Virus record (IMG/VR): IMGVR_UViG_3300033186_000013
Location: 1-64,000 of that record
Length of the DNA: 64,000 nucleotides
Reading direction: 5' to 3' (one strand)
Source of the DNA: a virus
Shown here: positions 1-64,000 of the stretch, in pieces
How the letters are laid out: each line of letters opens with the position of its first letter
Position numbering within the stretch: position 1 is the first letter of the stretch
Made by a program: the position numbers and the translations under genes
The notes under the pieces: generated by a model
Database searches by the model: none
The model's input: only the letters and a program-made list of their open reading frames with translations
What the model was told of the DNA's origin: nothing

Positions 1-366
1 AACAGTTTGGACGTTGAGAGCGCAAAAAAGGCACTCAACAAAGAGCAAGCCCGCAAAGACCGTCTATTTAAAGCAGAGGTTAAGCAATTCAAGGCGCACA
101 AAATTAACCGCCTTAAATACTCAACAAAGCAATACGACGTATTAAGAATGTCGAAAGATGGGACGTATATCGAAACGAATCAGGGTATAACGGTAAGTAC
201 CAAAGAGGCGAAAAGGTTGTTAAACCTCATCGACAACAAAAAGATAATAGGGGCTAAAGTAAATGACCAGTTCACCGTAACGGCTTTTAACGGCATATTT
301 CGCGCGGGTTGCCATAACATACCCGTAAATGAAATAAACGAAATACGCAAGGAATTACAGTCGTAA
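1..366 (+). CDS. hypothetical early protein (5' end probably outside window)
   Basis: Frame is open from base 1. Track ORF 7..366 begins at a TTG. No recognisable motif. Confidence 0.55.
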   Translation, partial: NSLDVESAKKALNKEQARKDRLFKAEVKQFKAHKINRLKYSTKQYDVLRMSKDGTYIETNQGITVSTKEAKRLLNLIDNKKIIGAKVNDQFTVTAFNGIFRAGCHNIPVNEINEIRKELQS

Positions 367-419
367 GGGCGACTTAAAAGAGACTGTTAAGCCCTTAGCG
401 TCCGCCCTAAATTGGGCGG
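365..419 (+). repeat. bipartite stem-loop intergenic element, copy 1
   Basis: Stem AAGGGC(365-370)/GCCCTT(391-396), then AGCGT(397-401), then GC hairpin CCGCCC(402-407)/GGGCGG(414-419). Followed by GTCAGTTAAA and the leader AAAAACAACATT before ATG 446. Confidence 0.6.
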
Positions 420-445
420 GGTCAGTTAAATTTAAAAACAACATT

Positions 446-691
446 ATGAACACAAATTTATCACTATGGTTTAAGCACCTGCCATTCGGGACGCTAAACA
501 AAATCTTCGGCATAGACCTAAATGTTATGCCTGATGACGAAGTACAGGAAACACTATCTAACTGCGGGACATTCTTTGACAGCCTGACAGTAGAAAAGCA
601 AAGGGAAATTTATACTAATTACGATTTTGCGACTGTGATGGCTAACGGAGTTAGCGAGCAGTTCGGGGGATGGGTAAATTCAATCGGATAA
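446..691 (+). CDS. hypothetical protein
   Basis: 81-aa ORF. A-rich leader is shared with starts 1681 and 2058. No domain recognised. Confidence 0.6.
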   Translation: MNTNLSLWFKHLPFGTLNKIFGIDLNVMPDDEVQETLSNCGTFFDSLTVEKQREIYTNYDFATVMANGVSEQFGGWVNSIG

Positions 692-703
692 AAACAGCGA
701 AAA

Positions 704-1060
704 ATGAGAGAATTCAACGTAAAGTCTTATCACACGGTATTCGTGGACGACTATAAAGAAGGTGAAGGCGAGCAAGTGAACTACTACCCACTTGACGCAA
801 CGATAACGGCAGAGACAGCGAAAGACGCGGTTATCGAATACTTTGCAGAGCATTTATACTATTCGTTCGACTATGGACGGGCAGAGTTGAGCGAATGCGG
901 GTGCTTTATTCAATGGGGTAATTTGGTTGACGCTGATAATTCAGAGGCGAGCGAATCACAGATTGAACGATGGAAAAAAGGCGAAGAAAAACTATACTCA
1001 AATCGTATTGAAGTATCCGCCCAACTAATGATGCCAGTTGATTTTAATGATTTACCATAA
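704..1060 (+). CDS. hypothetical acidic protein
   Basis: 118 aa, visibly D/E-rich. No domain recognised. Confidence 0.6.
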   Translation: MREFNVKSYHTVFVDDYKEGEGEQVNYYPLDATITAETAKDAVIEYFAEHLYYSFDYGRAELSECGCFIQWGNLVDADNSEASESQIERWKKGEEKLYSNRIEVSAQLMMPVDFNDLP

Positions 1061-1221
1061 TGAAAGGAACACACACTTTAGCAGAGTTGCGAGGCACAAA
1101 AGGATTTTTTATGCACAGCAACGGAACAGTAACGACGCGTTATGGTTCATCGACGGTAAACTATTGGCAGGAATGCGCCGACGGTAAGTATATAAATTAC
1201 GACTGTAAAACAATTTCGTAA
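1060..1221 (+). CDS. small hypothetical protein (53 aa, not in ORF track)
   Basis: ATG overlaps the upstream stop (TAATG). Translation starts MKGTHTLAELRGTKGFFMHSNGTVTTRYG and ends KTIS*. It fills the gap before element copy 2. Confidence 0.4.
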   Translation: MKGTHTLAELRGTKGFFMHSNGTVTTRYGSSTVNYWQECADGKYINYDCKTIS

Positions 1222-1226
1222 CTCGA

Positions 1227-1284
1227 CACGGCGAGTATAAACAGGCTTTTAAGCCGTGAGCGTGCGCCCCAAGCATTCGGGCGC
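1227..1284 (+). repeat. bipartite stem-loop intergenic element, copy 2
   Basis: Stem CACGGC(1227-1232)/GCCGTG(1253-1258) with GAGTATAAA in the loop, then AGCGT(1259-1263), then GC hairpin GCGCCC(1264-1269)/GGGCGC(1279-1284). Followed by GGTAAGTAAAAG. Confidence 0.6.
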
Positions 1285-1310
1285 GGTAAGTAAAAGTTCA
1301 TTGACAATTA

Positions 1311-1366
1311 GAGGGGAATTTTAACGGGTGATGCGTAGAACCCCTCGCGAATAAAGAAACCCGTTA
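1311..1366 (+). other. pseudoknot-capable RNA structure in the leader of ORF 1388
   Basis: GAGGGG(1311-1316)/CCCCTC(1341-1346) interleaves with TAACGGGT(1322-1329)/ACCCGTTA(1359-1366). An A-rich linker GCGAATAAAGAA lies between the two 3' arms. Confidence 0.35.
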
Positions 1367-1387
1367 GTAATTTAAAATTTCTTGGTG

Positions 1388-1603
1388 ATGAAAAACCTGA
1401 AATTTACCCACGTACTTAGCGTATGCCTGCTCGCGATAGTGATTTACCTATCGTACAAAGCGGGACGAAATAACTGCCCGTCAGTTATTGAGGTGCAAAG
1501 CGAAATTGCAGACCGCTATTTTAAGTACATCGGGAATCCTGAAACGCTGAAAGAGCAATGTACTTTCGAGTACGTTATCTACGGCGAATGCGACGAAGAT
1601 TAA
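1388..1603 (+). CDS. small membrane-anchored protein
   Basis: Track ORF 1382 starts at TTG. The ATG at 1388 gives MKNLKFTHVLSVCLLAIVIYLSY, one N-terminal hydrophobic helix. Confidence 0.55.
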   Translation: MKNLKFTHVLSVCLLAIVIYLSYKAGRNNCPSVIEVQSEIADRYFKYIGNPETLKEQCTFEYVIYGECDED

Positions 1604-1648
1604 TCGTCGTCAGGAATTAGGAAAGTCCCGCGTCCATCGTGGCGCGGG
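1591..1648 (+). repeat. bipartite stem-loop intergenic element, copy 3 (degenerate)
   Basis: Stem CGACGA(1591-1596)/TCGTCG(1604-1609) spans the stop codon. Next comes AGT, then GC hairpin CCCGCGTC(1627-1634)/GGCGCGGG(1641-1648) with one G-U pair. Leader AATAAAACACAT precedes ATG 1681. Confidence 0.45.
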
Positions 1649-1680
1649 CATTCTAAAGTAAATAATAAAACACATATACG

Positions 1681-1953
1681 ATGGCAAAATTAAATTTAAT
1701 CCAGTTATGCCCCGACGACGGGCAAAAATCAATGAGTAGTTTCTACGGCGTTACCAATATGACGCTCGAATATATAAGGGAATTGCAGAAACTAAACGGC
1801 GGTTTTGGAATCGACGTAATTAGAACAGATTTTGAAGGGGACGAAACCCCGAACGAAACGGTAATTGAATACCTAAATACCAACGTGTTTTCTGATAGCA
1901 AACTCAATCAGATATTCACGGAAGATGCCCTGTCATTGAGGCTTTTAAATTGA
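1681..1953 (+). CDS. hypothetical protein
   Basis: 90-aa ORF after element copy 3. No domain recognised. Confidence 0.6.
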   Translation: MAKLNLIQLCPDDGQKSMSSFYGVTNMTLEYIRELQKLNGGFGIDVIRTDFEGDETPNETVIEYLNTNVFSDSKLNQIFTEDALSLRLLN

Positions 1954-1980
1954 TGACGTTTTTATTTTTAACTAACTCGT

Positions 1981-2034
1981 CTGTGCGAGTATAAATAGTT
2001 CTTAGGCACAGAGCGTCCCGCCAGTTTCGGCGGG
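1981..2034 (+). repeat. bipartite stem-loop intergenic element, copy 4
   Basis: Stem CTGTGC(1981-1986)/GCACAG(2006-2011) with GAGTATAAA in the loop, then AGCGT(2012-2016), then GC hairpin CCCGCC(2017-2022)/GGCGGG(2029-2034). Followed by GGTGAAATAAAAACACAT before ATG 2058. Confidence 0.6.
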
Positions 2035-2057
2035 GGTGAAATAAAAACACATTCAAT

Positions 2058-2405
2058 ATGGAATTAATACAAAAATACGACACACGAATTAGGATACAAT
2101 TCGGTTCAACGTCTATCTCTTTTGGAGAAACAACGGTTGATGAAGTGTATCGAATTGCAAAAAAGGTGTTTGAAAATGTGAGAGTTGATAGAACAGTTCA
2201 CATTAAAGACCATCTTGTTACGGAGAAAGTCTCCAAAGAAGATAGGCTTTCATTTACAGTTTTAGTCAAAGAGATAGACTACTCAAAGCATAAGAATACA
2301 CAAGGGGCTGCATTAGGCTCAAAAAGTTTCATTCTTAATGCTATATCACAAGAATACGCATTGGAGTTATTTAAAAATAATTACCAAAAATATATCAATA
2401 ATTAA
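2058..2405 (+). CDS. hypothetical protein
   Basis: 115-aa ORF. No domain recognised. Confidence 0.6.
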   Translation: MELIQKYDTRIRIQFGSTSISFGETTVDEVYRIAKKVFENVRVDRTVHIKDHLVTEKVSKEDRLSFTVLVKEIDYSKHKNTQGAALGSKSFILNAISQEYALELFKNNYQKYINN

Positions 2406-2416
2406 AAACAGAAACG

Positions 2417-2578
2417 ATGGCAAAACAAATGAAAACGTACCAAATTGACATAGACTTTTACTCTATGGAATTCAGAGTGCGCGCCAAGACAAAGGCGGAA
2501 GCCCGTAAAAAGGCAAAGAGTATGGTCGCTCGCAAAGCGCGCGGACACATCAATCATTTATACATTGATGAGGTATGA
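2417..2578 (+). CDS. small basic protein (53 aa, not in ORF track)
   Basis: Translation starts MAKQMKTYQIDIDFYSMEFRVRAKTKAEARKKAKSMVARKARGH. Its stop overlaps the next ATG (ATGA at 2575). Confidence 0.45.
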   Translation: MAKQMKTYQIDIDFYSMEFRVRAKTKAEARKKAKSMVARKARGHINHLYIDEV

Positions 2579-2871
2579 GTAGAGCAAGTAAATTAGTCGG
2601 TAAGACAATGACACATCCTGACTTTGGCAAGGTCGAAGTTACAGGGGTAAAAAATGGTAGCCGTACCATTGTAGAAATTCAAGTGGTACAGCGTGCTAAA
2701 GGATGGGACGAAGCAAGTCAAACTTACAAGCCAGTAAAATCATTCGTGCCGAATAGAGATATTAACGGCAAGGAAATAGGCAAAACGTTTCGTCAAAAAA
2801 CGTACAGCGATAGGCATAGTGGCTATGGCGATACGGATGAGGTACATTTTAACACACTTTCAGAAATATGA
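2575..2871 (+). CDS. hypothetical protein
   Basis: Member of the ATGA-overlapping gene chain. No motif recognised. Confidence 0.6.
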   Translation: MSRASKLVGKTMTHPDFGKVEVTGVKNGSRTIVEIQVVQRAKGWDEASQTYKPVKSFVPNRDINGKEIGKTFRQKTYSDRHSGYGDTDEVHFNTLSEI

Positions 2872-3182
2872 TACACTTAATTATCACATCAAAAAAGAAT
2901 GAGCGCGTATGCTTCGCCACTAATTACGGCGAGGCATTCGACTTCATCGTGAAGAACCACGATGCGAAGGTTAGAACCATTGACTACACCGCAAAGACAA
3001 AGGTGTACGAAAAGAGAAAGTTTCTCACGGAATTCTACAAGTCAACAAATGATAAGACAAAGTTTTTTCAGTTGGCGGAACTGTGGATTAAAGGAACTAC
3101 TAATCTTAACGAGTACCTTATTTTGATGGGTGTTCGTGAGGATTATAAAACGTACAAGCAAAACCAAAATCGCACAGTATGA
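2868..3182 (+). CDS. hypothetical protein
   Basis: ATGA-coupled chain. No motif recognised. Confidence 0.6.
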   Translation: MIHLIITSKKNERVCFATNYGEAFDFIVKNHDAKVRTIDYTAKTKVYEKRKFLTEFYKSTNDKTKFFQLAELWIKGTTNLNEYLILMGVREDYKTYKQNQNRTV

Positions 3183-3688
3183 ACGAAGCATTATCCAAAG
3201 GACTTACCAAACAGGAAGCGCAAAGGGCTTATGATTTGACCAACCTACTTATGACCTTTGATGGTCAGGGTTTTGTTGGTAAAACCACATACAACAGAGA
3301 CTTCAATGTGCATTGGACGGAACTCATAACTTTTTCAGTTGAAAAATGGGATGAATTAATCAAAGGGCTTCGCAAAGTTTTGAACGAAAGACTGCCTGAC
3401 CGCCCATCAATACAGCACGGATTCATTACTCAAAAATGGGTCGTTGATGAAGATGCTTTTTCAATTTACGACGCGTTATCAACCGATACTATTTGCCAGT
3501 TTTTTGACGACGAGTGCGACGGTGATGCGACGTTCTTTAAGAACAGACACGAAATTGCAAAAGCAATAGCAGTAGTGCCACAACTTGTGCAACTTGCAGA
3601 AATGTATTTTGACACACTAAAATCAAAAGGTGCTTACGACAGCGTGCCATTCAATTTAGCATTAGAAACACTTAAAAGTTTAGAATGA
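3179..3688 (+). CDS. hypothetical protein
   Basis: ATGA-coupled chain. No motif recognised. Confidence 0.6.
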   Translation: MNEALSKGLTKQEAQRAYDLTNLLMTFDGQGFVGKTTYNRDFNVHWTELITFSVEKWDELIKGLRKVLNERLPDRPSIQHGFITQKWVVDEDAFSIYDALSTDTICQFFDDECDGDATFFKNRHEIAKAIAVVPQLVQLAEMYFDTLKSKGAYDSVPFNLALETLKSLE

Positions 3689-4026
3689 AATTAGAACGAA
3701 CAAAACAATGTAAAACTTGTCCCTTCAAAAAAGGGAATGACCCTTTTGATATTCCAAATTACGACGAGGAATTACACGAAGGGTTGAAGTCAACTATTGC
3801 AACTGATTTAAGTTTCGGAGACAGTTTGAAAATTATGGCTTGCCATTATTCTAAAATTGGAAACGAAACACCTTGCGTCGGATGGTTGGTTAACCAACTT
3901 GGGGCAGGAAACAACATAGGGCTTAGATTAAAGATGATGTCCTGTGAAAATGCTGATGAAATAGAAGTGTTCGGAGAACAGCACGAAAAATTTGAAGATA
4001 CATTACCAAAAAACAGAAACAAATGA
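3685..4026 (+). CDS. Cys-rich putative zinc-binding protein (paralogue of 8743..9108)
   Basis: The motif set CKTCPFKK, ACH and PCVGWL is shared with ORF 8743. It is reminiscent of DUF6283-type proteins, recalled from memory and unverified. Confidence 0.5.
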   Translation: MKLERTKQCKTCPFKKGNDPFDIPNYDEELHEGLKSTIATDLSFGDSLKIMACHYSKIGNETPCVGWLVNQLGAGNNIGLRLKMMSCENADEIEVFGEQHEKFEDTLPKNRNK

Positions 4027-4685
4027 TAGTTAAAATTAAAAACGAATTAACAGTAAACGGCGCGGGAAACCTAACCGTAGGAAGCACTCACGAAGTAGTT
4101 GCTTGTCCTAAAGAATATGAGAACAGATATAAGCATTGTATTTGGGTGATGGGCGAAACAGAGCCTATCAGATTACACCAAAGGGAATTTGAGATTATTG
4201 ACAGTAAAGACCCGACCCATCCTGCATACGCAATAGATGTTATTGAAATTGATATGGATGCTATGGGTAAGGCTTTGTCAGAGCAGTTACAGGAAAACCC
4301 ACAGTTTGCAGGAACTAATTACGAAATGCGTACAAGCCTTGCTATCATCAAGGGCGTATCCATCGCCACAGATGATGAAGCCTGCTACTTTGTAGATATT
4401 CATAAAGGGATGGACTTAGACTTCTACAAAGAGCGCACACAGAATTTCGATGAAGAAGGGAATTCTACTGGATACAGTATTGCAATGTTCCCATCAGGCG
4501 GAGTTACACTTACGCTGCCTGACATTCTTAAATTCAAAAAGAGAGACACCAATCTTGCTGAATTTATGGGTAGCAGATTCGGGTATAACCCTCGAATCAT
4601 AACGAACACACTTCACTTGATGAAGCACATAGAGGAACAAAAAGAACTTGATTCTCGCAGAGTAAAATTTGAATCTAAAAAGTAG
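4023..4685 (+). CDS. hypothetical protein
   Basis: 220-aa ORF in the coupled chain. No motif recognised. Confidence 0.6.
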   Translation: MIVKIKNELTVNGAGNLTVGSTHEVVACPKEYENRYKHCIWVMGETEPIRLHQREFEIIDSKDPTHPAYAIDVIEIDMDAMGKALSEQLQENPQFAGTNYEMRTSLAIIKGVSIATDDEACYFVDIHKGMDLDFYKERTQNFDEEGNSTGYSIAMFPSGGVTLTLPDILKFKKRDTNLAEFMGSRFGYNPRIITNTLHLMKHIEEQKELDSRRVKFESKK

Positions 4686-4688
4686 GAT

Positions 4689-5621
4689 ATGGACTTATTT
4701 AAAGGACACAATCCTTTTAGAAAGAGAACTGCTCAACAGGCTATGCCAACCGAAGCGGACATATCTATATTAAAAGAGATTGCAAAACTCACAGAAAAAA
4801 GAATCGAAACTGCCAGTCGATTGGCAGAAGATTATCAAGATGATTTTGACCGTATTACTGCTGATATAAATGAGATTTTAGAATACAACAGCACCTTAGA
4901 GGATGTTGGCAAAAACGATTTTCGTTTGGTCAATATTCCTCAAACTATTTTGGACGCGTATAATAAGGCAAAAGAGGCTTTAGGGATTGTTGGCGCAGGA
5001 AGCAAAACTACATACAGAAAAGAGCGTTTAAGAGAGATTCTAAAGAACGGTTTTGTTCCTAATGTAGATGCAGAATATATGTGTCATTACCCCGAAGATT
5101 TTGACAGGAAACTTGATAAAAAGGGCAACTGGATTATGATACTTGGAGACTATGCCATAGAGAATGCGCCCGACAAGTATAGTTTCCATTTTGCTACGCC
5201 AAAATCAAGACCTCATCATTTAGGAGACATGAAGGGTAGTAAGGCTTACCGCCTTTGGTACGCAAGTATAATTTGCAATAACCGAGAGGTGCTTATGAAT
5301 CCTTACGAGTATATTGTTGTGAGAGACATTGATACCATTCTTGATTCCGTAGATAATGGTATCAAAATGATTGAAGGAACTGCGTCAGCAAGGCTTGACA
5401 AAACCAAAGTGTTTTATCTAAAATCTCGTGGATTTTCACAGGCAGAAGTTTACAGAATACTTTTCAAGTCCGTTAAGACTAAGGGTGTTTGTCATTTTCA
5501 AGCCGAACCCGAACTATGCGAAATGTATGACTTGATACAGGAAGGATACCGCCCGACAATGGCACAGAAAATTGTCGAGCATTACAAAAATCTACCAACA
5601 GTTAAATTCAAAGCAGTATGA
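4689..5621 (+). CDS. SufB/SufD-like protein (only the C-terminal region is recognisable)
   Basis: The C-terminal segment EGTASARLDKTKVFYLKSRGFSQAEVYRILFKSV matches the conserved SufB/SufD C-terminal block (G-R-I/L-D then F-Y-L-R/K-S-R-G-I/F). The gene is ATGA-coupled to the SufC-like gene. The N-terminal ~200 aa are unrecognised. Confidence 0.6.
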   Translation: MDLFKGHNPFRKRTAQQAMPTEADISILKEIAKLTEKRIETASRLAEDYQDDFDRITADINEILEYNSTLEDVGKNDFRLVNIPQTILDAYNKAKEALGIVGAGSKTTYRKERLREILKNGFVPNVDAEYMCHYPEDFDRKLDKKGNWIMILGDYAIENAPDKYSFHFATPKSRPHHLGDMKGSKAYRLWYASIICNNREVLMNPYEYIVVRDIDTILDSVDNGIKMIEGTASARLDKTKVFYLKSRGFSQAEVYRILFKSVKTKGVCHFQAEPELCEMYDLIQEGYRPTMAQKIVEHYKNLPTVKFKAV

Positions 5622-6346
5622 TTAAGATAACAGGGCTTGAATGCCAAATAAAAAAGACGCAGATACTAAAAGGTATCGACTTGACAGCAAAGAAGGGCGA
5701 GATTCACGCTATTATGGGTAAAAACGGGTGCGGTAAATCAACTTTACTGCATACCTTGATGGGAAACCCTATCTATAAGGTGAATAACGGAAGTGTTGCT
5801 CTTAATTCTAACGACATAACAAGGGCAGAGGCAGACGATAGGTCTAAACTCGGTATGTTTATGTCTTTTCAGACACCCTACGAGTTTTTAGAGACAACCA
5901 CGTTAGAGATACTTACCCGTATGTGGGCGAAGGCTACTGGCAAGGACGCTAAAGCAAGCGATTTTGTTAACGCCAACAAAAAGGTTTTGGAAGAACTTAT
6001 GATAACAGATGAAATGCTAAACAGGGACTTCAATGTTGGGTTTAGCGGTGGTGAAAGAAAGCGTTTAGAGGTGCTTCAAATGCTCATCCTTAAACCATCT
6101 ATTTTGTTACTGGATGAAGTCGATACAGGTCTTGATATTGACAGCATAATACTCATAGGGAATGCCTTAAAGGATTATCAAAAAAAGAACAAGGCAACGG
6201 TACTCATCGTTACTCACCTATCTACCTTCCTAAAATACTTAGTGCCAAATAAGGTACACGTAATTCGTGATGGTGTGATAGTAAAAACTGGAAGCAAGAA
6301 ACTTGCCGAGCAGATTGTAGAAAAAGGATATTCATTTATAAAATAG
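5618..6346 (+). CDS. sufC: SufC-like Fe-S cluster assembly ABC ATPase
   Basis: Walker A GKNGCGKST, Q-loop MSFQTPYEF, signature FSGGERKRLEVLQMLILKP, Walker B LLLLDEVDTGLDIDSI, and H-loop region IVTHLSTFLKYLVPNKVHVIRDGVIVKTG. All closely follow the SufC pattern. There is no transmembrane domain. Confidence 0.85.
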   Translation: MIKITGLECQIKKTQILKGIDLTAKKGEIHAIMGKNGCGKSTLLHTLMGNPIYKVNNGSVALNSNDITRAEADDRSKLGMFMSFQTPYEFLETTTLEILTRMWAKATGKDAKASDFVNANKKVLEELMITDEMLNRDFNVGFSGGERKRLEVLQMLILKPSILLLDEVDTGLDIDSIILIGNALKDYQKKNKATVLIVTHLSTFLKYLVPNKVHVIRDGVIVKTGSKKLAEQIVEKGYSFIK

Positions 6347-6350
6347 AAAT

Positions 6351-6539
6351 ATGGAAACACCAAACAACACCGTAAGTAGAAAGCAGGAACGCAAACTATT
6401 TGTTTCAATAATAGTCCTGCTAATTGTTACCTATTATTACGCAGTATTCAGCCTTCAATCAGAGGCTAACGACCTTCGTAAAGAGTTAGACTCTTGCAAA
6501 GAAACACCTGTGCATTATGTTCAAACTGATAGCCAATAA
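6351..6539 (+). CDS. small membrane protein
   Basis: Single hydrophobic helix LFVSIIVLLIVTYYYAVF. Confidence 0.55.
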   Translation: METPNNTVSRKQERKLFVSIIVLLIVTYYYAVFSLQSEANDLRKELDSCKETPVHYVQTDSQ

Positions 6540-6756
6540 CCAACACATAGTCAAGTCGTATGATATTTATGACCTGTGGCGTTTCATTATGTCTAACAAA
6601 TTTGACTATGTGTTCCTGAACGGGTACGAAATTGTACCCGATACGGTATTCTTAAAAATATTCCTTGCGGAATCCCGTAACTATCAGGATTATTTAAGAT
6701 TAGAAAGGAAATTAAATACACCAATTACAATTTACGATTATGCAAAAAATTATTAA
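6517..6756 (+). CDS. hypothetical protein
   Basis: 79-aa ORF that overlaps its neighbours slightly. No motif recognised. Confidence 0.5.
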   Translation: MFKLIANNQHIVKSYDIYDLWRFIMSNKFDYVFLNGYEIVPDTVFLKIFLAESRNYQDYLRLERKLNTPITIYDYAKNY

Positions 6757-7045
6757 ACAGGCTTGGAAAACCAAAGACGGAAAAGTTCTTATGCCTAAAG
6801 ATTTTGGGGACACTCATCTTTTGAACACGATAAAGTTCATAGAAAATAAATGTGTCGCTCACCACGAAGAAGAATTGAACGCTTGTATGTCAGTATCTTT
6901 TCAAGGAGAAATGGCGCAGATGCACCAAGACCAATTTATTACACACAGCAAGCCCTCTGATTATTACCCACCGATTTACTATGACTTAATTGACGAGGCT
7001 GTTTCGAGAAACTTAATACCAAACGAAGATGCCAAAGACAACTAA
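6740..7045 (+). CDS. hypothetical protein
   Basis: 101-aa ORF. No motif recognised. Confidence 0.55.
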   Translation: MQKIIKQAWKTKDGKVLMPKDFGDTHLLNTIKFIENKCVAHHEEELNACMSVSFQGEMAQMHQDQFITHSKPSDYYPPIYYDLIDEAVSRNLIPNEDAKDN

Positions 7046-7448
7046 ATTCAAACAAGTTTTTGACTTGGCTAAAGAGCGAATCGCAGAACATAATTTAACC
7101 ATTGATGAACTGCATCGTAATACGGAGATACCCATTGAACTTTTAAGAATCATTCTTGATGATTCCACGAATGTAATAAATGACCTATCTCGCCTGTTTG
7201 AGTTTTTAAACATCCGAGTTTCAGCCCTTCCAAAATCTTTTAGACCATACATTATAACGGACGATGAGCAGCAGTTAAAAATTACACGCGTGATAGAACC
7301 AAGATGCTCAATGTACTACGATAAAATGGACGGAAAATGTTACAGTTTTTCGTATAAGAAAAAGAGATTGAAGCACGAGCCATCAGAAACAAAGGTTATT
7401 CAAAGTGAAATGAAAGCCTTGATTAACAAGCACTTGAACAGTATTTAA
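7029..7448 (+). CDS. putative DNA-binding protein (N-terminal HTH-like)
   Basis: The N-terminus FDLAKERIAEHNLTIDELHRNTEIPIELLRIILDD has an XRE-like helix-turn-helix pattern. This is a weak call. Confidence 0.35.
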   Translation: MPKTTKFKQVFDLAKERIAEHNLTIDELHRNTEIPIELLRIILDDSTNVINDLSRLFEFLNIRVSALPKSFRPYIITDDEQQLKITRVIEPRCSMYYDKMDGKCYSFSYKKKRLKHEPSETKVIQSEMKALINKHLNSI

Positions 7449-7465
7449 AGAATTGTTAATAACTT

Positions 7466-7510
7466 TTACAATGGTTACGGTAATTAATTACAGCGTTTAT
7501 TGTAATTTAG
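7466..7510 (+). promoter_or_regulatory. operator-like nested palindrome plus near-consensus -7 box
   Basis: TTACAAT(7466-7472) and ATTGTAA(7499-7505) flank the perfect 12-bp palindrome GTAATTAATTAC (7480-7491). TAATTTAG (7503-7510) is one mismatch from the Bacteroidota -7 motif TAnnTTTG. The region lies in the 99-bp gap before ORF 7548. Confidence 0.4.
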
Positions 7511-7547
7511 CAACTCGATTTTCAATTTTAATTAAATTATAGACCCA

Positions 7548-7790
7548 ATGTCAGAGAAAACAGAAACGGAACTATCGCTCAAAGAAAGAGTTAAGGTTTG
7601 CCGAGACAAACTGAAAGAACTCGGCGTGCGTAATGCTCGGTACTACTTTGCGAAGAAGTATCCTGAATACGCAAAGGATGACAAAGCCAAAACGAGGCTT
7701 GACAATTTGTTCTTCTGCAAGATTTCAGATGAACAATTCACGAAGGATTTAGAGGCTTTCACCTCTTATAAAGAAGTAGAATTTAAGTAA
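7548..7790 (+). CDS. hypothetical protein
   Basis: 80-aa ORF, first gene after the gap. No motif recognised. Confidence 0.6.
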   Translation: MSEKTETELSLKERVKVCRDKLKELGVRNARYYFAKKYPEYAKDDKAKTRLDNLFFCKISDEQFTKDLEAFTSYKEVEFK

Positions 7791-7796
7791 ACTATT

Positions 7797-8606
7797 ATGG
7801 CTCAAAAGAAAGACATATTAAAGGAACTATCCGCCCCGCTCGACATATCAGATGTTGATTTTAGAATACAATCCATCAGCGAAAAAGGGTACGCTACAAT
7901 ACTCGCGTATAAAGATGCGCGTGTTGATATGAATAGGCTTGATGAAGTCTGTGGAGTTCATTGGCAAGACAAGTACGAACTCATCGACGGTCAACTTTTT
8001 TGCTCTATCGGAATAAAGGAAGGCGACGAATGGATTTGGAGAATGGACGTTGGTACAGAAAGCCAAACTGAAAAAGAAAAAGGTCGTGCCTCTGACGCGT
8101 TTAAGCGTGCGGGTTTCCGTTGGGGAATCGGCAGAGAGTTGTATGATTACCCGCGTATATTTCTGCAACTAAAAGGCACTAATGATATTTCAGGAAATGA
8201 AAAGCCTGAATTTACAGTAAAAGAGGTTCAAACCCAACGAGGTAAAAAGAAAATCGGCACTTCGGGTTGGGGTCTTAGACTTGATAAGTGGGAATGGACT
8301 GTGGCTTTTGGTGATGATGGTAAGGTGATGAGGCTTATAGGTAAAGACCAACACGGCGCAGTTAGGTTTGATTCAGATAAAGAATTCAATGGACTTCCTA
8401 AAGGAAACCAACAGCCCGCGACACCGCCCGCAAACCCACCTCAACCTGCGCAGAAAAAGAAGCCTAAACTAACTAAGGCTAAATACGAAAAAGCAATGCA
8501 GTCAACAGATGTTGAGGCGTTGACAAAAGCGTTGACTGCTTTTGAATTAACCCAAGACCAATTAGGAAACCTAACATTGAGAATTGAGGAACTAAAACAA
8601 GGGTAA
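7797..8606 (+). CDS. Rad52/Sak-type single-strand annealing protein
   Basis: KGRASDAFKRAGFRWGIGRELYDYP matches the Rad52/Rad22 family core (K-G-x-x-S-D-A-x-K-R then G-I-G-R-x-L-Y). The C-terminal tail is P/Q-rich. Confidence 0.75.
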   Translation: MAQKKDILKELSAPLDISDVDFRIQSISEKGYATILAYKDARVDMNRLDEVCGVHWQDKYELIDGQLFCSIGIKEGDEWIWRMDVGTESQTEKEKGRASDAFKRAGFRWGIGRELYDYPRIFLQLKGTNDISGNEKPEFTVKEVQTQRGKKKIGTSGWGLRLDKWEWTVAFGDDGKVMRLIGKDQHGAVRFDSDKEFNGLPKGNQQPATPPANPPQPAQKKKPKLTKAKYEKAMQSTDVEALTKALTAFELTQDQLGNLTLRIEELKQG

Positions 8607-8765
8607 ATGAAACGATTAAAGTTTGAACTTAGAATGCTGTTTGCAGTTTGGATAATGCAACTTCTTATGTGGATGCTTCCGCGTTCGACATTCAAGAACA
8701 ACTATACTTATTTTTTAATAGCGAATGTAAACAATCTTGATTATGATAAATCTGACGACGTGTAA
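8607..8765 (+). CDS. small hydrophobic protein (52 aa, not in ORF track)
   Basis: Translation starts MKRLKFELRMLFAVWIMQLLMWMLPRSTF. The ORF begins 1 nt after the upstream stop. Confidence 0.3.
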   Translation: MKRLKFELRMLFAVWIMQLLMWMLPRSTFKNNYTYFLIANVNNLDYDKSDDV

Positions 8766-9108
8766 AAAGATGTGCAACGAGTGTCCTTTTCATAAGGATT
8801 CTCCTGCGGGTTGGCTTGGCGACCACTCCATAGGGGAAATTACCAATGCAATTCAATTTGAGCAACTATTCTCGTGCCATAAACAAAGAGGCGAAAGCCC
8901 TGCTTTGAATCAAAAGCAACTGGAAAGCGGTGAGCAGAATGTATGCAGAGGTTTCTTGCTATCAGCAACAAAATCTTGTAAAATGTTCGGGCAAAATCCT
9001 CAAACGGGAAAAGAACTACGGAAACTTCAAAGCAATTTGGAGATAACCGACGACGAGAGAGAAAACGTATTGTCTAAATGGGACTTTGCTAAACACCACG
9101 ATATATGA
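8743..9108 (+). CDS. Cys-rich putative zinc-binding protein (paralogue of 3685..4026)
   Basis: Carries CNECPFHK, SCH and VCRGFL. Track start 8737 is a TTG. ATG 8743 or ATG 8770 are more likely starts. Confidence 0.5.
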   Translation: MINLTTCKKMCNECPFHKDSPAGWLGDHSIGEITNAIQFEQLFSCHKQRGESPALNQKQLESGEQNVCRGFLLSATKSCKMFGQNPQTGKELRKLQSNLEITDDERENVLSKWDFAKHHDI

Positions 9109-9428
9109 AAGCAACAGTTGATTTAAGTGGTGGTCGTGTAGCCATTATAGAGTATTGGGAAAAGTACCCTCGTAAAAAAATAGATGAGGACTACAAGGGT
9201 TTTAACGATTCATTCAACAGCCGTCAGGCTGCTGAAAAGAAGGCAAAAGAAATCATAGTAAAGGGCGGTCATCGTATTTCAAGTGTTGAAATATACAGCC
9301 AAAAATACAAGAAGGCATCCTTAAAACTTAATTCATCAGACATCCACAATCTATTTAACAAGGTTGAGGAATTGAAGAATCAAGAATGCGAAACAACACT
9401 ATACGATTTTTGGTGCGACTATGATTGA
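9105..9428 (+). CDS. hypothetical protein
   Basis: ATGA-coupled. No motif recognised. Confidence 0.6.
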   Translation: MKATVDLSGGRVAIIEYWEKYPRKKIDEDYKGFNDSFNSRQAAEKKAKEIIVKGGHRISSVEIYSQKYKKASLKLNSSDIHNLFNKVEELKNQECETTLYDFWCDYD

Positions 9429-9852
9429 GTTAACTCCATATCAAAAGGACGTGTATGCTGCTAAGATTTGCCCTTATTGTAAGGGTAAAACTAAATTAGT
9501 TGATAGTTCATTCATCTATGGCAGCAATGCTTACACCGATAGAAAGATTATTTGCTGCGGGAACTACCCGTACTGCAATTCTTATGTCGGAACACACGCA
9601 AAAGATGACACGGCTCTTGGTAGGTTAGCCAATAAAGAACTCCGCATTGCCCGCAAGAAAGCGCATAAACATTTTGACCCTATATGGAAGGAGCGTTATG
9701 TGTCCCGAACAGATTTGTATGATGATTTGAGCGACTTCTTAGGGATTCCACGAGAGTACACTCATATAGGTTGGTTTGGAGTAAAGACGTGTTATAAAGT
9801 GGCGAAATGGGCGGAGAATTATTATAAGGAATTTGTTAATGAAGCGAGTTAA
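9421..9852 (+). CDS. zinc-ribbon protein (DUF3268-like)
   Basis: Contains CPYCKGK, CCGNYPYC and RLANKELRIARKKAHKHFDPIW. This fits the pattern recalled for DUF3268 zinc-finger phage proteins. Confidence 0.45.
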   Translation: MIELTPYQKDVYAAKICPYCKGKTKLVDSSFIYGSNAYTDRKIICCGNYPYCNSYVGTHAKDDTALGRLANKELRIARKKAHKHFDPIWKERYVSRTDLYDDLSDFLGIPREYTHIGWFGVKTCYKVAKWAENYYKEFVNEAS

Positions 9853-10090
9853 GTTAAAGGTATTAGAGAAATTTTTTGAAGAAACAGAATTATCAGATGA
9901 ACCAATTAGATTCGACCAATGTAGTGTTATCACAGACCAAAAAAAGTTTGTTGATTCCCACCTCTCAATCCTTCGAGCAAATTCAGGAAACAAAAGTGCA
10001 ATGCCTTACTACGATAGGCTATTGAAATATTATTATTTAATTAAAAATCAAAACGATTATGGCAACAGAGCAAAAAGAACAGGTAATTAA
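9833..10090 (+). CDS. hypothetical protein
   Basis: 85-aa ORF that overlaps both neighbours by ~20-30 nt. Confidence 0.45.
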   Translation: MLMKRVKLKVLEKFFEETELSDEPIRFDQCSVITDQKKFVDSHLSILRANSGNKSAMPYYDRLLKYYYLIKNQNDYGNRAKRTGN

Positions 10091-10862
10091 GGGCGAGTAC
10101 AAAACGGAAAGCACCAAGAAAGCGAGAGAAAATGCAAAGATAGATTCGGCGCAGGTATTAAAGATACCTCTCTCCAAAGTAGCAATCCTCGAAAACTTTA
10201 ATGTCCGTCAGGACTATGGGGATTTAGATGAGTTGGCTAACTCACTATTGAATAACGGGCAACTTATCCCTGCGATAGTTGACTACTCCGAAGGAAAGTA
10301 TATCCTTGTTGAAGGACACAGGCGTTACAAAGCGTTCCTAAAAATTTGGAACGACACAGGCAATGAGCCGTATCTACGCGCCACAGTAAACGGAACGCGT
10401 ACATCTATGGAAGATAGAATCTTTCAGATGTTCATATCACAGGACAATAAGAAGTTAGAGCCGTATGAGATTTCGGATTTGTTTCAGCGTCTTGAAAACT
10501 TAGGTTACACCGCAGGCGACATCGCCACCAAAACAGGCAAGTCAGCCTCATACGTTTACAAAGCACTTGCCTTTCAGAAACTACCACAGAAACTAAAGAA
10601 CGACGTAAAGAAGGGGACTATCTCTTTGAGTACGGCTTTAGAATCTGTACAGGATGTTGGACTGGAAGAAACTATGGAGAAGATTGACAGCCTGAAAAAA
10701 TCAGGTGTCAAGAAAATAAGTAAGGGCGCAATAAAGCGTAAGCCTATGGACGAAGCCTTGAACCGATTGAGAGTTGAGTTCTCGGCATTGGAAAATCCTG
10801 TTACTGGCGCAGAGGCTTTGGAAATCATAGAGATAATCTTCGAGGAAGAAAAGAACCGATAG
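10059..10862 (+). CDS. ParB N-terminal domain (ParB/Srx) DNA-binding protein
   Basis: The N-terminal block NFNVRQDYGDLDELANSLLNNGQLIPAIV is followed by LVEGHRRYKAF (ParB box, GxRR). Downstream lies the HTH-like segment GYTAGDIATKTGKSASYVYKAL. Confidence 0.7.
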   Translation: MATEQKEQVIKGEYKTESTKKARENAKIDSAQVLKIPLSKVAILENFNVRQDYGDLDELANSLLNNGQLIPAIVDYSEGKYILVEGHRRYKAFLKIWNDTGNEPYLRATVNGTRTSMEDRIFQMFISQDNKKLEPYEISDLFQRLENLGYTAGDIATKTGKSASYVYKALAFQKLPQKLKNDVKKGTISLSTALESVQDVGLEETMEKIDSLKKSGVKKISKGAIKRKPMDEALNRLRVEFSALENPVTGAEALEIIEIIFEEEKNR

Positions 10863-10915
10863 ACTATGGCTTCCAATAAAGAACTTCACTACCGCGCAGG
10901 GGTAGAATTTGAAAA

Positions 10916-10945
10916 CCACCTGAATAACCTCGACGTTTCAGGTGG
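10916..10945 (+). terminator. hairpin downstream of the ParB-like gene (possible terminator)
   Basis: Perfect 9-bp stem CCACCTGAA(10916-10924)/TTCAGGTGG(10937-10945) with a 12-nt loop, followed by AATTTATTT. The T-tract is weak. Confidence 0.35.
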
Positions 10946-10971
10946 AATTTATTTAGAAATTCAAAAACGAA

Positions 10972-11268
10972 ATGGCAAAACAAGGAAGGGGTCAGTTAAC
11001 CCAAAGAATAAAGGATAAGTCGAAAGAATTGTTAGGTTATGAGATAACCCAAACAGAATTGAGGCTAATGCCATACGTGCAATATGCTATGGTAAATCAA
11101 CAAAAGATTGACCCAAGCAGAATCAATAATGATGAGCGCAAAGTTCTATCAAAATGGCGAGAGGAAGGACATATAGAAGGGGGTGCTTCGGGACTTGGTT
11201 TAACCAAAGAGTTTTGGAATATTTTACACGAGATAATATTTCTCGGATATGTGGATTTAAACGATTAA
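10972..11268 (+). CDS. hypothetical protein
   Basis: 98-aa ORF. No motif recognised. Confidence 0.55.
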   Translation: MAKQGRGQLTQRIKDKSKELLGYEITQTELRLMPYVQYAMVNQQKIDPSRINNDERKVLSKWREEGHIEGGASGLGLTKEFWNILHEIIFLGYVDLND

Positions 11269-11281
11269 TCAATTATAATTT

Positions 11282-12343
11282 ATGAAAACAAAAATAGTAG
11301 GTACACAATTTGCAAAGGCGAGAGCAGAAGGAATAAACGAAGGCTCTGAAATACTAATCGTCCACGACACGGACAACCAATATGATGACAAAGCATTAGC
11401 CGTTTTGTTTAACGAAGAACGTATTGGATATGTCGGTAAGGGAACAGATGTTTATGACCTTCCAAGAGAATCGTTCCCAAAGAGCGGTAAGGTATTAGAC
11501 TTTTATATTCGTGCCGAAGATGATGACACTTATAACAAACACGAAGTAGGTACTTTAGTGTCTTGCAATATTGAGATTCCAGTAAAAGTAGAATCGCAAC
11601 AGCCAGTCCTTAGAGACAAGGACAATGTTAAATCATTTAATGAAGAAGGTGTTATCATCAACTTCAATGAAGCAACCCACACCTACACATACAAAGGTCA
11701 GGTTCTTAAAGGTGCTACAACGTACATAAAAAGATATATCAAACCATTCGATGATGCTATGGTCGGAAGGTGTGCTACATCTTGGAACTTAGACAGCCAA
11801 TTAATCAGAAATGCTTGGGAGTTGGGTAAGGATTTAGCAGCATCTTTTGGCACAGGAGTACATAAGGCTTTAGAGTTTGAGGACTTGTATCGCCACTACT
11901 ACAAAAAGAATGGTACACGATGCTTCACAATTAAGCACCCTGTAATCAGAAGAATCGTAGAAGAATTCTTTGAACTGGAACAAAGATTAGGATTTGAAGG
12001 GCAGGTAATCCCCGAAGCGTTGGTATCTGATGTTGAGAATGGCGTATGTGGTCTTGCCGATAGAATTTTAGTTACGGATTGGGACAAAAAGACTTGCCGT
12101 ATTCAGGACTATAAAGTGAATCATTCATTTGATGTCAAAGGTAAAGTTACCTTTGAGAACCTTCCTAAAGGAATCGTCTTGGACACAACCAAGTTATCTA
12201 AACTATCTCTGCAACTAAAGTTCCACGCAACTATGTTAGAGAAACAAGGTTGGACTGTGGAAGGTTTTGATGGCTTCGTTTACAACGACAAGTGGGAATA
12301 CTACGAGCCAAATATGCTTGACGGATTTGATATAATGGGATAG
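11282..12343 (+). CDS. HIRAN domain fused to a PD-(D/E)XK (lambda-Exo/YqaJ/Cas4-like) nuclease
   Basis: The N-terminus IVGTQF, EGSEILIVHDTDNQYDDKALAVLFNEERIGYV fits the HIRAN consensus. The C-terminal part has GLADRILV, RIQDYKVN (D then D-x-K) and LQLKFHATML. Confidence 0.65.
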   Translation: MKTKIVGTQFAKARAEGINEGSEILIVHDTDNQYDDKALAVLFNEERIGYVGKGTDVYDLPRESFPKSGKVLDFYIRAEDDDTYNKHEVGTLVSCNIEIPVKVESQQPVLRDKDNVKSFNEEGVIINFNEATHTYTYKGQVLKGATTYIKRYIKPFDDAMVGRCATSWNLDSQLIRNAWELGKDLAASFGTGVHKALEFEDLYRHYYKKNGTRCFTIKHPVIRRIVEEFFELEQRLGFEGQVIPEALVSDVENGVCGLADRILVTDWDKKTCRIQDYKVNHSFDVKGKVTFENLPKGIVLDTTKLSKLSLQLKFHATMLEKQGWTVEGFDGFVYNDKWEYYEPNMLDGFDIMG

Positions 12344-12346
12344 TAT

Positions 12347-12655
12347 ATGGTTCACTTTGCAGAAATATTGAGGTTTATAGAGCGTGTCCGAACATCATTC
12401 GATGGTGCGTCAGAAGTATATACCTGTGGTAGTTGTATAAAGTTCGCTATGATTTTAAAAGAAGTATATCCACAAGGAAAAATATTATACAATAGCGACC
12501 ACGCCATATTCGAGTATGACGGGCAGTTCTATGACATCAATGGATTTGCAGAGAAAAAAAACCATCAGCCAATAGAATCTTATGGGGTATTAAAAGTATA
12601 TGACTTAATGAATTTAAAATATAGCATTTATGAAAATCAAAAAAATAACAGTTAA
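12347..12655 (+). CDS. hypothetical protein
   Basis: 102-aa ORF. No motif recognised. Confidence 0.55.
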   Translation: MVHFAEILRFIERVRTSFDGASEVYTCGSCIKFAMILKEVYPQGKILYNSDHAIFEYDGQFYDINGFAEKKNHQPIESYGVLKVYDLMNLKYSIYENQKNNS

Positions 12656-13937
12656 AAATTTCAAGGCTTTGTCTGACCAAGACATAGACCTTAATGGCGC
12701 ATCCGCTATCATAACTGCGGGAAACAACAAAGGAAAAACAAGTCTATTGCGCGGGCTAATAGATAGATTTCAAGGTGAGAAGCCTGATATAATCGTGAAG
12801 CAAGACGAGGCTAAAGGTTTTAATCGTATGGAACTTACCGACGGCTCTATAATTGAGTGGAAGTTCACCGAGAAAAACGAAACGTTCTCGTTTACTACAA
12901 AGGAAGGAATCAAGCAAACCACAGGTGTAATTTCTACGATTGGGAAAAGATACTTTGGAGCAAAGTTCGACATTGATAAGTTCCTTACAAAGAGCCGAAC
13001 CCAACAGACTAAAGATGTTCAGGCTTTGTTGGGAATAAACCTTGACGAACTGGATGCTAAATACAAAGAGAAGTATGATGAACGCACGTTGGCTAATAGG
13101 GAGTTGAAGAACATCGCTGCTCAAAAGAAAGAAGAACCCGTTAAGCCCGAAGGTATTGTCGATATTAAGTCTATCAAAGACCAAATCGAAGATGCCAAAA
13201 AGAAGAATACTGCTCTTAAATCTGATTGGGAGAAAAAGAACTTGGCGCACCAACAGGAAATAAGTAAGCACAACGAAGCCGAAAACAAGATAGGCAGAAT
13301 CAAAAAAGAATTTGAGCAGTTTCGGGACGACATCAGAGAGCGTTACTACAAACAGGGGTATGATGAATACATTGACTTCTCCAAAATAGACAAGGACTAT
13401 AAGGAACTTCCTGATATGGGTGAGTTGAAACCATTAACTCAACTAAAAGAACCAAAGTACAATGACCTTGAAGGGCTTGAAAAGCAACTGGAAAAAGCCT
13501 ACGAATCCAAATCGCTTATGGATTCATACGAAACCAACCTCACCGTTTATAATGAATGGGTTGATAGCGGGAAGAAAGCCCGAAAGAAAGTCAATGACCT
13601 TAACGCCGAACTGGAAAAGATACAGGCAGAGCGTCTTGAAAAAATAAAGAAGGCTAAACTTCCAAAGGAGTTTGAAATGACAGACGATGGCTTACTGTAC
13701 AATGGTCTGCCATTAGACAACAATCAGATTTCCAGTTCCGCTAAATATATCTGCGCCCTTAAACTTGGCTCTATGGTTCTTGGTGATTTAAGAACTATGC
13801 ACTTTGACGCATCATATTTAGACAAGAACTCTCTTAATGAGATTCAGGAATGGGCGGATAAGAACAACCTTCAACTTCTAATAGAGCGTCCTGATTTTGA
13901 GGCAGGAGAAATTCAATACCAAATAACAAAGGGGTAG
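12630..13937 (+). CDS. SMC/Rad50/SbcC-like coiled-coil ATPase
   Basis: The N-terminal MKIKKITVKNFKAL is followed by the Walker A GNNKGKTS. The middle is long and K/E-rich (coiled coil). The C-terminus has NNLQLLIERPD, a Walker B-like motif. Confidence 0.65.
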   Translation: MKIKKITVKNFKALSDQDIDLNGASAIITAGNNKGKTSLLRGLIDRFQGEKPDIIVKQDEAKGFNRMELTDGSIIEWKFTEKNETFSFTTKEGIKQTTGVISTIGKRYFGAKFDIDKFLTKSRTQQTKDVQALLGINLDELDAKYKEKYDERTLANRELKNIAAQKKEEPVKPEGIVDIKSIKDQIEDAKKKNTALKSDWEKKNLAHQQEISKHNEAENKIGRIKKEFEQFRDDIRERYYKQGYDEYIDFSKIDKDYKELPDMGELKPLTQLKEPKYNDLEGLEKQLEKAYESKSLMDSYETNLTVYNEWVDSGKKARKKVNDLNAELEKIQAERLEKIKKAKLPKEFEMTDDGLLYNGLPLDNNQISSSAKYICALKLGSMVLGDLRTMHFDASYLDKNSLNEIQEWADKNNLQLLIERPDFEAGEIQYQITKG

Positions 13938-13938
13938 T

Positions 13939-14391
13939 ATGAAGGTTGCCTCTAAAATAACGATTCCCGTTCTTATAAAGGGCGGGAAATTCGCCTCTAA
14001 TTTTAATAAGGTTGGAGAGATACTTGCTGCATTTGAAGGGTTCACAATAGATGTAACATTTGCAAAGAGAAGGAATAAGCGTAGTAATCGGCAGAACAAT
14101 TATTATTGGGGTGTTGTTGTCCCAATATTTCAGAACTGCATACGTGATGAATGGGGTGAGATTTGGAATAAGGATGACGTTCACAATAAGTTGCTGAAAA
14201 CTAACTGCAATTTCGACGAGATTGTTAACGAAGAAACAGGCGAGATTCTTCGCAAGATAAAAAGCACTACCGAAAATGACACTAAAGACCAAGAGGATTT
14301 TCACGCAAGATGTCGCCAGTTGTGTAAAGATTTTTTCAACACAGAAATACCATTGCCTGACCCTGATGGCGATATGAATATAGAATATTAA
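13939..14391 (+). CDS. NinB-like recombination protein
   Basis: KRSNRQNNYYWGVVV resembles the lambda NinB block RSLDQNxxLW. The C-terminal TEIPLPDP tail and the position in the recombination module are consistent. The comparison is from memory. Confidence 0.4.
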   Translation: MKVASKITIPVLIKGGKFASNFNKVGEILAAFEGFTIDVTFAKRRNKRSNRQNNYYWGVVVPIFQNCIRDEWGEIWNKDDVHNKLLKTNCNFDEIVNEETGEILRKIKSTTENDTKDQEDFHARCRQLCKDFFNTEIPLPDPDGDMNIEY

Positions 14392-14393
14392 TT

Positions 14394-14831
14394 ATGACCG
14401 AGAATGATACGGACTTATTGGTAATAGAAAAAGACCCTGTGGTTGTTATGATATTTAACTTGGTTAAAAAGCACACAGGGCTTTCGGTAGATGACTTAAA
14501 AACCATCAGCAGGAAAAGACATATTGTTGTTGCCCGTCAGTTGAATATGTACTTTATATGCAAGCATACAAGATACACGCTGCAAGCAGTAGCAGATATT
14601 TTTAAACGCGACCACGCTACGGTTTTACACGCGAAGAAAACTATTAGCGACTTGATTGATACCGACAGAAAGATACGCTCATTAAATGAGGCTATCGAAG
14701 ATGAAATCAGTCAGCACAAAAGCAGGTTTAAGAAAACAAAATACTCCGTGTTCCAAGACCTTTTAGTTGAGGCGGGAGTTGATGATATTGAACGTAAGGA
14801 TTGGATAGATAAGTACCTAAGTGCGGAGTAA
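14394..14831 (+). CDS. DnaA domain IV-like DNA-binding protein
   Basis: SRKRHIVVARQLNMYFICKHTRYTLQAVADIFKRDHATVLHAKKTI follows the DnaA C-terminal HTH signature (R-x-x-x-x-x-A-R-Q-x-A-M-Y then R-D-H-T-T-V-x-H-A). Confidence 0.7.
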   Translation: MTENDTDLLVIEKDPVVVMIFNLVKKHTGLSVDDLKTISRKRHIVVARQLNMYFICKHTRYTLQAVADIFKRDHATVLHAKKTISDLIDTDRKIRSLNEAIEDEISQHKSRFKKTKYSVFQDLLVEAGVDDIERKDWIDKYLSAE

Positions 14832-15004
14832 TGTTAGTATGCAGGGCTTTAATGCGAGGCGAGGATACTTACTTCATTTTTCGTAATGACGGAACACAGG
14901 TCGAGGTGATACTAAGTGAAGGGAAAATATATAAAGTTTCAAACTATTTAACTGATGAGGAACATCAGTATTTTAAAGATGGAAAACATAAAGAATTAAC
15001 ATAG
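14831..15004 (+). CDS. small hypothetical protein (57 aa, not in ORF track)
   Basis: TAATG overlap with the upstream stop. Translation starts MLVCRALMRGEDTYFIFRNDGTQVEVILSEGKIYKV. It fills a 178-bp gap. Confidence 0.4.
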   Translation: MLVCRALMRGEDTYFIFRNDGTQVEVILSEGKIYKVSNYLTDEEHQYFKDGKHKELT

Positions 15005-15009
15005 ATACG

Positions 15010-15882
15010 ATGGCAGAAAATAAAAACTCATTCTTACTATACGGTGATTTACTTCACACGATAGAAAAACTGCCCGACGATAAAGCGGGAGCAGTATTCA
15101 AACACTTACTTAGGTATGTGAATGACCTTGACCCTAAAACAGACGACCTAATTGTGAACGTTGTATTTGAGCCTATACGTCAGCAATTAAAAAGAGACTT
15201 AAAGAAATGGGAAGGTTCAAAGGAACAGAAATCACAGGCGGGATTATCAAGTGCTTTTAGTAAAGCGAAAAAGAAATTTGACGAAGCAAAAAAAGAGGAC
15301 ATCCCAAGACTGTTATTAAAATATCAGGAAGCCTCAAAGAAAGACCCTGATAATCAATACTTGTTGAAGTGTATCGAATATCTCAACACGCTTCAACACA
15401 ATTCAACACCGTTGAACACCGCTGAACAGAAGCCAACGAAATCAACTGTAAGTGTTAGTGATACTGTTAGTGTAAATGATAGTGTTATAAATTTAAAATC
15501 TACAAGTCTCTTATCCGAAATTAAAATTTCGGACGTAGCCGAAGATTTGAAATTTTATTTTGATTGGGCTGTTAAGTTTCAACAGTTGTTTATTAAAAAT
15601 CAAAAAGCAAATTTCGGTACAACCCATAACCAAGAAAAGGCAACATTCAAAAATTATGTTACCCACATCAAACGACTATTCGATGTTGATAAGGTTTCTA
15701 AAGAACAAGTACAGAGTGTTTACGATTATCTCGATAGCGACAGGTGCGTTCGTGGGGACTTCTCTTGGAAAACAAACATCCTATCTACCTCTAAATTGAG
15801 AGAGAAATTTGAACGGCTTTCTTCCGAAGCAGGGTCTATTAAAAAGAAGCAACAACCAACAACTTACAAAGGAAACAGATGA
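15010..15882 (+). CDS. putative replication initiator / replisome organiser
   Basis: The N-terminus NSFLLYGDLLHTIEKLPDDKAGAVFKHLLRYV resembles phage replisome-organiser N-terminal domains. The gene is ATGA-coupled to the DnaC-like loader. An iteron array lies in its linker-coding region. Confidence 0.45.
   Translation: MAENKNSFLLYGDLLHTIEKLPDDKAGAVFKHLLRYVNDLDPKTDDLIVNVVFEPIRQQLKRDLKKWEGSKEQKSQAGLSSAFSKAKKKFDEAKKEDIPRLLLKYQEASKKDPDNQYLLKCIEYLNTLQHNSTPLNTAEQKPTKSTVSVSDTVSVNDSVINLKSTSLLSEIKISDVAEDLKFYFDWAVKFQQLFIKNQKANFGTTHNQEKATFKNYVTHIKRLFDVDKVSKEQVQSVYDYLDSDRCVRGDFSWKTNILSTSKLREKFERLSSEAGSIKKKQQPTTYKGNR
15381..15532. repeat. iteron array, AT-rich tract and palindrome: candidate replication origin inside gene 15010..15882
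   Basis: Five 10-bp-phased direct repeats lie at 15381-15430: tCTCAACACg, cTTCAACACa, aTTCAACACc, gTTGAACACc, gCTGAACAGa. Inverted copies (GTGTTA/GTTAGTG) lie at 15451-15490. Next come the AT-rich ATAAATTTAAAAT and the palindrome CCGAAATTaaAATTTCGG (15515-15532). Confidence 0.5.
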
Positions 15883-16886
15883 GCAAAAAAGAAAAACGTA
15901 TGGGCAAAAACGATGAGGCTATAACAGTTGGTATGCACCTCATTGAACAAAAGATTGGTAAGAAGCCAAGAAAGCCACAGACATACGAAATGAGAAAACG
16001 TCTTGGCACTCCCGAAGATTTGGAGTTCTGCAAAAATTATGATGACCGTCTCGCTGAATGGGAAAAGAAGTATGAGAAATTACGACAAGAGCAAATCGAA
16101 GAAGCCAAAAAGTACAAGGCGATGGAGAAGAAACTTGTCGTTAAAGAAGTGCCACCAATAATTCCGAATGCCAAAAAGATATTTCAGGATTTTTCTATGT
16201 TCTACAAGGCTCAAAACAAAGTAGAGTTCAATCCAAAAAATCCTTATTCAAAAACAGATGAGCCGTTACAGTACATATACACTTTGATATTCTACTTTTT
16301 GAAAGACGAAAGGTTTTTTAAAAGTCCATTGCTCCGAACAGACTTATCCAATCCGAGTTTTGATAAAGGCACTTTATCAATAGGCGGGTACGGATGCGGA
16401 AAAACATCTACTTGGAACGCATTGTTGGCATCATTCAACAATCATCTTGATTACATAAAAAGGCTACTGGATAAACCAAGTAATGCAAAGGAACTTTTTG
16501 AAATGTTCCAGTTAAATAAATGCGTATCGTCTGATATAGTACACAAGTACACTACTTGTAAGGACAAGACGCTATTAGATGAATTGTTACGCCCACTAAT
16601 GAGTTTCATTCCCTTATACATTGATGATATTCTCCGTGAGCAGGACGCAAATAACTTTGGAAAACTAAATGTATTCCTTACAGTTCTAACTCACAGAGCA
16701 GACAGGGGACATAAGAGCCACTTAACAATGAACTACAAAGAGATTGTCGTAGATGGTAATATTGAAAACGCAAGCGTTGAAGAATCGCTATTGCAATTTA
16801 GAGAGCGTTACGATGGTCGTGTTCACGACAGGCTATTCGGTATGTACAACATCATAGAATTATCAGGAAAAAGTTTTAGACGATGA
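15879..16886 (+). CDS. DnaC/IstB-like AAA+ helicase loader
   Basis: Walker A GGYGCGKTS, Walker B PLYIDDI, and THRADRGHKSHLTMN, which resembles the sensor/arginine region of DnaC-type loaders. Confidence 0.65.
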   Translation: MSKKEKRMGKNDEAITVGMHLIEQKIGKKPRKPQTYEMRKRLGTPEDLEFCKNYDDRLAEWEKKYEKLRQEQIEEAKKYKAMEKKLVVKEVPPIIPNAKKIFQDFSMFYKAQNKVEFNPKNPYSKTDEPLQYIYTLIFYFLKDERFFKSPLLRTDLSNPSFDKGTLSIGGYGCGKTSTWNALLASFNNHLDYIKRLLDKPSNAKELFEMFQLNKCVSSDIVHKYTTCKDKTLLDELLRPLMSFIPLYIDDILREQDANNFGKLNVFLTVLTHRADRGHKSHLTMNYKEIVVDGNIENASVEESLLQFRERYDGRVHDRLFGMYNIIELSGKSFRR

Positions 16887-17071
16887 GTGGATTACAAAGA
16901 ATTTGCAAGCATTACGGCGGAATGAAAGTTGTTGATAAAGACGGCAACGAAGTACATTGGGTATGGGATTATCATTTAGATAAAGCCCGTATAAAAGACG
17001 AAATGACACAGGAAGAAATTGCTTTATCAGAGAAGGCAAGATGGACACAGTTAATGACTGACAGTAAATAA
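16883..17071 (+). CDS. hypothetical protein
   Basis: 62-aa ATGA-coupled ORF. Confidence 0.5.
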   Translation: MSGLQRICKHYGGMKVVDKDGNEVHWVWDYHLDKARIKDEMTQEEIALSEKARWTQLMTDSK

Positions 17072-17110
17072 TATAATATATATTTGTATATGTTAGATAT
17101 ATTATATTAT
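17068..17110. repeat. AT-only 14-bp perfect inverted repeat
   Basis: ATAATATAATATAT (17068-17081) and ATATATTATATTAT (17097-17110) are exact reverse complements separated by 15 nt. Confidence 0.7.
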
Positions 17111-17115
17111 CTTTG
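17079..17115 (+). promoter_or_regulatory. two consensus Bacteroidota-type -7 boxes
   Basis: TATATTTG (17079-17086) and TATCTTTG (17108-17115) both match TAnnTTTG exactly. The second lies 16 nt upstream of ATG 17132. Confidence 0.45.
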
Positions 17116-17131
17116 TGAAAAATAAAAACAA

Positions 17132-17923
17132 ATGGCAGTTGACGAAAAACGATACCGAAAGACCCGAACAAAAGGGAAGCCCATAGTCTTTTTTGAAAGA
17201 GAGCGATGGGTTCAAATGAAAGACTTATCAGATGGGACATACTACATATCTGATTTTGGAAGGGTTGCAAGACTTAATCCACAGGGAATTTTCCACGAGT
17301 TAAAAAAAACATACTTCTGTAAAGCGTATTATGTTTCCATTGAGATAGATGAGAATGACGGGGTTCATACACGTAAAAGAGTGAGTGGTCTTGTGCTTAA
17401 ATATTTTGTTGGTGGTGCTAACAAGATGAGAAGAATAGAACACCTTAACGGAGATAAAGAGGATTGCCGACTTTCAAACCTTAGATGGAGAAAAGGCTTT
17501 ATTGATAAAGTTGACCTTGATTATTTGAACAGGGTAAACACTTCAAAGATGAGTGAAGAAAGTACAATAGTTACGGAATTTTTAAAGACCGATGACTGCT
17601 CTAAAATATTTGAATTGTTATACTCGTATAATCCTTTGATTAGGTATATGGATTTCAGGATGAACACGAAGTACATAAAGAACAATGACATTGAAACATT
17701 CTACATCACGGTTATTGATAAAATAAAGGCAGGAGAATTTAAACCTAATGTTAAGCACAGGGAAATTATAACATTCAAAACTTTCCTTATGAACTCATTT
17801 AGAGAAGTTGCTTACAGGTATAAATCAATGAGAGAGTTTGCTGCTAAATCTCATTGGATAGTTGACAATTTTGCAGCACAAGATTTTTCAGAAGTAGAAG
17901 AACATTTAAAATATGCAGTATGA
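17132..17923 (+). CDS. NUMOD4/HNH-like N-terminal domain fused to a sigma-70 region 2-like domain
   Basis: The N-terminal half has YYISDFGRVARL (NUMOD4-like) and IEHLNGDKEDCRLSNLRW (first half of the HNH_3 motif). The distal Asn/His is not seen. The C-terminal half, FLKTDDCSKIFELLYSYNPLIRYM, NNDIETFYITVIDKIKAGEF, FKTFLMNSFREVAYRY, aligns by eye with ECF sigma regions 1.2-2. No region 4 is present. Confidence 0.5.
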   Translation: MAVDEKRYRKTRTKGKPIVFFERERWVQMKDLSDGTYYISDFGRVARLNPQGIFHELKKTYFCKAYYVSIEIDENDGVHTRKRVSGLVLKYFVGGANKMRRIEHLNGDKEDCRLSNLRWRKGFIDKVDLDYLNRVNTSKMSEESTIVTEFLKTDDCSKIFELLYSYNPLIRYMDFRMNTKYIKNNDIETFYITVIDKIKAGEFKPNVKHREIITFKTFLMNSFREVAYRYKSMREFAAKSHWIVDNFAAQDFSEVEEHLKYAV

Positions 17924-18219
17924 TTGGTAAAGCACTTAGGATAATTAGAAAAAAACGTGGTCTTACACAAGGGCAACTTGCAGACCAAAGCGGAATAACC
18001 CAAACGTATCTTTCGCAGATTGAGAAGAATAAAAAAGAACCAACTCTTTCTGTGTTAAGGGATATTTGCGAAGTAATAAATGTTCCAGTAGCAATACTGT
18101 TTTGGTTCACGCTTGATGAATCTAAAGTAGAAGAAGGTAAGCGCGAGGCATTTAATCTCGTAAAGCCATCAGTAGATGAAATGATATTGTCATTTTTTAA
18201 TACAGTACCGAATGTTTAA
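17920..18219 (+). CDS. XRE-family HTH transcriptional regulator
   Basis: LRIIRKKRGLTQGQLADQSGITQTYLSQIEKNKKEPTLSVLRDICEVINVPV is a textbook HTH_3 (Cro/C1) pattern. Confidence 0.85.
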   Translation: MIGKALRIIRKKRGLTQGQLADQSGITQTYLSQIEKNKKEPTLSVLRDICEVINVPVAILFWFTLDESKVEEGKREAFNLVKPSVDEMILSFFNTVPNV

Positions 18220-18727
18220 GAACAATGAGTTAGTGCCAATGACAAGACGCTATCCTAATCTAAGGAAAAAGGTGGCGTTACGCGACGATAAGATTGCTCG
18301 CAAACTTGTTCAGGCTTGGGACGAAGAACAAGACGCTGAAAAATTATTGACAATCTATTTGGAGAATCGACACGCATTATCTGATTACAGGTATTGGGAA
18401 CTTATGAGAACCGTTTGGATTATATGTGGGTCATTGGATGTGGTACAGATATTTAGAAACCTTATGAGTTCCAATAGGAAGCATAAGTATTATTTCAGCA
18501 CTCCCGAAGAAGCAAAAAAACTTCGAGAAATGCCTGATATAATTGAGGCTTATAGAGCGTGCGACACACTACACGACGAAGGAATATCTTGGACTACATC
18601 AAAAGAGTATGCAGAATGGTACAAGAATCAATACAACAAGAAACTGATTATGACCGTGAAGCATTTAAAGGCAGATGTATTTGCTTACATAGACAGGAAT
18701 AACGAAAACGAATTAATCATTTTATGA
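18212..18727 (+). CDS. hypothetical protein
   Basis: 171-aa ORF. The weak R / S-W-T / E-x-E pattern is discussed under rejected observations. Confidence 0.55.
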   Translation: MFKNNELVPMTRRYPNLRKKVALRDDKIARKLVQAWDEEQDAEKLLTIYLENRHALSDYRYWELMRTVWIICGSLDVVQIFRNLMSSNRKHKYYFSTPEEAKKLREMPDIIEAYRACDTLHDEGISWTTSKEYAEWYKNQYNKKLIMTVKHLKADVFAYIDRNNENELIIL

Positions 18728-19572
18728 AAACGAAGGCAATATTATTTAGTACCGATATGGTGAAAGCCATAATGGACGGGACAAAGACACAAACAAGACG
18801 GGTTTTAAAACCAACCCGTACAGAAATGACCGCTCTATTAATCAATATGTATGCGGGAGTAAATGTAGAAAAGGCGAAAGAGGAACTTATACGAACCCAC
18901 ACCGTTTCTGTTGGCGATGTGTTTTGGGTTAGGGAGACTTGGGCGGAACACACGTTTAAAAGTTTTCCATCAGAGGTCTATTATAAAGCGAAGCATCCTC
19001 AATATCAAGGCGGTTGGAAGCCCTCTATATTTATGCCAAAAAGATTGTGTAGAAACTTCCTGAAAATTAAAAGCATTTCCATTGAACAGGTCAATGAAAT
19101 ATCAGATGAAGATTCTTTAAAAGAAGGGATACAGAGAATAGTTGCGGATACAGATTCTACAAGACTATTGGGTTTTAGAGATTACTCTGTAAATCCTAAA
19201 CACGGATTCAACACTTTATTCAGCGCAAAGGATTCTTTTGAAAGCCTATGGGTTTATATAAACGGTCAAGAATCTTGGGATGACAACCCCTTTGTTTGGG
19301 TCTATGAGTTCGAGAAGATTGATAAACCGCCGATGTTTGATATGGATAAAGACGAGTTCAAATTCCTGCAAGCCAGTAGAAAGTGCTTAGACTTTTTCGG
19401 AATAGAGCGAAATGGTGAAATTATAAAACTCACAGATGGCGGAAACTCTGTCATAATGAAATCAAATGGAAGGGACTTCTCAAAGAAAATGATTGGTCAT
19501 TCTCTAAATGGCATCGCAGAGTATGTGGCGAGAAGTGAAGGAAAGAAAACTGTACGGGAAGAATATAGATAA
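18724..19572 (+). CDS. ASCH/PUA-like domain protein
   Basis: The N-terminus has AILFSTDMVKAIMDGTKTQTRRVLKP, then GDVFWVRETW, then WKPSIFMPKRLCRNFLKIKSISIEQV. This is the pattern recalled for phage ASCH-type proteins. Confidence 0.5.
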   Translation: MKTKAILFSTDMVKAIMDGTKTQTRRVLKPTRTEMTALLINMYAGVNVEKAKEELIRTHTVSVGDVFWVRETWAEHTFKSFPSEVYYKAKHPQYQGGWKPSIFMPKRLCRNFLKIKSISIEQVNEISDEDSLKEGIQRIVADTDSTRLLGFRDYSVNPKHGFNTLFSAKDSFESLWVYINGQESWDDNPFVWVYEFEKIDKPPMFDMDKDEFKFLQASRKCLDFFGIERNGEIIKLTDGGNSVIMKSNGRDFSKKMIGHSLNGIAEYVARSEGKKTVREEYR

Positions 19573-19575
19573 GAT

Positions 19576-19995
19576 ATGGCAATAGATTTTAAAAAAACGT
19601 ACACGGATGTTACCTCTAAAAGAAATGAGGAAACGTTGGCTCGCAACAAAGAGGCTAATTATTTTGCAGAAAAAATTGACTTCGCTATGAAGAAAAATGC
19701 ACTATCATTATTTGAAGAATATTTTGGTAGTGATATGATTTCTTCTTTAGAAAAGGAAGGTATTGAAATGGGAACTATTGAAGGTGGAATCAACATAAAT
19801 GCAGACATACCTTTTATGGCGGGCATATACTCATCACGGATAAGTTATGAAGATAAAAAGATATATCTGATTTTTGGGTATTATTCATATTGTTATTTCT
19901 GTCGTAGAATTTCTCAAACAGACTACAAAATTACACAAGTGAAATGCACCCAAGAAGATTTTTCGTTTAACATATATGATATGCTTCTTAAATAA
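19576..19995 (+). CDS. hypothetical protein
   Basis: 139-aa ORF. No motif recognised. Confidence 0.55.
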   Translation: MAIDFKKTYTDVTSKRNEETLARNKEANYFAEKIDFAMKKNALSLFEEYFGSDMISSLEKEGIEMGTIEGGININADIPFMAGIYSSRISYEDKKIYLIFGYYSYCYFCRRISQTDYKITQVKCTQEDFSFNIYDMLLK

Positions 19996-20273
19996 TGGCA
20001 GAGATAGTTGAAAATAAAAAAGGATTTAAGGTTATAAAGATTGAAACCAAAAGAATGTTCGATGTTTTCAGAGGAACATTAGGTGTCTGCGACAACTGTA
20101 ATCAAGTAGCCACCATAGGTGATGAAATGGCAGGATACTATGTATGTGTTCTAAATAGTTTCCTCTGTGAAAAAGACTATTTAGAATGGAACGAACGGGC
20201 TACATATTATCCCGAAGATTCCAAATATGAAATAGAAAAATTCAATATGGTTAAAGATAAATTAGGATTATAA
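19995..20273 (+). CDS. hypothetical Cys-containing protein
   Basis: 92 aa with CDNC and a later C-x-x-x-x-x-x-x-C. No family recognised. Confidence 0.55.
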   Translation: MAEIVENKKGFKVIKIETKRMFDVFRGTLGVCDNCNQVATIGDEMAGYYVCVLNSFLCEKDYLEWNERATYYPEDSKYEIEKFNMVKDKLGL

Positions 20274-20283
20274 AAACAGTACG

Positions 20284-21114
20284 ATGGCAACAGATAGTAA
20301 AATACAATGGACTGACCACACCGTTAATTTTTGGACAGGGTGCATAAAAGTTTCGGAAGGATGCAAATATTGTTATATGTACCGAGACAAAGACCGATAC
20401 GGAAAAGACCCGAAGGAAGTGGTGAAGGTTAAAGATTCCACAATCAACAAAGTTCTTCGGGATGCAAAATCAGGAGATAAAATATTTACCTGCTCTTGGT
20501 CTGATTTCTTTATTGAGGAAGCCGACCAATGGCGCGAATGGGCTTGGGATATTATTCGTTCCCGACCCGACCTAAACTGGCAGATACTTACCAAGCGTCC
20601 TGAACGGATACAAGATTGCCTTCCCGAAGATTGGGGCGATGGTTGGGACAATGTATGGCTTGGTGTATCAGTAGAGAATCAGAAAAATGCAGATGCACGT
20701 ATGCCTATATTGGCTTCTATTCCTTGTAAGGTTAGATTCATTTCAGCAGAACCATTATTGGACTTGGTTCAACTTATGAATCCAGTAGTGGATAGTTTCA
20801 TTATGGGCGACACAAGACATAGAAACATTATATCTGTTCCACCCGAACCCGCTTTGTTCTATTACCATTGGGTTATCGTTGGCGGGGAAAGTGGTAATGA
20901 TAACGGAAAGTATAGATACCGACCAAGTAAACTGTCTTGGTATTTGCAAATCATTAATGATTGCCGAAAGCAAAACGTTCCTGTATTCTTAAAACAATTA
21001 GGAACTCATTTAGCAAAGACCAATAAATTAAACGATAGGCACGGCGGTAACATAGATGAATTCCCCGCCCCAATAAGAATTAGACAATTTCCAAATACAC
21101 AGAATTATGAGTAA
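20284..21114 (+). CDS. phage Gp37/Gp68 family (DUF5131) protein with N-terminal Cys cluster
   Basis: Contains IQWTDHTVNFWTGCIKVSEGCKYCY (C-x6-C-x2-C), WQILTKRPERI, VWLGVSVENQ, FISAEPLL, WVIVGGESG and VFLKQLG. These are the conserved blocks of that family as I recall them. Confidence 0.75.
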   Translation: MATDSKIQWTDHTVNFWTGCIKVSEGCKYCYMYRDKDRYGKDPKEVVKVKDSTINKVLRDAKSGDKIFTCSWSDFFIEEADQWREWAWDIIRSRPDLNWQILTKRPERIQDCLPEDWGDGWDNVWLGVSVENQKNADARMPILASIPCKVRFISAEPLLDLVQLMNPVVDSFIMGDTRHRNIISVPPEPALFYYHWVIVGGESGNDNGKYRYRPSKLSWYLQIINDCRKQNVPVFLKQLGTHLAKTNKLNDRHGGNIDEFPAPIRIRQFPNTQNYE

Positions 21115-21505
21115 AGCAAGCATCGAAACTTACATCAAGCAACTGCAAACTGGCGCAGTTCAGAACAACGAGGAAAAGATTTATAGAGCGATAAATGAGA
21201 ACGCAGGCATAACGATAAATACTTTGCGTCAAACTATGGCTCATCAAACCGTAACGGCTACCGTTAGTAGTTTACAGGACTTAGGTGTTGTATATGTGAA
21301 CGGCATTGAGCGCACAGAGGAATCTTCGTTTTCAAAATTGTATATTGAGAGCGACCCTGAAAAAATCAGGAAGAATCGTAAAGACCGTAAATCTGAAAAG
21401 TTCAGAAGATGGTTAAAGAGAGGTGAGGAATACCACGAGTTTTTAGACCCGTTCGTATCTACATCATTAAGTATTAAGTTGGACGAAATAAAAGCCTATG
21501 GATAA
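21107..21505 (+). CDS. putative winged-helix DNA-binding protein
   Basis: IYRAINENAGITINTLRQTMAHQTVTATVSSLQDLGVVYVNG has a wHTH pattern. The C-terminus is basic. Confidence 0.4.
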   Translation: MSKASIETYIKQLQTGAVQNNEEKIYRAINENAGITINTLRQTMAHQTVTATVSSLQDLGVVYVNGIERTEESSFSKLYIESDPEKIRKNRKDRKSEKFRRWLKRGEEYHEFLDPFVSTSLSIKLDEIKAYG

Positions 21506-21647
21506 CAAGTTAAAAGAACTAAAGAAAAAATACGAAGGACTACTTAAAGAAGTAGAGAGCCACAACACAGATGCAGCGAGGTCAGTTGCAAATGCGTACA
21601 GAAAAATAGTGAAAGATTTAGAAGAACTAATCGTTGAAGTAGTTTGA
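21498..21647 (+). CDS. small coiled-coil ORF (49 aa, not in ORF track)
   Basis: Translation starts MDNKLKELKKKYEGLLKEVESHNTDAARSVANAYRKIVKDLEELIVEVV. It overlaps the upstream stop region and converges 21 nt into the minus-strand gene. Confidence 0.3.
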   Translation: MDNKLKELKKKYEGLLKEVESHNTDAARSVANAYRKIVKDLEELIVEVV

Positions 21648-22109
21648 TAAAACACCTTTTACTTTACTATCTAAATCCACATCAGTCTGCCTATTCTTTA
21701 GAATGTATTTTGAATTGTCGTCTAAGCAAGAATAAAGATACTCTATAACCTTCAATCCTTTTTGGGATAGGCAGTAAAGACGCTTACCATTATTGGAGTA
21801 GTTTGGTTTTATAAGACCGTGATTCTTATACTCTCCAATCCTGTGAAGTTTTCCAAGTACCCTTATTTCGAGGTTGAACAATTCCAACTCGTGTAAATAC
21901 AAAAGCATAATCACCCAATCAGGCTTTATATCATACTTCTCTGCGGTGTCGTAAATTCCAAATATTAAATAGGAACTTTTGCGGGACTTTCCTATGATGA
22001 CAATATCCTTTTTTTCAAACAACTTCTCTTTTGTTAGACCATTTTTTGAAACGTCATCTATAATCACTTCTTCGTCCGATTGTTTGTTTATCTTTTTTGT
22101 ACGCGCCAT
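21627..22109 (-). CDS. MarR-like winged-helix regulator (one of only two minus-strand genes)
   Basis: KLHRIGEYKNHGLIKPNYSNNGKRLYCLSQKGLKVIEYL fits the wHTH wing pattern (G-L-I then R-x-x-x-x-L-S/T-x-K-G). The gene is divergent from the virion module. Confidence 0.5.
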   Translation of the reverse strand: MARTKKINKQSDEEVIIDDVSKNGLTKEKLFEKKDIVIIGKSRKSSYLIFGIYDTAEKYDIKPDWVIMLLYLHELELFNLEIRVLGKLHRIGEYKNHGLIKPNYSNNGKRLYCLSQKGLKVIEYLYSCLDDNSKYILKNRQTDVDLDSKVKGVLSNYFND

Positions 22110-22134
22110 AATTCCAATATAGCAATATTATCCG

Positions 22135-22142
22135 TAACTTTG
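22135..22142 (+). promoter_or_regulatory. consensus -7 box (TAACTTTG)
   Basis: Exact match to TAnnTTTG in the divergent intergenic region, ~36 nt upstream of the terminator hairpin. Confidence 0.3.
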
Positions 22143-22177
22143 AAGCGTTTTTATTTTTAACTGCTATGTAGTTAATA

Positions 22178-22211
22178 ACCGTCTATACTCGCTGTTATAG
22201 GCGGTTTTTTT
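22178..22211 (+). terminator. rho-independent terminator
   Basis: 10-bp stem ACCGTCTATA(22178-22187)/TATAGGCGGT(22196-22205) with one G-U pair and an 8-nt loop, followed by a run of T ending at 22211. Confidence 0.7.
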
Positions 22212-22293
22212 ATACGCGTGTACTTAGATTACTGCTACCTGCCTTCTAATTATTTTCTTCTTTTTAATATTGTCATATCAAAATTTAAGAATA

Positions 22294-23541
22294 ATGGATG
22301 ACGCTAACACAAGTTTTACAGAAAAGATTTTCAGGGCAAACCCACCGACGGGTGGCGACACGCCTGAAAGTCCCACACCCGATGTTCAAACGCAAGAGCC
22401 TACACAGGTAACGGAAGAACCAACCACAGAGCCAACAGAGCAAAAGGAAACTGCTGCTCAAACAACAGAGCCAAGTGGTAGTGATGCCGAGCCAACAGCA
22501 GAGCCGAGCGAACAAACATCACCTACCGAAAAAAAGGATGTTAAACCAAGTTCCGAAAAGAAACTAAAAGTCTCTTTCGGAAACGAGCCAAAGAAAGAAG
22601 AACCTGAAACTCCAACAGAACCATCAAGGGAAACCGCGTCTGTTGATGAGAACTCGGTTTTGAATTATTTGAAAAACGAATTTGGTTTTGAGATAAAATC
22701 TCTGTCCGATTTAACGGTAAACAAACAGTTGCCCGAAGCCGTTGAGAAATTTAAAAAGTTCAACGAGGAAACGGGTCGCGGTATTAAGGACTTCTACAAT
22801 CTCCAACGTGATTGGAATGCAGAGGACAAAGATGTTGTAATCAAAGAATACTTTAGATTCAAGCATCCTAACTTAATGGACGACGACTTGAACTCGCAAG
22901 TTGACCTTTTAAGGGTAACGGAAGATGACGAAGATAATCTTAGTGAGCGCGAGTTGAAGCAACGAAAGTTGGAATTCAACAAGGTTTATTCTGACGCATT
23001 ATCGTTCTTGACGCAGAAATCTAATGAGTACAACACTCCGTTGGATTCCAAGCCTGCGCAAGCAACAAAGCCAAGTAAGGAAGATATAGCGAAAGCACAC
23101 CGTCCTTATTGGGATGCAAGGGATAACTCTCTAAAGCAACTTAATGAGATTAGTTTCAACATCGAAGATGTCGGCAAAATTAAATTGCCTATCTCTGATG
23201 AGGACAAGACGTTCATCACAGAGCATACGCAAACTCTTGACGCTTTTATGAAACGTTTTTTGAATAAAGACGGCAAGACGATTAACACCGACAAACTTGT
23301 AGAAGATACTTTATGGTCGAACCCGACAACACGTCAGCGTATGATTACGAGTATCATCGAACAAGCGCAAGTGCTTTTCTTGGATTCATTCTCAAAGGAG
23401 AACAGAAATGTTAACCTTAACGACCCAAGTATAGCAAACGAAACAGAATCCGCAGCACGACTTGTTATTGATGGGGATAGTTCAAAGAAGAACGACAATC
23501 AGTTTGGAAAACCTATTTTCCCATTAACAGGAACAAAGTAG
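22294..23541 (+). CDS. putative scaffolding protein
   Basis: Track start 22270 is a TTG. The ATG at 22294 gives MDDANTSF. It has a long acidic P/T/E-rich low-complexity N-terminus and charged helical remainder, and lies immediately upstream of the capsid candidate. Confidence 0.45.
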   Translation: MDDANTSFTEKIFRANPPTGGDTPESPTPDVQTQEPTQVTEEPTTEPTEQKETAAQTTEPSGSDAEPTAEPSEQTSPTEKKDVKPSSEKKLKVSFGNEPKKEEPETPTEPSRETASVDENSVLNYLKNEFGFEIKSLSDLTVNKQLPEAVEKFKKFNEETGRGIKDFYNLQRDWNAEDKDVVIKEYFRFKHPNLMDDDLNSQVDLLRVTEDDEDNLSERELKQRKLEFNKVYSDALSFLTQKSNEYNTPLDSKPAQATKPSKEDIAKAHRPYWDARDNSLKQLNEISFNIEDVGKIKLPISDEDKTFITEHTQTLDAFMKRFLNKDGKTINTDKLVEDTLWSNPTTRQRMITSIIEQAQVLFLDSFSKENRNVNLNDPSIANETESAARLVIDGDSSKKNDNQFGKPIFPLTGTK

Positions 23542-23553
23542 AGGCTGCTTAAC

Positions 23554-23569
23554 TTTTAAATTATTTTTG
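23554..23569 (+). promoter_or_regulatory. conserved 16-mer TTTTAAATTATTTTTG (contains TAnnTTTG)
   Basis: Identical to 60233-60248. The -7-type box TATTTTTG (23562-23569) ends only 2 nt before ATG 23572. Confidence 0.4.
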
Positions 23570-23571
23570 TT

Positions 23572-24987
23572 ATGCCTATTTCATCGCAACCGCAAAATCC
23601 GCACAGAAATACCTCGCCGAATACGGCGATTACATATACCGACCAAAACTATCGCGACCCTTTTGAAATCGCGCAGACCGTCGGAGAGAGAGCGGGATTA
23701 CCGAAGGATATGCTTGACCAAGTTCACACTCATTGTCAGGAGTTAGTGAAGGATTCTTGGTTAGGATTCCTTGATATGTTTAATATGAACATACCTTTTG
23801 AGACTGATTATATTCAGTTCGTAGAAACAACAACGCCTGATTTCGTTATCGACGATGATGGTGCTGTAACCCGAAACGGCAACGATTTCACTATTGATTG
23901 GAGTGTCGTAGAAGGTTATGAGACTGGCGAAGATGCGTGGTTCATCCGCGAAGATTTTACCGTATTGGTAACTGACGACGCAGGTGTATCGCAAATCGGA
24001 GTTATTACTGCTACCGACAAAGCAAACAACACGTTTACCGCTGTTTGTAGAGAGGCTTCGGGATGGACTGTTGACACAGCCAACCTTACTATTGATGCTG
24101 ACTTAGGTGGTGATTTCGACAAAGGTTCTTGTAGTCCAGAAGGATTGCTTGAATTGAGAAAGAAAACATCGCACGTATTGAAGTTTATCACAATGAAAGA
24201 AGCGATGCAAAGTTCAGGCGGAAATCGTTACGCTTACTGTCTCGGCAACAACGACGACGAAGTTATGTGGTACGACGACAACACTCTTGAATGTAAGAAG
24301 CGTTTGAATCGTAAGATGGCGAAGTCGTTGATGCTTGAAGTAGAATCGGAGCAAGGCTCGGACGCTTATGCAGCAGGTAAGTATGGTACTAAAGGTTTGT
24401 TCCAAAACCTTGAAGAAAATGGACTTGTTCACACAGGATACATTACAGACCTTGCTCACTTGGAAGCCATCACTACTTATTGGGATTCACTCGGATACAG
24501 AGGAAACAAAGAGTTTATCTGCCATTGCGATACTACGCAGTACCGCCACTTTGAGCAGATTGCTTCTCAATTAGCAGCGAGCCTTAACGTTGAATTGAAA
24601 TTGGTTTTAGGTAACACTCCTAATAACTTTATGGCTATCGGCTTTAACTCTATCCGTAAGGATGACTACGTTATTCACTTCTCCAAGTGGGGGCTTACAG
24701 AAGGGAATAGTCCGTTAGGTAAGAAAAGAGTTAAGGATGTTATGCCAAAAGGTATTATGATGCCTATGGGTACTGTGCCTACCAAAATCAACGGTATTGA
24801 GCGTAGAGTTCCTTACATCTTTAAAGCCTATCAGGACAAAGCCAAAATGGGTAAAGCGGGTATGATTAGAACATACCTTACAGGTGGTTTCAATGGAGAC
24901 GGAGATTGCGAATACGCAAAAATCTCTAAGTCAACTACCGTAGCGATTGCCGTTGTTTGTCCCGAAGCAATCACTATTATAAAATAG
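23572..24987 (+). CDS. putative major capsid protein
   Basis: 471 aa. It follows the scaffold-like gene and is followed by the strongest terminator in the window, an arrangement typical of abundantly expressed capsid genes. The fold is not verifiable by eye. Confidence 0.55.
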   Translation: MPISSQPQNPHRNTSPNTAITYTDQNYRDPFEIAQTVGERAGLPKDMLDQVHTHCQELVKDSWLGFLDMFNMNIPFETDYIQFVETTTPDFVIDDDGAVTRNGNDFTIDWSVVEGYETGEDAWFIREDFTVLVTDDAGVSQIGVITATDKANNTFTAVCREASGWTVDTANLTIDADLGGDFDKGSCSPEGLLELRKKTSHVLKFITMKEAMQSSGGNRYAYCLGNNDDEVMWYDDNTLECKKRLNRKMAKSLMLEVESEQGSDAYAAGKYGTKGLFQNLEENGLVHTGYITDLAHLEAITTYWDSLGYRGNKEFICHCDTTQYRHFEQIASQLAASLNVELKLVLGNTPNNFMAIGFNSIRKDDYVIHFSKWGLTEGNSPLGKKRVKDVMPKGIMMPMGTVPTKINGIERRVPYIFKAYQDKAKMGKAGMIRTYLTGGFNGDGDCEYAKISKSTTVAIAVVCPEAITIIK

Positions 24988-25015
24988 CAGCGCATCCATT
25001 CGCTACTTTTTGAGG

Positions 25016-25051
25016 CGGTGTACCGAAGTAATTTTGGTACGCCGTTTTTTT
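25016..25051 (+). terminator. rho-independent terminator after the capsid gene
   Basis: Stem CGGTGTACC(25016-25024)/GGTACGCCG(25036-25044) with one G-U pair and an 11-nt loop, followed by T7 (25045-25051). Confidence 0.75.
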
Positions 25052-25070
25052 GTACTTACAATTTAATTAC

Positions 25071-25078
25071 TATTTTTG
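25071..25078 (+). promoter_or_regulatory. consensus -7 box TATTTTTG
   Basis: Exact TAnnTTTG match preceded by ATTTAATTAC, 22 nt upstream of ATG 25101. Confidence 0.45.
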
Positions 25079-25100
25079 TTGATATTAATAGTAGTTTACA

Positions 25101-25862
25101 ATGGAAAAAATATCATTCATAACAGTTAAAAAAACAAAAAGGGTTATTGTCCGTAACCCTGTTACGGTTTATCAGAAGGTAAAGTCGGGCGCAAGAAAGG
25201 GCAAAACAAAAACACGTCAGATTAGGTACTGCCCTGACTTGGATAGTATCTATGTAGATGAACAGCGACAACTCGCCGACAAGCCCGAACAAGAGCCTGT
25301 TTACATAATGAAGGGAATCATATCAGTAGATTCCCAAATGAGCAACCTTCTCGAATTTATGCGACAACACCCTGATAATGTTGCAAATGGTGGTAGCCAG
25401 TTCAAAGAACTTGACATCGCTAAAGAAGAAAAGTTTGAGATTGAGAAATTTGAGGCTTTAGATAAGGCTCGTAGAGCCATTATGGAATCTGATGAGAACA
25501 CACTTCGTTCTATCGCTGCTTGGTTCTTAGGAGTAAACTACATCAAGAAAACAAAAGAACGCCTCAAAATCATACTTAGAACTAAGTGTGAGAATGAGCC
25601 TGACTTTGTAAGGAACTTGAATGAGTATGTTGCCTCTGATAGCAATGATGAGAAACTTATGATTACTTTGGCTCTTACCGAAGAAATCATATTTATAAAA
25701 GACGGCAAACGTGTTGCTTGGAAAGATAGCGGACACCCCATCTATCTTGCATCACAACCGCAGGACGTAATCGTGGACTTTGCTAATTGGTTAAGAACCG
25801 ATGAAGAAGGTCGCGCGACACTTAAAATAATGGTCGATAAAATCGACGCACTCAAAAAGTAA
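25101..25862 (+). CDS. hypothetical virion-module protein
   Basis: 253-aa ORF with its own promoter-like box. No motif recognised. Confidence 0.55.
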   Translation: MEKISFITVKKTKRVIVRNPVTVYQKVKSGARKGKTKTRQIRYCPDLDSIYVDEQRQLADKPEQEPVYIMKGIISVDSQMSNLLEFMRQHPDNVANGGSQFKELDIAKEEKFEIEKFEALDKARRAIMESDENTLRSIAAWFLGVNYIKKTKERLKIILRTKCENEPDFVRNLNEYVASDSNDEKLMITLALTEEIIFIKDGKRVAWKDSGHPIYLASQPQDVIVDFANWLRTDEEGRATLKIMVDKIDALKK

Positions 25863-25868
25863 TTCAAT

Positions 25869-26192
25869 ATGAAGCATTTAAAAAAGTATCAAAGCACCAA
25901 AGTTGTGGGTGCATTAAAAATTCACAGCATCACTCGTAAGGGAAGAACGAGTGGGGACGGAGTTCTAACGTTTGAAGATGAGGAAGGGAATGTTATACTG
26001 GATGAATCCAATAAGGATGAAAAAGGAAAAGCATCGCCTCTTGAAGTTTTGGTTAGAGCAACAAACCTTAAACGTCCGCCAGTAAAAGGAGACTACTATG
26101 TTGTGGATGATGATAAAAATATTTCGTTTTTATCGCCTGATGCTTTTGATAGTGAGTTTTCTTTAGTAACTTTACCTGACGAAGAAGAATAA
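25869..26192 (+). CDS. hypothetical virion-module protein
   Basis: 107-aa ORF. No motif recognised. Confidence 0.55.
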   Translation: MKHLKKYQSTKVVGALKIHSITRKGRTSGDGVLTFEDEEGNVILDESNKDEKGKASPLEVLVRATNLKRPPVKGDYYVVDDDKNISFLSPDAFDSEFSLVTLPDEEE

Positions 26193-26248
26193 TCACGATA
26201 ACACCAAGAAGAAGTTTCGTCCTTATTTCGCTGATTTAATTAGATTTC

Positions 26249-26416
26249 ACCTGTGTAAATTGAACAAGTCAAAGGATGAACGATAGAAAAGGAGTTGCTT
26301 GACACACAGGTTTCTTGCGAAGGTTAGTTAAGCAACTCAAAAATATTATCCAAGCCCGTCCTGTTCAGGATTGCCATTCGTAGAGAAGCGTTGTCATTAA
26401 TTTGGCAACGCTTTTT
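26249..26416 (+). ncRNA. candidate structured RNA (pseudoknot-capable stems plus terminal hairpin) in a 287-bp noncoding gap
   Basis: ACCTGTGT(26249-26256)/ACACAGGT(26304-26311) interleaves with GAGTTGCTT(26292-26300)/AAGCAACTC(26330-26338). A terminal hairpin AAGCGTTG(26386-26393)/CAACGCTT(26406-26413) is followed by TTT. No ORF longer than 8 codons is present. Confidence 0.35.
26386..26416 (+). terminator. weak terminator-like hairpin
   Basis: 8-bp stem and 12-nt loop. The T-run is partly inside the stem. An alternative pairing TTGCCA(26371-26376)/TGGCAA(26403-26408) would exclude it. Confidence 0.35.
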
Positions 26417-26455
26417 GGATTACTGATAACCCAATTCTGCCCTTTTTAATTTGCA

Positions 26456-26463
26456 TATATTTG
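26456..26463 (+). promoter_or_regulatory. consensus -7 box TATATTTG
   Basis: Exact TAnnTTTG match, 16 nt upstream of ATG 26480. Confidence 0.45.
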
Positions 26464-26479
26464 TTTAAAACATTATGCG

Positions 26480-27169
26480 ATGATTGATTCGATATACAAA
26501 ACGGTGCAAGCCTTATTGAATAAGGAACAACTCGGCTATCTAAAACCGATGCACTTTAATCTATTCATTGCCAACGCACAAAGACAGATATATGATGAAT
26601 ATTTGATTGACTTAAAAGTGAATCAGCGTAGAGAAAACTGGCATCTTGAAGGCAGGAATTTATCTAACTATTCTGAACACGTCAGACAGTTGGTTGAGTT
26701 CTTTTCTTTTGAGGAAACAATCGCAGTTGCATCAGGCTCTTTTGATTTGCCCGCAGACTGTGAATTTGCAGAAGATGTTTTTGATGGGGATAACAGAATT
26801 GATAAAGTGCAATACGCAGACCTATTAGACCTTAGAAGAAATATTTATGCGAAGCCAAGTTCTTGTTCTCCTGTATGTAGTTTAGTTGGCACAAAAATAA
26901 AGGTCAACCCTACTGATATTTCAGAAGTTGAACTACATTATTTACGAACACCAAAGACCCCAAAGTGGACGGGTACGGAGTTTCAGGGCAAACCTATGTT
27001 TAGCCCGACAGCATCGGATTATCAAGATATTGATATGCCTAAAAGCGCGTATGATGAGTTGATTGAGAAAACGACTGTTATGGCTGCTAAATATTTAAGA
27101 GAATTACAAATTGCTCAATTAACAAAACAAGGTGAAGCGCAGGATGCACAATCAGAAAATAGACAATAA
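26480..27169 (+). CDS. virion structural protein candidate
   Basis: 229-aa ORF in the late module. No motif recognised. Confidence 0.5.
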   Translation: MIDSIYKTVQALLNKEQLGYLKPMHFNLFIANAQRQIYDEYLIDLKVNQRRENWHLEGRNLSNYSEHVRQLVEFFSFEETIAVASGSFDLPADCEFAEDVFDGDNRIDKVQYADLLDLRRNIYAKPSSCSPVCSLVGTKIKVNPTDISEVELHYLRTPKTPKWTGTEFQGKPMFSPTASDYQDIDMPKSAYDELIEKTTVMAAKYLRELQIAQLTKQGEAQDAQSENRQ

Positions 27170-27996
27170 TGGCAACAGGAGAGACTTTAACAGACCAACA
27201 ATATTACGAGAACCCCGAACTTTGGGGAGAGGCACAGTATATAACACTAAAAAACGTTATAGACAACATAATTATTACGGCAGATGACGACAGTTACTTC
27301 AAGCACGTAAAGTATTTCAGAGCATCCATTCACGGGAAAATGGGTATCAAGAAATTAAATGTTGACCTCAAAGCAGAGAACAAGGCTATAAGTATTGAGT
27401 TGGGCGCAAATCGAACTTTCCCGTTCCCTAAGTATATGACTAATTGGAGTAGGGTTTCTGTTCTAAATAAGTGCGGAAAACTTGTTCCGTTAAACACAAA
27501 CGCAAGCCCGTTGATTAGAGATTATTTGCAAGATAATGATGCAGAGTTACTGTATGATTGCTGCGGAACAGTCCTTGAAGGTCATCCGTTTAATGCAGAG
27601 CAAGGAGATTGCTGTTATCAATTTGAATGCCCTGATGTTCATTGCGGATGTGAAGAAGAAAACTTTGACGACAGTTGGGTTAAGGAAGATAAGAAGGGCG
27701 GATACTTTGTGTTTAGCGACGACTTAGTTGATAGGCTTATCGTAATAGAATTCCAGTCAGCAGGATTAGATTCTTTAGATGACTGTGATATTAAGATAAA
27801 CCACAACCTTGAACACACAATAACCACTTATATAAAGTGGAAACTTGTTGAAGGCAAAAGGAACGTTCCGATGAATGAAGTTTTATACTGGAAGAACGAG
27901 TATAAGATAAATAAGAAAAGAAGTAAAAATTTACTCTCGGATAAAATAACATTAGACCAAATTATGAGGTCTGTATCCCTTAGATATAATGGCTAA
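27169..27996 (+). CDS. virion structural protein candidate (tail adaptor/tubular-A position)
   Basis: 275 aa. The call rests only on its position before the 1330-aa protein. Confidence 0.3.
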   Translation: MATGETLTDQQYYENPELWGEAQYITLKNVIDNIIITADDDSYFKHVKYFRASIHGKMGIKKLNVDLKAENKAISIELGANRTFPFPKYMTNWSRVSVLNKCGKLVPLNTNASPLIRDYLQDNDAELLYDCCGTVLEGHPFNAEQGDCCYQFECPDVHCGCEEENFDDSWVKEDKKGGYFVFSDDLVDRLIVIEFQSAGLDSLDDCDIKINHNLEHTITTYIKWKLVEGKRNVPMNEVLYWKNEYKINKKRSKNLLSDKITLDQIMRSVSLRYNG

Positions 27997-30900
27997 AATT
28001 AGAAACATTTTTGTTCGCGGTGTAATGGATAAAGACACCGATAGAGCCTTTATTAAGCAAGGCATACATAGAGACGCTTGGAATTTAAGATTTCATACCA
28101 ACGGTGGAGACGACGGTGTTGGCAATAATATCAAAGGAACTTTTGAAATTAGTGATGCCACAGAAGGGAGAACCGATTTAAAGTGTGTAACGGCTTTTCA
28201 TAATGAGGACTTAGATGTTATTTATTATTATCTCGCAAGCACCGCAGGTCAGTTCAGTAAGATTGTCGAATATGACATAAACAATGACACGACCACAGAC
28301 ATACTTCACGACACGTTAGGAATTCTAAACCTTGATAAAGACGGATATATTACTGGAATCAACGAGATTGATGGTCTTTTGTTTTGGTCAGAATGGGGCA
28401 GAAATCCAAGAAGGATAAATGTGGAACGGGCAAAAACCTACGGAACTAATGGGTTTTCAGAAGATGATATTACTGTTATTGTAAAACCGCCGTTCCAAAA
28501 ACTAAGGCTTACTCTCGAAAATACAGATACAGAGACGCAGCAAGAAAACAATATTGAGGAAAAGTTTTTATACTTCTCATACCGATACCGTTATTTAGAT
28601 GGTGAATATAGTGTATTAGCCCCATTTACAAAGGCAGCATTTAAGCCACGAAATTTCCAGTATGATTTTGTTGAGCAGTCAAACCGAAGTATGGTTAACA
28701 GATTCAATCAAGTATTAATTGAATTCAATACAGGAAACGAAAGAGTAACTGAAATACAACTCGTATTCACCGAGAGCGAAAGCAATGCTGTTTGGATTAT
28801 TGATGATTTTGTAAAAGCCAAACTTGGTTACGGTGATAATGAGATTCAGAGTTTCCCGTTTTTCAACAATAAAGTTCAGCGTGCTTTAAGTAGCAACGTT
28901 CTTCCTAATATGTTCGATAATGTTCCTTTAACAGCAAAGGCGCAAACCATTATCGACGGAAGGCTTATATACGCTCACTACAAAGAAAACTACAACATCA
29001 TTGATTGCGATGAGAACCCTATTGAGATTGATTATACTGTTGAACTTGATGCGCAACCAAATACCGTTCAAGAATCTCAAACGGTGTATGATGAAAACAA
29101 CAACGTTATAGGTACAGAACTCGTAGATGTTCCAAGTTTAGAGCCTTTGGAATCCTGTAAGAGCAACCGAGATTATGAAGTTGGAATTGTTTATGGGGAC
29201 GATTTCGGTAGAATCACAACTATATTAAACAGTAAAACTAATACGAGGTATATTCCTAATGAAAATAGTGTTACTGCGAACAGTCTTGATATTGTTCTAA
29301 AGCATAGACCGCCTTGTTGGGCGACATATTATCGTTTCTTTGTCAAGCAATCCAAAAAAGGATATGACCAACTTTTGCCTACATTGTTTTATGAAGATGG
29401 GGTTTTCCGTTGGGTTAAACTTGAAGGAGCGGACAGGGATAAAGTAAAGGAAGGCGACTACCTAATTGTCAAATCTGATACACAAGCACCGATAGAGCCT
29501 TTGATAAAGGTAAAGGTTCTTGAAGTTGTAGAGCAAGAGAAAAACTTTTTACAGCCTGACGATGTTGTTGATTCAATAGAAGAAAGAGCGGGCTTGTATT
29601 TCAAAATAAAGCCCGAAGGATTCCGAATTGACTTAGATGATTACGACAACTTCTTACTAAACACTTATGACACTTCTGCAAATAGACACGATAATCCTGT
29701 TTCGGGTCTTACGCAATACATTAGTGAGGCTCATTATTACGGCGACACATTGAATGATTTAACCACAGGCGGAACATATACTGGCTCGTCGGGAGAACGT
29801 TTAAGATTCCTCATTAAAATAGACGGTCTTGCCACAGGTGGCGACCCTGATACTTTTAGATGGAGTATTGATGATGGTGCTAACTGGAATCAAACTGACA
29901 TTGATATTGTTGCAGGAACGCCAGTTACTTTAATGGACGGTGTGCAAATAACTTTTGCTAACGACAACGGACATTCATTACTTGACGAGTGGAATGTAAA
30001 TGCAACTGCGCCTTTTGGCACATCGGCAAATTCAAAAGCATACGCATTCTTTCGCGTGTTCGGTCAGAACGGAGAAATACTTACCGACCCTGATGACGAG
30101 AAGATATTTGCAGGGGCAAGAATTAGATTGGTTTATGATGAATATAACGAAGGTAATACTCAATGGGAAGTAGATGTTATCGCTAATGGAAATTACGACA
30201 ACATTCAGGAGTGGTTTTACAAAGAGGATATTTTTTCCGAAATATCTCCTGCGATGACCATTGATAGAATTCGTTTTGTTCGTGGTGTCTTATATCCTGA
30301 TGGAAGTGCAAATCGAATACAACAAGATTTGACAGAAGGAATTATGACTATGGTTGTTCAGTCGAATGCGACACAGAATAACGACCTTGACGGAAGGGTT
30401 AAGGTTCGTTCTTCGTCCGAGATATTGCAGGCTGACAACAATAACAGAATTGTTTTTGAGACAGAACCAACAGACCAACCGCCTGATATTTACTTTGAGG
30501 TAGGTAAAAATTACAGAATCATAAATGGATTCCACAGCCATATAACAAATAACTTTGAGACAGAAATACCGAATACTACTGGCGACCAATCCCAAACAGC
30601 AACGCAAGACCTTCGTGTAAAGTTAGATTGGTTCAACTGTTTCAGTTATGGGAATGCCGTAGAGAGTTATAAAATAAGGGACGAGTTTAATGCCAAAGGT
30701 CTTGATGTAGGTGTTAGACCATTGAGCAACATACGAGAAGAATATAAAGAAGTTACCCGTGTTGCTGACATAACGTGGAGCGACCTTTATAATGATGACA
30801 CCGATTTCAATGGACTGAATACTTTTAATCTTTCGTTGCTGAACTTCATAAAACTTGACAAGGAAGAAGGTAGTATCCAAAAAATATTCAATGACGGAAA

Positions 30901-31981
30901 CAGGAACATCCTTGTTCTTCAAGAAGATGCGATAGGTATAATGCCATACAATAAGCAAATCATTAATGACGTAGAAGGTGGCAGAATAGTTGGTATAGCC
31001 ACAAATGTACTCAATAGAAATAGTTATCGTGAGTATGCTCGTGGCAAGCACGGAATATCAAAGAACCCTGAAAGTTTCATATCAATAGGCAGTCGAAGAT
31101 ATTTTACTGACCAACAAAGAGGTGATTTAATAAGACTGGCTAATGATGGAATTACAACCATAAATCAAAATCTATTAGAACACGAGTTTTCCAATTTGAT
31201 GTCGGCAAATAAACTGAACAAAATGGTTGGCGGGTATGACCCGAAACACGGTGAGTATATGCTTCATTTACCATCAGAAGAAGGTACGCTTACGTTTAAA
31301 GAAATAGCAAAGGGATTCCCTAATTATTTCTCGTTCCAACCTGACTTTATGCTTGGGGCTAACAATGAGTTCTATGCTTGGAAAGATGGTGTTATGTATC
31401 GAATGAATGCTACGGAAAACCGTAATGAGTTTTTCGGAGAACAATTTGACAGCAAAATAGTATTCTTTGTAAATGATTCTTTTAGCGAGGAAAAGGTTTT
31501 TAATGCTATGGGTATTGAAGGCTCTCACGCTTGGGATGTGTTTATTGAGACAAGGCTAACTTCAAGGGATATTCCAAAAGAATGTTTCACTAAACTTGAA
31601 GATTTCTTTTACTCTGAAATAATGGGTAACACTAACGGAGTTACAACTGCAAGTAGTATTTTTGGTTTAGGGGAATACGCCATTACTGGCGGAGAAATAT
31701 TCTATGATGTTCTTCCTGAATCCCTATGTGTAGGTGATTTTATAAGGAGTGCTAATCTTCTTTTTACACCAATAGAAATAACAAACATTCTTCCCGACAG
31801 GATTGTACTTGCTACGCCGTTTACCGCCGTATCATCATTCCTTATGTACGAGAAGAATCAGAATATTGATGGCAGCGACATAAGAGGCGATGTAATGCGC
31901 GTAGAAATGGTCAACAATGACACAGAAAAAATAGACCTTCGTGCTGTTAGATTTGAAGTTCAAAAATCCAATTACTCATAA
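27989..31981 (+). CDS. large virion structural protein (tail nozzle/tubular-B-like by position)
   Basis: 1330-aa uninterrupted ORF in the late module. No catalytic motif seen. The functional label is positional only. Confidence 0.35.
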   Translation: MAKIRNIFVRGVMDKDTDRAFIKQGIHRDAWNLRFHTNGGDDGVGNNIKGTFEISDATEGRTDLKCVTAFHNEDLDVIYYYLASTAGQFSKIVEYDINNDTTTDILHDTLGILNLDKDGYITGINEIDGLLFWSEWGRNPRRINVERAKTYGTNGFSEDDITVIVKPPFQKLRLTLENTDTETQQENNIEEKFLYFSYRYRYLDGEYSVLAPFTKAAFKPRNFQYDFVEQSNRSMVNRFNQVLIEFNTGNERVTEIQLVFTESESNAVWIIDDFVKAKLGYGDNEIQSFPFFNNKVQRALSSNVLPNMFDNVPLTAKAQTIIDGRLIYAHYKENYNIIDCDENPIEIDYTVELDAQPNTVQESQTVYDENNNVIGTELVDVPSLEPLESCKSNRDYEVGIVYGDDFGRITTILNSKTNTRYIPNENSVTANSLDIVLKHRPPCWATYYRFFVKQSKKGYDQLLPTLFYEDGVFRWVKLEGADRDKVKEGDYLIVKSDTQAPIEPLIKVKVLEVVEQEKNFLQPDDVVDSIEERAGLYFKIKPEGFRIDLDDYDNFLLNTYDTSANRHDNPVSGLTQYISEAHYYGDTLNDLTTGGTYTGSSGERLRFLIKIDGLATGGDPDTFRWSIDDGANWNQTDIDIVAGTPVTLMDGVQITFANDNGHSLLDEWNVNATAPFGTSANSKAYAFFRVFGQNGEILTDPDDEKIFAGARIRLVYDEYNEGNTQWEVDVIANGNYDNIQEWFYKEDIFSEISPAMTIDRIRFVRGVLYPDGSANRIQQDLTEGIMTMVVQSNATQNNDLDGRVKVRSSSEILQADNNNRIVFETEPTDQPPDIYFEVGKNYRIINGFHSHITNNFETEIPNTTGDQSQTATQDLRVKLDWFNCFSYGNAVESYKIRDEFNAKGLDVGVRPLSNIREEYKEVTRVADITWSDLYNDDTDFNGLNTFNLSLLNFIKLDKEEGSIQKIFNDGNRNILVLQEDAIGIMPYNKQIINDVEGGRIVGIATNVLNRNSYREYARGKHGISKNPESFISIGSRRYFTDQQRGDLIRLANDGITTINQNLLEHEFSNLMSANKLNKMVGGYDPKHGEYMLHLPSEEGTLTFKEIAKGFPNYFSFQPDFMLGANNEFYAWKDGVMYRMNATENRNEFFGEQFDSKIVFFVNDSFSEEKVFNAMGIEGSHAWDVFIETRLTSRDIPKECFTKLEDFFYSEIMGNTNGVTTASSIFGLGEYAITGGEIFYDVLPESLCVGDFIRSANLLFTPIEITNILPDRIVLATPFTAVSSFLMYEKNQNIDGSDIRGDVMRVEMVNNDTEKIDLRAVRFEVQKSNYS

Positions 31982-32526
31982 TGATTATAGCAAGAGACAA
32001 TTACTTAGAGGCAAACACTTTTGATGCTCTTATAGATTACTGTAAGTCTGATTTTCAGATAGTAAAAATGGGAGAAAAAGAGTTTTCTGTTCTTGAAACT
32101 CCAAAGGACTTACTGCCTTTGTTAGAGGTAGAAGGACACAATTTGATTTTGTCATTCATAAGAAGTGCGCACGAAAACTTTGATACTGATTTAAGGATAC
32201 ACGCCGACCATATAATTGAAGGAAAGAAAGCCGTTCTCGCATCAGTATTATACATAGAAGTAAAAGATAGCGGAACTGCTTTTTATTCGCATAAACAATA
32301 CGGTAGCATCCTGCCTGTTACTGTTTCAAATGAAGAATTCGATAGACTGATTATAGAGGACAGTAATGATGAATCGAAATGGATTATGACAGACTTTATT
32401 TCAGGTGTCCCAAACAGGCTTTTGATGTATGATGCTAATATGTTTCACAGCAAATACCCGAAGGTTATCAAGAACGGTGTTAGAAAAGTGTTGGTCAACT
32501 TTTATGAGAGGGCTGAAATGCCTTAA
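31981..32526 (+). CDS. 2OG-Fe(II) oxygenase-superfamily-like protein
   Basis: Contains RIHADH (H-x-D), ASVLYIEVKDSGTAFYSH, and NRLLMYDANMFHS (distal His). This fits the pattern recalled for phage and bacterial 2OG-Fe(II) oxygenase-like proteins. Confidence 0.5.
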   Translation: MIIARDNYLEANTFDALIDYCKSDFQIVKMGEKEFSVLETPKDLLPLLEVEGHNLILSFIRSAHENFDTDLRIHADHIIEGKKAVLASVLYIEVKDSGTAFYSHKQYGSILPVTVSNEEFDRLIIEDSNDESKWIMTDFISGVPNRLLMYDANMFHSKYPKVIKNGVRKVLVNFYERAEMP

Positions 32527-32932
32527 TCATTTCAGTAGCATTTCTACTACCTTCAACCCATCCGCATTCTTTGTATCTATCAATAAGGTTTTTTCTAACC
32601 AATGACGTGTATATTGCTCTCGCGCCTTGCTCTCTTGCTACATAGGAAAGCCCATTGATTAAAAGATGAATTCCTTTTTTGCGAATATCTTTGTCCTTTA
32701 TTTTGTAGGTGGACACAACCCACTCAACGTGAAACAAATACTTTGATGAAGTGGAATATAAGAATCCTGCGCAAAGAGGTTTCCCGTTGTATTCGACCAT
32801 AAGACCGTCAGAGATATTATCAGGTAATATAAATCTTGGCGGAGCAGGAAATCTATGCCATTTCCACCAATCAAGTAATGTGTCTGTATAGTCTGATTCT
32901 TTTAAATTTCTGATAGTTAATTGCGCATCCAT
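32495..32932 (-). CDS. GNAT-family N-acetyltransferase
   Basis: IRKKGIHLLINGLSYVAREQGARAIYTSLVRKNLIDRYKECGW matches the GNAT motif A / acetyl-CoA pocket pattern. It is on the minus strand and its 3' end overlaps the previous gene by 32 nt. Confidence 0.6.
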   Translation of the reverse strand: MDAQLTIRNLKESDYTDTLLDWWKWHRFPAPPRFILPDNISDGLMVEYNGKPLCAGFLYSTSSKYLFHVEWVVSTYKIKDKDIRKKGIHLLINGLSYVAREQGARAIYTSLVRKNLIDRYKECGWVEGSRNATEMIKAFQPSHKS

Positions 32933-32936
32933 ATAC

Positions 32937-32944
32937 CAAAGATA
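32937..32944 (-). promoter_or_regulatory. consensus -7 box on the minus strand (TATCTTTG)
   Basis: The reverse complement of CAAAGATA matches TAnnTTTG. It lies only 4 nt upstream of the GNAT start codon. Confidence 0.3.
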
Positions 32945-32986
32945 ATGATATTACCATTATTATAAGGACAATGCTTTTCAAATATC

Positions 32987-32994
32987 TATATTTG
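32987..32994 (+). promoter_or_regulatory. consensus -7 box TATATTTG
   Basis: Exact TAnnTTTG match, 24 nt upstream of ATG 33019. Confidence 0.45.
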
Positions 32995-33018
32995 TGATAA
33001 TGATTAATTATTCGTAAT

Positions 33019-33678
33019 ATGGCAGCAGTTACATCAGCAGTTATCGCAGCAGGAACAGCAGGTTATCAAATATTTTCTGCCGAGCGACAGAAGAAAGAGG
33101 CTAAAGAAGCCATAGAAAACTTTGAGAGACAAGACCTCGACAACCCGTTTAAGAACATCCAAATAAGCACATTAAAGGCAGAGCAACAAACAGAAGCCAA
33201 TAATGTCAACCTTGCAACGAGCGTAGATGCTTTACAAAGAGCAGGTACACGAGGCGTATTGGGTGGTATTCCAAGAATAAACCAACAAAATATTTTGCTT
33301 CAAAATCTTATCTCTGCCGATTTGGAGAGACAGGATGTAGAACGAAGCAGATTAATAGCGCAGGGCGAGGCTCGCATTCAAGGTATTCAAGAGAATCGCG
33401 AGAACCTTGCCTTACAAGGATTAGGTCAGCAGTTGCAAACTGCCCGTCAAGATTCTGCTACTGGAATAGCCAATCTTGCATCAGGTATTCTTGCTTTTGG
33501 AAGTGCTACACAGCAGAATGGCGGTATTGGTGGTTCAGGTGGTGGTACGCCTCAACAAGCAACCACAGAAACAACCAATCCTCTCATTGATACTTCTGTT
33601 AATTTTTCAGATTTTTTCAATACTGGCGGTGATATAAATGCGTCATTATTTGACAATACTAATACACTTTTAAGTTAA
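33019..33678 (+). CDS. internal virion protein candidate
   Basis: 219 aa with a hydrophobic N-terminus MAAVTSAVIAAGTAGY, a Q-rich helical middle and a Gly-rich tail. It is the first of a small/medium/giant gene series. Confidence 0.3.
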   Translation: MAAVTSAVIAAGTAGYQIFSAERQKKEAKEAIENFERQDLDNPFKNIQISTLKAEQQTEANNVNLATSVDALQRAGTRGVLGGIPRINQQNILLQNLISADLERQDVERSRLIAQGEARIQGIQENRENLALQGLGQQLQTARQDSATGIANLASGILAFGSATQQNGGIGGSGGGTPQQATTETTNPLIDTSVNFSDFFNTGGDINASLFDNTNTLLS

Positions 33679-33684
33679 TAGGAT

Positions 33685-35211
33685 ATGGCGCAGAATACTA
33701 ACGCAGCAGCATTCACAAGATTACGTCCTTTAGAAAACACCAATGTTGGTCAGATTGTAGAGGAACACGTTAGGTATTGGCGTAAGTACAAGGATGCGCA
33801 AGAGGCGGAAGAACTTGCACGAAAGGCTCGTGAGGCAGAATTTAATCGAAAGGTAGCCAAAGAAACCTTTGAGATTTACGACGGGCTTACACCCGAAGAA
33901 AATGCAGGGTTTTTAAACGCTCAAATTATTGACAACTTTGAAAAGAACAAGCCTCTATATATGGAACTTGCGAAGCGCGCTGCTGCGGGAGATATAGATG
34001 CGAGGTTTAGATTGGCTGATGAGAAAAGAAAAATAGAATCTGCGGTACTCATAAACAAAACGTACTCTGAAAAGATAAAGTCTTTAGAGGAACAAAAGGC
34101 TAAAGGTGTTTTTAATGATGTGTTGGATGCTGACATTGAATCGTTTAAAAATTCTATACTTCAAGGAAAATACAAACTTAATGGCGATTGGTCATTAGAT
34201 GTTTATAGTCCTGCTCTTGAAAGAGATTTTAAGGAAGGAACGAGTGGAGTAAACAGCGAAGGAATTGTAAGACTGAATTCCAGTACGCTATTCAATAATG
34301 ACTTTCTGAATTCTACATTTAATAAAAAGGCAGAGTTCATTAAAAATGGCAAGTCTATTGCTGAAAACCTACTCGACAAAGAGGACGGTAACAAGCAGAT
34401 TACAGCAGACACAAAACGAGAAGGAATACGACTTGTTAGAGGTTTGTTTGCAGAGGATAGCGTAGAGGCTCGCACTTGGTATGGGACTGCTGCCCGTAGA
34501 GGTCTTGTTGATTTTGATGTTCCGTTTGGTCAACTTGACGAAGTACAACAAAACTTATTGGCAGATTCTTATTATGAGCAGGTTGTTAAACCTAACTTGG
34601 AAGAGGTTACTGTTGACAATACACTTGATGACGCTCTTAAACAACAACGTTTACGGAACGCTCAACTTGAAGCGCAAAGAAAGCGTCAGCAGATTAGAAA
34701 AGGTAAGCGCGATGAGGCTTCTGAAATAACAACAATATCTGCTTCTACTGATGAGACTGGCGGTCAAATATCTATTGCTGATGCAAAAGACGAAAAAGGA
34801 AATACTGTCGCCATAGAAAGCGCAGAAGTATTCAACTTAAACGGTAAGCCTATTACATTCGGAGTTAAAGGTAATAGCCGTAGCAATGTTACATATAGTG
34901 ATTTAATCCGAACACAAAATGGCGATGTGTTTGCTCTTGGTCAAAGAGTAATAAAAGAACAAGTGCCTATTCTTGATGAGGAAGGAAACCCCGCTATTGA
35001 TGATGATGGTGTTCCAAGAACAAGAACGGAAGAACGTGTGATTGAGGACTTTATTGAAACCGACAAAAAGGTTCTTAATAATATTTCGAGGTTGATTGAA
35101 AATGATAATGGCAAGAAACTTAAAGACCTCAACGATTTGGATAAGTTACTTTTAAATAAAAAATTCCAACTGAAAGAGGATAATAACTCTTTCGACCCGA
35201 CTAAATTTTAA
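33685..35211 (+). CDS. internal virion protein candidate
   Basis: 508 aa, charged and helical. The call is positional only. Confidence 0.3.
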   Translation: MAQNTNAAAFTRLRPLENTNVGQIVEEHVRYWRKYKDAQEAEELARKAREAEFNRKVAKETFEIYDGLTPEENAGFLNAQIIDNFEKNKPLYMELAKRAAAGDIDARFRLADEKRKIESAVLINKTYSEKIKSLEEQKAKGVFNDVLDADIESFKNSILQGKYKLNGDWSLDVYSPALERDFKEGTSGVNSEGIVRLNSSTLFNNDFLNSTFNKKAEFIKNGKSIAENLLDKEDGNKQITADTKREGIRLVRGLFAEDSVEARTWYGTAARRGLVDFDVPFGQLDEVQQNLLADSYYEQVVKPNLEEVTVDNTLDDALKQQRLRNAQLEAQRKRQQIRKGKRDEASEITTISASTDETGGQISIADAKDEKGNTVAIESAEVFNLNGKPITFGVKGNSRSNVTYSDLIRTQNGDVFALGQRVIKEQVPILDEEGNPAIDDDGVPRTRTEERVIEDFIETDKKVLNNISRLIENDNGKKLKDLNDLDKLLLNKKFQLKEDNNSFDPTKF

Positions 35212-35214
35212 TGT

Positions 35215-38200
35215 ATGAACGAAGAATATTTATTAGGGGTATATAATGAGTTCGGCGGACAAGATTCTTTAAAGACCGACTTTAAAACTTGGGTGTCTCG
35301 CATTCAGAATAATAACGAGTACAAGAAAGGTATATTTACCCATTTCGGCGGTCAGTCAAAATTGAACACTTCTTTTGACGAATGGAATAGCCGTGTGTTC
35401 GGAGTAAAAAAAAAAGTCAGTCCCCAACAGGATACTACTTCAACTTCAAACGTTGGAGAATTGGATACGTCAACTACGGAAGTTGGTGGGTCTTTGGAAT
35501 CACAAACAGATAATTCTTTTAGGTCATTAATAAATGAGCCTAAAGTTCCTTTGGATTTTGAACCAAGAGCGTTTTTCCCGAAACCAACATTTGACAACAT
35601 AAACGGTGTTAAGCCCTTTATAGAAAACCCTGATTTTGATTTCGAGCAATTATCACAGCAAGGCGGTACAGAGATAAGTCCTTTTGGTTTCAATCAAGCA
35701 TTCATAAGAAATCCTGATTTTAATGAGACTATTCAGGACGGAACACAAATAGTATTAAATTCAAAGTTCGACAGAGACAAGCCTGTATCGGAAGAAAACC
35801 CTGAATTTTTACAGGTGCGTATCCCGCAACCCGAAGATAAGTTTTTCAGAGCAACAGATGATGAGTTGAAAAAACTTGAAGAATTCGAGAACCTTCAACA
35901 ATTATCACAGGAAGAATTGTCTGAAATTGACAATCAAATCAAAGAAGAAGAATCGGGAGATTTTGGGTTCTTTGGGAACATCAAAAACGCCATAGTATCA
36001 ACCCCAACTTTCGGAACTACATTTAACCCATTTTTCTCTCCGCAGAATCTTAGCAAAGTTTCTAAGCGCGAAGATTTAATTGCAGCAAAAATAAAAGAGA
36101 AAAGGGTAGATTTTTTATCAGATTTGGACGATGACGAAAAAGATAAAATCCAATCATTTGTTCGTACCAAAAATTTCTTGGCAGACCAAAACCGTCAGAA
36201 ATTAGAACGTGAGATAAATACTTTGGATGAGGGTCTTATCCAAACAAGAGATAGTGTCGCAACAATAGATAATCGTTTCAATGAGATTGAAACTGAAAAA
36301 CAAAAACTTCAAGACCAAGCAACTCGTGGTGGGGACGTTAATCAGTTGAGAACATCGTTTGATAACTTGATTAGTGAGCAAGGCAAACTAATTGAGCAGA
36401 GAAACGAAATCATTACTAATGCTGAACCCGCATTAAACGAGCGAATCAACAAACTAAATCAACTTGAAAACAGCGTTACCAATATCGGTACGATGGAACA
36501 AGAACTTGATTTACTTAAAAGAAACTATGGTTTTCTTGATAATGTTGTTACACGCGTGGGAATAGGGTATGCTAATTTGGCTGCAAATTTTGTGTTCCAG
36601 TTCGAGAGGTCAGAACTAAACAACAAACGTCAACGTCTTAAATTCATATTATCAAATGGACTTCAAGACGATGAGCGATATAAAGACTTTGTTCCGCCTG
36701 TTTACCGAATAGAAGGCAACGAATATAATGAGGAAGAATTCGACAAAGAGACAGAGGAACTTCAAAAAAGACTTCTTAATAGTACAATCGTAGGCAAAGA
36801 GATACTTGACAGACAACGAGAAAACATTAGACCAAGCATTTCTGTTTCGGATATAAACAGTTTTGGTGATGTTGTTGATTTTACAGTAGATGGTCTTTCA
36901 GATAATGTCGCCACAGTTCATCAGTTGGCTATACCTTATGTTGGTCAGACTTCATTTGTAATCGGTCAACAAGCCGATGCGGAGATAAACATTCGTCGCA
37001 AAGAAAAGGCAAACCGAGAAGAACTTGCATCTATAAAAACCCAACTTCAACAGGAAGGGATTTCAGATGAAGATAGAGCCACCCTTGAAAAAAGAAAAGA
37101 GTTTTTAGAAAAGAAAGAGCCTTTGTCTGATGGAAAAGTGTTCTTAGCATCTACTGGAATGGCTTTGTCCGAGTTGGCATTCAGCAGGCTTTTTGGTGAG
37201 GTTAAAAGAATCAATGTCGGAAAACGGGTTTTAAAGGACGCTACCACTCAACAACTTTCAGGACAGGTAAGACGCTCTGTAAAAGATAGGTTCAAAGACG
37301 TATTGAAGGGCGGTGGTGAAGTATTGAAAGATGCTGCCGAAGAAGGATTTTTAGATGAATTCCTTACAAACACAACACAGAACGCTATCAATAAGTTTTA
37401 CTTGGGAGATTCCGAAGTGGGTTTATTTGATAATTCATTGGATGCAATAGGTGGCGGGTTCTCCGTTGGTGGTGTTTTGTCTGCTGCTCCAAGAACTGCG
37501 GGTGCATTTTTGAGCCACATATCAAATAAGAATAAAAGGAATCAAGTTTTTAGCAATGTCAAGGAAATAACAGAACTTCAAAGATACCTTGATGAAACAC
37601 CTGATTTAGAACAGAGTGCCATAGACATCACTCAATCTAAAATTCAGAAATTGCTCAATGACAATAACCAAATTATTGGGGAAACAGTTGATAATTTCGA
37701 CAACCTTGATGATGATTCTAAAAAGAGATTACTCGAAGTATCTAATGAAATCGTTTCTTTAGATATTACATTGGATAAGTTGAACAGAAAAAACAATCTT
37801 ACCGACGCGGAGAAAACACTAAAGACAGAGGTTGAAGGAAGGCTGAATACTTTAAATTCTGAACAAGACATCATTATAAACCAAAGAGTTCAACTTGAAG
37901 TTGATGGCAATAGTTTCTTGACCAATAAAGAAGATTTCCAAAAGTTTATTCAGGATGATGCAAATGTACAGTCTATAATTGACGGAAGCACAAATGTTGA
38001 GATAGTGAACAACCAAGAACTTGCTGATGCGCTCGACACGCGCATAAAGGAAGTTACTGACGGCGTAACACGAGACAGTAAGGATAATTCATTTAATCCA
38101 TTAGAAAGTGAAGGAGAAGCCATAGGAAGGCTTGTTGAGAACATAGATGATACGACTTCTTTAGAGGATGTTGCCAAAGCGCATACAGACAGTTATGTAA

Positions 38201-41200
38201 ACTATCTGCAAGAGCAAGGTGTTACAGATGATGTGTTGAACTCGAACTTTGTTCAATCTTTTGAAGAACGAATTGTAGATGCGTTAAGCCGTCCTGATGA
38301 ATTCGATTTTAGTCAACCGAGAACACAGGATAATGGTAGTCGTGTAGATAACGATGGTAATTCCATAACCGAAACAGAATTTTTGCAGAACCAAAACAAA
38401 CTTGAAACTGGATTTGAAGGGATTGATTCAATCATATCAGAACAGCAAGATACTAACACCCAAGAAGATACTGATGTTGAAACTAATGTTGATACACAAA
38501 ACAATCAGAATGCAGATGTTGATTTAGAGACATTCGTAAACCAAATAGGCGAATCTTCATCAACAGTATTGGAAGATACTTTAGGCGCAACAGTAGATGA
38601 TACCCGTATTTTATTTAAAGAAAAGAACGGAAATATCTCTATTGAACAAATGCAAACCGCAAGAGACAGTAGAGGTCAAGGTAGTGCGAGAAAAGCATTA
38701 ACTAAAATAACTGAAATCGCAGACCAAACAAACAAGACACTTCAACTTAATGTAGTCCCTTTAGATGACACAACAACAGAAGAAGGATTGATTTCTTTAT
38801 ACGAAAGTTTTGGTTTTAAAAAAGATAAGGACTTTGATAATGAGGACGGGGGCTTAATGTTTAGAGAGCCTAATACGCAAACTGATTTTCAATTTGAAAG
38901 TTCACAACCAAGAATACAGGGCGAGCAATTATCTAATCTTGTTATAAGGCTTCAAAGAACGGGTCTTGCAGAAGGTGTAACTGTTTTGTCAGAAAATGAT
39001 TTTACAGCCAAACTAAAAGAGATTGGTCAGGATTCAAATGTCGTCCCGAATGGTTTTGTTAGCGATGGTACTGTTTTCCTAAACAGAGACAAGGTTAAGC
39101 AGGATACCCCTATACACGAATTCGGTCATTTATGGAACTCATACGTGAAGCAAAATAACCGCGATGTCTATGACACGGGTATAAACCTTATACGTGATAG
39201 CGAATACCATAAGGCTATTCAAAACAATAATCAATACGACAACCTATCAGAAGAACAAAAACTTGAAGAAGCGTTGGCGCAGGCTATCGGAGATAAAGGT
39301 GTTAAGATTTTAGACGAGAGTAGAAAAAGTAAGTTTACTCAATGGTTCAGAAATTTATTTACTCAAATTGCTCGCGGTCTTGGTTTAAGGGGTCTTACGG
39401 GAACACAATTATCTCGCCTTAATTTAGATAGGTTTACCGACTTAGCAAGTGCCGAAATATTGAGTGGTCAAAACATTGACACTCAAACACAGACCACGAA
39501 TCAAGTAGATAGTTCTATTGATGCAATTATCTCGGAACAAAAGGCTATTCAAGAAGCAAAAAATAAATTGCTCGAAAAGTTCAGAAGCCGTAACACAACG
39601 GTTGAAGAAATAAAGAAAGACCTGATTAGATACATTCGTTCAAGCATAAATAGTGCGCGAGTTAATGAGATTCAAAAAACAGAATTGAATAAACTTCTGA
39701 ATGCTGTCAGGAAGGCTAAAACAAAACGAAGCCTACAAAAATCATTCAATGAGGTCAATGACATTGTTACCGTATTGGATAATAGAATTCTAAAACGACG
39801 CATTGATAGGATTCTCGGCAGCAAACTTTCTAAAAAAGAAAGTGGTCGCCGTAAAGCAAATACCATTTCAGAAGAATCAAGAATAATTCTTGAATCAGTA
39901 AAAAACAATATTGACACTCCGAAATCCAGTCCAAATGATGCGAGAACTTCTACACAGAGAAGATTGGATAAACTTGATGAGTTGTTAGGTAAACGAGACG
40001 AATTATTAGAACTCGACACGCTTACAGAAGCACAAGATTCCGAGATAGAATCATTGAGCATTTCTATTGATTTACTAAACGCTATCACAACAAAGGACAT
40101 CAATAATGAAAATGAATTGCTTACAGGTGCTTTAGAGCAATTAGACTTTATTCAATCTACGGGTAGAAGCCAATTAAGAGAACAGAAGGAAGCAATACAG
40201 CAAGAGGACAATGCCTTGATTGATTCCATAGAAGATGATATAAACCCCGAAGGTAAAACTTCGTTGAAGTCCCTTAAAGAGTTAGAAAACGAAAGTCGTG
40301 TCGCCAAGAACATAGTTGATATTGTCCGTAAGCAAGCAAGACGAACTTTCTTTACACTTTTTCAGGGAACAGTAACGGGAAGTTTAGACAGTTTATCAAC
40401 CTTAATATCTCGCAGAGGCGGTGAAAATAGAGATTCGAGCGCATTGGTTCAGTTTGTCAACAAATTAAAACGACGAGAGACTTTAAAGAAAACGCGTATA
40501 AAATTCTTTTCAAAGAAACTTACTGATAGTCAGAAATCTATATTTGGAAGTATCACGAAAGCCCATAAACTTTTAAATAAAAGGGTTGACATAGATTTGA
40601 TGCGTCGTCCAAACTTGAACCCTGATGAAAACCGAGAGCCAGTAACAGTTCCGTTGACTTATTCACAAATGTTAAATGTTTGGATGAACGCTAAAAACGA
40701 TAAGTTGAAAGCGGGTCTTGATGCCAATGGATTTACGCCTGATGTTATTAAAAAGATTGATGAGATTCTTCCGCCAAAAGTAAAGGAGTACGGTGATACT
40801 CTTTTCAATATATATGAGGAATTGTACATCGAATCTAATGATGTTTACAAAAAGATGAATTTCCACTCTTTAGGCAAGCCCGATTTCTACGCGGGTAAAG
40901 TTTATAGGGATTCAAAAGACACTCCTGAATCTTTAAGAGAGGACACCAACGCCTTGTTGGGTGGTGTTTCAAGCATAAATTCAACTGGATATTCTTCTCA
41001 AAAGGAACGTATTAATAACGATAACCCTATTCAGGCTGTTGATGTTAACTTTTTAGTTAATCGTCAGATTCAAGAATCGTCTCATTATGTGGCATACGCA
41101 GAGGTTCACAGGCAATACAATAAACTTTTAAAGGACAAGAAAATTCAGAAGGCTATACGGTTGAATAATCCTGAAACTGCTGATGAAATCATAAGTATTC

Positions 41201-42576
41201 TGAACTATTATAAGGTAAAAGATTTAGAGCAAGGTGGCGAAAAAGGAACACCGTTGCTTGATTTCTTCGGAAGAAACACAGCAAGGTCAGTTCTCGCGTT
41301 AAAAACAAAGATTGGTCTTACACAGACCATATCATTTTTGAATGGTGCTTTTGATATGCCTACGGGTATAAATCCTGTGAACTTTGTAAAACACTACAAC
41401 CCTGTTGAGATTGTTCAAAATATGAGATTCTTATTAAAGAATTCGGACTATCTGAAAAACCGATATGATGTCGGCGGGATTGAAAATGCAATGACTGGAC
41501 TATCTGATTTGGCTGACCAATCAAGTGTTGGTTTTGGGAACTCAAATTTAGAAGCCAGTAGAAAAGCGACAGCCCGATTCTATAAGAGAGCATTAGATAT
41601 AGCGATGCTTAATGTAAAGTTTGGTGATGCTATCGGTGTTATGGGTGCTGTTCCTGCGTATTCTGCTTGGTTAGATAAATTTAAGAAGCAAGGTTTGTCA
41701 GATGCAGAGGCGACAGAAAGAGCCATAGCCAAGTTTGAAGGTGCTGTTGATAGGTCGCAGCAATCAATATCTACATTCGGAAAAAGTAAATTACAGAAGC
41801 ATCCGTTTTGGAGATACTTTATGATGTTTAAAACCTCGCCGATTCAAAACTTGCAAAATGCTAATTTCCATAGACGAGAATTAGTAAGGGCTTTGAGAGG
41901 TCGTGAAGCAAAAGGAACTATTGGAAGGAACGCATTAGCATTCATTAATTATCAGTTTGCGCAGCCAATGTTATATACATACATCGCAGGTCTAATGGCA
42001 GGAAGTTTAGGTGCTGCTTTAGGGTTTGGGGACGAAGAACCTGATGACGCAGACAAAGATTTGCTAAGAGCAGCAATACTTGGTAACGCCGATTCTGTTC
42101 CAATAGCAGGAAATATTGCTTTAGCGGTAGTGAATGAGGCTTTAGATAAGCAACAAAACTTCGCGAGTGTAATAAATAGTCCTGTGATTGATAACCTCGA
42201 CAAGATGTCAAACAGTTGGTTGAAAGCGTTTAATGCTAAAACAAAACAATCAAGAGTAAATAACCTCAATAAAGCATTAAAACTTACATCAGGAATACTT
42301 ACAGGGCTTCCAAATTTCGCATACGATACGGTAGAAGATTTGGAAAGCATATACTGGAATGATGAAGTTGATGCCGAAGTTAAGTTTTTGAGAGGAATGG
42401 GATATAGCGATTTTGTTATTGAGCGCGCAAGAACCCAAAGAATCAGTCGCGAAAAATCTGAAAAAGCAAAAGAGCGTATGCGTAGAAGGTATGAGAAATC
42501 TGAACGCGACTATGATAAGTCAAAGAAAAAAACAAACCCGCTTTTCAAAGAGCAAAAAGAAAGTAAGAAGCGTTAA
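35215..42576 (+). CDS. giant multidomain virion protein (ejection/polyvalent type) with GNAT-like and HExxH motifs
   Basis: 2453-aa uninterrupted ORF. It has two ~28-aa N-terminal repeats (FGGQ then W-x-SR) and long coiled-coil stretches. A GNAT-like block RGQGSARKAL, LYESFGFKK lies at ~38600-38830. The zinc-peptidase motif HEFGH is at 39115-39129. Hydrophobic segments lie near the C-terminus, and the tail is very basic. Confidence 0.5.
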   Translation: MNEEYLLGVYNEFGGQDSLKTDFKTWVSRIQNNNEYKKGIFTHFGGQSKLNTSFDEWNSRVFGVKKKVSPQQDTTSTSNVGELDTSTTEVGGSLESQTDNSFRSLINEPKVPLDFEPRAFFPKPTFDNINGVKPFIENPDFDFEQLSQQGGTEISPFGFNQAFIRNPDFNETIQDGTQIVLNSKFDRDKPVSEENPEFLQVRIPQPEDKFFRATDDELKKLEEFENLQQLSQEELSEIDNQIKEEESGDFGFFGNIKNAIVSTPTFGTTFNPFFSPQNLSKVSKREDLIAAKIKEKRVDFLSDLDDDEKDKIQSFVRTKNFLADQNRQKLEREINTLDEGLIQTRDSVATIDNRFNEIETEKQKLQDQATRGGDVNQLRTSFDNLISEQGKLIEQRNEIITNAEPALNERINKLNQLENSVTNIGTMEQELDLLKRNYGFLDNVVTRVGIGYANLAANFVFQFERSELNNKRQRLKFILSNGLQDDERYKDFVPPVYRIEGNEYNEEEFDKETEELQKRLLNSTIVGKEILDRQRENIRPSISVSDINSFGDVVDFTVDGLSDNVATVHQLAIPYVGQTSFVIGQQADAEINIRRKEKANREELASIKTQLQQEGISDEDRATLEKRKEFLEKKEPLSDGKVFLASTGMALSELAFSRLFGEVKRINVGKRVLKDATTQQLSGQVRRSVKDRFKDVLKGGGEVLKDAAEEGFLDEFLTNTTQNAINKFYLGDSEVGLFDNSLDAIGGGFSVGGVLSAAPRTAGAFLSHISNKNKRNQVFSNVKEITELQRYLDETPDLEQSAIDITQSKIQKLLNDNNQIIGETVDNFDNLDDDSKKRLLEVSNEIVSLDITLDKLNRKNNLTDAEKTLKTEVEGRLNTLNSEQDIIINQRVQLEVDGNSFLTNKEDFQKFIQDDANVQSIIDGSTNVEIVNNQELADALDTRIKEVTDGVTRDSKDNSFNPLESEGEAIGRLVENIDDTTSLEDVAKAHTDSYVNYLQEQGVTDDVLNSNFVQSFEERIVDALSRPDEFDFSQPRTQDNGSRVDNDGNSITETEFLQNQNKLETGFEGIDSIISEQQDTNTQEDTDVETNVDTQNNQNADVDLETFVNQIGESSSTVLEDTLGATVDDTRILFKEKNGNISIEQMQTARDSRGQGSARKALTKITEIADQTNKTLQLNVVPLDDTTTEEGLISLYESFGFKKDKDFDNEDGGLMFREPNTQTDFQFESSQPRIQGEQLSNLVIRLQRTGLAEGVTVLSENDFTAKLKEIGQDSNVVPNGFVSDGTVFLNRDKVKQDTPIHEFGHLWNSYVKQNNRDVYDTGINLIRDSEYHKAIQNNNQYDNLSEEQKLEEALAQAIGDKGVKILDESRKSKFTQWFRNLFTQIARGLGLRGLTGTQLSRLNLDRFTDLASAEILSGQNIDTQTQTTNQVDSSIDAIISEQKAIQEAKNKLLEKFRSRNTTVEEIKKDLIRYIRSSINSARVNEIQKTELNKLLNAVRKAKTKRSLQKSFNEVNDIVTVLDNRILKRRIDRILGSKLSKKESGRRKANTISEESRIILESVKNNIDTPKSSPNDARTSTQRRLDKLDELLGKRDELLELDTLTEAQDSEIESLSISIDLLNAITTKDINNENELLTGALEQLDFIQSTGRSQLREQKEAIQQEDNALIDSIEDDINPEGKTSLKSLKELENESRVAKNIVDIVRKQARRTFFTLFQGTVTGSLDSLSTLISRRGGENRDSSALVQFVNKLKRRETLKKTRIKFFSKKLTDSQKSIFGSITKAHKLLNKRVDIDLMRRPNLNPDENREPVTVPLTYSQMLNVWMNAKNDKLKAGLDANGFTPDVIKKIDEILPPKVKEYGDTLFNIYEELYIESNDVYKKMNFHSLGKPDFYAGKVYRDSKDTPESLREDTNALLGGVSSINSTGYSSQKERINNDNPIQAVDVNFLVNRQIQESSHYVAYAEVHRQYNKLLKDKKIQKAIRLNNPETADEIISILNYYKVKDLEQGGEKGTPLLDFFGRNTARSVLALKTKIGLTQTISFLNGAFDMPTGINPVNFVKHYNPVEIVQNMRFLLKNSDYLKNRYDVGGIENAMTGLSDLADQSSVGFGNSNLEASRKATARFYKRALDIAMLNVKFGDAIGVMGAVPAYSAWLDKFKKQGLSDAEATERAIAKFEGAVDRSQQSISTFGKSKLQKHPFWRYFMMFKTSPIQNLQNANFHRRELVRALRGREAKGTIGRNALAFINYQFAQPMLYTYIAGLMAGSLGAALGFGDEEPDDADKDLLRAAILGNADSVPIAGNIALAVVNEALDKQQNFASVINSPVIDNLDKMSNSWLKAFNAKTKQSRVNNLNKALKLTSGILTGLPNFAYDTVEDLESIYWNDEVDAEVKFLRGMGYSDFVIERARTQRISREKSEKAKERMRRRYEKSERDYDKSKKKTNPLFKEQKESKKR
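35406..35415 (+). repeat. A10 homopolymer inside the giant gene
   Basis: GTAAAAAAAAAAGTC encodes VKKKV at codons 64-68. Confidence 0.9.
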
Positions 42577-42944
42577 TGAATATAGAGTTTAATTATAAGG
42601 ACAGAATCATAAAGCATATTGAGGCATTGACAAAAGCCTATGATAACATTATTGATGTCCTGAATCAAGACCTTAAAAAGAAGGATTCCAAAGATGACAA
42701 AAGCGAAGAAGAATTTGCTTTAAAAGATGCGCAGATTAAAACCTATGCTGACGGCATTTTAAAGGCATCAGAAGCAGCAGACAAATTATTAGACCAAATA
42801 CGCTTAAAGTATATTCAGTTGGAAAACTTACAGAAAATAGAGAAGGCTGAAAAAGAAGGTGCAAATAAAGAGGAAGTTGACTTAGATGACGAAGGTATTT
42901 TTGACCCTGAAAAAACCTATAAACTCTCAAAATATTTAGACTAA
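42576..42944 (+). CDS. acidic coiled-coil protein (small terminase only by position)
   Basis: 122 aa, immediately upstream of the large terminase. No DNA-binding motif recognised. Confidence 0.25.
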   Translation: MNIEFNYKDRIIKHIEALTKAYDNIIDVLNQDLKKKDSKDDKSEEEFALKDAQIKTYADGILKASEAADKLLDQIRLKYIQLENLQKIEKAEKEGANKEEVDLDDEGIFDPEKTYKLSKYLD

Positions 42945-45245
42945 ATGGATATAGATAGAAGGGATAGGAGTTACCGAGATTCCATTGCGACCAAAATAGA
43001 CCCATTGTCTCTGATAAAGAAAAATGTCTATGAGGAACGCAACAGAAAAAAAACTTGGGAAAACAGAAAGTACACGGACATCGACCCGAACTTTATCTGT
43101 ATATCAAAAGATGGTACTCTCGGAGAAGTATGGAGAGTTGGGAATTTACTAATAGGCATTCCGAGTTCAGAAGGTAAAGAAATCATTAACGCAGATGTTC
43201 GACCCGATAAGGCTATATGGAATCGAACAGAGATACCACAAGACTTTTTAGAGTTAGAGGAAAACTATCGTTCTCAATTAGCAGACGCAACCTCTCAAAC
43301 AGATGTTAAAAACGTTCGTAATTCATACAAAAAGAAACGGTTAATCTTGCTTGATAAATATGAGAATTTTATTGACAAGGAATACCAAAGAAGAAAATAC
43401 GGGCTATTCATAAAAATTGATGAGGAAGTTTTTTACCTCACAGGGGCAAACTATATGTTCCTGAATTATTATTACTTGACCGATTCTGATATGTACCCGT
43501 TGTTTAGAACAACTGCCGTTTATACTTGGTGGCATTGGGAAGCGGTAAAGGCAGATGATGATTCTTTTGGTGAACTTCGTTTTAAGAGCCGTCGTGTTGC
43601 TGCAACATCAGAGGCAGCAAGTGAGGCTTTGAACTATATGACCATAACAAAGTATGGTAACATTCCTATTGTTTCAGAGCGTAAAGAACTTGCGTGGGAG
43701 TTGTTTCAATCCAAGATAGTTGATTCATTCAAGTATTATCCAACGTATTTTAAGCCCGTCATAAATGACCCGAACGACCTTCCAAAAACAAAAATTGAGA
43801 TTACACACGATACTCCAAAGAGTGAGACATCGCGTATCAAAACATATCCTACGAAACTTACGGCTTACGATAGTACCCGTGTAAATCCATTCGCTATTAA
43901 TGATGAGGTTTTCAAGTTTGAGGAAATTGATTTTTCTCAATTCCGTTCGCGCCACAAAAGGTGTTATAATAAGAGTAGGCACACAAAACCAAAAGGCAAG
44001 TTTTTCTCTACCACAGGGGACAAGAAACTTAATACTGCGTCCGCACAGTATGAATGGGAAAACTCTAATCCTCTAAATAGAGATAAAACAGGAAGCACTA
44101 ACACAGGACTTATTGCTCTTTTCGTTGACTGTTGTTATACTTGGGCGGAAGAAGCAATGTTTGATAAGTGGGGATACCCTATTGTTCACGACCCAAAAGA
44201 ACCTATTGAAAATGAAATTGGTGAAATTGTGGAGTATGGGGCAATAACTAAATGGAAAATTGAGGAAGCAAACGCCAAAGGAATGAAAAAGAGTGAATTA
44301 AACTCTTTTTACAGAAATGTTCCGAGAACAATAGAACACGCTTTGCGGGATGAAGGCGGAATGAATAATGATTTTGATATTGATAATTTAAACGCTCACT
44401 TAGATTATCTAAACAATTTGACAGACCACGAGAAAAAAGAACTGATATTCACAGGAAACCTTGCGTGGAAAGGCGAGCCGTATAAGTCAGATGTTCAATG
44501 GATTCCAAACCCTAAAGGGAAGTTTGTAACTACTTGGATTCCGCCAAAAGAGTTGCAGAATCAATCAGAAATGAAAGTACCTTTTTGGAATAAAAAGATG
44601 GGTAAAATAAAACAACCATCTAATCACCATATAGGATGTTTCGGAGTGGATTCTTACGATATGTTCGGTCAAACTAAAGATGGTTCGGGTTCTCCCCTTG
44701 CTTTGGCTGCATACAGCAAATTTAATATGGAAGGTGCGCCGTGCCATTCTCTCTTTATAAAATACATTGAACGTCCTAAAAGACCCGAAGATGCGTATGA
44801 TGATGTAATTATGGCTATGCAGTTTTGGGGATTCTACGCAAACATAGAAAACAATAAGGCGAAGATATTAGAACATATAGAAGAACACGGCTACACAGGA
44901 TATGTTCTACGCAGACCCGATAAAAAACCAAAAGACCTAAGTGATGCAGAGAAGAAATATGGCGGTCAGCCGAGTTCTACGAAAGTCATAGAAGATGAAG
45001 CAAGTCTTTTGAAAACTCATATATTGGATAGAATTGGTGTCAACTTAGAAGAAGGTGAGTGTACTTGTTACATCAAAGAATTCATAAAAGCGTGGATTAA
45101 GTTCAATATCAATAAAAGAAAAGAACACGATTTGGCAGTCGCATCAGGGAAAGCAATGATGGGCGCACAATTTAAAGTTAAACAACGTAAGTCATTTGAA
45201 GGAGTTGGTCAAAACAATGTCAATTTAGCAGCATTTGGCGCGTGA
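42945..45245 (+). CDS. terL: terminase large subunit
   Basis: Deviant Walker A FKSRRVAATSE (K-S-x-R-x-G/A-x-S/T type, ~43581-43613), Walker B-like FAINDEVF (~43893-43910), and a nuclease-type block HIGCFGVDSYD then LALAAYS (~44632). The size is consistent. Confidence 0.6.
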   Translation: MDIDRRDRSYRDSIATKIDPLSLIKKNVYEERNRKKTWENRKYTDIDPNFICISKDGTLGEVWRVGNLLIGIPSSEGKEIINADVRPDKAIWNRTEIPQDFLELEENYRSQLADATSQTDVKNVRNSYKKKRLILLDKYENFIDKEYQRRKYGLFIKIDEEVFYLTGANYMFLNYYYLTDSDMYPLFRTTAVYTWWHWEAVKADDDSFGELRFKSRRVAATSEAASEALNYMTITKYGNIPIVSERKELAWELFQSKIVDSFKYYPTYFKPVINDPNDLPKTKIEITHDTPKSETSRIKTYPTKLTAYDSTRVNPFAINDEVFKFEEIDFSQFRSRHKRCYNKSRHTKPKGKFFSTTGDKKLNTASAQYEWENSNPLNRDKTGSTNTGLIALFVDCCYTWAEEAMFDKWGYPIVHDPKEPIENEIGEIVEYGAITKWKIEEANAKGMKKSELNSFYRNVPRTIEHALRDEGGMNNDFDIDNLNAHLDYLNNLTDHEKKELIFTGNLAWKGEPYKSDVQWIPNPKGKFVTTWIPPKELQNQSEMKVPFWNKKMGKIKQPSNHHIGCFGVDSYDMFGQTKDGSGSPLALAAYSKFNMEGAPCHSLFIKYIERPKRPEDAYDDVIMAMQFWGFYANIENNKAKILEHIEEHGYTGYVLRRPDKKPKDLSDAEKKYGGQPSSTKVIEDEASLLKTHILDRIGVNLEEGECTCYIKEFIKAWIKFNINKRKEHDLAVASGKAMMGAQFKVKQRKSFEGVGQNNVNLAAFGA

Positions 45246-45298
45246 TGATTACCATTGCGCTAACTCTTTGAAAATGAAAAAAACTATTTTTACACATT

Positions 45299-47722
45299 AT
45301 GGGTTATGTATATACAAAATTTCCTGATGATTTTGCTACAAACGAAGAAAAGTCAAGTCTTGAATTCGGGCAAAAAGTAGGCGAGGCTATTGAAACGCAA
45401 TGGTTTGATGGTCGTCTTACGGTTCGCAGAAAATGGATAAGAAAAATGCGTGAATACGGTAAAGGTGAGCAGACCACCGATTACCAACGTATGATTGAAG
45501 GCGACAGAAAAAAGAAGGAAAAACTTAAAGTAAAGACACATAAGATTGATTACTCTGTCCTAAAGGTAATGCCTACCTTCAAGGATATTTTAATAAATGC
45601 CATTGACGAAAGTTTATTTAAACCGAGAGCAGAGGCGATTGATATTACTGCCGTAAACAAAAAACAAGCCTTCTTCCGAAAACTGGATGAGGATTTCTAC
45701 ACGCAGGACATCGCAAAAATAGTTTCTGACGGTACAGGCATAGATGTTAACCCAACAGATGTTGCTAAAAATGAACAGCAATTACGTGTCAGAAAACTTG
45801 AATATAAGCCCCGTATAGAAATAGCACAAGAGTTGGCTATTGAAAACGTATTTAAACACCAAAGGTTTGAATCTATAAAAGATAAAATGGATGAGGACTT
45901 GGTTGACTTAGGAATAGCCGTTGGTCGCCAATATACAGACCACGCAGAAGGTTTAAGGCTTCGATATGTTGACCCATTTAATTACATCCACAGCACATTT
46001 GAACTTGACAATGGCGATGATATTCGGTATCACGGTGAACTTGTCTATGGAACTATTGGTCAATTATTGAAGGAAGCGGGCAGAGAATTAGAATCAGACG
46101 AGTTACTTGCTATAAAAAATTACGCAATAGATGACCCGAATAATACTCGCCCTTATGACCATTCAGAAGATGGTGAGCGTTTGATTGAATATGTTTCCTA
46201 TGCTTATTTGGTAACGGAGAGTAGGGTATTCAAGAAACTTCGTAAGAATAAATCGGTAAAGGCTGTTGACCGCACAAAGGACGGCTTCAATCCTTCAAAC
46301 AAGAATAAAAAAATCGACATCCCATACAATATTTGGTATGAGGGTGTATATGTTCCATCAGCAAAAGTTCTATTAAAATGGCAAAAAATTCCAAATCAGG
46401 TAGAAAAAGAAGTAAACAATCCAATAAGCCCGTTCGTGGTTTACGCTCCAAAAGTAAAACGAATAAGCGAAAGAGGTCATATTAGATTTGATAGTTTAGT
46501 TCAAAGAGCGATTCCAATTATTGATGACCTTCACAGGACGTGGTTTAAGTTTCAGCAACTTAAAATGGAACTTCGCCCAAATACTGCTGTTATAAGCCCA
46601 AAGGCTTTAAACAATGTTTTCCTTAGTGGTCAGCAAGTTAATCCGCAGGATGTTCTTGACTTATTCTTTGGTCGTGGTATTTTACTCGCGGATGAAGTTG
46701 ATGAGGATGGCGACCCTATTGGGCGAGCAATCAGGGAAGAAGGTGGCGGAATAAACAACACCGCATTAGGATTCTTGTCTAATGAGATTGTGAATAGTTA
46801 CCAAAGGCTTCGTCAGTTAGTTGGTATAAATGAGTTGAGAGACGGAACTACGCGCCCTAACAGTAAAACATCCGTTACTGTCCAAAAACTTCTTTTGGCG
46901 AGTTCTAATAATGCAACAAATCATATTGTAAAAGCCAGTTTCCAAATATCCCTTCGATTCGCAGAGGTTGTTTCATTGAGGCTATACGACATCCTTACAA
47001 CAAAAGCATTGAAGGATAGGTATATGAGCATTATAGGCAGTAACAATGTTGAGTTGCTTGACGCTATAAAGGCATTGCCTATGCACAAATTCGGCATATA
47101 CTTTGACTTTAAGCCTGATAATGAGGAACGAATTGCTTTTGAACAATCGTTAATAACTTCACTTAATGCAAGAGAGATTAATGTTGCTCAATACAATAAG
47201 GCTCGTCAGATACGGAATGTTAAGAGTGCCGTAAAGTATTTAGAGTTTACCATAGATGCGAATGCGAAGCGTTCCGAAGCCGAAAGAATTAATAACATAC
47301 AGGCGCAGGCAGAGGCTAATGCTCAAACCACTTTGGTTTCCGAAAGGAGTAAACAGCAAACGGTTACGGTAGAATACGAAACCAAAAAACAACTTCTGTT
47401 ACTTGAAGAAGAAATCAGAGACAGGGAGCGAAGAAAGAAAGCAATTACTGACGATTTACTCGCGGAGAGAGCGCATACCCGAAAGATGGAAGTTATTAAT
47501 GCACAAACATCAGGAATCATTGAGAAAGAAACTTTAAAGGAAGATAGGAAAGACCAAAGAATCGACCAACAAAGTTCCAATCAATCTGAACTGATTGAAC
47601 AAAGAAAGAATAATACGGGAGTAAAAAACTTCTCTGATGCAAGTCAGTCAACTTCTGAATTTCAAACAGAATTAGACAAGATTTTTGATGAGAGTAGATT
47701 ACTGCCAAACCAAGATACTTAA
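45299..47722 (+). CDS. portal protein candidate
   Basis: 807 aa, directly downstream of terL, with a long charged helical C-terminus. No diagnostic motif visible by eye. Confidence 0.45.
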   Translation: MGYVYTKFPDDFATNEEKSSLEFGQKVGEAIETQWFDGRLTVRRKWIRKMREYGKGEQTTDYQRMIEGDRKKKEKLKVKTHKIDYSVLKVMPTFKDILINAIDESLFKPRAEAIDITAVNKKQAFFRKLDEDFYTQDIAKIVSDGTGIDVNPTDVAKNEQQLRVRKLEYKPRIEIAQELAIENVFKHQRFESIKDKMDEDLVDLGIAVGRQYTDHAEGLRLRYVDPFNYIHSTFELDNGDDIRYHGELVYGTIGQLLKEAGRELESDELLAIKNYAIDDPNNTRPYDHSEDGERLIEYVSYAYLVTESRVFKKLRKNKSVKAVDRTKDGFNPSNKNKKIDIPYNIWYEGVYVPSAKVLLKWQKIPNQVEKEVNNPISPFVVYAPKVKRISERGHIRFDSLVQRAIPIIDDLHRTWFKFQQLKMELRPNTAVISPKALNNVFLSGQQVNPQDVLDLFFGRGILLADEVDEDGDPIGRAIREEGGGINNTALGFLSNEIVNSYQRLRQLVGINELRDGTTRPNSKTSVTVQKLLLASSNNATNHIVKASFQISLRFAEVVSLRLYDILTTKALKDRYMSIIGSNNVELLDAIKALPMHKFGIYFDFKPDNEERIAFEQSLITSLNAREINVAQYNKARQIRNVKSAVKYLEFTIDANAKRSEAERINNIQAQAEANAQTTLVSERSKQQTVTVEYETKKQLLLLEEEIRDRERRKKAITDDLLAERAHTRKMEVINAQTSGIIEKETLKEDRKDQRIDQQSSNQSELIEQRKNNTGVKNFSDASQSTSEFQTELDKIFDESRLLPNQDT

Positions 47723-47763
47723 ATACAAATAGGTTAGTTTTACATTAATTAAATGCAATAAAG

Positions 47764-49284
47764 ATGGTTATTAAGAACAAAATATTTTCATCGGGACAAG
47801 TTGTAACCATTGCAACGGGACAGGACTACACATTAAAGGATGATGAGGTCTATATCAATAATCACACTTACAAGAAGCGTGATTTAGAAATAAAACTCGA
47901 CACGCCTACGGAACTTCGCACACAAGAACAAGTTAAAATTGGCGTGCGATTAAGAGGTGGTATGAAAAGCCTTCCCGCAGATTTCGGCTTATATAATGAA
48001 TGGGAAGTCGATAATGCAGTTCCAACAAGTTTAGCCGATGCAATCGAATTGATAACTACGTGTATCTACACGAGTTCAGACACAGCCTTGCTTGCTGCTA
48101 TATTAGCAGAGGTACAGGCTATAAATCAGAATACAGACGAACTGGAAGATGTTGTTAGAAAAGACATCGAGTTAGTTCCTGCGAGTGAGTTAAGTCCTGA
48201 TGGCTCACGCAGGCTATTACAAGTCGAGTATGCTGTTACTTTAGATGGAACAAAAACACTTGTAGGTGTAACGGAATTAGATGGAAGCGCAGTTACCGAT
48301 GGCTCTGTTCCTGTTTTCCCTTCATCTTCGGGAGTGGTTAAAACAGAAATTGTTATTTGTGTTAATGAGAAGATTGTTCACGTAAACGATTTTGAGGACA
48401 ATACCACAGGTGATTTTGATAGCGGAACAACCTTTACAGACGCGTATCCGCCTAACGGAATTCGACTTGAACTTGTAGATGGCGAAACTGCTCTTGACGG
48501 AACTTTCGATAACCTTACTGCTAAGTTTAAGCACGAGGTTTCTTTTCAGTTATTCTTTGACGGAATTACAACAAATCAATTAGTTGTAGAGGTTCAAGAC
48601 GCAGACGATAACTCTGTTCTTGAAACGTTGACTGTCGTAGAAAATCCTGCAAATGATGGCACATATAAGATAGAATTTACTGCTCCTGATTCAGAAGAAA
48701 TTATTTTAAGGTTTAATACGTCTGCAATGGATTCTACCACTTGGATAGATGACGTTGTAATTAAGAGGCTTCAAACAGGTGCTTCTTTAGCAAAAAGATT
48801 CGATGAGGCTTCAAATGAATTGACAGCAGACAGGAAGTTCTTTTTAAGTGGAGTTCTTATCCCTGCAATACCTTCTGACGAGTTTTCGGAAGGAAGTTGT
48901 CAAGTAGATTTATCAGATGTTATTGCTCGTTTAGAGGATATGATACCCGAAGAAGGGACTGTCAATATTTCCGAACAAGCCGACATTAGCGGTCAGTCAG
49001 GAACAATAACAGACCCATCATCATTTTCTTTTGTTTGGGGAAATAATGCAGCAGGAAGTTTTACTGTAACCAACACGGTTACTGGCAAAACTACTACATA
49101 TAATGCGTCAAGTGGTATCGCACCGTCTAACGCTGTCGATGAAGGCAGATTAAGTTTAGAAGAACATACTTTTGATGCGAGCGGAGCGTCAGACCTTTGG
49201 TTGAACGTTCAAGGTTCTCGAATCGTATTATCTCTTATAGGAATAGGAGTTATGATTGTTGAGAACACGTTTATAGTTGGTTAA
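47764..49284 (+). CDS. virion structural protein candidate
   Basis: 506-aa T/S/D/E-rich ORF at the start of the fibre region. Confidence 0.4.
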   Translation: MVIKNKIFSSGQVVTIATGQDYTLKDDEVYINNHTYKKRDLEIKLDTPTELRTQEQVKIGVRLRGGMKSLPADFGLYNEWEVDNAVPTSLADAIELITTCIYTSSDTALLAAILAEVQAINQNTDELEDVVRKDIELVPASELSPDGSRRLLQVEYAVTLDGTKTLVGVTELDGSAVTDGSVPVFPSSSGVVKTEIVICVNEKIVHVNDFEDNTTGDFDSGTTFTDAYPPNGIRLELVDGETALDGTFDNLTAKFKHEVSFQLFFDGITTNQLVVEVQDADDNSVLETLTVVENPANDGTYKIEFTAPDSEEIILRFNTSAMDSTTWIDDVVIKRLQTGASLAKRFDEASNELTADRKFFLSGVLIPAIPSDEFSEGSCQVDLSDVIARLEDMIPEEGTVNISEQADISGQSGTITDPSSFSFVWGNNAAGSFTVTNTVTGKTTTYNASSGIAPSNAVDEGRLSLEEHTFDASGASDLWLNVQGSRIVLSLIGIGVMIVENTFIVG

Positions 49285-49302
49285 CATTTTAAAATTTATA
49301 CA

Positions 49303-49815
49303 ATGGCTATTCAAGACAAAACAACACTAAAATCCTTTTTTGAGACTGGCGACGTGCCAACACAGGCGCAATTTGCCGATTTGATTGATACGATATTCGG
49401 AACAATGTTCTCGGAAGATGAAATTGTTTTTGGAAGTTTTGGTGGTGTTACGGTTTATCGTAAGGTTATAAACTTCACGCCTGCATCTTTGGGTGATACC
49501 ACCATAGACAGCAACCCGTATAAAGTATTAACTCATAACTTAGGTGTTGGTCAGTATGTTGACTTCAAATTGATTGGCAGAAACTCTACTGTATTCAGTA
49601 GTTTGTACGATTACTTCGTAGAAACTCCTGATTCACAATCTACGGGTTCGGCAATCATACACAGTTTCGACATCGCAAATACTACCCAATCGGGTAGTGC
49701 GGGAATACCAAATACTTTTGCTACCAATCTTATCAATTTAGGTGATGGTGGAAATGGTGCTTTCCCAACAGACGGAAACTATACATTAATCTTGTACTAT
49801 ACAAAGGCATCTTAA
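49303..49815 (+). CDS. tail fibre-associated protein
   Basis: The N-terminal motif KSFFETGDVPTQAQFADLIDTIF is recalled as recurring at the N-termini of tail fibre proteins of marine phages. Confidence 0.45.
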   Translation: MAIQDKTTLKSFFETGDVPTQAQFADLIDTIFGTMFSEDEIVFGSFGGVTVYRKVINFTPASLGDTTIDSNPYKVLTHNLGVGQYVDFKLIGRNSTVFSSLYDYFVETPDSQSTGSAIIHSFDIANTTQSGSAGIPNTFATNLINLGDGGNGAFPTDGNYTLILYYTKAS

Positions 49816-49828
49816 TAGAAATTACCCA

Positions 49829-51682
49829 ATGGGAGCAGGACACAATAAACATACGAGCGCAGTAAGAAAACTAACTTTTGATGAGTTAGTTACCCTTCAA
49901 GACAACAAGCAGTTTGTCATTGGCGGGCAGTATGTGTTATTGGACTATGAACACAAGTATTATGTGGAAAACTCTATGACGGGTGAAATAGAAAATGAAG
50001 TTGAGATATTACAGAATGTTTCAGGCTTTGCTTTTTTTGACCCGCCTCTTACTGATTTAGCACAAGGAAGTCAAGTTGAAATAACCGAACTTCCTGCCAC
50101 CTATACAGGTACAGAGCAAGTTGGGGACATAGTTGTTGTAACTCAATATTTTTCAGGTGGGTTCTTCATAAACTTTAACACAGAATTAGAGGACATCATT
50201 GGTGCTAAATTCAAATACACTAAAGACAGGTTCGATGTAGCCACCTCATTGAATGGTCAAACCATAAATGACGGGAACGGAAAGCCAGTTATGACACCAA
50301 TAGGTATCGTTAACACAGATGTTCACGACGGAACGCCTTATATGGATATGACTGCGCAGGAAAACAAGCCTGTGTTTACAGAAGAAATTGCACTTACCGC
50401 TATATCTGATTGTGAATTGTCTTTAGACGCAGAGAGCCTTACTTACGTTGGTGATGTGATAACGTATGATTTCAATGATAGAGAGGTTAAGAACGCAAAT
50501 GGCACTGTCATAGCCACAAGAAAAGGATTCATAAAGAGGCGCGTAAATGAGGTTTTGAATATTGACATTGATAAAGATTGGAGAGCGCACCGTTACAGAA
50601 GATATAAGGTTCAAGATACAGCGTCTTGGAATAATTATATTCTGAACAATTCGGTTGATAACTCATTGTATTTGATGGGTGGAACAAATGCTTTCACTTT
50701 GGCAAACGAAACAAGTATTTCGGAAGAACATAAATACATTATGCCTTCTGTGGAGAACATAGACTTTTACCAAGACTTCACTAACATAGGCGTTGATAGC
50801 AATGTTTTTTTAACGGGTCAGGCAACCGCTCCCGCAATCGTTTATGGCGGTAGATTTGAAAGCGCGGGACAGGAAGAATTTAGGCAAGACCTTATTACTT
50901 TGACACCCGAAAATGCAAAGGATATTTTTATACTTAGTGTAGATGATAATTATGAGCCGTTGTCTAATGTTCAGTTTGCAGTTGTCAATAGTCTTGAAAA
51001 TACTGTTTTCAGAAACCTTCCGTTCCAGTATGGAGAATCAGGAGATTTAAGAGTTCGTGTTTCTGATGGTATGAACACCTGTACATTTATGACCCATCCG
51101 AATATAACATCGGATTCTTATAAGTCAGGAACGTCTATACTAAGCGTTACAGCAATAGATTTGTTTATACTGAACAATAGCGGTCTGTTTTTTAATGTAA
51201 ACTGTTTGAGTTCTACCGAGATAAAGAATGAAGGAGAGACAGCATACCTGACAACAGGTGGCTCTCCTGAAACTGCTAATCAATTTGGAGTGTCGTATAT
51301 GAGTATTTATATTGATGACACGACAATTTTAAGGAATTGCATATTTGGTGGCAAGCGAGTTGACCGATTGAAGTTTGTAAACTACATCGCTGTTAAATGC
51401 TTGATGACTTGGAGTAGAGGACAATACAATACATTCACTAATTCATCAGCGTACCTTACTGCTTTAAAGGCAAACTTGGACGCAATGAATAATGTTTTTT
51501 CCGTAGAAACGGGAACTAACTTAAATGCTAAAAAAGGATTGTTTGGGTACTACTATGATACCTTTACAACTCAATTTGGCAGACAATTTTTTGGAAATAA
51601 TTTAGGGGATATTCTGTATAACGAAATTGATGGTAACAATTTCAATCAGATTACACCCGTCGAATATAGTTTATCGCAGTAG
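49829..51682 (+). CDS. tail fibre/spike candidate
   Basis: 617-aa ORF in the fibre region. No motif recognised. Confidence 0.4.
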   Translation: MGAGHNKHTSAVRKLTFDELVTLQDNKQFVIGGQYVLLDYEHKYYVENSMTGEIENEVEILQNVSGFAFFDPPLTDLAQGSQVEITELPATYTGTEQVGDIVVVTQYFSGGFFINFNTELEDIIGAKFKYTKDRFDVATSLNGQTINDGNGKPVMTPIGIVNTDVHDGTPYMDMTAQENKPVFTEEIALTAISDCELSLDAESLTYVGDVITYDFNDREVKNANGTVIATRKGFIKRRVNEVLNIDIDKDWRAHRYRRYKVQDTASWNNYILNNSVDNSLYLMGGTNAFTLANETSISEEHKYIMPSVENIDFYQDFTNIGVDSNVFLTGQATAPAIVYGGRFESAGQEEFRQDLITLTPENAKDIFILSVDDNYEPLSNVQFAVVNSLENTVFRNLPFQYGESGDLRVRVSDGMNTCTFMTHPNITSDSYKSGTSILSVTAIDLFILNNSGLFFNVNCLSSTEIKNEGETAYLTTGGSPETANQFGVSYMSIYIDDTTILRNCIFGGKRVDRLKFVNYIAVKCLMTWSRGQYNTFTNSSAYLTALKANLDAMNNVFSVETGTNLNAKKGLFGYYYDTFTTQFGRQFFGNNLGDILYNEIDGNNFNQITPVEYSLSQ

Positions 51683-51685
51683 GAT

Positions 51686-54139
51686 ATGGCACTTAGACAA
51701 ATATATAGCAACTTTTGGGTCGGTCTTGAATCGGAACTACCCGCAAACAGACCTTCGGGTTCTCGCTTTCTTGCAGAGAACTCAAAGAAACTTTTTGGGT
51801 ACGATGAAAACGAGTTGCCTTTTGAAGTTGGTGGTGGCGGAAACTATGAAGAAATATGCTATCAGATTACCGAAACAAGTGTTAGTGCTTTTTGGACACT
51901 TACAACCAACGCAGGCACATACCAAGCAAACATAGATTCACAAGGAGAAGAACTTAACTTTAGAGTTAAGACCATAACATACAACGGCACGCCTTATACC
52001 CCGCCCGCAGGTCAGGAAATATTCTTGAAGAAGGCATATTTTGAAGTGAATAGTGCTGAATTTGCTGCGGACTTTAAATCAAAGGTTGAGGCTCAATTTC
52101 CTATAACATTACCGCCAGTTGAAAAAATATTGCTTTTGACTGATGAGACTAATCTTTTCCCTGCGTGGGACAAATTAGTTTTCTTGGATGACGCAAGTGC
52201 AACAGTAGATTACAGTTTAATGGTTCTTGAAATGAAAGCCTTTAAACTTGACGGTACGGAGTTGGGCGGAAGAATTGCTGCTGCGGGAGCAACTACTTTA
52301 GGTTCTTTGACGAGTATAAAAAAAGGATACAAGTTTGTTGACCTTGAAGCGGACACGCAGGTTATATACGACCTTGATGACAATGCGCTTCCAACAGCAA
52401 CAGAAATAGATTGCCCTATAAACTATAACGACATTGTTGGCAGACCGACAGGGTTTCCGACATCAACAGGTGTCGAATTAGAAGGCTATACTGAAAGTGG
52501 TACTCGCGCAGGAGCAGATTTAATTGTAGGAGTGGGCGACCACGACAGTTCTAATAATGGAAATAGAATATCTATTGATGATGGTAATGAGGAATTCACC
52601 TTATATGGCTCTGATAAGATTGGTATTTCTCCACAAGGAAGTATTAATCAGGCTGTATTTGTTCAGAAGTCAGGAAGTTCATTAGAATTGAAACTTACTG
52701 ACGCTTCTACTGCCAACGCGATATTAACATTTGGTGATGGAGCAGGAACGGCAACTTTAAGGACGTTAGGCAACATTTCTCTTAATCAAGATATTTCGGG
52801 TAGTATTTTCAGAATACGCACAGAGAACGCAGCAGGCTCTCTTTTAGAGCGTCTTTTCGTAACAGGAAGGGTTGATGTATCTGTTGCTGCTATTATGAAT
52901 AGCAATGTAGGTATAAATGAAAATACTCCTGAACGTAGATTACACGTAAAAGACAACGCAAAACCCGCATTATTTGAGAATGACAACAGCATTTCTCCTA
53001 CGTTTGAAGTTGTTGAGGTTCGTACCGCAGCAGCAGGGTCATATCTTTATTTTGTAGATACCAATACAACATACATAAATGGTGTTCAAATAGGTTCAAG
53101 AGGCGATGAGTTTGCTATACACACACAAGGAATTGAAAGAGTAAGAGTAGATGAAGATGGTAATGTTGGTATTGGAACTAATTTACCTGATGATAAATTG
53201 CACGTAAACGGCGGAAACATAAAACTTCAAGGTACTGGAACTGTGCCAAGTGCATTTGCACTCATAAGATTTTATGACAACATCAACGCCTTGCACGGAA
53301 ATATCGGATTTAGTGGAATTAGATTCCAAATGATTAATGACATAGCAAGCCCAATACAGATAGGCGATGCAAACAATAATGTTGGTATAGGAACTCCATT
53401 CCCTAATGAAAAATTAGATGTTGCTGGCGATGCAAGATTTGGTGATGCTAATAGTGCAGATTTGTATAATGATAGCGTTACAGGATTCATTAATCTAAGA
53501 GGTGGTACTGAAACGGCAATAAGGCTACATTCAGAAAATCATCCTACTTGGGTTGGTGCTATGGATTTCAGAACAAGTAATATTCAGAGAGCAATCATTC
53601 TAAATTCAGGAGAATTTGGTATCAACACAACAACTCCCGAAGAAAGATTACACGTAAACGGTGTTATCAGACAAGAAACACCTAACGATGACGCTTCAAT
53701 TAATTGGGGCATTGCCGATTATCACGACGGAACAAACATTGCGAACATTTATTATCACATAAAACTACCATACTTTTTTCAAACATCGCCACCTTATAAT
53801 GCTAACGGCGGTCAAAACCATTGGCATTTACACGTAACAGGCTCATCTAATGGGGCTGATACTGCGATTGATTTGAGGTTTATGGGATTCTTGTTCAGTC
53901 CAAATAACATTTTCAATAACTCTGAAACGATTGCTCATAATAATCCCGCAGCAGGCAAAGGAGTTTTAGGTGTTGGAAGTTACATAAGTCCAACAGACAA
54001 TGCGGTTGTATGTTGGTTTCAATTAGAAGGTTCTAATCAAACTCGTTTTAGAGTTGATAGTATGCGTGCGGGTACATCAGGAAATATACTCTCGGAAGGA
54101 GAGGTTACTATAATTCAGTCAACAAATGCTCAAATATAA
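51686..54139 (+). CDS. tail fibre protein with repeated (V/F)GI(G/N)T-x-x-P-x-x-(K/R)L(H/D)V motif
   Basis: Four copies lie between 52904 and 53662: NVGINENTPERRLHVKD, NVGIGTNLPDDKLHVNG, NVGIGTPFPNEKLDVAG and FGINTTTPEERLHVNG. The motif is common in Bacteroidota phage and prophage tail fibre proteins. Confidence 0.6.
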   Translation: MALRQIYSNFWVGLESELPANRPSGSRFLAENSKKLFGYDENELPFEVGGGGNYEEICYQITETSVSAFWTLTTNAGTYQANIDSQGEELNFRVKTITYNGTPYTPPAGQEIFLKKAYFEVNSAEFAADFKSKVEAQFPITLPPVEKILLLTDETNLFPAWDKLVFLDDASATVDYSLMVLEMKAFKLDGTELGGRIAAAGATTLGSLTSIKKGYKFVDLEADTQVIYDLDDNALPTATEIDCPINYNDIVGRPTGFPTSTGVELEGYTESGTRAGADLIVGVGDHDSSNNGNRISIDDGNEEFTLYGSDKIGISPQGSINQAVFVQKSGSSLELKLTDASTANAILTFGDGAGTATLRTLGNISLNQDISGSIFRIRTENAAGSLLERLFVTGRVDVSVAAIMNSNVGINENTPERRLHVKDNAKPALFENDNSISPTFEVVEVRTAAAGSYLYFVDTNTTYINGVQIGSRGDEFAIHTQGIERVRVDEDGNVGIGTNLPDDKLHVNGGNIKLQGTGTVPSAFALIRFYDNINALHGNIGFSGIRFQMINDIASPIQIGDANNNVGIGTPFPNEKLDVAGDARFGDANSADLYNDSVTGFINLRGGTETAIRLHSENHPTWVGAMDFRTSNIQRAIILNSGEFGINTTTPEERLHVNGVIRQETPNDDASINWGIADYHDGTNIANIYYHIKLPYFFQTSPPYNANGGQNHWHLHVTGSSNGADTAIDLRFMGFLFSPNNIFNNSETIAHNNPAAGKGVLGVGSYISPTDNAVVCWFQLEGSNQTRFRVDSMRAGTSGNILSEGEVTIIQSTNAQI

Positions 54140-54150
54140 ATTTAATCAAG

Positions 54151-54555
54151 ATGAAAGAAATCGTATCTAAAAAGAAAGTGGTTACTAACCCAAGAACAGG
54201 CGAAGAAAATATCGTTTGCTTCAAAAACATTACTGTTTCACAAAACACATCAAATGACGTTCTCAATGTTCGTATGGATGTTTATAAAGAAGTGGAGCAT
54301 CAGCACATCGTAGTAGCAGGTGGAGAAGAACACACCCAAACAACGAAAACGCTAATTAAAATCGAAACCATTAGCGACAAGTATTCTAAAGAAATATCTA
54401 ATCCGCTAATTGCATCAAAGACTATCCCATCGGAACTTGATGGAGACGACTTTGAAACGAGAAGATTCCTTTATGTTAGTATAGCAAAGGACATCATTGT
54501 AAATGATAGTGATAACTATTTCAAACTAAAAGACGCAGATTTAGAAATCAGATAG
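54151..54555 (+). CDS. hypothetical protein
   Basis: 134-aa ORF. No motif recognised. Confidence 0.5.
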   Translation: MKEIVSKKKVVTNPRTGEENIVCFKNITVSQNTSNDVLNVRMDVYKEVEHQHIVVAGGEEHTQTTKTLIKIETISDKYSKEISNPLIASKTIPSELDGDDFETRRFLYVSIAKDIIVNDSDNYFKLKDADLEIR

Positions 54556-54557
54556 TT

Positions 54558-54785
54558 ATGGCTTTCAAGAAAGTAGAAAACGATTTGTACATAGGTACTA
54601 AAGCAGACCTTCCTCACGATTTTTCAGATGGTGAGAGAGTGTTTTTCACGGACACCGAAGATTATTGCAAGTGCGATGGTAAGGGTAATTTTGAGCATTT
54701 ACCTAAAGAACCTTACCGCACCAAGTTAGGAAACATTGTTTTCCTTGTACCTAAACACATCTTAAAACATTTAAGTAAACAATAA
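54558..54785 (+). CDS. small fibre-region protein
   Basis: YIGTKADLPHDFSDGERVFFTDTEDY resembles the N-terminus of ORF 51686 (WVGLESELPANRPSGSRFLAENS). Confidence 0.45.
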   Translation: MAFKKVENDLYIGTKADLPHDFSDGERVFFTDTEDYCKCDGKGNFEHLPKEPYRTKLGNIVFLVPKHILKHLSKQ

Positions 54786-54964
54786 TGGGAGCAGGGTTTA
54801 ATACAAAAAAAGTTGTCGATGCAATAGATATTCATTCAGGAATCAGAGAGATACTTGATGGGGAAGTCTATGTAGTAACAGCCCGAAAGGAAATGGTAGT
54901 TTCCGAACTGTCTAATGACGGAACTCTCGTACTCGACAACGGTAAATTAACAATACTAAATTAG
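54785..54964 (+). CDS. small hypothetical protein (59 aa, not in ORF track)
   Basis: TAATG overlap. Translation starts MGAGFNTKKVVDAIDIHSGIREILDGEVYVV. It fills a 184-bp gap. Confidence 0.4.
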   Translation: MGAGFNTKKVVDAIDIHSGIREILDGEVYVVTARKEMVVSELSNDGTLVLDNGKLTILN

Positions 54965-54969
54965 AAACT

Positions 54970-55692
54970 ATGGGTTTAATTCGCACATTAAAAAAACTGG
55001 CTACCGCAATTCAAACGCCTGATGCGGGATATGCTCATTTCTTTATAGATGAGAACGGAATTCCACGCGTGAAAGATGAAGATGGAAACATCAAAGATTT
55101 TACATCGGGAATTATCGCTGTAAATGGCGTTGTTGGGAACGTAGAAATATGTAACAACGAAGGAAAGATTAAGGCTAATTGGACTGACCCCAACCTTCCT
55201 AATAGTGGTACAGGGGGCTTCACCGCAAACGTAGTCAAACAGATTCCTTTGAACAACTCATATTCGTTGAGTTCTTTTCCTGTAACCAAATACCCTAAAA
55301 AGGCTGACCCCGCTTTATTGGGCGGAAATATGATTGACCCTTCTACTGGAAGTTTAAGGGAAATTGTAGAAGGTCAGGATGCTCTTTGGAGAGTTAGGGC
55401 GCGTTACAGAAACAAAGGAGCGGGTAATAATAATGCGATAGGGCTTACGATTTACAACCCAAATCCTTCAAGTTCATTTTCAAGAACATTGTTTTTCCCG
55501 ACCCCTGACAATATCACCTCTATAACTATGGAGTTTGTTTTTCTCGCTACCGCAGACAGCATTAGTTTGAATCCTGCGTTCGGTTATAATTTTGAATCAT
55601 TTTCTACGGGTAGTGATGGAAACCTTGTTGTTGAAATACTGGATATTAAGTCAGAATACTTGGCTACCGAAATAGAAGTAAACGCTGTGTAA
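54970..55692 (+). CDS. tail fibre/receptor-binding candidate
   Basis: The N-terminus PDAGYAHFFIDENGIPRVKDEDGNIKDF resembles fibre N-terminal motifs. This is a weak call. Confidence 0.35.
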   Translation: MGLIRTLKKLATAIQTPDAGYAHFFIDENGIPRVKDEDGNIKDFTSGIIAVNGVVGNVEICNNEGKIKANWTDPNLPNSGTGGFTANVVKQIPLNNSYSLSSFPVTKYPKKADPALLGGNMIDPSTGSLREIVEGQDALWRVRARYRNKGAGNNNAIGLTIYNPNPSSSFSRTLFFPTPDNITSITMEFVFLATADSISLNPAFGYNFESFSTGSDGNLVVEILDIKSEYLATEIEVNAV

Positions 55693-55693
55693 T

Positions 55694-56365
55694 ATGAAGT
55701 TACTTGTTACTAAAGACATACTGGAAAAATTTACATCGTTCTTAAACGAACATAATGCCGTGTTTACAATTAACGATGACACCTTGTTTCTTGAAACTGA
55801 TGACCAAAGTTTTATAGACACAGTATTGTCCCACTATGAGGAACTTAATCAGGCGCACGCAAAACAACTTGACGACAACAACACTTTGAGAAAGTCTTAC
55901 TTTGAAGGAAGGGCTTACATAAGAAAAGGAAGATGGTATGGGTTGAATCCTTATTACAACAAGGAGTATTACAATATGAATTACAACTATCGTTCGTCTA
56001 ACTACCAAACATATCCAGTACACTCAAATTTCAGGTCATCGGGTCTTTTGTTAGAAGAAGATTGTATCTTATTAGGGTACGAAGTTGTTGCAACACAATC
56101 GTCAAGAAAAATAGACAACCTTCACGTATTGGTCAATACGTTAACACCTGTTGATGGCGGATTCCAAACAAACAGGGTTTTTGCTGATGAAGAAGGTTTG
56201 CTTATTGAAAAGGGATACAATGTCAATGAAACAAGAATGTTTCCCGAAGAATATGTTTTGTCCAAAGGAGACAAACTACAAATGATATTTAACAGTTCTG
56301 CAACTGATAAGAACACCGCTTATCTTATTGATTGTCAGATTAATATGATATTCAGATGGGTATAA
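55694..56365 (+). CDS. hypothetical protein
   Basis: 223-aa ORF. No motif recognised. Confidence 0.5.
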   Translation: MKLLVTKDILEKFTSFLNEHNAVFTINDDTLFLETDDQSFIDTVLSHYEELNQAHAKQLDDNNTLRKSYFEGRAYIRKGRWYGLNPYYNKEYYNMNYNYRSSNYQTYPVHSNFRSSGLLLEEDCILLGYEVVATQSSRKIDNLHVLVNTLTPVDGGFQTNRVFADEEGLLIEKGYNVNETRMFPEEYVLSKGDKLQMIFNSSATDKNTAYLIDCQINMIFRWV

Positions 56366-56946
56366 ATATAGACAACATAGATGAACTTTTAATATGGCAA
56401 ATATTAGAGGAAAAGGGATATGGTTTTATGACCGTAGAGCAGTTGATGTGCTTGGATTATTCCATCATCGGTTTATCCCCGAAGAATGTTTACGGTAAGT
56501 ATTCGGTTCTTGAAAAAGTGCAATTCAAGTACGGCGATGATATATGCGTGGAAGAAGTATATACTTATACCGAAACTGGATTTACGACGGAATTTATTTG
56601 GTATGACAACGACAAAAACGTTGGGTGTACCAAAGTAGAAGATACAGAACAGAGCCAGTTTGAAATTGATGAGCGGGAAGAAAATGACCGCAAGAGACTT
56701 ATAACCTACATCAAATCAAGCAATAATCCATTGATTAAGGCGTTTGTTGGCGACCTGTTAAAGAGGTATCAAGAGGAACTGTTTTTATTCATAAACAATG
56801 GCTCTGATGAATTAAAGACGGCTATTGAAAATGAGGATGACCCAAGTATCGTAGGGTATTTGAATTACATTCCTGACCCGACCCCAATAGAGGGGTATCC
56901 GTTAGGGATTAGTGTGAGAGAGACTATATTAGAAAATTTACCATAG
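56356..56946 (+). CDS. hypothetical protein
   Basis: 196-aa ORF. No motif recognised. Confidence 0.5.
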   Translation: MGINIDNIDELLIWQILEEKGYGFMTVEQLMCLDYSIIGLSPKNVYGKYSVLEKVQFKYGDDICVEEVYTYTETGFTTEFIWYDNDKNVGCTKVEDTEQSQFEIDEREENDRKRLITYIKSSNNPLIKAFVGDLLKRYQEELFLFINNGSDELKTAIENEDDPSIVGYLNYIPDPTPIEGYPLGISVRETILENLP

Positions 56947-56954
56947 AGATTGTT

Positions 56955-57476
56955 ATGACTATTAAAAACACATCAAAATTACTGAACAGGCTCACTAAAT
57001 TCGAGGTGATTGTAGGGAGCGTATTATTCTTTTTGCCAGTTATCCTTTGGTTGGCTACGGGTGAGATTAGACCGAGCATAAGTAATTATGCTTATTCTGA
57101 TTTGCCACATCTTTTGCCAACACTACTTACTTCTGCGGGTCTTTTATTCGCGTATAATGGAGTGGTTCATAGAGATAAGTGGTACAACATAGTTATCGGA
57201 TTTCTATTGATTGGTGTCGCATTAACACCTCACAAGGACTATCCTTTACTGCATTATTTTTTCACGGGTGCATTTTTCGTTGGAAGTGCTGCCGTTATGA
57301 TAATTTATAGTTCAACGAAACAAAGGTGGTGGAAGATAATTGCAGGGGTCGTTATGGTCTTGGCTATTGCTCTGTCATTCATTTTCAAATTATTCTCCGT
57401 ATTTTTAGCGGAGTGGATAGGGATTTTTCCTATAACAATACATTTTATTGGCGAGAGCCTAAACAAAATAGACTAA
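56955..57476 (+). CDS. polytopic membrane protein (about 6 TM)
   Basis: Six hydrophobic stretches, for example VIVGSVLFFLPVILWLA and WWKIIAGVVMVLAIALSFIF. Confidence 0.6.
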   Translation: MTIKNTSKLLNRLTKFEVIVGSVLFFLPVILWLATGEIRPSISNYAYSDLPHLLPTLLTSAGLLFAYNGVVHRDKWYNIVIGFLLIGVALTPHKDYPLLHYFFTGAFFVGSAAVMIIYSSTKQRWWKIIAGVVMVLAIALSFIFKLFSVFLAEWIGIFPITIHFIGESLNKID

Positions 57477-57478
57477 AG

Positions 57479-57907
57479 ATGGAAACATTACAACTTATAT
57501 TTGGAGACGCAACTTTCTTGGAATGGATATTTGCACTTGCATTAGCGATGCTTGGGTTTATATCTTTCAAGTTGTTCACATACACGAAGCGCACGAAGCG
57601 CACAGAATTCAACCCTTACTATTGGTGGAAGGATAACAGAGCAGAATTTTATTTGGGGCTGATACTGTTTTATGTCTTAATGAGGTTTCATTCAGACATT
57701 GCAGGATTGATTAGTGATTATTTTAATTTCCCGTTGATAACAAACCGATATTTCTTGGTATTTACAATCGGACTTCTTTTCACAGTAATATTGAAAAAAG
57801 GTCGCAGATTCTTTAGATTGAGGCAAGGTGAGTATCCCGACGGAGAGAAGCGTATCGAAATTTCTAACAGAGCAGCACACGTAGGAAGCAGACCTGATGA
57901 TAGATAG
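57479..57907 (+). CDS. holin candidate (3 TM, charged C-terminus)
   Basis: The track ORF 57326 extension overlaps the previous gene. The ATG at 57479 gives METLQLIFGDATFLEWIFALALAMLGFISF. There are three hydrophobic helices and the tail is KKGRRFFRLRQGEYPDGEKR. Confidence 0.4.
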   Translation: METLQLIFGDATFLEWIFALALAMLGFISFKLFTYTKRTKRTEFNPYYWWKDNRAEFYLGLILFYVLMRFHSDIAGLISDYFNFPLITNRYFLVFTIGLLFTVILKKGRRFFRLRQGEYPDGEKRIEISNRAAHVGSRPDDR

Positions 57908-58298
57908 AGACAAAATAATATTAGTTGGCAGTTTCTTAATTGCCTTTTTCACCTACTCTTTTTGGAGCGATGTTAAGGTGTGGACTTCACCTACTGGCGA
58001 CCCAAAGGACGGTATCTCTATTTTCTATTGGGGAATAGGATTAGCCTTTATGGGCTATACCTACGTCGCGTATAGTTTCTGCAAAAGACTATCTCGACAC
58101 GACAAACGACTAATCAAATTAGTTCCAATCGCGTATATCATTTTCTTATCTACTGTGAACAACATCATTGATGAGTTGATTTTTGACCCCACCAAAAGGC
58201 AACTTAATGAGTACATAGGTTTTATAATTATAATAGTGGTAACGTATTGGAAGCCAATAGTTGAATTTTTTAAAACGCACATTAAATGGCTACGATAA
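57897..58298 (+). CDS. polytopic membrane protein (about 4 TM)
   Basis: Hydrophobic helices include IILVGSFLIAFFTYSFW, YWGIGLAFMGYTYVAYSF and GFIIIIVVTYW. Confidence 0.55.
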   Translation: MIDRDKIILVGSFLIAFFTYSFWSDVKVWTSPTGDPKDGISIFYWGIGLAFMGYTYVAYSFCKRLSRHDKRLIKLVPIAYIIFLSTVNNIIDELIFDPTKRQLNEYIGFIIIIVVTYWKPIVEFFKTHIKWLR

Positions 58299-58567
58299 CC
58301 GACAAAGAATTTGAAAACTTCCGAGAAACTTTAGAGGAAGTTAAGATGCAGAATGCTCGCATCTTATTGATTATGGAATCAGATGACAAGACCAATCAGA
58401 AGGGACTTGTTGAAACTGTTTACCATAACGAAAAACTCCTTAGTGAACTTCTTACTCGTGAGAAGGTTTACAAGGCAAAGGCTACTACGTGGGGCGTTAT
58501 AGGTGGCGCGATTGTTAGTGGCATCATTTATTTAGGGAAATTTTTATTTGCAAAACTATTTGTATGA
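58286..58567 (+). CDS. tail-anchored membrane protein
   Basis: Helical N-terminus and a single C-terminal TM, WGVIGGAIVSGIIYLGKFLFAKLF. Confidence 0.5.
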   Translation: MATITDKEFENFRETLEEVKMQNARILLIMESDDKTNQKGLVETVYHNEKLLSELLTREKVYKAKATTWGVIGGAIVSGIIYLGKFLFAKLFV

Positions 58568-59163
58568 CAAACGTAAAACGGTACACAGACAAGCAACTTT
58601 TAAACCGCGTAGAACATATTGGCGGTAAAATACCGAATCAAGGAAAGTATCTCATCATTGGTGTTCAGAGCCAAGAAGATGAGTACAATCGTTTCGATGA
58701 TAAATTCTATGTTTTCGACGGAAACAGATTCCGTCAAGTTAGCACAGGTACTACCAATTCAGGTAGAACTGCATTGCAATTTTTCAGAGACTACAACCTT
58801 ATTGGTGCTGCTGTTTGGAAAACTGATGAGTTTTACGAGGACTTGTACAGTAGAGGATACCACAGACCTTCTCGCAAGGGCGGTGGTATGAGAGCATTAC
58901 GCCAAAGAAAGCCTGTCAAATTTTACAGAGACAGCGACCAAGATACATTTGCAGAGGAACAAGGAAAACTTTACGAAGGAATCCAGTATTTCAATATGCA
59001 CGGTGTTGATTACAACCCGTACAGAAACATCACTCGGAATGTTATCAATAGTTGGTCTTTTGGCTGCCAAGTATGGAACAGAATGGGTGATTATAAGCAG
59101 ATGATAAATGCTACTTGGAAACGAAACAAACCCGTAGATTACGCACTTTTAAAAGAATTTTGA
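58564..59163 (+). CDS. YkuD-fold (L,D-transpeptidase/carboxypeptidase-like) putative cell wall enzyme, endolysin candidate
   Basis: NMHGVDYNPYRNITRNVINSWSFGCQVWN fits the YkuD active-site pattern H-G then S-x-G-C-(I/V)-(R/W)-x-N. It sits between membrane proteins and secreted proteins. Confidence 0.4.
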   Translation: MTNVKRYTDKQLLNRVEHIGGKIPNQGKYLIIGVQSQEDEYNRFDDKFYVFDGNRFRQVSTGTTNSGRTALQFFRDYNLIGAAVWKTDEFYEDLYSRGYHRPSRKGGGMRALRQRKPVKFYRDSDQDTFAEEQGKLYEGIQYFNMHGVDYNPYRNITRNVINSWSFGCQVWNRMGDYKQMINATWKRNKPVDYALLKEF

Positions 59164-59164
59164 T

Positions 59165-59419
59165 ATGAAAAAACTTATCCTGCTTTTGCTTTTGACCTTT
59201 TCTCTGTCTGCATTTTCGCAGACCGATTCATTGCAAATTGAAAAAAAGGTGGACTTGTTCGACAAGAACAGGAACATAATTAAACTCGGTGTCAAGAAGA
59301 AAGACATTGAGAAAGAATTAAAGCACCATACGGGCGACACTATTTATATTCAAAAGAAGATAGATGGAAAGTGGTGGGAATGCAAATACGTCCGTAGGCA
59401 CAAGAAATTCCTTATTTAG
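59165..59419 (+). CDS. small secreted protein
   Basis: Signal peptide MKKLILLLLLTFSLSAFSQ. There is no lipobox Cys. Confidence 0.55.
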   Translation: MKKLILLLLLTFSLSAFSQTDSLQIEKKVDLFDKNRNIIKLGVKKKDIEKELKHHTGDTIYIQKKIDGKWWECKYVRRHKKFLI

Positions 59420-59420
59420 T

Positions 59421-59765
59421 ATGAAAACATCTAAGATTGGACTTTATGTTATCATCGCCCTTCTCGTTTCTTTGGGCGGGATGTATTTCTATTTCTCAAA
59501 CAAAATGTCCTTCTTAGAATCCGAAAACGCCGATTTAAAGGAAGAAAAGAAGAATGAGTTAAAAAGAGTAAGGGATAGTATTATAACTCGAAATGACACC
59601 CTCGTAGTTCATTCTCGAAGGGATTTCGATTCAATACTTAGGTCTAATGTTCAAATCAAATACATTCCTTATGAAAAACTTATTTATTCTAATCGCTCTC
59701 TTGACGACGCACTCGATGTTATCTCAAAATACAGATATAACGAAGGAGCAAAAAAAGAGGATTAA
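59421..59765 (+). CDS. i-spanin-like protein (N-terminal TM plus coiled coil)
   Basis: The ATG at 59421 gives MKTSKIGLYVIIALLVSLGGMYFYF followed by the charged helix SFLESENADLKEEKKNELKRV. Track start 59364 lies inside the previous gene. Confidence 0.4.
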   Translation: MKTSKIGLYVIIALLVSLGGMYFYFSNKMSFLESENADLKEEKKNELKRVRDSIITRNDTLVVHSRRDFDSILRSNVQIKYIPYEKLIYSNRSLDDALDVISKYRYNEGAKKED

Positions 59766-60204
59766 AGAAGTATTTACTCCCGAAAAAATCATCGACATTT
59801 CAAAAGGATTGTCTAATGAGCAGCGTCAGGCAATTCAAATAGATTCTCTACAAAAGATGCTCGATGAGAAAGATAAAATTATAGAGGCTTTAAAGGAAAA
59901 GCATCTTGAAACTCTTACGGAGATTGCAAAGAACAATCAAATCATAAGAGAGACAACCTCACAAGTTGACAGCATATCCGACCATCAGTTGAAAAAAGAA
60001 CGATTCCGTTGGAAGGGACTTCATCTATACGGCGGTGTTGAGATACCTGATTTTGAATTACAGACTACACAGTTCAATGCAGAACTAATGTATGAGTTTG
60101 AAAGGTTCGAGTTTGGATTGAAAGCAGCAGTACAACAATTAGAACCAAACACATCAGGACTGCAATTCACGCCACTTGTCAAACTTAGGTACAAATTCTT
60201 TTGA
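59671..60204 (+). CDS. secreted coiled-coil protein with beta-rich C-terminus ending in Phe (outer-membrane partner candidate)
   Basis: The ATG at 59671 gives the signal peptide MKNLFILIALLTTHSMLSQ. The C-terminus, GLKAAVQQLEPNTSGLQFTPLVKLRYKFF, resembles an OMP beta-signal. It overlaps ORF 59421 by 95 nt in another frame. Confidence 0.4.
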   Translation: MKNLFILIALLTTHSMLSQNTDITKEQKKRIKEVFTPEKIIDISKGLSNEQRQAIQIDSLQKMLDEKDKIIEALKEKHLETLTEIAKNNQIIRETTSQVDSISDHQLKKERFRWKGLHLYGGVEIPDFELQTTQFNAELMYEFERFEFGLKAAVQQLEPNTSGLQFTPLVKLRYKFF

Positions 60205-60232
60205 TTACCACTAAGCCTTATTCTTGTGATTA

Positions 60233-60248
60233 TTTTAAATTATTTTTG
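60233..60248 (+). promoter_or_regulatory. conserved 16-mer TTTTAAATTATTTTTG (second copy)
   Basis: Identical to 23554-23569. Its TATTTTTG box lies 20 nt upstream of ATG 60269. Confidence 0.45.
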
Positions 60249-60268
60249 GTTTAATTAATTACCGTCTT

Positions 60269-61894
60269 ATGGGAATCGAAATAAGCAAGATAGAAAAAAA
60301 GTCTCCTGTAAATTTTACAGATTACTTTATTGCCACAGAGGAATCAACTGGAAGAACAATATCAATTCAGTTGGCAAGCCTTTTCGGTCAGAAGATTGAC
60401 TTTTCTAACTTGGGTAGTTGTTTACAGTACAATGACATTGTTGCTACTGACTGTGAAACAGGAGAACAAATAACCGTAGGCGTTACAATAGAATCCATAG
60501 TTTTCGACCAAGAGAGTTTTATTTGTGATTTGATTGCACGCGTAGAAGAACTGGAAACTTGTTTTGCAGACTTCAAGGCGCGCATAACTGTTATTCAAAA
60601 CAATTTCTGTATCAACTGTTCTCCTTTTGTAGATGCAGGAAACTTTCAATTATTGACACTTCCTGTAACTCAAACCACACTTAATGCAACCGCATCCGAC
60701 CCTGACGGAAATGTTACACTTTATTCTTGGGACAAGATATACGGTGGGGCTGCTACGATAGCAAGTCCGAATTCCGCATCTACACAAATCACGGGTCTTG
60801 AATCAGGGTACTATATATTCAGAGTTACCGTAGAAGATGATAGTGGGCTTCAAGGTTTCAATACCGTAGGCATAAAGGTTAATGACCCGCCTACTGTTGT
60901 TGCGAGTGCCGACCAAACGATTGTTGCTCCATCAACAAGTGCATACATTTCTTCTAATGCTGCCGATACTGATGGCGTAATTGAATCATATCTTTGGGAA
61001 AAGATTAGTGGCGGAACGGCTAATATCACAGACCCTACTTCATCCGCTACACAGATAACAGGATTATCTTCGGGTACATATACCTTTAGGATTACTGTTA
61101 CTGATGATTGTGGCGCACAGGCTTCGGACACTACGACAATTACAGTTATATCTCCACCGATAGCAGACGCGGGAGATAATTCTACTGTAACATTTCCGCA
61201 GAATTCACAGACATTGGATGGTTCAGGAAGTTCAGATGCAGATGGCACAATAGTTTCTTATTTATGGGAAAAGATTAGCGGTGGCGCAGGAAATATTGTG
61301 AACCCTAATGTTGCAATTACTACCGTTACTGGAATTGAACAAGGTGATTATCTTTTCAAACTTACCGTTACAGATAATGACGGTCTTACCGATGAGGACT
61401 TTGTTCAGATAACAGTTGAAGGTTTCGCAGTTCCTTGTGGTCAGGCTTTACAGGCATCAGGAAATGTTGGTATATACATACTTGACATTGTTGTAACGAC
61501 GGATACGGGTATGACTGGAATCCAATATGAATCATTCTCTGTACCTGATAGATTTGTTCTTGAATATGATGGTCAGGTAGTTGCCGATTCTAAATTTGTT
61601 GGAGACGGTCTTACTGGAAACCCACCTGCCTACGCGGGTCTTTTAGGAACTCACAGTAACATACCTGTAAATGAATATCAAGGTACAGGATTTGTGCCTA
61701 CTGGCGGTACTCAAACGGTAAATGTCAATCAAAGTGATATAGCAAATGGAACGACAGAACCGACTGATGGCGGTGGAACACTATTATTTAATAAAACAAC
61801 GGCATTCCCGACAATAGTTAGACTTACTGTCTATGCTCCTGTTGGTGGTACAGCGTGGAATATCACGGGTATCTGTCCGTCAAACGCAACGTAA
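60269..61894 (+). CDS. fibre/adhesin-like protein with three PKD-like Ig repeats
   Basis: The Cys-containing N-terminal ~115 aa are shared with ORF 61905. Three ~85-aa repeats follow (DPDG, Y-x-W-x-K-I-x-G-G, STQITGL, Y-x-F-x-x-TVTD) from ~60632 to ~61425, then a distinct C-terminal domain. Confidence 0.6.
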   Translation: MGIEISKIEKKSPVNFTDYFIATEESTGRTISIQLASLFGQKIDFSNLGSCLQYNDIVATDCETGEQITVGVTIESIVFDQESFICDLIARVEELETCFADFKARITVIQNNFCINCSPFVDAGNFQLLTLPVTQTTLNATASDPDGNVTLYSWDKIYGGAATIASPNSASTQITGLESGYYIFRVTVEDDSGLQGFNTVGIKVNDPPTVVASADQTIVAPSTSAYISSNAADTDGVIESYLWEKISGGTANITDPTSSATQITGLSSGTYTFRITVTDDCGAQASDTTTITVISPPIADAGDNSTVTFPQNSQTLDGSGSSDADGTIVSYLWEKISGGAGNIVNPNVAITTVTGIEQGDYLFKLTVTDNDGLTDEDFVQITVEGFAVPCGQALQASGNVGIYILDIVVTTDTGMTGIQYESFSVPDRFVLEYDGQVVADSKFVGDGLTGNPPAYAGLLGTHSNIPVNEYQGTGFVPTGGTQTVNVNQSDIANGTTEPTDGGGTLLFNKTTAFPTIVRLTVYAPVGGTAWNITGICPSNAT

Positions 61895-61904
61895 ATATTG
61901 AGCA

Positions 61905-64000
61905 ATGGCAAAAATTAAAAATACATCGAAGTATCCTTTTAAGTTCCCCGTGAACCCAAAGGACTATTTCATCATAACCGATAGCGAGACTTTCGAGACA
62001 AGAACTGCCGAAGTTGCTACTTTGATTGGTCAACTTTTCAATCTTGAATTGCTCGGAAACAACTGTCTTGAATACGACACAGCGCAAGTAGTAGATTGTG
62101 AGACACAAGAAGTCATCAATCTTCCATTACAAATCGTCAATGTTTTATTGAAATTTGAGGAAGCGATATGTGATTTACGAGACAGAGTTACCACACTTGA
62201 AGAATGTAAAGAAGAACTGGAAGAAAGCCTAACTTTTATTGAGGACAATTACTGCCAGTTGTGTTACCCTATTGTGAATGCAGGTAACAATATCTTTACC
62301 GACCAAACATCTATAACGCTAACCTCTACTTCGAGCGACCCTGACGGCACTATCGTATCAAAACTTTGGGAGAAGGTTATAGGCGGTGTAGCAAACATCG
62401 CTACGCCAAATGCTGATGATACAGTTGTTAGCGGACTACAAGATGGTCAATACATATTTAAAATTACCGTTGTTGACAATGATGGGCTTCAATCTTTTGA
62501 CCTTGTTGCTGTAAACGTAAACACAGGGGCTAATCAACCGCCAGTAGTCGATGCGGGTGTAAACCAAACAATACAGTTACCTACAAGCCAAACAGTTCTT
62601 ACTGCTGTTGCCTCTGACCCTGATGGAACTATTGTGTCTTACCAATGGCAACAGATAGCGGGTAATGCTGCAACAATCGTTAGTCCTACCGCAGCCAGTA
62701 CACAAATAACGGGGCTTACGGAAAGCGTGTCTGTTTTCAGAGTAACAGTTACCGATAATAGTGGTGCGCAGGCAAGCGATATTGTTCAAATCACAGTTCA
62801 AGGCGTTGGGAATGTACCGCCAGTTGCAAATGCAGGTGGAGACATAAACATTAGCCTTCCAACAAACCTAACCACTCTTAACGGTTCAGGTAGTACAGAT
62901 AGTGATGGTATCATTGTTGGATACCAATGGCAAAAGATTAGTGGTGGTACAGCAAACATAATAACACCTAACTCTGCATCAACACAGGTAACAGGTCTTA
63001 CCGAAGGTAGTTACACTTTCAGATTGACCGTTACTGATAATGATGGTGCAACAGACACGGATGATGTTGTTGTAACAGTTAGTAACGTGAATGCGGAAGT
63101 TGAGATAGCGCAAGGAGATTGCTCTACAACTCCGAATTCTTGGACTACTATGTATATGCTTGACACAAACATTCAGAACGGAGACATTATATACACTAAT
63201 TCAGGTCTTACAAGTCCGTATAATGGTCAGAACTTAAAACACCGCGCCCGAATCGGTGGTACAATACAATCGTTTGATTTTGATGTATCGAACTTTGGCG
63301 TGGTTTCAAATGTTACTGCTTGCCCGTTAGGTGAAGAAATATTTATAGAACAGGGAGATTGTGCAAACATTCCATTCCCTTCAAATCCATTTAGCGTATA
63401 TGTTGCTGACCCTGACATCCAAAATGGAGATACCATTTATACTGACGCAGCATTAACTACGGCATATAATGGTGGCGGAAATATGCACGTTTATAAGAAC
63501 CAAGCAGAAGGATTGCCATTCAGAGAGTTTGAAGTAAGCAGCGCAGGTATTGTTTCTAATCTATCTGTGTGTTCTACACAAGTTGAAGTAGGAGAAGGAG
63601 ATTGTAACTCAACTCCAAATTCTTGGGATACTGTGTATTTAGAAGGCGGTAATCAAACATCATTTGCTAATGGAGACATAATATATGCTGACGCGAATCT
63701 TACAACACCTTACAATGGTGGTGGTGATACTCACCAAATGAGATTTGGAGGTGCTTTAATAATCAATAGAGAATTTGATATATCTACTGTCGGTGTAATA
63801 TCTAACGTTACTGCTTGCGGTGGCGGTGGCGGAAGTAATGGTGCGCCAACCACAACAGGTCAAGGAACTTGTCAAGTAACACATTCAGGAACATTCAGCG
63901 CAGGTGCTTCGGATTCTGTTCAAATGATTATCACTAATACTGGCGGTTACACAGTTGGTGTTTCAGTTGGTGGTAGTGGATACAGTACAGGTACACATAA
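61905..64000 (+). CDS. fibre/adhesin-like paralogue (3' end outside window, not in ORF track)
   Basis: Hand translation from ATG 61905 shows no stop codon to base 64000 (698 codons). The N-terminal domain is homologous to that of ORF 60269. Three PKD-like repeats (~62277-63095) and three Cys-bracketed ~72-75-aa modules (63111-63818) follow, then a GGGGGS linker. Confidence 0.7.
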   Translation, partial: MAKIKNTSKYPFKFPVNPKDYFIITDSETFETRTAEVATLIGQLFNLELLGNNCLEYDTAQVVDCETQEVINLPLQIVNVLLKFEEAICDLRDRVTTLEECKEELEESLTFIEDNYCQLCYPIVNAGNNIFTDQTSITLTSTSSDPDGTIVSKLWEKVIGGVANIATPNADDTVVSGLQDGQYIFKITVVDNDGLQSFDLVAVNVNTGANQPPVVDAGVNQTIQLPTSQTVLTAVASDPDGTIVSYQWQQIAGNAATIVSPTAASTQITGLTESVSVFRVTVTDNSGAQASDIVQITVQGVGNVPPVANAGGDINISLPTNLTTLNGSGSTDSDGIIVGYQWQKISGGTANIITPNSASTQVTGLTEGSYTFRLTVTDNDGATDTDDVVVTVSNVNAEVEIAQGDCSTTPNSWTTMYMLDTNIQNGDIIYTNSGLTSPYNGQNLKHRARIGGTIQSFDFDVSNFGVVSNVTACPLGEEIFIEQGDCANIPFPSNPFSVYVADPDIQNGDTIYTDAALTTAYNGGGNMHVYKNQAEGLPFREFEVSSAGIVSNLSVCSTQVEVGEGDCNSTPNSWDTVYLEGGNQTSFANGDIIYADANLTTPYNGGGDTHQMRFGGALIINREFDISTVGVISNVTACGGGGGSNGAPTTTGQGTCQVTHSGTFSAGASDSVQMIITNTGGYTVGVSVGGSGYSTGTH

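Follow-up and report, generated by a model that had tools for sequence, protein, structure and literature searches.

Three elements near the start of the 64-kb window (the whole stretch of DNA analysed) are very probably pistol self-cleaving ribozymes that cut the left-end transcript of their phage, a reading to which we assign a probability of roughly 0.85 (Table 1). The phage is a podophage of marine Flavobacteriia, related to the Pachyviridae and known from an uncultured metagenomic contig. When the whole window was searched against 4227 Rfam families, the Pistol covariance model (RF02679) gave three matches, all on the + strand, with E-values from 1e-7 to 5e-11, and each spans the full length of the model (positions 1-68 of 68). 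No other ribozyme family was found in this Rfam scan of the 64-kb window. The five pistols of the genome, which include two upstream of the window, exceed the curated threshold (gathering score, 34.5 bits) by 22 to 37 bits. Since the elements belong to a known ribozyme class, no new family is claimed; they are previously unannotated instances of an RNA class that is common in phages. The class is reportedly that of Weinberg 2015 and Harris 2015, with env25, Alistipes putredinis, and Lysinibacillus sphaericus as representatives.

An earlier, sequence-only reading of this DNA had described a family of four bipartite stem-loop elements punctuating the first genes. The sequence features it described are present at the coordinates given, and the elements do lie between co-directional ORFs, on the coding strand. 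Copies 1, 2, and 4 are the members of RF02679, but copy 3 falls outside, so that three family members lie in the window and the genome has five. Recurrence by chance is not expected: AGCGT plus six G/C occurs three times in 64 kb versus 0.2 expected, and none of 100 shuffles reached three. The anatomy, however, had been parsed incorrectly. Pairing in the variable 6-bp stem is real, but what had looked like a stem around a 20-nt loop is the pseudoknot of a pistol, formed between the P1 loop and the P2-P3 junction. P3 corresponds to the GC hairpin, whereas P1 and P2 had been missed, and the element extends 6 nt further 5' (the P1 5' strand) and 7 nt further 3' (the G-U dinucleotide and the P2 3' strand). 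The conserved single-stranded segments form the catalytic core and are neither tail nor promoter motifs; the catalytic G lies within AGCGU, and the "GGT" that follows the hairpin corresponds to the predicted G-U cleavage site.

In every window copy, P1 has 4 bp, the pseudoknot has 6 bp, and P3 has seven pairs (six G-C plus a closing U.G wobble), with loops of 6-9 nt. P2 pairs as ACUG/CAGU in pistol 359-426, as GCUU/AAGU with one G.U in pistol 1221-1291, and as GUUC/GAAA, with only three Watson-Crick pairs and one G.A, in pistol 1975-2041. The junction between P3 and the P2 3' strand is a 2-nt G-U in all five genomic copies; in the definition of the class this junction is strictly 2 nt, usually G-U, and is the cleavage site (PMC4604425; Harris 2015). 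UUA(A/G)GC and (A/C)GCGU are also present in 5/5 copies and hold the env25-numbered active-site residues purine-32, G33, G40, C41, and G42. Mutagenesis and crystal structures have shown that purine-32, the G33-C41 pair, G40, and G42 build the active site (PMC6154101). In the source-contig copy at 1587-1651, C replaces A ahead of GCGU. The architecture (P1, 6-bp pseudoknot, P2, and variable P3) and the core (AUAAA, UUARGC, AGCGU, and the 2-nt G-U junction) are those of the pistol class, with no structural difference here, and the known association of the class with phage genes also applies. Mg2+-dependent self-cleavage, leaving 2',3'-cyclic phosphate and 5'-OH ends, is predicted from sequence for the window elements and would be expected in vivo.

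Table 1 Pistol ribozymes of the phage and of Gundel_1, with predicted cleavage sites, and the hairpin element outside the family. Positions are those of the window unless another sequence is named.
Feature	Position	Strand	Details
Pistol, genome copy 3 of 5 (copy 1 of the sequence-only reading)	359-426	+	56.5 bits, E 1.3e-7
Helices of pistol 359-426	P1 359-362/371-374; pseudoknot 365-370/391-396; P2 383-386/423-426; P3 401-407/414-420	+	
Predicted cleavage site G421/U422	421-422	+	Model positions 63-64, GU junction P3-P2, cmscan alignment
Pistol, genome copy 4 of 5 (copy 2 of the sequence-only reading)	1221-1291	+	61.8 bits, E 7.8e-9
Helices of pistol 1221-1291	P1 1221-1224/1233-1236; pseudoknot 1227-1232/1253-1258; P2 1245-1248/1288-1291; P3 1263-1269/1279-1285	+	
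Predicted cleavage site G1286/U1287	1286-1287	+	cmscan alignment
Pistol, genome copy 5 of 5 (copy 4 of the sequence-only reading)	1975-2041	+	71.5 bits, E 4.7e-11
Helices of pistol 1975-2041	P1 1975-1978/1987-1990; pseudoknot 1981-1986/2006-2011; P2 1998-2001/2038-2041; P3 2016-2022/2029-2035	+	
Predicted cleavage site G2036/U2037	2036-2037	+	cmscan alignment
Pistols in source-contig numbering	834-901, 1587-1651, 2501-2568, 3363-3433, 4117-4183		RF02679, 56.5-71.5 bits
Gundel_1 pistol	NC_062747 2564-2642		65.6 bits; ends 24 nt before gp006 ATG
Gundel_1 predicted cleavage site	NC_062747 2637/2638		Equivalent to the window sites
Copy 3 of the sequence-only reading, outside the pistol family	1590-1654	+	7-bp hairpin 1590-1596/1604-1610; GC hairpin 1627-1634/1641-1648

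The covariation noticed in the variable stem holds for all five genomic copies. Four variable pseudoknot positions differ among them (UCGG, CGUA, AAGG, CACG, and CUGU), and the changes are always compensated on the partner strand. Pairing is conserved across phages as well. In 40 phage pistols, including the five of this genome, the pseudoknot is 100% paired and four of its six pairs covary; its observed score was reached by 0/500 shuffles, and shifting the partner strand lowers the pairing to 24-44%. Only P1 and the pseudoknot were counted, because the MAFFT alignment of the 40 pistols left-justified the variable P3.

The source contig contains five pistols within its first 4.2 kb. Two of these lie 0.5-1.3 kb upstream of the window start; the statement that nothing similar occurs elsewhere in the 64 kb is correct. 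Window pistols are spaced 750-860 nt apart, with genes in between. The predicted cleavage site is followed by an A-rich leader of 21-26 nt before an ATG in two of the three window copies and four of the five genomic copies. Cleavage at 421-422 would yield the 3' product UCAGUUAAAUUUAAAAACAACAUU-AUG (24-nt leader, ATG at 446), and cleavage at 2036-2037 would yield UGAAAUAAAAACACAUUCAAU-AUG (21-nt leader, ATG at 2058). The predicted cut at 1286-1287 leaves a leader of about 100 nt before a 72-aa ORF (ATG at 1388), and thus the short-leader rule is not universal. On the 5' side, the stop codon TAA (364-366) of the upstream ORF falls in the P1 loop and pseudoknot strand of pistol 359-426, and pistol 1221-1291 begins on the last stop-codon base of a 53-aa ORF (1060-1221). 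The position of the ribozymes backs small ORFs such as the latter, which are overlooked by gene callers.

No DNA similarity to GenBank phages was found for window positions 1-8000, and a search of IMG/VR with the proteins encoded at 4689-5621 and 2058-2405 recovered no close relatives. Comparison of orthologous copies was therefore restricted to the nearest cultured relative, Tenacibaculum phage Gundel_1 (TerL 49% identical), which carries one pistol in the same left-end block of small genes. The host of Gundel_1 is Tenacibaculum sp. AHE14PA, and this phage offers a tractable system for asking whether phage ribozymes process early operons. More widely, Bacillus, Gordonia, and Cellulosimicrobium phages carry the element, as do more than 119 unrelated viral contigs, and arrays of four to six pistols recur in other viral contigs. 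Positional statistics were obtained for 89 non-redundant pistols from a sample of public viral contigs. The pistol 5' start lies within -20 to +19 nt of the upstream ORF stop in 68/86 cases; 26 of the 86 overlap the stop, and 33 more begin at most 9 nt from it. An ORF starts 20-49 nt past the cleavage site in 39 of the 89, and 33% have an ORF start 10-39 nt downstream, versus 14% of random positions in the same loci. These regularities constitute a concrete, testable rule. In one sampled viral contig, pistols end 8-10 nt before tRNA genes.

The biological role of pistols is a still-open question in every system (PMC6765202), which makes the context the useful part of this finding: five copies in 4.2 kb at the left end of an uncultured marine flavobacterial phage, probably the end that enters the cell first. 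Most probably the ribozymes act by self-cleavage, splitting the left-end polycistronic RNA into separate mRNAs. Each transcribed element would fold into P1, the 6-bp pseudoknot, P2, and P3, and the G of the 2-nt G-U junction would attack its own 3' phosphate with its 2'-OH, cutting between G421 and U422, G1286 and U1287, and G2036 and U2037. The upstream fragment would retain the whole compact ribozyme at its 3' end, with a 2',3'-cyclic phosphate, as a protected structured terminus in place of a terminator. The downstream fragment would start with a 5'-OH and a short, unobstructed leader on which translation could initiate independently of a Shine-Dalgarno sequence. Over the first ~4.2 kb, the five cuts would divide a polycistronic transcript into pieces of ~750-920 nt, each carrying one to three genes, so that neighbouring cistrons would no longer be coupled in stability and translation. 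From the position by the genome end, and by analogy with the direct terminal repeats of Gundel_1, we infer that the transcript is early and polycistronic; cleavage in vivo and its functional consequences are put forward as a hypothesis.

Of the four roles considered in the sequence-only reading, RNA processing sites between early genes are functionally nearest, although here the RNA itself would be the nuclease; no RNase site is needed, because all helices and active-site nucleotides of the pistol model are present in the elements. The expected outcome is the same as at the RNase III sites of T7 early genes, where a long early transcript is cut into mRNAs with structured 3' ends. However, a host protein nuclease cuts the T7 sites, leaving 5'-phosphate and 3'-OH, whereas the self-cleavage predicted here would leave 5'-OH and 2',3'-cyclic phosphate, and there is no sequence or structural similarity between the T7 sites and the window elements. 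Clusters of hammerhead, twister, and other self-cleaving ribozymes near phage genes, found in both bacterial and phage genomes, likewise place several ribozymes close together in short co-directional gaps, and polycistronic transcript processing is their proposed role (PMC6765202 section 13); in contrast to them, this array consists of a single class, pistol only in the window scan. HDV-like theta ribozymes by the tRNA genes of gut phages (PMC10879173) are also small phage self-cleaving ribozymes at a defined position before a gene, but they belong to a different class, and the window pistols precede protein-coding genes.

It is conceivable, although we lean against it, that phages generally use pistol arrays as a device to cut operons at set positions. 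The 5' edge would abut the upstream stop and the cut would fall just outside the next ribosome-binding footprint; the ribozyme-capped, cyclic-phosphate 3' end would replace a terminator, and the 5'-OH short leader would be freed for initiation and invisible to 5'-end-dependent decay. As part of this tentative proposal, the cut would lie ~21-28 nt from the ATG in the absence of a Shine-Dalgarno sequence (the Bacteroidetes type) and ~36-41 nt from it where one is present. If this is true, the device would here shape the very first transcripts after DNA entry.

The close packing against upstream stops also raises the possibility that pistol-derived cleavage is conditional. The upstream stop falls within or beside P1 and the pseudoknot strand, so that a ribosome that terminates at this codon would unfold the ribozyme, and cutting would be confined to transcripts with an unread upstream ORF or to the time before the first ribosome. 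Two genomic copies out of five have the stop within the first 12 nt of the ribozyme (window 364-366; source contig 1595-1597), in a third the stop (1219-1221) overlaps by its last base only, and the stop overlaps and short distances in the public viral contigs are consistent with such a translation-coupled switch. However, plain genome economy also predicts tight packing, and pistol cleavage, at ~10 per min at physiological Mg2+ (PMC4604425), could be completed co-transcriptionally before the ribosome reaches the stop. We therefore regard the switch as unlikely and favour unconditional self-cleavage of the left-end transcript.

That the copies have lost catalysis and persist as relics, or are carried along neutrally, acting at most as stable 3' structures with no processing role, is much less probable still. 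The weakened P2 of one copy and the A-to-C change next to the catalytic G in another speak for this reading, as does copy 3, a plain hairpin in a comparable gap. Nevertheless, all five copies keep the active-site nucleotides, the exact 2-nt junction, and fully compensated pseudoknots despite their divergence, which is the signature of selection on the fold, and the margin of their scores over the curated threshold also argues against relics.

Hairpin promoters of the N4 virion RNA polymerase have a 5-7 bp stem, a 3-nt loop, and conserved flanks. GC-rich hairpins without U-tracts in intergenic gaps by a genome end, in a phage with a 2453-aa protein of no assigned function, might suggest promoters of this kind, U-tract-independent terminators, or RNase III-type hairpins as in T7, but such an origin is scarcely credible: conservation lies in the single-stranded core and pseudoknot, as in the pistol model, and not in the hairpin, which is the ribozyme P3 and has a loop of 6-9 rather than 3 nt, long, interrupted duplexes like those of RNase III sites are absent, and the element recurs in the phages and unrelated viral contigs listed above. 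Decoy or CRISPR-like RNAs, which had also been suggested, do not fit copies that are separated by genes and differ in hairpin sequence, since CRISPR repeats are identical direct repeats with regular spacing and spacers of similar size. The sequence-only reading was right that these are not canonical intrinsic terminators. Downstream of each hairpin come GGU, the P2 strand, and the A-rich leader, with no U-tract directly after the GC-rich hairpin as such a terminator would have; a terminator scan gave no terminator-like + strand sites at the pistol gaps, and such sites were not enriched overall. Neither sigma-70-type promoters nor intrinsic terminators were enriched over shuffles in the first 8 kb, and there was no enrichment of the Bacteroidetes -7 box TAnnTTTG either (a single + strand match in 13 kb).

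The 2453-aa protein, considered as a candidate virion RNA polymerase, has no Pfam, PHROG, or PDB sequence match. An H-type pseudoknot candidate at 1311-1366, in the 100-nt leader after pistol 1221-1291, was dropped because 6% of shuffles and 2.7% of tiles of the window yield an equally good one.

Copy 3 combines a 7-bp hairpin, which spans the stop codon 1601-1603, with an 8-bp GC hairpin closed by GGAA/UUCU; its fold z-score is -2.9. It lacks AUAAA, UUARGC, and AGCGU, has no Rfam match at E<=10 in 1.8-kb, 3-kb, or 64-kb searches, and its Smith-Waterman scores against six pistols are in the range of shuffled sequence, 18-248 of 500 shuffles scoring as well. Model and alignment scores thus argue against a degenerate pistol. 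With the pistol 3' half it has in common UUAGG, the UCCCGC that opens the hairpin, and a closing helix of 4 bp; it may be a hairpin that stabilises a 3' end, or what is left of a heavily decayed pistol.

The shared leader AAAAACA is real, but it belongs to a generic, genome-wide A-rich translation-initiation box outside the ribozyme. It precedes 6/70 + strand ORF starts, some of them in genes far from any pistol, and across these 70 starts the box has T at -15 in 51% and A at -14 to -11 in 56-67%.

The sequence-only reading had placed a family of four bipartite stem-loops between the first genes of the window, and its description of the region matches the sequence on inspection. The genes here form a string of small ORFs, all on the + strand. 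Across the 64 kb, AGCGT plus six G/C turns up at three sites (397, 1259, and 2012) against 0.2 expected, a count equalled in none of 100 dinucleotide shuffles. With Rfam's curated thresholds the whole window yields exactly three matches, each a full-length + strand hit to the pistol self-cleaving ribozyme (RF02679), whose gathering score is 34.5. Relaxing the cut-off to E≤10, whether on 1.8 kb, on 3 kb, or on all 64 kb, recovered no extra pistol and no other ribozyme family. These elements add new members to an established ribozyme class, and their setting is one typical of phages. The fourth proposed copy (1591-1648) does not belong with them: it matches the pistol model at no threshold, scores within the range of its own shuffles when aligned with six pistols, is without the core motifs, and folds as two ordinary hairpins (z-score -2.9). 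That it is a decayed pistol relic is conceivable, but nothing positively supports this.

Pistol ribozymes and pistol cores in the source contig (L122), the window, Gundel_1, and GenBank phage records; predicted cuts of window copies are in contig coordinates
Feature	Sequence	Coordinates	Strand	Score or basis	Predicted cut	Remark
Pistol	L122	834-901		62.4 bits, full length	896/897	1242-1309 nt upstream of window position 1
Pistol	L122	1587-1651		60.9 bits, full length	1646/1647	492-556 nt upstream of window position 1
Pistol RF02679	Window	359-426	+	56.5 bits	2563/2564	
Pistol RF02679	Window	1221-1291	+	61.8 bits	3428/3429	
Pistol RF02679	Window	1975-2041	+	71.5 bits	4178/4179	
Pistol	Gundel_1	2564-2642		65.6 bits	2637/2638	between gp005 and gp006
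Pistol core	KF669647	155754-155799		blastn only		
Pistol core	KR063281	60036-60079		blastn only		
Pistol core	MW590223	31654-31704		blastn only		

The published definition of pistols combines three stems and a pseudoknot with ten nucleotides of high conservation and a junction strictly two nt long, usually GU, which is the cleavage point (PMC4604425); crystal structures and mutagenesis place purine-32, the G33-C41 pair, G40, and G42 in the active site (PMC6154101). All pistol-defining features that can be checked in silico are present in the window copies, and UUA(A/G)GC and GCGU are found in every copy. In an alignment of 40 non-redundant phage pistols, five of them from the source genome, pairing in P1 plus the pseudoknot reaches 99.8%, and four of the six pseudoknot pairs covary to an extent attained by 0 of 500 shuffles; with the partner strand shifted 1-3 columns, pairing falls to 24-44%. 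The four variable pseudoknot positions of the five genome copies read UCGG, CGUA, AAGG, CACG, and CUGU, with perfect compensation in each.

The pairing previously described as a variable 6-bp stem is real, but it is the six-pair pseudoknot joining the P1 loop to the P2-P3 junction (AAGGGC/GCCCTT, CACGGC/GCCGTG, and CTGTGC/GCACAG in the model alignment of the three window copies). Minimum-free-energy folding cannot draw pseudoknots and so chooses this helix as a plain stem, which explains the earlier parse. The supposed 20-nt loop consists of the P1 3' strand, a conserved AUAAA linker, the P2 5' strand, and UUARGC; the GC hairpin is P3, and the P2 3' strand forms the beginning of the "tail". 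The model alignment places the catalytic G in AGCGU, and the GGT 3' of the hairpin comprises the final P3 pair and the predicted G/U cleavage junction. P1 itself (ACUC/GAGU or AGUC/GACU), whose 5' strand begins six nt ahead of the start then assigned to each element, had been overlooked.

The AAAAACA leader is not part of the element and proves generic to ORF starts, including those lacking a ribozyme. Among 70 + strand ORF starts in the window, T occupies -15 in 51% and A occupies -14 to -11 in 56-67%, with no Shine-Dalgarno signal window-wide, and this T-then-AAAA box accounts for the shared leader. Six starts are preceded by AAAAACA, among them genes at 4023, 17132, and 20284, and the genome's very first gene, which no ribozyme precedes, shares this leader. 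The leader is an A-rich, Shine-Dalgarno-less translation-initiation region, of a kind typical of Bacteroidetes.

Two further pistols follow the phage's first and second genes in the 75.7 kb source contig, where window position 1 is position 2143. The source genome carries five pistols within its first 4.2 kb, after 442 nt of non-coding terminal sequence; contig positions 52411-74036 contain no pistol core. The predicted cuts delimit units of 750, 917, 865, and 750 nt, and in four of five copies the next ATG lies 21-26 nt away, the remaining cut (window 1286/1287) being followed by a leader of ~100 nt. The upstream stop codon falls within P1 or the pseudoknot in two copies, meets the ribozyme at a single shared base, the latter's first nucleotide, in a third (window 1219-1221), and precedes the ribozyme by 7 and 21 nt in the remaining two.

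Several smaller features accompany the array. The 3' flanks of the first two pistols (contig 887-928 and 1637-1677) are nearly identical, GGUAGUUAAAAA(A)UAAAAAC..AUGAAA, despite differing pseudoknots and P3, which suggests a single module, running from the P2 3' strand through the leader to the start codon, that was duplicated or conserved as a unit. The non-coding left terminus (1-442) holds GTTAACGAGTGTTG-type direct repeats at 74-104 and 186-216, which may serve packaging or replication or act as promoters. Two small + strand ORFs are uncalled in the public record: window 1388-1603 (72 aa), with a hydrophobic N-terminus, and window 1060-1221 (53 aa), which begins at a TAATG overlapping the previous stop and whose own stop abuts the second window pistol, the usual pistol context, which supports its being a genuine gene. 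In the leader after that pistol (1311-1366, +), two perfect stems interleave, GAGGGG/CCCCTC and TAACGGG/CCCGTTA; an H-type pseudoknot there was rejected, as 6% of shuffles contain an equally good one.

In its large terminase the phage shares 49% identity with Tenacibaculum phage Gundel_1 (NC_062747; Pachyviridae), a podovirus whose terminal repeats are short and direct; gene order in the window is collinear with that of Gundel_1. The one Gundel_1 pistol occupies the same left-end small-gene block as the array, with an ATG 24 nt past its predicted cut. Their position beside the terminal repeat suggests that the pistol-punctuated genes are early. Elsewhere in the window, a 1330-aa virion protein (27989-31981, +) has a crAss-type muzzle C-terminal domain (PF25729), which links this Pachyviridae-like phage to crAss-like tail architecture. 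A 2453-aa ORF (35215-42576, +) without Pfam, PHROG, or PDB sequence matches is syntenic with Gundel_1 gp074, a 2482-aa "structural protein", just before the terminase; any role for it, such as virion polymerase or giant ejected protein, is guesswork.

The best-supported reading is that each copy would cleave itself at the G/U junction by internal phosphoester transfer. The upstream mRNA would then keep the folded ribozyme and carry a 2',3'-cyclic phosphate, and the downstream mRNA would have a 5'-OH and only a short leader, rich in A. Comparative sequence evidence establishes the steps from sequence to fold; cleavage in vivo, a polycistronic precursor, and effects on stability and translation are inferred. 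The stop codons that overlap the ribozyme would also suit a translation-coupled variant, in which a ribosome terminating there would open up P1 and the pseudoknot. Inactive relics are unlikely, because the core is preserved and the pseudoknots are compensated. The earlier proposal of RNA processing sites came close in spirit but missed the known pistol identity, and model alignment, covariation, and a terminator scan lend no support to promoter, terminator, RNase III, or decoy roles. Interest is modest and lies mainly in the array being a clean, testable example: five pistols sit at the end of the genome that probably goes in first, and the cultured relative has one.

Pistols are known near phage genes and bacterial self-cleaving ribozymes cluster; one published suggestion is that they process polycistronic transcripts, with no role established (PMC4604425; PMC6765202). 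A degenerate pistol core pattern matched at least 119 IMG/VR contigs, and the parsed set comprised 89 non-redundant pistols with a clear P3, a GU or AU junction, and P2. In this set the ribozyme starts at -20 to +19 nt of the upstream co-directional ORF's stop in 68 of 86 cases, and an ORF starts 20-49 nt past the cut in 39 of 89; starts 10-39 nt past the cut amount to 33%, versus 14% at random positions in the same loci. Cut-to-start spacing is ~36-41 nt with AGGAG-type boxes and ~20-28 nt in A-rich leaders without them. By blastn only, with one copy as query, the core also occurs in cultured Bacillus, Gordonia, and Cellulosimicrobium phages and in Gundel_1; in the GenBank phage records it is unannotated or lies inside a "hypothetical protein" CDS. 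Arrays recur by Rfam in sampled IMG/VR contigs, with six pistols in 4 kb of L093, five in L103, and four each in L023 and L083. Those of L103 (4195-8159) are interspersed among six tRNA genes, and two stop 8-10 nt short of a tRNA (6126-6201, tRNA 6211; 7804-7882, tRNA 7890), an arrangement that recalls the HDV-like theta ribozymes adjoining phage tRNAs.

Follow-up and report, generated by a model that had tools for sequence, protein, structure and literature searches.

A conserved three-gene cassette encoding a SufC-type ATPase and a putative mini-SufD-like adaptor in a crAss-like phage

A crAss-like phage carries three adjacent genes, here called U, A and B, whose products may form an ATP-driven complex that is derived from the bacterial SUF system and private to the phage. 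We put the probability of this reading at roughly 45%, with a role in the handling of Fe-S clusters or as a maturation factor as our guess. The analysed DNA (the window) is a stretch of 64,000 nucleotides that encodes a large terminase, a portal protein and a crAss muzzle domain and hence represents a phage genome. The features of the cassette are listed in Table 1. Literature searches turned up no account of a phage module made of SufC and a mini-SufD, and phages seem to engage the motor of bacterial Fe-S assembly in a so far undescribed way.

Table 1. Position of the cassette genes and of the putative docking segment in the window
Feature	Coordinates	Strand	Description
U	4023..4685	+	220-aa protein without Pfam, PDB or PADLOC match; first cassette gene
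A	4689..5621	+	310-aa 'mini-SufD-like' putative adaptor
Docking segment of A (aa ~212-268)	5324..5492	+	Includes FYLKSRGFSQAEVY; sole part alignable to SufB/SufD
B	5618..6346	+	242-aa SufC-type ABC ATPase

The A and B genes overlap by four nucleotides (ATGA, 5618-5621), an arrangement of translational coupling; both ORFs and their coupling had been located correctly in a sequence-only reading of this DNA. Overlaps of 4-11 nt between the two genes were found in the window and in lineages L005, L008, L011, L013-L015, L017, L023, L041 and L042, and translational coupling of A and B holds for all lineages examined. The start of U overlaps the preceding ORF by another ATGA, and its end lies 3 nt before A. 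Directly upstream of A, all loci of the clade encode a homologue of U with 150-220 aa (blastp E 1e-23 to 1e-97; synteny by tblastn), and a further homologue was detected in the distant lineage L041 (profile score 88.8 bits, E 1e-28). The phage had been thought to carry only a motor and a stripped-down adaptor; both of these genes are present, but U is syntenic throughout the clade and in the distant lineage. The unit is a three-gene cassette and not a pair. Its conservation extends from crAss-like phages to jumbo phages of ~350 kb. The DUF6283 ORF (3685-4026) was rejected as a fourth member because it shows no synteny at any other locus, and a small ORF with a transmembrane segment (6351-6539) is likewise not syntenic at other loci. 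In U, A and B no transmembrane-like segments were found (maximum of a 19-residue Kyte-Doolittle window 1.07, 0.46 and 1.38, respectively), so that an ABC transporter with a membrane permease was dismissed for want of a membrane-spanning partner. The counts from promoter and terminator scans did not differ from the shuffled expectation and were thus uninformative, and GenBank phages contained no near-identical match to the region.

Searches with U against Pfam, PDB and PADLOC gave no match, and its AF2 model (pLDDT 46) was unusable due to a too shallow alignment. The idea that U is a degenerate SufB/D or a paralogue of A, which would mimic the SufB-SufD heterodimer, was rejected at hhalign probabilities of 1% and 0.1%. 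A weak match to T4 beta-glucosyltransferase (E 0.025) was treated as chance.

B scored 246.4 bits against the sufC equivalog model of NCBIfam (TIGR01978, cutoff 212.8), whereas the next family, an unrelated one, reached 110 bits; the score for the gammaproteobacterial model NF007134 (189) was below its threshold of 400. The best PDB matches were SufC of T. thermophilus (1.6e-52) and SufC of E. coli (1.9e-47), followed by the next protein at 4e-32. These values answer the earlier question of SufC versus generic ABC ATPase on the side of SufC. All of the SufC hallmarks quoted beforehand were recovered, namely GKNGCGKST, FSGGERKRLEVLQML, LLLLDEVDTGLDIDS, IVTH and VHVIRDGVIVKTG. K40, Q85, FSGGERK, E167 and H200 of B align with the catalytic residues of E. 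coli SufC, for which Walker A Lys40, the Q-loop Gln, the ABC signature, Walker B Glu171, H-loop His203 and Lys152 served as reference, and the FSGGERK motif keeps a Lys at the SufC-specific Lys152 position. Judged by its motifs, B is a catalytically intact SufC. Its clade, a discrete group of 18 phage clusters with 57-100% identity, is common to unrelated phage types and at most 46% identical to cellular SufC. PADLOC reported only generic, partial ABC similarity for B (best 81 bits), far under its SufC score; an ABC/AAA ATPase of anti-phage defence was discarded, as there was no specific PADLOC match for U, A or B. GenBank 'phage' records with SufC (Listeria, Staphylococcus and Enterococcus records, Microcystis phage MaAM05, MT835488) were set aside as analogues, since they contain complete host-type suf operons and look like host DNA.

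No full-length SufB or SufD was found among the ~45 window ORFs scanned; the neighbour of B is A, which shares with SufB/SufD a stretch of ~45-55 aa at about aa 212-268 (E. coli SufD 348-389), including ARLDKTKVFYLKSRGFSQAEVYRILF at aa 234-259. For the window clade alone this similarity is weak and stays under all curated thresholds. The Pfam model PF01458 (SUFBD_core) gave 18.3 bits over 31 residues (cutoff 27), TIGR01981 (sufD) 18.2 bits (E 1.2e-3; cutoff 222), the PDB profile search with HMMER an E of 0.016 for SufD, and hhalign against a SufB/D alignment a probability of 50% (E 1.6e-4). With the wider family, whose two profiles match each other at E 1e-14 to 1e-22, hhalign reached 95.9% (E 5.8e-9) and the PDB profile search placed SufD (8e-6) and SufB (5e-5), its only significant matches, ahead of a weak third match to the SufBD-type protein 4dn7 (0.023). 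One family member, P0165, exceeds the SUFBD_core cutoff with 30.2 bits. By these profile comparisons the resemblance of A to SufB/D is real, and solid by way of the wider family, as had been proposed, although for a longer part of the protein, the last ~90 aa. Tyr374, Arg378 and Gly379 of SufD correspond to Y243, R247 and G248 of A, all of which are invariant; Phe393 aligns to F/V267, and the Ala385 position is occupied by V254 in the window clade. In SufB and SufD this C-terminal segment is located in the SufC-docking domain, where it binds the Q-loop/alpha2/alpha3 groove of SufC in the SufBC2D and SufC2D2 complexes (PMC6006206, PMC5571166), in agreement with the earlier assignment of the shared part to SufC docking.

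Upstream of this segment, A consists of an N-terminal helical part (aa ~9-138) and a beta-rich family core (aa ~140-230). The first ~200 aa had been regarded as unrelated, and they indeed share nothing with SufB/D, but residues ~125-230 are the core that a large, phage-specific family has conserved and hence no random add-on. An AF2 model of A (pLDDT 76) displays N-terminal helices and a short beta region, with the docking segment as the part of lowest confidence (pLDDT 52-76). Foldseek searches with this model of moderate confidence found no SufB/D and nothing with E < 0.1 in the PDB, and a single match in BFVD, an unnamed 203-aa protein (TM 0.28-0.40). In this model, then, A has no detectable right-handed beta-helix. 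A has none of the Fe-S ligand residues taken as reference, SufD His360 and SufB Cys405/Glu434: no region equivalent to that of SufB Cys405 was found in A, and the SufD His360 position is taken by E229, invariant in the clade and non-conserved across the wider family. C268, H269 and H298 are candidate ligands that are invariant solely inside the window clade and absent from L042 and L023. Without the beta-helix, the Cys405 region and the His360 ligand, the complex would be no canonical Fe-S scaffold. Nevertheless, A is strongly conserved, with 53 invariant columns among 13 sequences of 42-73% identity, which together with the size of its family (at least 109 representative clusters) argues against a pseudogene remnant. 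PADLOC gave no match for A.

The putative docking interface is changed on both sides. The Q-loop of B is followed by FQTPYEFLE, compared with FQxPxEIPG in cellular SufC, so that B departs from the cellular docking-segment consensus FQxPxE-I/V-P-G. A Gly after the Q-loop is present in 100% of 100 cellular SufCs, an unbalanced sample made up of the 100 best matches, and a Glu in 100% of the 18 members of the phage clade, where the Pro-Gly is replaced by Phe-Glu in most cases and by Leu-Glu in the window. Glu also follows the Q-loop in the other paired phage lineages, which makes four of four paired lineages in all. On the partner side, the canonical RGIxxxxA of the docking helix becomes RG.xQxxxY in paired lineages: a Tyr at RG+7 was found in all 19 long forms of the A family, and an Ala at RG+6 in 68 of 77 short forms versus one of the 19 long forms. 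Together, the exchange of Gly for Glu in the ATPase and the altered partner motif suggest that A and B probably form a co-evolved interface that is insulated from SufB, SufD and SufC of the host. Divergence of both docking surfaces in the paired system argues against cross-binding of host proteins.

The A family falls into two classes, long and short. Long forms are accompanied by an overlapping gene for a SufC-type ATPase in four of four lineages, and the N-terminal helical extension is specific to them. By contrast, seven of seven contigs with short forms and seven of seven with a third subfamily had no ATPase gene within 4 kb. When viral contigs were scanned with P0155 or P0139 as single proteins, no match was obtained. 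Short forms keep the canonical SufB/D motif FYLxSRGIxxxxA. They include gp16/gp18 of the Microbacterium phages Matzah, Cinna, Terij and Margaery (Mementomorivirus), the only cultured phages with a member; these are annotated as 'hypothetical protein', and the family has no PHROG. Like A, gp16/gp18 contain the YxPE...GxWI core and a docking motif (FYLMSRGIS), but they are ~218 aa long, lack the N-terminal helical extension and an adjacent ATPase, keep the canonical Ala at RG+6 and are encoded among virion genes. Genomes of Microbacterium phages with the short form were not among the GenBank phage records holding a SufC-like gene. With a canonical motif and no phage ATPase, the obvious partner is the SufC of the host, to which the short stand-alone relatives most likely dock.

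For the cassette, we assume that A would dock onto B in the manner of SufD onto SufC. An ATP-driven head-to-tail dimerisation of two B subunits would then shift one A subunit against a second one, or A against U, by analogy with the remodelling of SufB-SufD through SufC dimerisation. The complex might serve phage Fe-S enzymes, with a DUF5131 protein of the radical-SAM type as candidate client. An ORF for such a protein with a C-x6-C-x2-C motif, noticed earlier in the sequence, was confirmed at 20284-21114 (194 bits). In three lineages, DUF5131 genes lie near members of the A family: in the window, in L026 at a distance of 2.3 kb, and in L041, where both belong to one gene array and are 0.8 kb apart. 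The crude background is 176 in 50,697 phage records, and these three sightings are what stands behind the link. PMC9477430 lists DUF5131 among the radical-SAM subgroups, and the recurrence of DUF5131 genes near family members hints at an Fe-S role; it lends indirect support to the earlier idea of a boosted Fe-S supply for phage enzymes. The 2OG-Fe oxygenase-like gene, which had been counted as a second Fe-S consumer, has a candidate, probably the DUF6445 ORF at 31981-32526 (27 bits), which presumably is tied to these oxygenases by its clan membership. Enzymes of the 2OG-Fe oxygenase type use mononuclear iron and no Fe-S clusters.

The closest known systems are the SufC2-SufD2 and SufBC2D complexes (PDB 2zu0, 5awf). 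In common with these, the phage unit has a soluble SufC-type ABC ATPase without membrane partner, a partner whose C-terminal motif contains the Tyr374/Arg378/Gly379 equivalents, and adjacent, coupled genes; ATP-driven dimerisation of the ATPase would be the expected power stroke by analogy. It differs in that its 310-aa partner is devoid of the beta-helix, the N-terminal SufB/D domain, the His360/Cys405 ligands and a region for FADH2 or for accepting SufE. Moreover, the post-Q-loop Pro-Gly of the ATPase is replaced, the unrelated protein U is added and sufS, sufE, sufU and sufA are missing. The minimal SUF or SMS systems (SufB*2C2, SmsCB) likewise combine SufC with a single SufB/D-type partner and have no dedicated sulfur-transfer proteins; in anaerobic archaea and bacteria, SmsB/SufB* binds a [4Fe-4S] cluster (PMC12584684, PMC12442378, bioRxiv 10.1101/2024.03.20.586028). 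SmsB/SufB* is a full-length beta-helix scaffold, whereas A shares ~50 residues and no scaffold with it. Marine phages carry the Fe-S auxiliary genes iscU and erpA (PMC9038755), which are also phage-encoded parts derived from bacterial Fe-S biogenesis. Those are recognisable single-gene copies of a scaffold or carrier, whereas the unit described here lacks both and joins a motor ATPase to an adaptor from a novel family.

An ABC motor repurposed for a task apart from Fe-S chemistry seems rather improbable to us, although several observations favour it. The SufC/SufD docking pair would act early in infection as a mechanical, ATP-driven clamp, with U and the N-terminal and beta domains of A as its working end, in DNA replication or recombination, DNA modification or anti-defence. 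The cassette adjoins genes for Rad52, a ParB-like protein, a DnaA-C HTH protein, DNA polymerase A and helicases, and in this neighbourhood of replication and recombination genes a non-metabolic role fits equally well. As stated beforehand for sufB, sufS, sufE and A/U-type carriers, no suf, isc or carrier gene was found among the ~45 window ORFs scanned, nor was a sulfur or iron donor found in the window. The loss of the beta-helix and of all known Fe-S ligand positions in A, the apparently insulated interface and the confinement of the long helical extension to paired forms point in the same direction. Phage DUF5131 genes are often located beside methyltransferases, so that the DUF5131 link could reflect a DNA-modification module. 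On the other hand, B is still above the curated SufC cutoff despite long divergence and has kept the Lys152 equivalent, the canonical motif of the short relatives implies continued engagement of genuine host SufC, and neither PADLOC nor any other family matched an alternative process.

Many bacteria, among them Bacteroidota, Actinobacteria and Firmicutes, depend on SUF as their sole or stress-critical Fe-S route. Where it is the only pathway, a decoy by which A and/or B titrate SufB, SufD or SufC of the host and stop its Fe-S assembly would be a host-takeover device. Such a poison, suggested in the sequence-only reading, would agree with the retention in A of the docking element alone and none of the scaffold, and with solo short relatives that display the canonical motif without a phage ATPase, including the Microbacterium phages. 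It fits the paired system poorly, in which both docking surfaces have diverged (Gly to Glu in B; loss of the Ala385 equivalent and gain of Tyr in A) and in which an intact ATPase of its own and a conserved third gene would not be needed. We thus consider it unlikely for the window cassette, while it may hold for the solo class. An ordinary auxiliary metabolic gene, that is, a recently captured sufC adding dosage to the SufBC2D of the host next to a decayed sufD, is very improbable: B is a SufC by curated criteria and phage iscU and erpA provide precedents, but B is remote from any cellular SufC and forms its own clade across unrelated phage types, its docking surface is altered, A is conserved in a large family, and the 'phage' records with true suf operons look like host DNA.

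We retain the phage-private, SUF-derived complex as the preferred reading. A broader version is tentative and somewhat doubtful. Here, phages would own a widespread 'SufC-docking' family whose solo forms hijack or block host SufC, a protein that is essential wherever SUF is the only Fe-S pathway, whereas the long forms, together with a re-keyed SufC and U, form an orthogonal ATP-driven machine for a phage process such as DUF5131 maturation. SufC is under discussion as a drug target (bioRxiv 10.64898/2026.09.25.754312). Small proteins reduced to the SufC-docking element would define a minimal SufC-binding module, and proteins of the A family would offer probes or inhibitors of SufC. The re-keyed pairs would represent a natural experiment on how the specificity between an ABC ATPase and its partner is rewritten. 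Furthermore, a testable hypothesis is now attached to an unannotated phage family and to DUF5131, a common radical-SAM-like phage protein. If true, the SufC-docking family would be a new class of phage-host interaction that is aimed at Fe-S biogenesis.

Both reading frames delimited by the sequence-only reading, A and B, were confirmed, including their ATGA overlap. B scored 246.4 bits against the sufC equivalog model (NCBIfam TIGR01978; cutoff 212.8), compared with 110 bits for the best of the unrelated ABC families. Its top PDB matches were SufC of Thermus (1.6e-52) and SufC of E. coli (1.9e-47), followed by ABCB transporters at ~4e-32. The Walker A Lys, Q-loop Gln, signature motif, Walker B Glu, D-loop and H-loop His are all present, and the signature motif carries a Lys at the position of SufC Lys152. 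Judged by these criteria, B is a SufC-type ATPase with intact motor motifs, as had been proposed. Its clade is discrete and comprises 18 protein clusters (242-243 aa, 57-100% identical); the score falls sharply, from 286 to 215 bits, between this clade and the cellular SufCs, whose identity does not exceed 46%.

From the window clade alone, the similarity of A to SufB/D is sub-threshold. Pfam SUFBD_core gave 18.3 bits (cutoff 27) over 31 residues at the far end of the profile and TIGR01981 an E value of 1.2e-3; searched against the PDB, the clade profile returned E. coli SufD 348-389 first (E 0.016), and hhalign against a small SufB/D alignment gave 50% probability (E 1.6e-4). When 1.84 billion representatives were searched exhaustively by profile, A proved to belong to a family of at least 109 clusters sharing aa ~125-276. 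For the distant short members, hhalign aligned 55 columns with the C-terminus of SufB/D (95.9%, E 5.8e-9). Their only significant PDB matches were SufD (8e-6) and SufB (5e-5), below which came just the SufBD-type protein 4dn7 (E 0.023), and one A-family member exceeds the Pfam gathering threshold by itself (30.2 bits). Because the two family profiles are connected at E 1e-14 to 1e-22, the profile evidence makes homology of A to SufB/D in the docking segment sound by transitivity. The resemblance had been placed solely in the SufC-docking end, to which the profile matches are indeed limited; the objection that profile searches might show no SufB/D C-terminal domain is answered by the SufD and SufB matches of the wider family.

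SufD Tyr374, Arg378 and Gly379 correspond to Y243, R247 and G248 of A, each invariant. The Fe-S ligand SufD His360 aligns with an invariant Glu (E229) in the window clade and with a variable position in the wider family, and A has no counterpart of the SufB Cys405 region. In an AlphaFold model of A (pLDDT 76), a helical N-terminal part (9-138) is followed by a short beta region (147-229) and then by helices at the C-terminus. A Foldseek search of the PDB found neither SufB/D nor any other significant fold. A is therefore a new protein with a SufB/D docking segment, outside the SufB/D family.

Homologs of U lie directly upstream of A at every locus of the window clade, on crAss-like contigs of about 40-75 kb and jumbo-phage contigs of ~350-365 kb. 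Only U, A and B are common to these loci, the flanking genes varying; the unit is a three-gene cassette rather than a pair. No relative of U of known function was detectable, nor any relationship of U to A or SufB/D. U, A and B all lack membrane segments, which rules out a transporter. On the jumbo contigs, genes for SmpB and a sigma factor lie just upstream of the cassette, joined in L008 only by one for an RNase R-like protein; SmpB is a translation-rescue gene, unusual in a phage. One jumbo-phage region (L006) carries a TnpB-type insertion and is otherwise identical to another (L005).

Gene contexts were compared in flanks of 4-8 kb, and full-length for the window and Microbacterium phage genomes. 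Long forms of A (about 290-345 aa, with an N-terminal helical extension) were compared in four lineages, the window clade, L023, L041 and L042. In all four a downstream ABC ATPase overlaps the long-form gene by 4-11 nt and has SufC as its best family (246, 151, 219 and 152 bits). In L041, A is ~30% identical to that of the window and a U homolog (88.8 bits) lies directly upstream. The L023 ATPase, below the SufC cutoff at 151 bits, is shorter by ~15 residues in the stretch from Walker A to the Q-loop, and its tblastn match starts 42 nt before the called gene does, in another reading frame. No ABC ATPase was found within 4 kb on any of the seven distinct viral contigs with short forms (about 180-260 aa), nor on the seven IMG/VR contigs (74-676 kb, six of 345-676 kb) carrying a third subfamily (254-294 aa; motifs NYFP..G.G.W[IV]K[IV] and VFYLQSRGIS); a true SufB-SufC locus (L036) served as positive control. 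Four Microbacterium phages are the sole carriers in culture; their copy of the gene bears the annotation 'hypothetical protein', and none of the four is among the phage records with a SufC-like gene.

The two sides of the putative docking interface covary with this division. After the Q-loop, cellular SufCs read FQxPxE(I/V)PG, with Gly in 100% (n=100, top hits rather than a balanced sample); the 18 phage-clade ATPases read FQtPYEFFE, with Glu in 100% (FQTPYEFLE in B), and Glu recurs in the other three paired lineages (FPE, IPE, VPE). Among 96 A-family representatives with a recognisable motif, counted from its Arg-Gly, position +6 (equivalent to SufD Ala385) is Ala in 68 of 77 short forms and Val, Ile or Thr in 18 of 19 long forms; position +7 is Tyr in 19/19 long forms. 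This class-level covariation suggests that the interface of the paired systems is re-keyed and probably host-insulated, and we infer that the solo proteins are built to dock canonical host SufC.

The window is the genome of a crAss-like tailed phage and also encodes tail-fibre-like proteins; the 1330-aa protein with a muzzle domain fits a virion module of crAss-like type. Among 50,697 GenBank phage records there is no close relative of the window. Assignment of the hosts to Bacteroidota rests on the crAss-type muzzle domain and, at another locus (L013), on a neighbouring gene with a T9SS sorting domain. A and B lie in a long co-directional array of overlapping or tightly packed genes, the recognisable ones being of replication/recombination type. 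The DUF6283 gene overlapping the U start by ATGA shows no synteny with the cassette at any other locus and was rejected as a member. The 62-aa frame after B is probably also outside, because related loci lack a counterpart.

Features of the window and of related loci
Locus	Coordinates	Feature	Remark
window	3685-4026; 8737-9108	DUF6283 paralogues	Cys-rich, CxxCPF
window	4023-4685	U	220 aa
window	4689-5621	A	310 aa
window	5618-6346	B	242 aa
window	6351-6539	62-aa ORF	one strong TM-like segment
window		DUF3268	cassette neighbour
window	7797-8606	Rad52-like	
window	10059-10862	ParB-like	
window	14394-14831	DnaA-C HTH protein	
window	20284-21114	DUF5131	C-x6-C-x2-C
window	27989-31981	1330-aa protein	crAss muzzle C-terminal domain
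window	31981-32526	DUF6445	27.4 bits
window	35215-42576	2453-aa ORF	very large
window	42945-45245	large terminase	
window	45299-47722	portal	
L006	2122-3390	422-aa TnpB-type gene	OrfB_IS605 / Cas12f1-like TNB; few genes upstream of cassette
L008	1-4376	RNase R-like (RNB+S1), metallophosphatase, SmpB, sigma-70-like	~350-kb contig
L015	1-2937	metallophosphatase, SmpB, sigma-70-like	~350-kb contig
L023	5938-6600	SufC-like ATPase	
L026	6891-7646	DUF5131	2.3 kb from solo form
L041	2407-3180	DUF5131	0.8 kb upstream of U-A-B, same array
L031	3488-4252	third subfamily	
L032	3347-4153	third subfamily	
L033	3539-4303	third subfamily	
L034	3482-4252	third subfamily	
L035	3383-4267	third subfamily	
L037	3407-4267	third subfamily	
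L038	3488-4360	third subfamily	

A is a conserved, translationally coupled partner of B that has retained the docking segment. The two may assemble, possibly as A2B2 together with U, and dimerisation of SufC driven by ATP would then move the partners, by analogy with SufBC2D. A role in Fe-S metabolism has only indirect support. By curated criteria, the ATPase has kept its SufC identity through long independent evolution. DUF5131, a subgroup of the radical-SAM superfamily (PMC9477430), is found near the A family in three independent lineages of roughly 30, which looks like enrichment over a crude background of ~0.35% of phage records (single-query tblastn). In L041, DUF5131 follows an N6/N4 DNA methyltransferase-like gene. 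The proposed boost of Fe-S supply gains only indirect support, from DUF5131. The 2OG-Fe oxygenase-like gene cited for it is probably the DUF6445 frame, whose clan we take to be of that type; such enzymes contain mononuclear iron, not Fe-S clusters, and its product is therefore no obvious SUF client.

The main rival is that the motor was repurposed for an early function unrelated to Fe-S; scaffold features are absent from A, and none of the ~45 window ORFs scanned is a further Fe-S biogenesis gene, in line with the reported lack of sufB, sufS, sufE and carrier genes. The suggested decoy of host SufBC2D fits the solo class better, the pair of the window being re-keyed.

Phage auxiliary genes iscU and erpA are known (PMC9038755); we found no description of a phage SufC/mini-SufD module in the literature. 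In PHROGs, A belongs to no family and B is placed under generic 'ABC transporter'. Complete suf operons (sufCBDSU or sufBCDS-iscU), accompanied by panC or met transporter genes, occur in three GenBank 'phage' records, L002 (MT835488.1), L003 (MW495066.1; Microcystis phage MaAM05, at the record end) and L004 (PV200784.1; Staphylococcus phage ISU935); these host-type gene sets probably reflect host DNA or misassembly and not phage auxiliary genes. The cassette would encode a phage-borne soluble ABC complex of the SufC-SufB/D type, reduced to motor and docking element, with domains and a third subunit that are new compared with SufC-SufB/D complexes.

What the first reader, a model, noticed from the sequence alone, without database searches (positions are those of the whole stretch)
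35215..42576. 2453-aa virion-module giant with embedded GNAT-like and HExxH metallopeptidase motifs
This single ORF of 7.4 kb makes up over 11 percent of the window. It combines the following:
- duplicated N-terminal ~28-aa motifs
- extensive coiled coil
- a GNAT-like block (ISIEQMQTARDSRGQGSARKAL, LQLNVVP, LISLYESFGFKK, ~38600-38830)
- ~150 aa later, a zinc-peptidase signature in the context VFLNRDKVKQDTPIHEFGHLW (39115-39129)
- hydrophobic segments near the C-terminus and a poly-basic tail

It follows 219-aa and 508-aa genes in a small/medium/giant series like T7 gp14/15/16. It also resembles the polyvalent proteins described by Iyer, Aravind and colleagues, which are packaged and injected to disarm the host. 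An injected acetyltransferase plus protease effector would be an undescribed entry or anti-defence device for this phage group.
Basis: partly seen in the sequence, partly recalled or inferred. Interest (0 to 1): 0.7.

Follow-up and report, generated by a model that had tools for sequence, protein, structure and literature searches.

The report
Virion giant carrying AcrVA5-like acetyltransferase
This 278-kDa gene of a marine flavobacterial podovirus is a "polyvalent" virion protein, a known kind of multi-enzyme protein that phages pack into the head and probably shoot into the cell, and it carries a small acetyltransferase whose closest solved relative is the anti-CRISPR enzyme AcrVA5, next to a zinc-peptidase-like domain common in such giants.

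Summary
ORF 35215-42576 (+) encodes 2453 aa at the stated coordinates.

What it is: a modular polyvalent virion protein.
- Position: it lies between a crAss-type muzzle gene and the terminase and portal genes.
- Virion presence: its N module is homologous to Cellulophaga phage phi40:1 gp101, annotated as found in virions by MS/MS.
- GNAT block: real. A 27-sequence profile hits AcrVA5 (PDB 6IUF) at E 5e-12 over the whole chain. The next GNAT scores 4e-6.
- HEFGH motif: it sits in a confidently modelled domain (pLDDT 92) with zincin topology and an invariant downstream Glu. The domain occurs in about 3450 protein clusters, nearly all giants. Several carry ART-PolyVal, PBECR5 or LPD domains. It has no significant solved-structure match and no Pfam hit.
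- C-terminal 750 aa: an all-helical module with no known relative.
- Cysteine: the family almost completely avoids it.

GNAT and zincin domains in polyvalent proteins were described in 2017, so "undescribed" is overstated.

New here: this protein family, and an AcrVA5-type enzyme built into a packaged protein.

Untested: ejection, proteolytic processing and the acetylation target.

The parts
35215..42576 (+). Whole gene: 2453-aa polyvalent virion protein (277.6 kDa, no cysteine)
35215..35499 (+). aa 1-95: N-terminal region with an internal duplication of about 26 aa (aa 5-30 and 36-61). Shared with P0002 and P0006.
35872..38079 (+). aa 220-955: conserved N module. It is the only part shared with phi40:1/phi38:1 gp101, annotated as found in virions by MS/MS. 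Candidate virion-incorporation module.
38077..38484 (+). aa 955-1090: small variable domain of unknown function. It opens with FNPLESEGEAIGRL and is present in a minority of relatives.
38467..38889 (+). aa 1085-1225: mini-GNAT acetyltransferase domain of the AcrVA5 type (core aa about 1124-1218). Motif A is R-G-Q-G-S-A at aa 1155-1160.
38887..39504 (+). aa 1225-1430: zincin-like metallopeptidase (MPTase-type) domain. The N-terminal 'link' helix and strand (aa 1225-1275) pack onto the hairpin, the HExxH helix and the Glu helix.
39115..39129 (+). HEFGH, aa 1301-1305: predicted zinc ligands H1301 and H1305 and catalytic E1302
39268..39270 (+). E1352 in LEEALAQAIG: invariant in 41 sequences. Candidate third zinc ligand on a later helix.
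39502..40314 (+). aa 1430-1700: charged, partly basic spacer region, conserved together with the C module. Secondary structure not tested here.
40312..42573 (+). aa 1700-2453: conserved all-alpha C module of unknown fold. It is shared by 31 of the 163 proteins collected.
41965..42132 (+). aa 2251-2306: two weakly hydrophobic Gly/Ala-rich segments flanking an acidic loop (GFGDEEPDD)
42415..42573 (+). aa 2401-2453: poly-basic tail (22 K+R of 53)
33019..33678 (+). 219-aa virion protein with no cysteine and a hydrophobic N-terminus. Homologue of phi40:1 gp099, annotated as found in virions by MS/MS.
33685..35211 (+). 508-aa protein with no cysteine. It is the positional equivalent of phi40:1 gp100 (annotated as found in virions by MS/MS); homology is only marginal.
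27989..31981 (+). 1330-aa tail protein with the crassvirus muzzle C-terminal domain (PF25729). It marks the start of the presumed cargo-gene block.
42945..47722 (+). Terminase large subunit (42945-45245) and portal (45299-47722), directly downstream

Best explanation
The gene encodes a polyvalent cargo protein of a Pachyviridae-like flavobacterial podovirus.

Proposed mechanism (steps marked shown or inferred):
- Packaging (shown for a relative, inferred here): a few copies are packed inside the virion, probably through the conserved N module.
- Delivery (inferred): with the two smaller cysteine-free proteins encoded just upstream, it is extruded unfolded through the crAss-type tail at the start of infection.
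- Enzymes (domains shown by sequence and model; activity inferred): between the conserved N and C modules sits a cassette region. Here it holds a roughly 100-aa GNAT acetyltransferase of the AcrVA5 type and a zincin-like metallopeptidase.
- Acetyltransferase role (inferred): it uses host acetyl-CoA to acetylate a lysine on a host protein. The likeliest target is a defence nuclease, as AcrVA5 and AcrVA5Bsp do with Cas12a. It would act before any phage gene is expressed.
- Peptidase role (inferred): as proposed for polyvalent proteins in general, it cuts the giant itself at inter-domain linkers, releasing or activating the modules.
- C module (inferred): the helical, weakly hydrophobic module with its basic tail serves packaging, envelope crossing or DNA contact.
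For: Virion location:
- The gene sits between a muzzle-domain tail gene (PF25729, 42 bits against a cut-off of 27) and the terminase and portal genes.
- The same order is found in Tenacibaculum phage Gundel_1, which has podoviral morphology, and in the P0006 locus.
- phi40:1 gp097-gp101 are all annotated 'structural protein, experimental MS/MS proteomics'. gp101 matches the N module (22% identity over 718 aa, E 3e-24). gp099 matches the 219-aa protein (39% identity, E 9e-22).

Polyvalent nature:
- P0006 has the same N and C modules but carries ART-PolyVal and PBECR5.
- A census of 18 relatives that share the C module finds GNAT, PBECR5, ART-PolyVal, LPD23 and VapB-like domains.
- The architecture N-GNAT-[inserts]-link-[inserts]-MPTase-cc-C recurs in 31 proteins.

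GNAT domain:
- A 9-sequence profile hits AcrVA5 (6IUF) at E 7.6e-8.
- A 27-sequence profile hits it at E 5.3e-12 over chain residues 3-93 of 96. The next GNAT scores 3.6e-6.
- hhalign gives 97.3% probability, E 2.5e-11, 88 columns. Against AcrVA5Bsp, an in-vitro Cas12a inhibitor from a Bacteroidota phage, it gives 88.7% and E 2.6e-6 (PMC10799925).
- The R/Q-x-x-G-x-G/A motif is conserved.

Zincin domain:
- E1302, H1305 and E1352 are invariant, and H1301 is nearly invariant, across 41 sequences.
- The AF2 model has pLDDT 92 and pTM 0.90. Its element order is helix, strand, helix, hairpin, HExxH helix, then a Glu helix. This matches the MPTase description of Iyer et al..
- The profile finds 3450 clusters, nearly all giants.
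- BFVD structural matches are polyvalent or structural phage proteins.
- It aligns locally to the MPTase motif of the N4 virion RNA polymerase (E 1.1e-4).

Translocation hint: there are 0 Cys in 3302 aa of the four adjacent proteins against 0.93% elsewhere in the window. Across 129 related giants the figure is 0.04%.
Against: - No experiment exists on this phage. The MS/MS evidence concerns a relative that shares only the N module and lacks the GNAT, HExxH and C modules.
- Ejection into the cell is inferred from other podoviruses.
- The zincin assignment has no significant solved-structure match (best Foldseek E 0.35) and no Pfam hit, including MPTase-PolyVal.
- Some relatives have degenerate motifs (EEAAH, MEEAGH), so catalysis is not universally required.
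- The GNAT fold was not modelled here. The single sequence is below the Pfam gathering score.
- AcrVA5 is reported to be a broad-spectrum acetyltransferase, so similarity does not fix the target.
- Whether the host has Cas12a is unknown.
- The candidate cleavage motifs are not statistically enriched in the query.
Confidence: 0.62

Rival explanations
1. Mainly a structural ejectosome or internal-core protein. With the 219-aa and 508-aa proteins it builds the trans-envelope conduit for DNA, as T7 gp14/15/16 or P22 gp7/gp20/gp16 do. The GNAT and zincin domains would serve assembly or maturation inside the capsid (for example self-processing before or after packaging), not attack on host proteins.
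For: - The small/medium/giant gene order lies next to the tail and portal genes.
- The 219-aa protein has a hydrophobic N-terminus.
- The C module is helical with weakly hydrophobic segments.
- All of these proteins lack cysteine.
- Iyer et al. note that P1 DdrB is processed before packaging.
Against: - No sequence similarity to any solved ejectosome or cargo protein, and no structural match for the C module.
- There is no peptidoglycan hydrolase domain.
- The central cassettes vary between close relatives and include ADP-ribosyltransferase and RNase-type toxin domains. That pattern fits host-directed effectors rather than a structural role.
- The hydrophobic segments are below usual transmembrane hydrophobicity.
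Confidence: 0.15
2. The delivered GNAT is a host take-over or shut-off enzyme rather than an anti-defence one. It would acetylate translation or transcription components or aminoacyl-tRNA, as GNAT toxins such as TacT and AtaT do (from general knowledge), or other metabolic proteins.
For: - AcrVA5 is described as a broad-spectrum acetyltransferase affecting many cellular proteins (PMC11021501).
- Iyer et al. place polyvalent GNATs near RimI-like protein acetylases.
- Sister proteins carry ART and RNase-type domains, which often hit core machinery.
Against: - The closest solved and characterised relatives by a wide margin are two Cas12a-inactivating enzymes.
- No toxin-type GNAT (TacT or AtaT) is named among the PDB matches.
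Confidence: 0.13
3. The HExxH domain is itself an injected effector protease. It would degrade a host defence or envelope protein rather than process the giant.
For: - The catalytic residues are strictly conserved in most relatives.
- Zincin effectors of this kind exist. Anthrax lethal factor was the HHpred match reported for the N4 MPTase by Iyer et al.. IrrE/PprI-type zincins, which cleave repressors (general knowledge), are the second-ranked but non-significant structural match.
Against: - The domain is a near-constant companion of highly variable cassettes in about 3450 clusters of giants. This fits a housekeeping role for the polyprotein better than a host-specific weapon.
- Degenerate active sites are tolerated in some members.
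Confidence: 0.08
4. The protein is not packaged. It would be a non-structural multi-enzyme protein made late and acting in the producing cell.
For: There are no direct proteomics for this phage. The Gundel_1 'structural protein' label rests on annotation by similarity, since the paper describing that phage reports no proteomics of its own.
Against: - The MS/MS-based annotation of the N-module homologue and of its neighbours in phi40:1.
- Its position in the middle of the virion module, conserved in three loci.
- The family-wide avoidance of cysteine.
Confidence: 0.02

Closest known systems
Polyvalent proteins of phages and conjugative elements (Iyer, Burroughs, Anand, de Souza, Aravind 2017, J Bacteriol; PMC5512222)
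   Same: - A giant multidomain protein encoded among late or virion genes.
- A zincin-like HExxH...E domain as the constant hub.
- GNAT as a protein-modifying module.
- Relatives carry ART-PolyVal, PBECR5, LPD3 and LPD23.
- HExxxH and degenerate active-site variants occur, as that paper describes.
   Different: - The N and C modules and the roughly 50-aa 'link' element match no Pfam, PHROG or NCBIfam model.
- The Pfam MPTase-PolyVal model does not detect the HExxH domain.
- The two polyvalent GNAT families described in 2017 were from gammaproteobacterial (pro)phages and from conjugative elements, not from Bacteroidota podoviruses. AcrVA5 was not yet known.
- I could not test whether this GNAT equals one of those two families.
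AcrVA5 (Moraxella bovoculi prophage, PDB 6IUF) and AcrVA5Bsp (Bacteroidota phage; Duan et al. 2024, PMC10799925)
   Same: - A minimal GNAT of about 90-110 aa, alignable over the whole AcrVA5 chain.
- Conserved acetyl-CoA motif.
- The shared 'P-x-D-D/E...L-x-x-F/L-Y' segment.
- The profile also reaches AcrVA5Bsp, which is found mostly in Bacteroidota phages.
   Different: - Those are free-standing small proteins made after infection. Here the domain is embedded at aa 1085-1225 of a 2453-aa protein whose N-module homologue is annotated as a virion protein.
- Identity is only about 25-28%.
- Neither the target nor any anti-CRISPR activity has been tested.
Phage N4 virion RNA polymerase gp50 (3500 aa, packaged and injected)
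   Same: - A giant protein of a podovirus, described as packaged in the virion and, from general knowledge, injected with the DNA.
- It carries an MPTase domain whose hairpin and HExxH signature aligns with this one.
   Different: - No RNA polymerase domain was detected here.
- Similarity is limited to 32 columns.
Crassvirus cargo proteins (PhicrAss001 gp45-gp50; Bayfield et al. 2023, PMC10172136)
   Same: - Encoded right after a muzzle protein with the same C-terminal domain.
- Bacteroidota hosts and podoviral morphology.
- A model of partial unfolding and extrusion through the tail.
   Different: - No sequence similarity to any PDB chain was found for the three proteins.
- No RNA polymerase subunits.
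- The genome is about 76 kb, and the terminase and portal genes lie downstream rather than upstream.
T7 internal core proteins gp14/gp15/gp16
   Same: - Three consecutive genes of rising size in a podovirus virion module.
- The smallest has a hydrophobic N-terminus.
   Different: - No detectable homology.
- No lytic transglycosylase domain.
- The giant is nearly twice the size of gp16 and carries enzymatic cassettes.
Phage P1 DarB/DdrB and T4 IPI* (packaged anti-restriction proteins)
   Same: Anti-defence proteins delivered from the capsid together with the DNA. According to Iyer et al., DdrB carries an MPTase.
   Different: - Different domains and phage types.
- Those counter restriction enzymes, not CRISPR.
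- No sequence relation was tested.

Membership tests
Polyvalent proteins (Iyer et al. 2017) | Very large multidomain protein of a phage or conjugative element that combines two or more domains of the polyvalent repertoire | tested here: met
   2453 aa with GNAT plus a zincin-like domain. Same-family proteins carry ART-PolyVal, PBECR5 and LPD23, and other HExxH-profile hits carry LPD3.
Polyvalent proteins (Iyer et al. 2017) | Encoded with virion or late genes, and packaged | tested here: met
   Lies between the muzzle gene and the terminase and portal genes. The N-module homologue phi40:1 gp101 is annotated from MS/MS. Packaging of this very protein is not shown.
Polyvalent proteins (Iyer et al. 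2017) | Delivered into the recipient cell together with the DNA | not testable with these tools
   Only indirect evidence: family-wide absence of cysteine.
Zincin-like metallopeptidase (MPTase of polyvalent proteins) | HExxH on a helix, plus a Glu on a later helix as third zinc ligand | tested here: met
   HEFGH at aa 1301-1305 lies inside model helix 73-90. The invariant E1352 lies inside model helix 122-145. The distance between the residues in the model could not be measured.
Zincin-like metallopeptidase (MPTase of polyvalent proteins) | Core of an N-terminal helix and a three-stranded sheet before the HExxH helix | tested here: met
   AF2 element order is H12-23, E30-34, H36-45, E56-59, E62-66, H73-90, at pLDDT 94-98.
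Zincin-like metallopeptidase (MPTase of polyvalent proteins) | Significant similarity to a solved zincin or to a curated zincin model | tested here: inconclusive
   - Foldseek against PDB: the best hits are zincins but not significant (collagenase H E 0.35, PprI 2.4, M1 peptidase 4.7).
- No PDB sequence hit.
- N4 vRNAP MPTase region: E 1.1e-4 over 32 columns.
Pfam MPTase-PolyVal (accession PF18818 recalled from memory) | Match to the Pfam model | tested here: not met
   No hit at E <= 1 in the query, nor at E <= 0.01 in 13 proteins carrying this or a similar HExxH motif.
Zincin-like metallopeptidase | Zinc binding and peptide-bond hydrolysis | not testable with these tools
   Needs biochemistry.
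GNAT acetyltransferases | Motif A (R/Q-x-x-G-x-G/A) followed by the beta5/alpha4 'Y-x-x-x-G-F' segment | tested here: met
   RGQGSA at aa 1155-1160 and LYESFGF at aa 1193-1199. Both are conserved in 27 domain copies.
GNAT acetyltransferases | Significant profile similarity to solved GNATs | tested here: met
   17 GNAT chains at E <= 0.01.
GNAT acetyltransferases | Pfam gathering score | tested here: not met
   Acetyltransf_7 scores 16 bits against 27. Acetyltransf_1 scores 12.6 bits against 20.7. The domain is half the usual GNAT length, like AcrVA5.
GNAT acetyltransferases | GNAT fold in a structure model | not tested
AcrVA5-type anti-CRISPR acetyltransferases | Full-length sequence relation to AcrVA5 | tested here: met
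   E 5.3e-12 over chain residues 3-93 of 96, six orders of magnitude better than the next GNAT. hhalign 97.3%. AcrVA5Bsp 88.7%.
AcrVA5-type anti-CRISPR acetyltransferases | Acetylates and inactivates Cas12a; host carries a type V-A system | not testable with these tools
   The host is unknown.
T7-type ejectosome (gp14/gp15/gp16) | Sequence or fold homology to gp14, gp15 or gp16 | tested here: not met
   No PDB sequence match for the 219-aa protein, the 508-aa protein, the N half or the C module. No structural match for the C module (best E 0.07, TM 0.10).
T7-type ejectosome (gp14/gp15/gp16) | Lytic transglycosylase domain in the largest protein | tested here: not met
   No such Pfam hit at E <= 1.
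Crassvirus cargo block | Genes directly downstream of a muzzle protein carrying crAss_MUZ_C | tested here: met
   PF25729 in the 1330-aa protein and in locus L003.
Crassvirus cargo block | Homology to PhicrAss001 gp45, gp46 or the RNA polymerase subunits | tested here: not met
   No PDB sequence hits. No RNA polymerase family hits.

The most novel reading that the evidence does not exclude
The giant delivers a ready-made catalytic anti-CRISPR. An AcrVA5-type acetyltransferase would be packed in the virion, injected with the genome, cut free by the neighbouring zincin, and would disable Cas12a (or another defence nuclease) before any phage gene is transcribed. That would remove the expression lag that forces ordinary Acr phages to cooperate through repeated infections. 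The interchangeable cassettes (ART, PBECR RNase, GNAT) in sister proteins would then be a swappable, pre-loaded anti-defence payload in a large group of Bacteroidota podoviruses.
Probability: 0.2. Interest if true: 0.8.

Novelty: new variant of a known kind. Interest (0 to 1): 0.55.

Why it matters
Known anti-CRISPR proteins, including AcrVA5, are made after the DNA enters the cell. From general knowledge of the field, a single phage therefore often loses the race against CRISPR. An Acr-type enzyme already sitting in the capsid would be a different strategy and is directly testable with the cultured relative Gundel_1.

The work also gives a domain map for a large protein family with almost no database annotation:
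- The HExxH-domain profile finds about 3450 clusters, mostly giants of 1.5-7 thousand residues.
- A high-confidence model now exists for that hub domain, which Pfam does not cover.
- The family avoids cysteine to a striking degree, which may be a general signature of proteins that must pass through a phage tail.

If the enzymatic readings are wrong, this remains an ordinary, if very large, internal virion protein.

Tried and rejected
Searches that returned nothing:
- Megablast of the gene against 50,697 phage records: no match.
- PHROGs and NCBIfam on the giant: no hit.
- Word-index homology search with the HExxH domain alone: nothing, not even the source protein. With a 28-sequence alignment it found only 6 short fragments. 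The exhaustive representative search was needed instead.
- PDB sequence searches with the HExxH profile, the C-module profile, the N half, and the 219-aa and 508-aa proteins: nothing meaningful.
- Foldseek against PDB for both models: no significant hit. The weak membrane-transporter hits for the C module have TM-scores near 0.1, so I treat them as helical noise, not as evidence of a membrane protein.

Ideas considered and set aside:
- A hidden RNA polymerase as in N4 or the crassviruses: rejected, because no family hit exists, the modelled C module has almost no beta structure, and its invariant residues include only one acidic residue, so there is no acidic catalytic cluster.
- A conserved cleavage motif 'polar linker then Phe' at module starts: visible by eye in relatives but not enriched in the query by a regex and shuffle test. 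Kept only as a lead.

Not obtainable: the Holmfeldt et al. 2013 proteomics paper could not be read. The MS/MS claim therefore rests on the GenBank note in KC821612.
Full report
**1. The observation.**

The window is an all-plus-strand phage genome segment of about 38% G+C. The ORF 35215-42576 (+) is real, starts with ATG and encodes 2453 aa, 277.6 kDa.
- The N-terminal duplication: aa 5-30 against 36-61 scores 71, against 18.9 +/- 4.2 for shuffles.
- The GNAT-like block: aa 1141-1203, nt 38635-38823.
- HEFGH at nt 39115-39129.
- Two weakly hydrophobic segments near the C-terminus.
- A basic tail.
- The 219-aa and 508-aa genes upstream.

An identical protein lies on a contig of about 75.7 kb assembled from public sequencing run SRR14108926.

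**2. What phage and what neighbourhood.**

There is no nucleotide match in 50,697 phage records. At protein level the closest cultured relative is Tenacibaculum phage Gundel_1 (Pachyviridae), gp074, with 49% identity over the C-terminal 56%. More distantly the N part matches gp101 of Cellulophaga phages phi38:1, phi40:1 and Calle (Pervagoviridae). Gundel_1 and Calle are podoviruses with heads of about 60 nm (PMC8776804).

Gene order is the same in the window, in Gundel_1 and in a third metagenomic locus: a large tail protein, a small protein, a protein of about 500 aa, the giant, a small protein, the terminase large subunit, the portal. The large tail protein (27989-31981) carries the crassvirus muzzle C-terminal domain PF25729 above Pfam's threshold. 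So the tail tip is crAss-like. In PhicrAss001, virion proteomics detected a set of cargo proteins (gp45-gp50), and the authors propose that they are ejected through the tail (PMC10172136).

**3. Is it in the virion?**

The GenBank record of phi40:1 labels gp097 to gp101 'structural protein, annotation based on experimental MS/MS proteomics analysis'.
- gp099 is a clear homologue of the 219-aa protein (39% identity, E 9e-22).
- gp101 matches aa 203-889 of the giant (22% identity over 718 columns, E 3e-24).
- gp100 and the 508-aa protein are positional equivalents with only marginal similarity.
- gp101 has neither the GNAT, nor the HExxH domain, nor the C module.

The experimental evidence therefore covers only the shared N module. 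I take that module as the likely virion-incorporation part. This is inference.

**4. Modular anatomy.**

Pairwise and iterative comparisons among homologues give the following map:

| Residues | Module |
|---|---|
| aa 1-95 | duplicated N motif |
| aa 220-955 | N module |
| aa 955-1090 | small variable domain |
| aa 1085-1225 | mini-GNAT |
| aa 1225-1275 | 'link' element |
| aa 1276-1430 | HExxH domain |
| aa 1430-1700 | charged spacer |
| aa 1700-2453 | C module |

Among the 31 proteins that share the C module:
- 29 have the HExxH domain, 27 the link, 20 the GNAT and 20 the N module.
- The order is always N-GNAT-link-HExxH-C, with inserts of 120 to 1077 aa between them.
- One of them, P0006 (4081 aa), fills the inserts with ART-PolyVal and PBECR5.
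- A census of 18 of them finds GNAT, PBECR5, ART-PolyVal, LPD23 and a VapB-like domain.

This is the architecture that Iyer et al. 2017 called polyvalent proteins (PMC5512222).

**5. The GNAT domain.**

- As a single sequence it is sub-threshold in Pfam.
- A single-sequence PDB search of aa 1071-1529 already puts chain 6iuf_A first, at E 0.025.
- A 9-sequence profile raises that to 7.6e-8.
- A 27-sequence profile raises it to 5.3e-12 over residues 3-93 of the 96-residue chain. The next GNAT is at 3.6e-6, and 16 further GNAT chains score below 0.01.
- 6IUF is AcrVA5, the Moraxella prophage acetyltransferase that inactivates Cas12a (PMC11021501; sequence from PMC10799925 supplement).
- hhalign gives 97.3% probability and E 2.5e-11 over 88 columns.
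- The same profile also reaches AcrVA5Bsp, a free-standing Cas12a inhibitor from a Bacteroidota phage. Its authors found no sequence similarity between it and AcrVA5 (88.7%, E 2.6e-6).
- Motif A (RGQGSA) and the LYESFGF segment are conserved across the family. One second copy in P0002 has lost motif A.

The GNAT assignment is therefore well supported by sequence. The AcrVA5 kinship is specific but remote, at about 25-28% identity. I did not model the fold.

**6. The HExxH domain.**

E1302, H1305 and E1352 are invariant, and H1301 is nearly invariant, in 41 diverse sequences. A profile search of 1.84 billion representative proteins finds 3450 clusters at E <= 1e-3 and 376 at E <= 1e-30. Almost all listed hits are proteins of 1500-7100 aa. 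Variants with HExxxH and with degenerate first residues occur, as Iyer et al. describe.

AlphaFold2 on aa 1225-1440 with 41 sequences gives pLDDT 92 and pTM 0.90. The element order is helix, strand, helix, beta hairpin, HExxH helix, two short helices, then a long helix bearing E1352. That is the zincin core as described.

The external comparisons were as follows:
- Foldseek finds no significant solved structure. Several of the best-ranked but non-significant hits (ranks 1, 2 and 9) are zincins: collagenase H, PprI, M1 peptidase.
- Against predicted viral structures it finds the Gundel_1 protein (E 1e-20). It also finds many fragments of phage giants, some named as polyvalent-domain, ART-PolyVal or structural proteins, some from crAss-like phages.
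- The MPTase region of the N4 virion RNA polymerase aligns over the hairpin and HExxH signature (E 1.1e-4, 32 columns).
- No Pfam model, including MPTase-PolyVal, detects the domain.

I conclude it is a zincin-like domain of the polyvalent MPTase kind. The fold assignment rests on topology and motifs, not on a significant structural match.

The link element always lies upstream of the HExxH part and packs onto it in the model. The inserts between them in some relatives may therefore be nested domain insertions. This is inference.

**7. The C module and the rest.**

AF2 of aa 1700-2453 with 19 sequences gives pLDDT 71.6 and pTM 0.70, and is almost entirely helical. Neither sequence nor structure search finds a solved relative. 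Its role is unknown. Packaging, envelope crossing or DNA binding through the basic tail are guesses.

**8. Cysteine avoidance.**

- The 219-aa, 508-aa, 2453-aa and 122-aa proteins and the portal contain no cysteine. The other 51 ORFs of 100 aa or more tallied in the window average 0.93%. About 23 Cys would be expected in the giant.
- Across 129 giants found with the HExxH profile, there are 130 Cys in 364,177 residues. Seventy-seven have none, as do phi40:1 gp101 and Gundel_1 gp074.
- This fits proteins that must unfold, pass a narrow channel and cross an oxidising compartment. That reading is inference.

**9. Mechanism.**

- Shown: the domain composition, conservation and neighbourhood, and an MS/MS-based database annotation of virion presence for a partial homologue.
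- Inferred: packaging of this protein; ejection ahead of or with the DNA, as proposed for the PhicrAss001 cargo and for T7 and P22; self-processing by the zincin (the proposal of Iyer et al.); and acetylation of a host protein by the GNAT, with Cas12a or another defence nuclease as the leading candidate because.

Rivals are a mainly structural conduit role, a host take-over target for the GNAT, and an effector role for the peptidase.

**10. Comparison and novelty.**

The kind (polyvalent virion protein with MPTase and GNAT) has been known since 2017.

New here:
- This family with its N, link and C modules.
- The placement in Pachyviridae-like podoviruses with a crAss-type muzzle.
- The AcrVA5-type identity of the embedded GNAT.

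No paper in the library combines 'AcrVA5' and 'polyvalent'. The T7 analogy fails every homology test run.

I rate it a new variant of a known kind, with interest 0.55. The higher-value reading, a pre-packaged catalytic anti-CRISPR, has about a 0.2 chance.

Noticed in passing
window 33019-35211, 35215-42944, 45299-47722; also proteins P0002-P0158, L001 (Gundel_1 gp074), L005 (phi40:1 gp101): There is no cysteine at all in the 219-aa, 508-aa, 2453-aa and 122-aa proteins or in the portal. The rest of the window averages 0.93%. The trait is family-wide: 0.04% Cys over 364,177 residues of 129 related giants, and 77 of them have none.
   Followed up: partly
window 27989-31981: The 1330-aa tail protein carries the crassvirus muzzle C-terminal domain (PF25729, 42 bits against a cut-off of 27), although the phage is a roughly 76-kb Pachyviridae-like podovirus and not a crassvirus. 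The same domain is present in locus L003. This suggests a shared tail-tip and cargo-ejection apparatus between these groups.
   Followed up: partly
window 38887-39039 (aa 1225-1275); P0006 aa 1708-1758; P0163 aa 45-74: A conserved element of about 50 aa (PFQxESxQxRIxGxEL..LVxRLKKTGLA..V.VLS) is found in 48 of the 163 proteins collected. Among the 31 C-module proteins mapped, it always lies upstream of the HExxH part, and it can be separated from that part by up to 1077 aa. In the AF2 model it supplies the N-terminal helix and first strand of the zincin core, so the inserts may be nested domains.
   Followed up: partly
window aa 960, 1066, 1225 of the giant (nt about 38092, 38410, 38887); relatives: Successive modules open with a Phe that follows an acidic or polar linker: F-NPLESEGExIxRL, F-xGIDSxISE, (P)FQ-xESxQ. 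The same short motifs recur at the same boundaries in many relatives. They could be cleavage sites for the zincin or simply the first helices of the modules. A regex and shuffle test in the query was not significant.
   Followed up: partly
window 31981-32526: A 181-aa ORF between the muzzle gene and the cargo genes hits DUF6445 (27.4 bits against a cut-off of 24) and a PHROG annotated 'minor coat protein'. It is an unexpected, possibly enzymatic protein in the middle of the virion module.
   Followed up: no
window 32495-32932 (minus strand): This is one of only two long minus-strand ORFs in the window that do not lie inside a long plus-strand ORF (145 aa, ATG; the other is 21627-22109). It sits largely in the gap between the 181-aa and 219-aa genes. 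Gundel_1 also has a single minus-strand gene (gp071, 136 aa) just before its 225-aa virion protein gene.
   Followed up: no
window 60269-61894 and 20284-21114: A 541-aa protein with three K319L-like PKD domains (E 2e-64), probably a surface or adhesion protein. A 276-aa DUF5131 protein (E 3.5e-57) lies just before the virion module.
   Followed up: no
P0002 aa 1092-1215: The closest relative (75% identity) has two tandem GNAT copies. The second has lost motif A (no R-G-Q-G-S-A), so it is a degenerate duplicate. The query instead has an unrelated small domain at the corresponding place.
   Followed up: partly
GenBank NC_021796 (phi38:1), L002: The notes on the phi38:1 virion genes say 'annotation based on similarity to Cellulophaga phage phi18:1_gp101'. 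However, phi18:1 is a 39-kb phage (PMC11946311 abstract), which seems too small for a gp101. The real source is probably phi40:1, whose record carries the MS/MS notes.
   Followed up: partly
window 1-64000: ARAGORN finds no tRNA genes, whereas the relatives Gundel_1 and Calle carry 10 and 20 tRNAs (PMC8776804). No phage RNA polymerase gene was recognised among the ORFs scanned.
   Followed up: no
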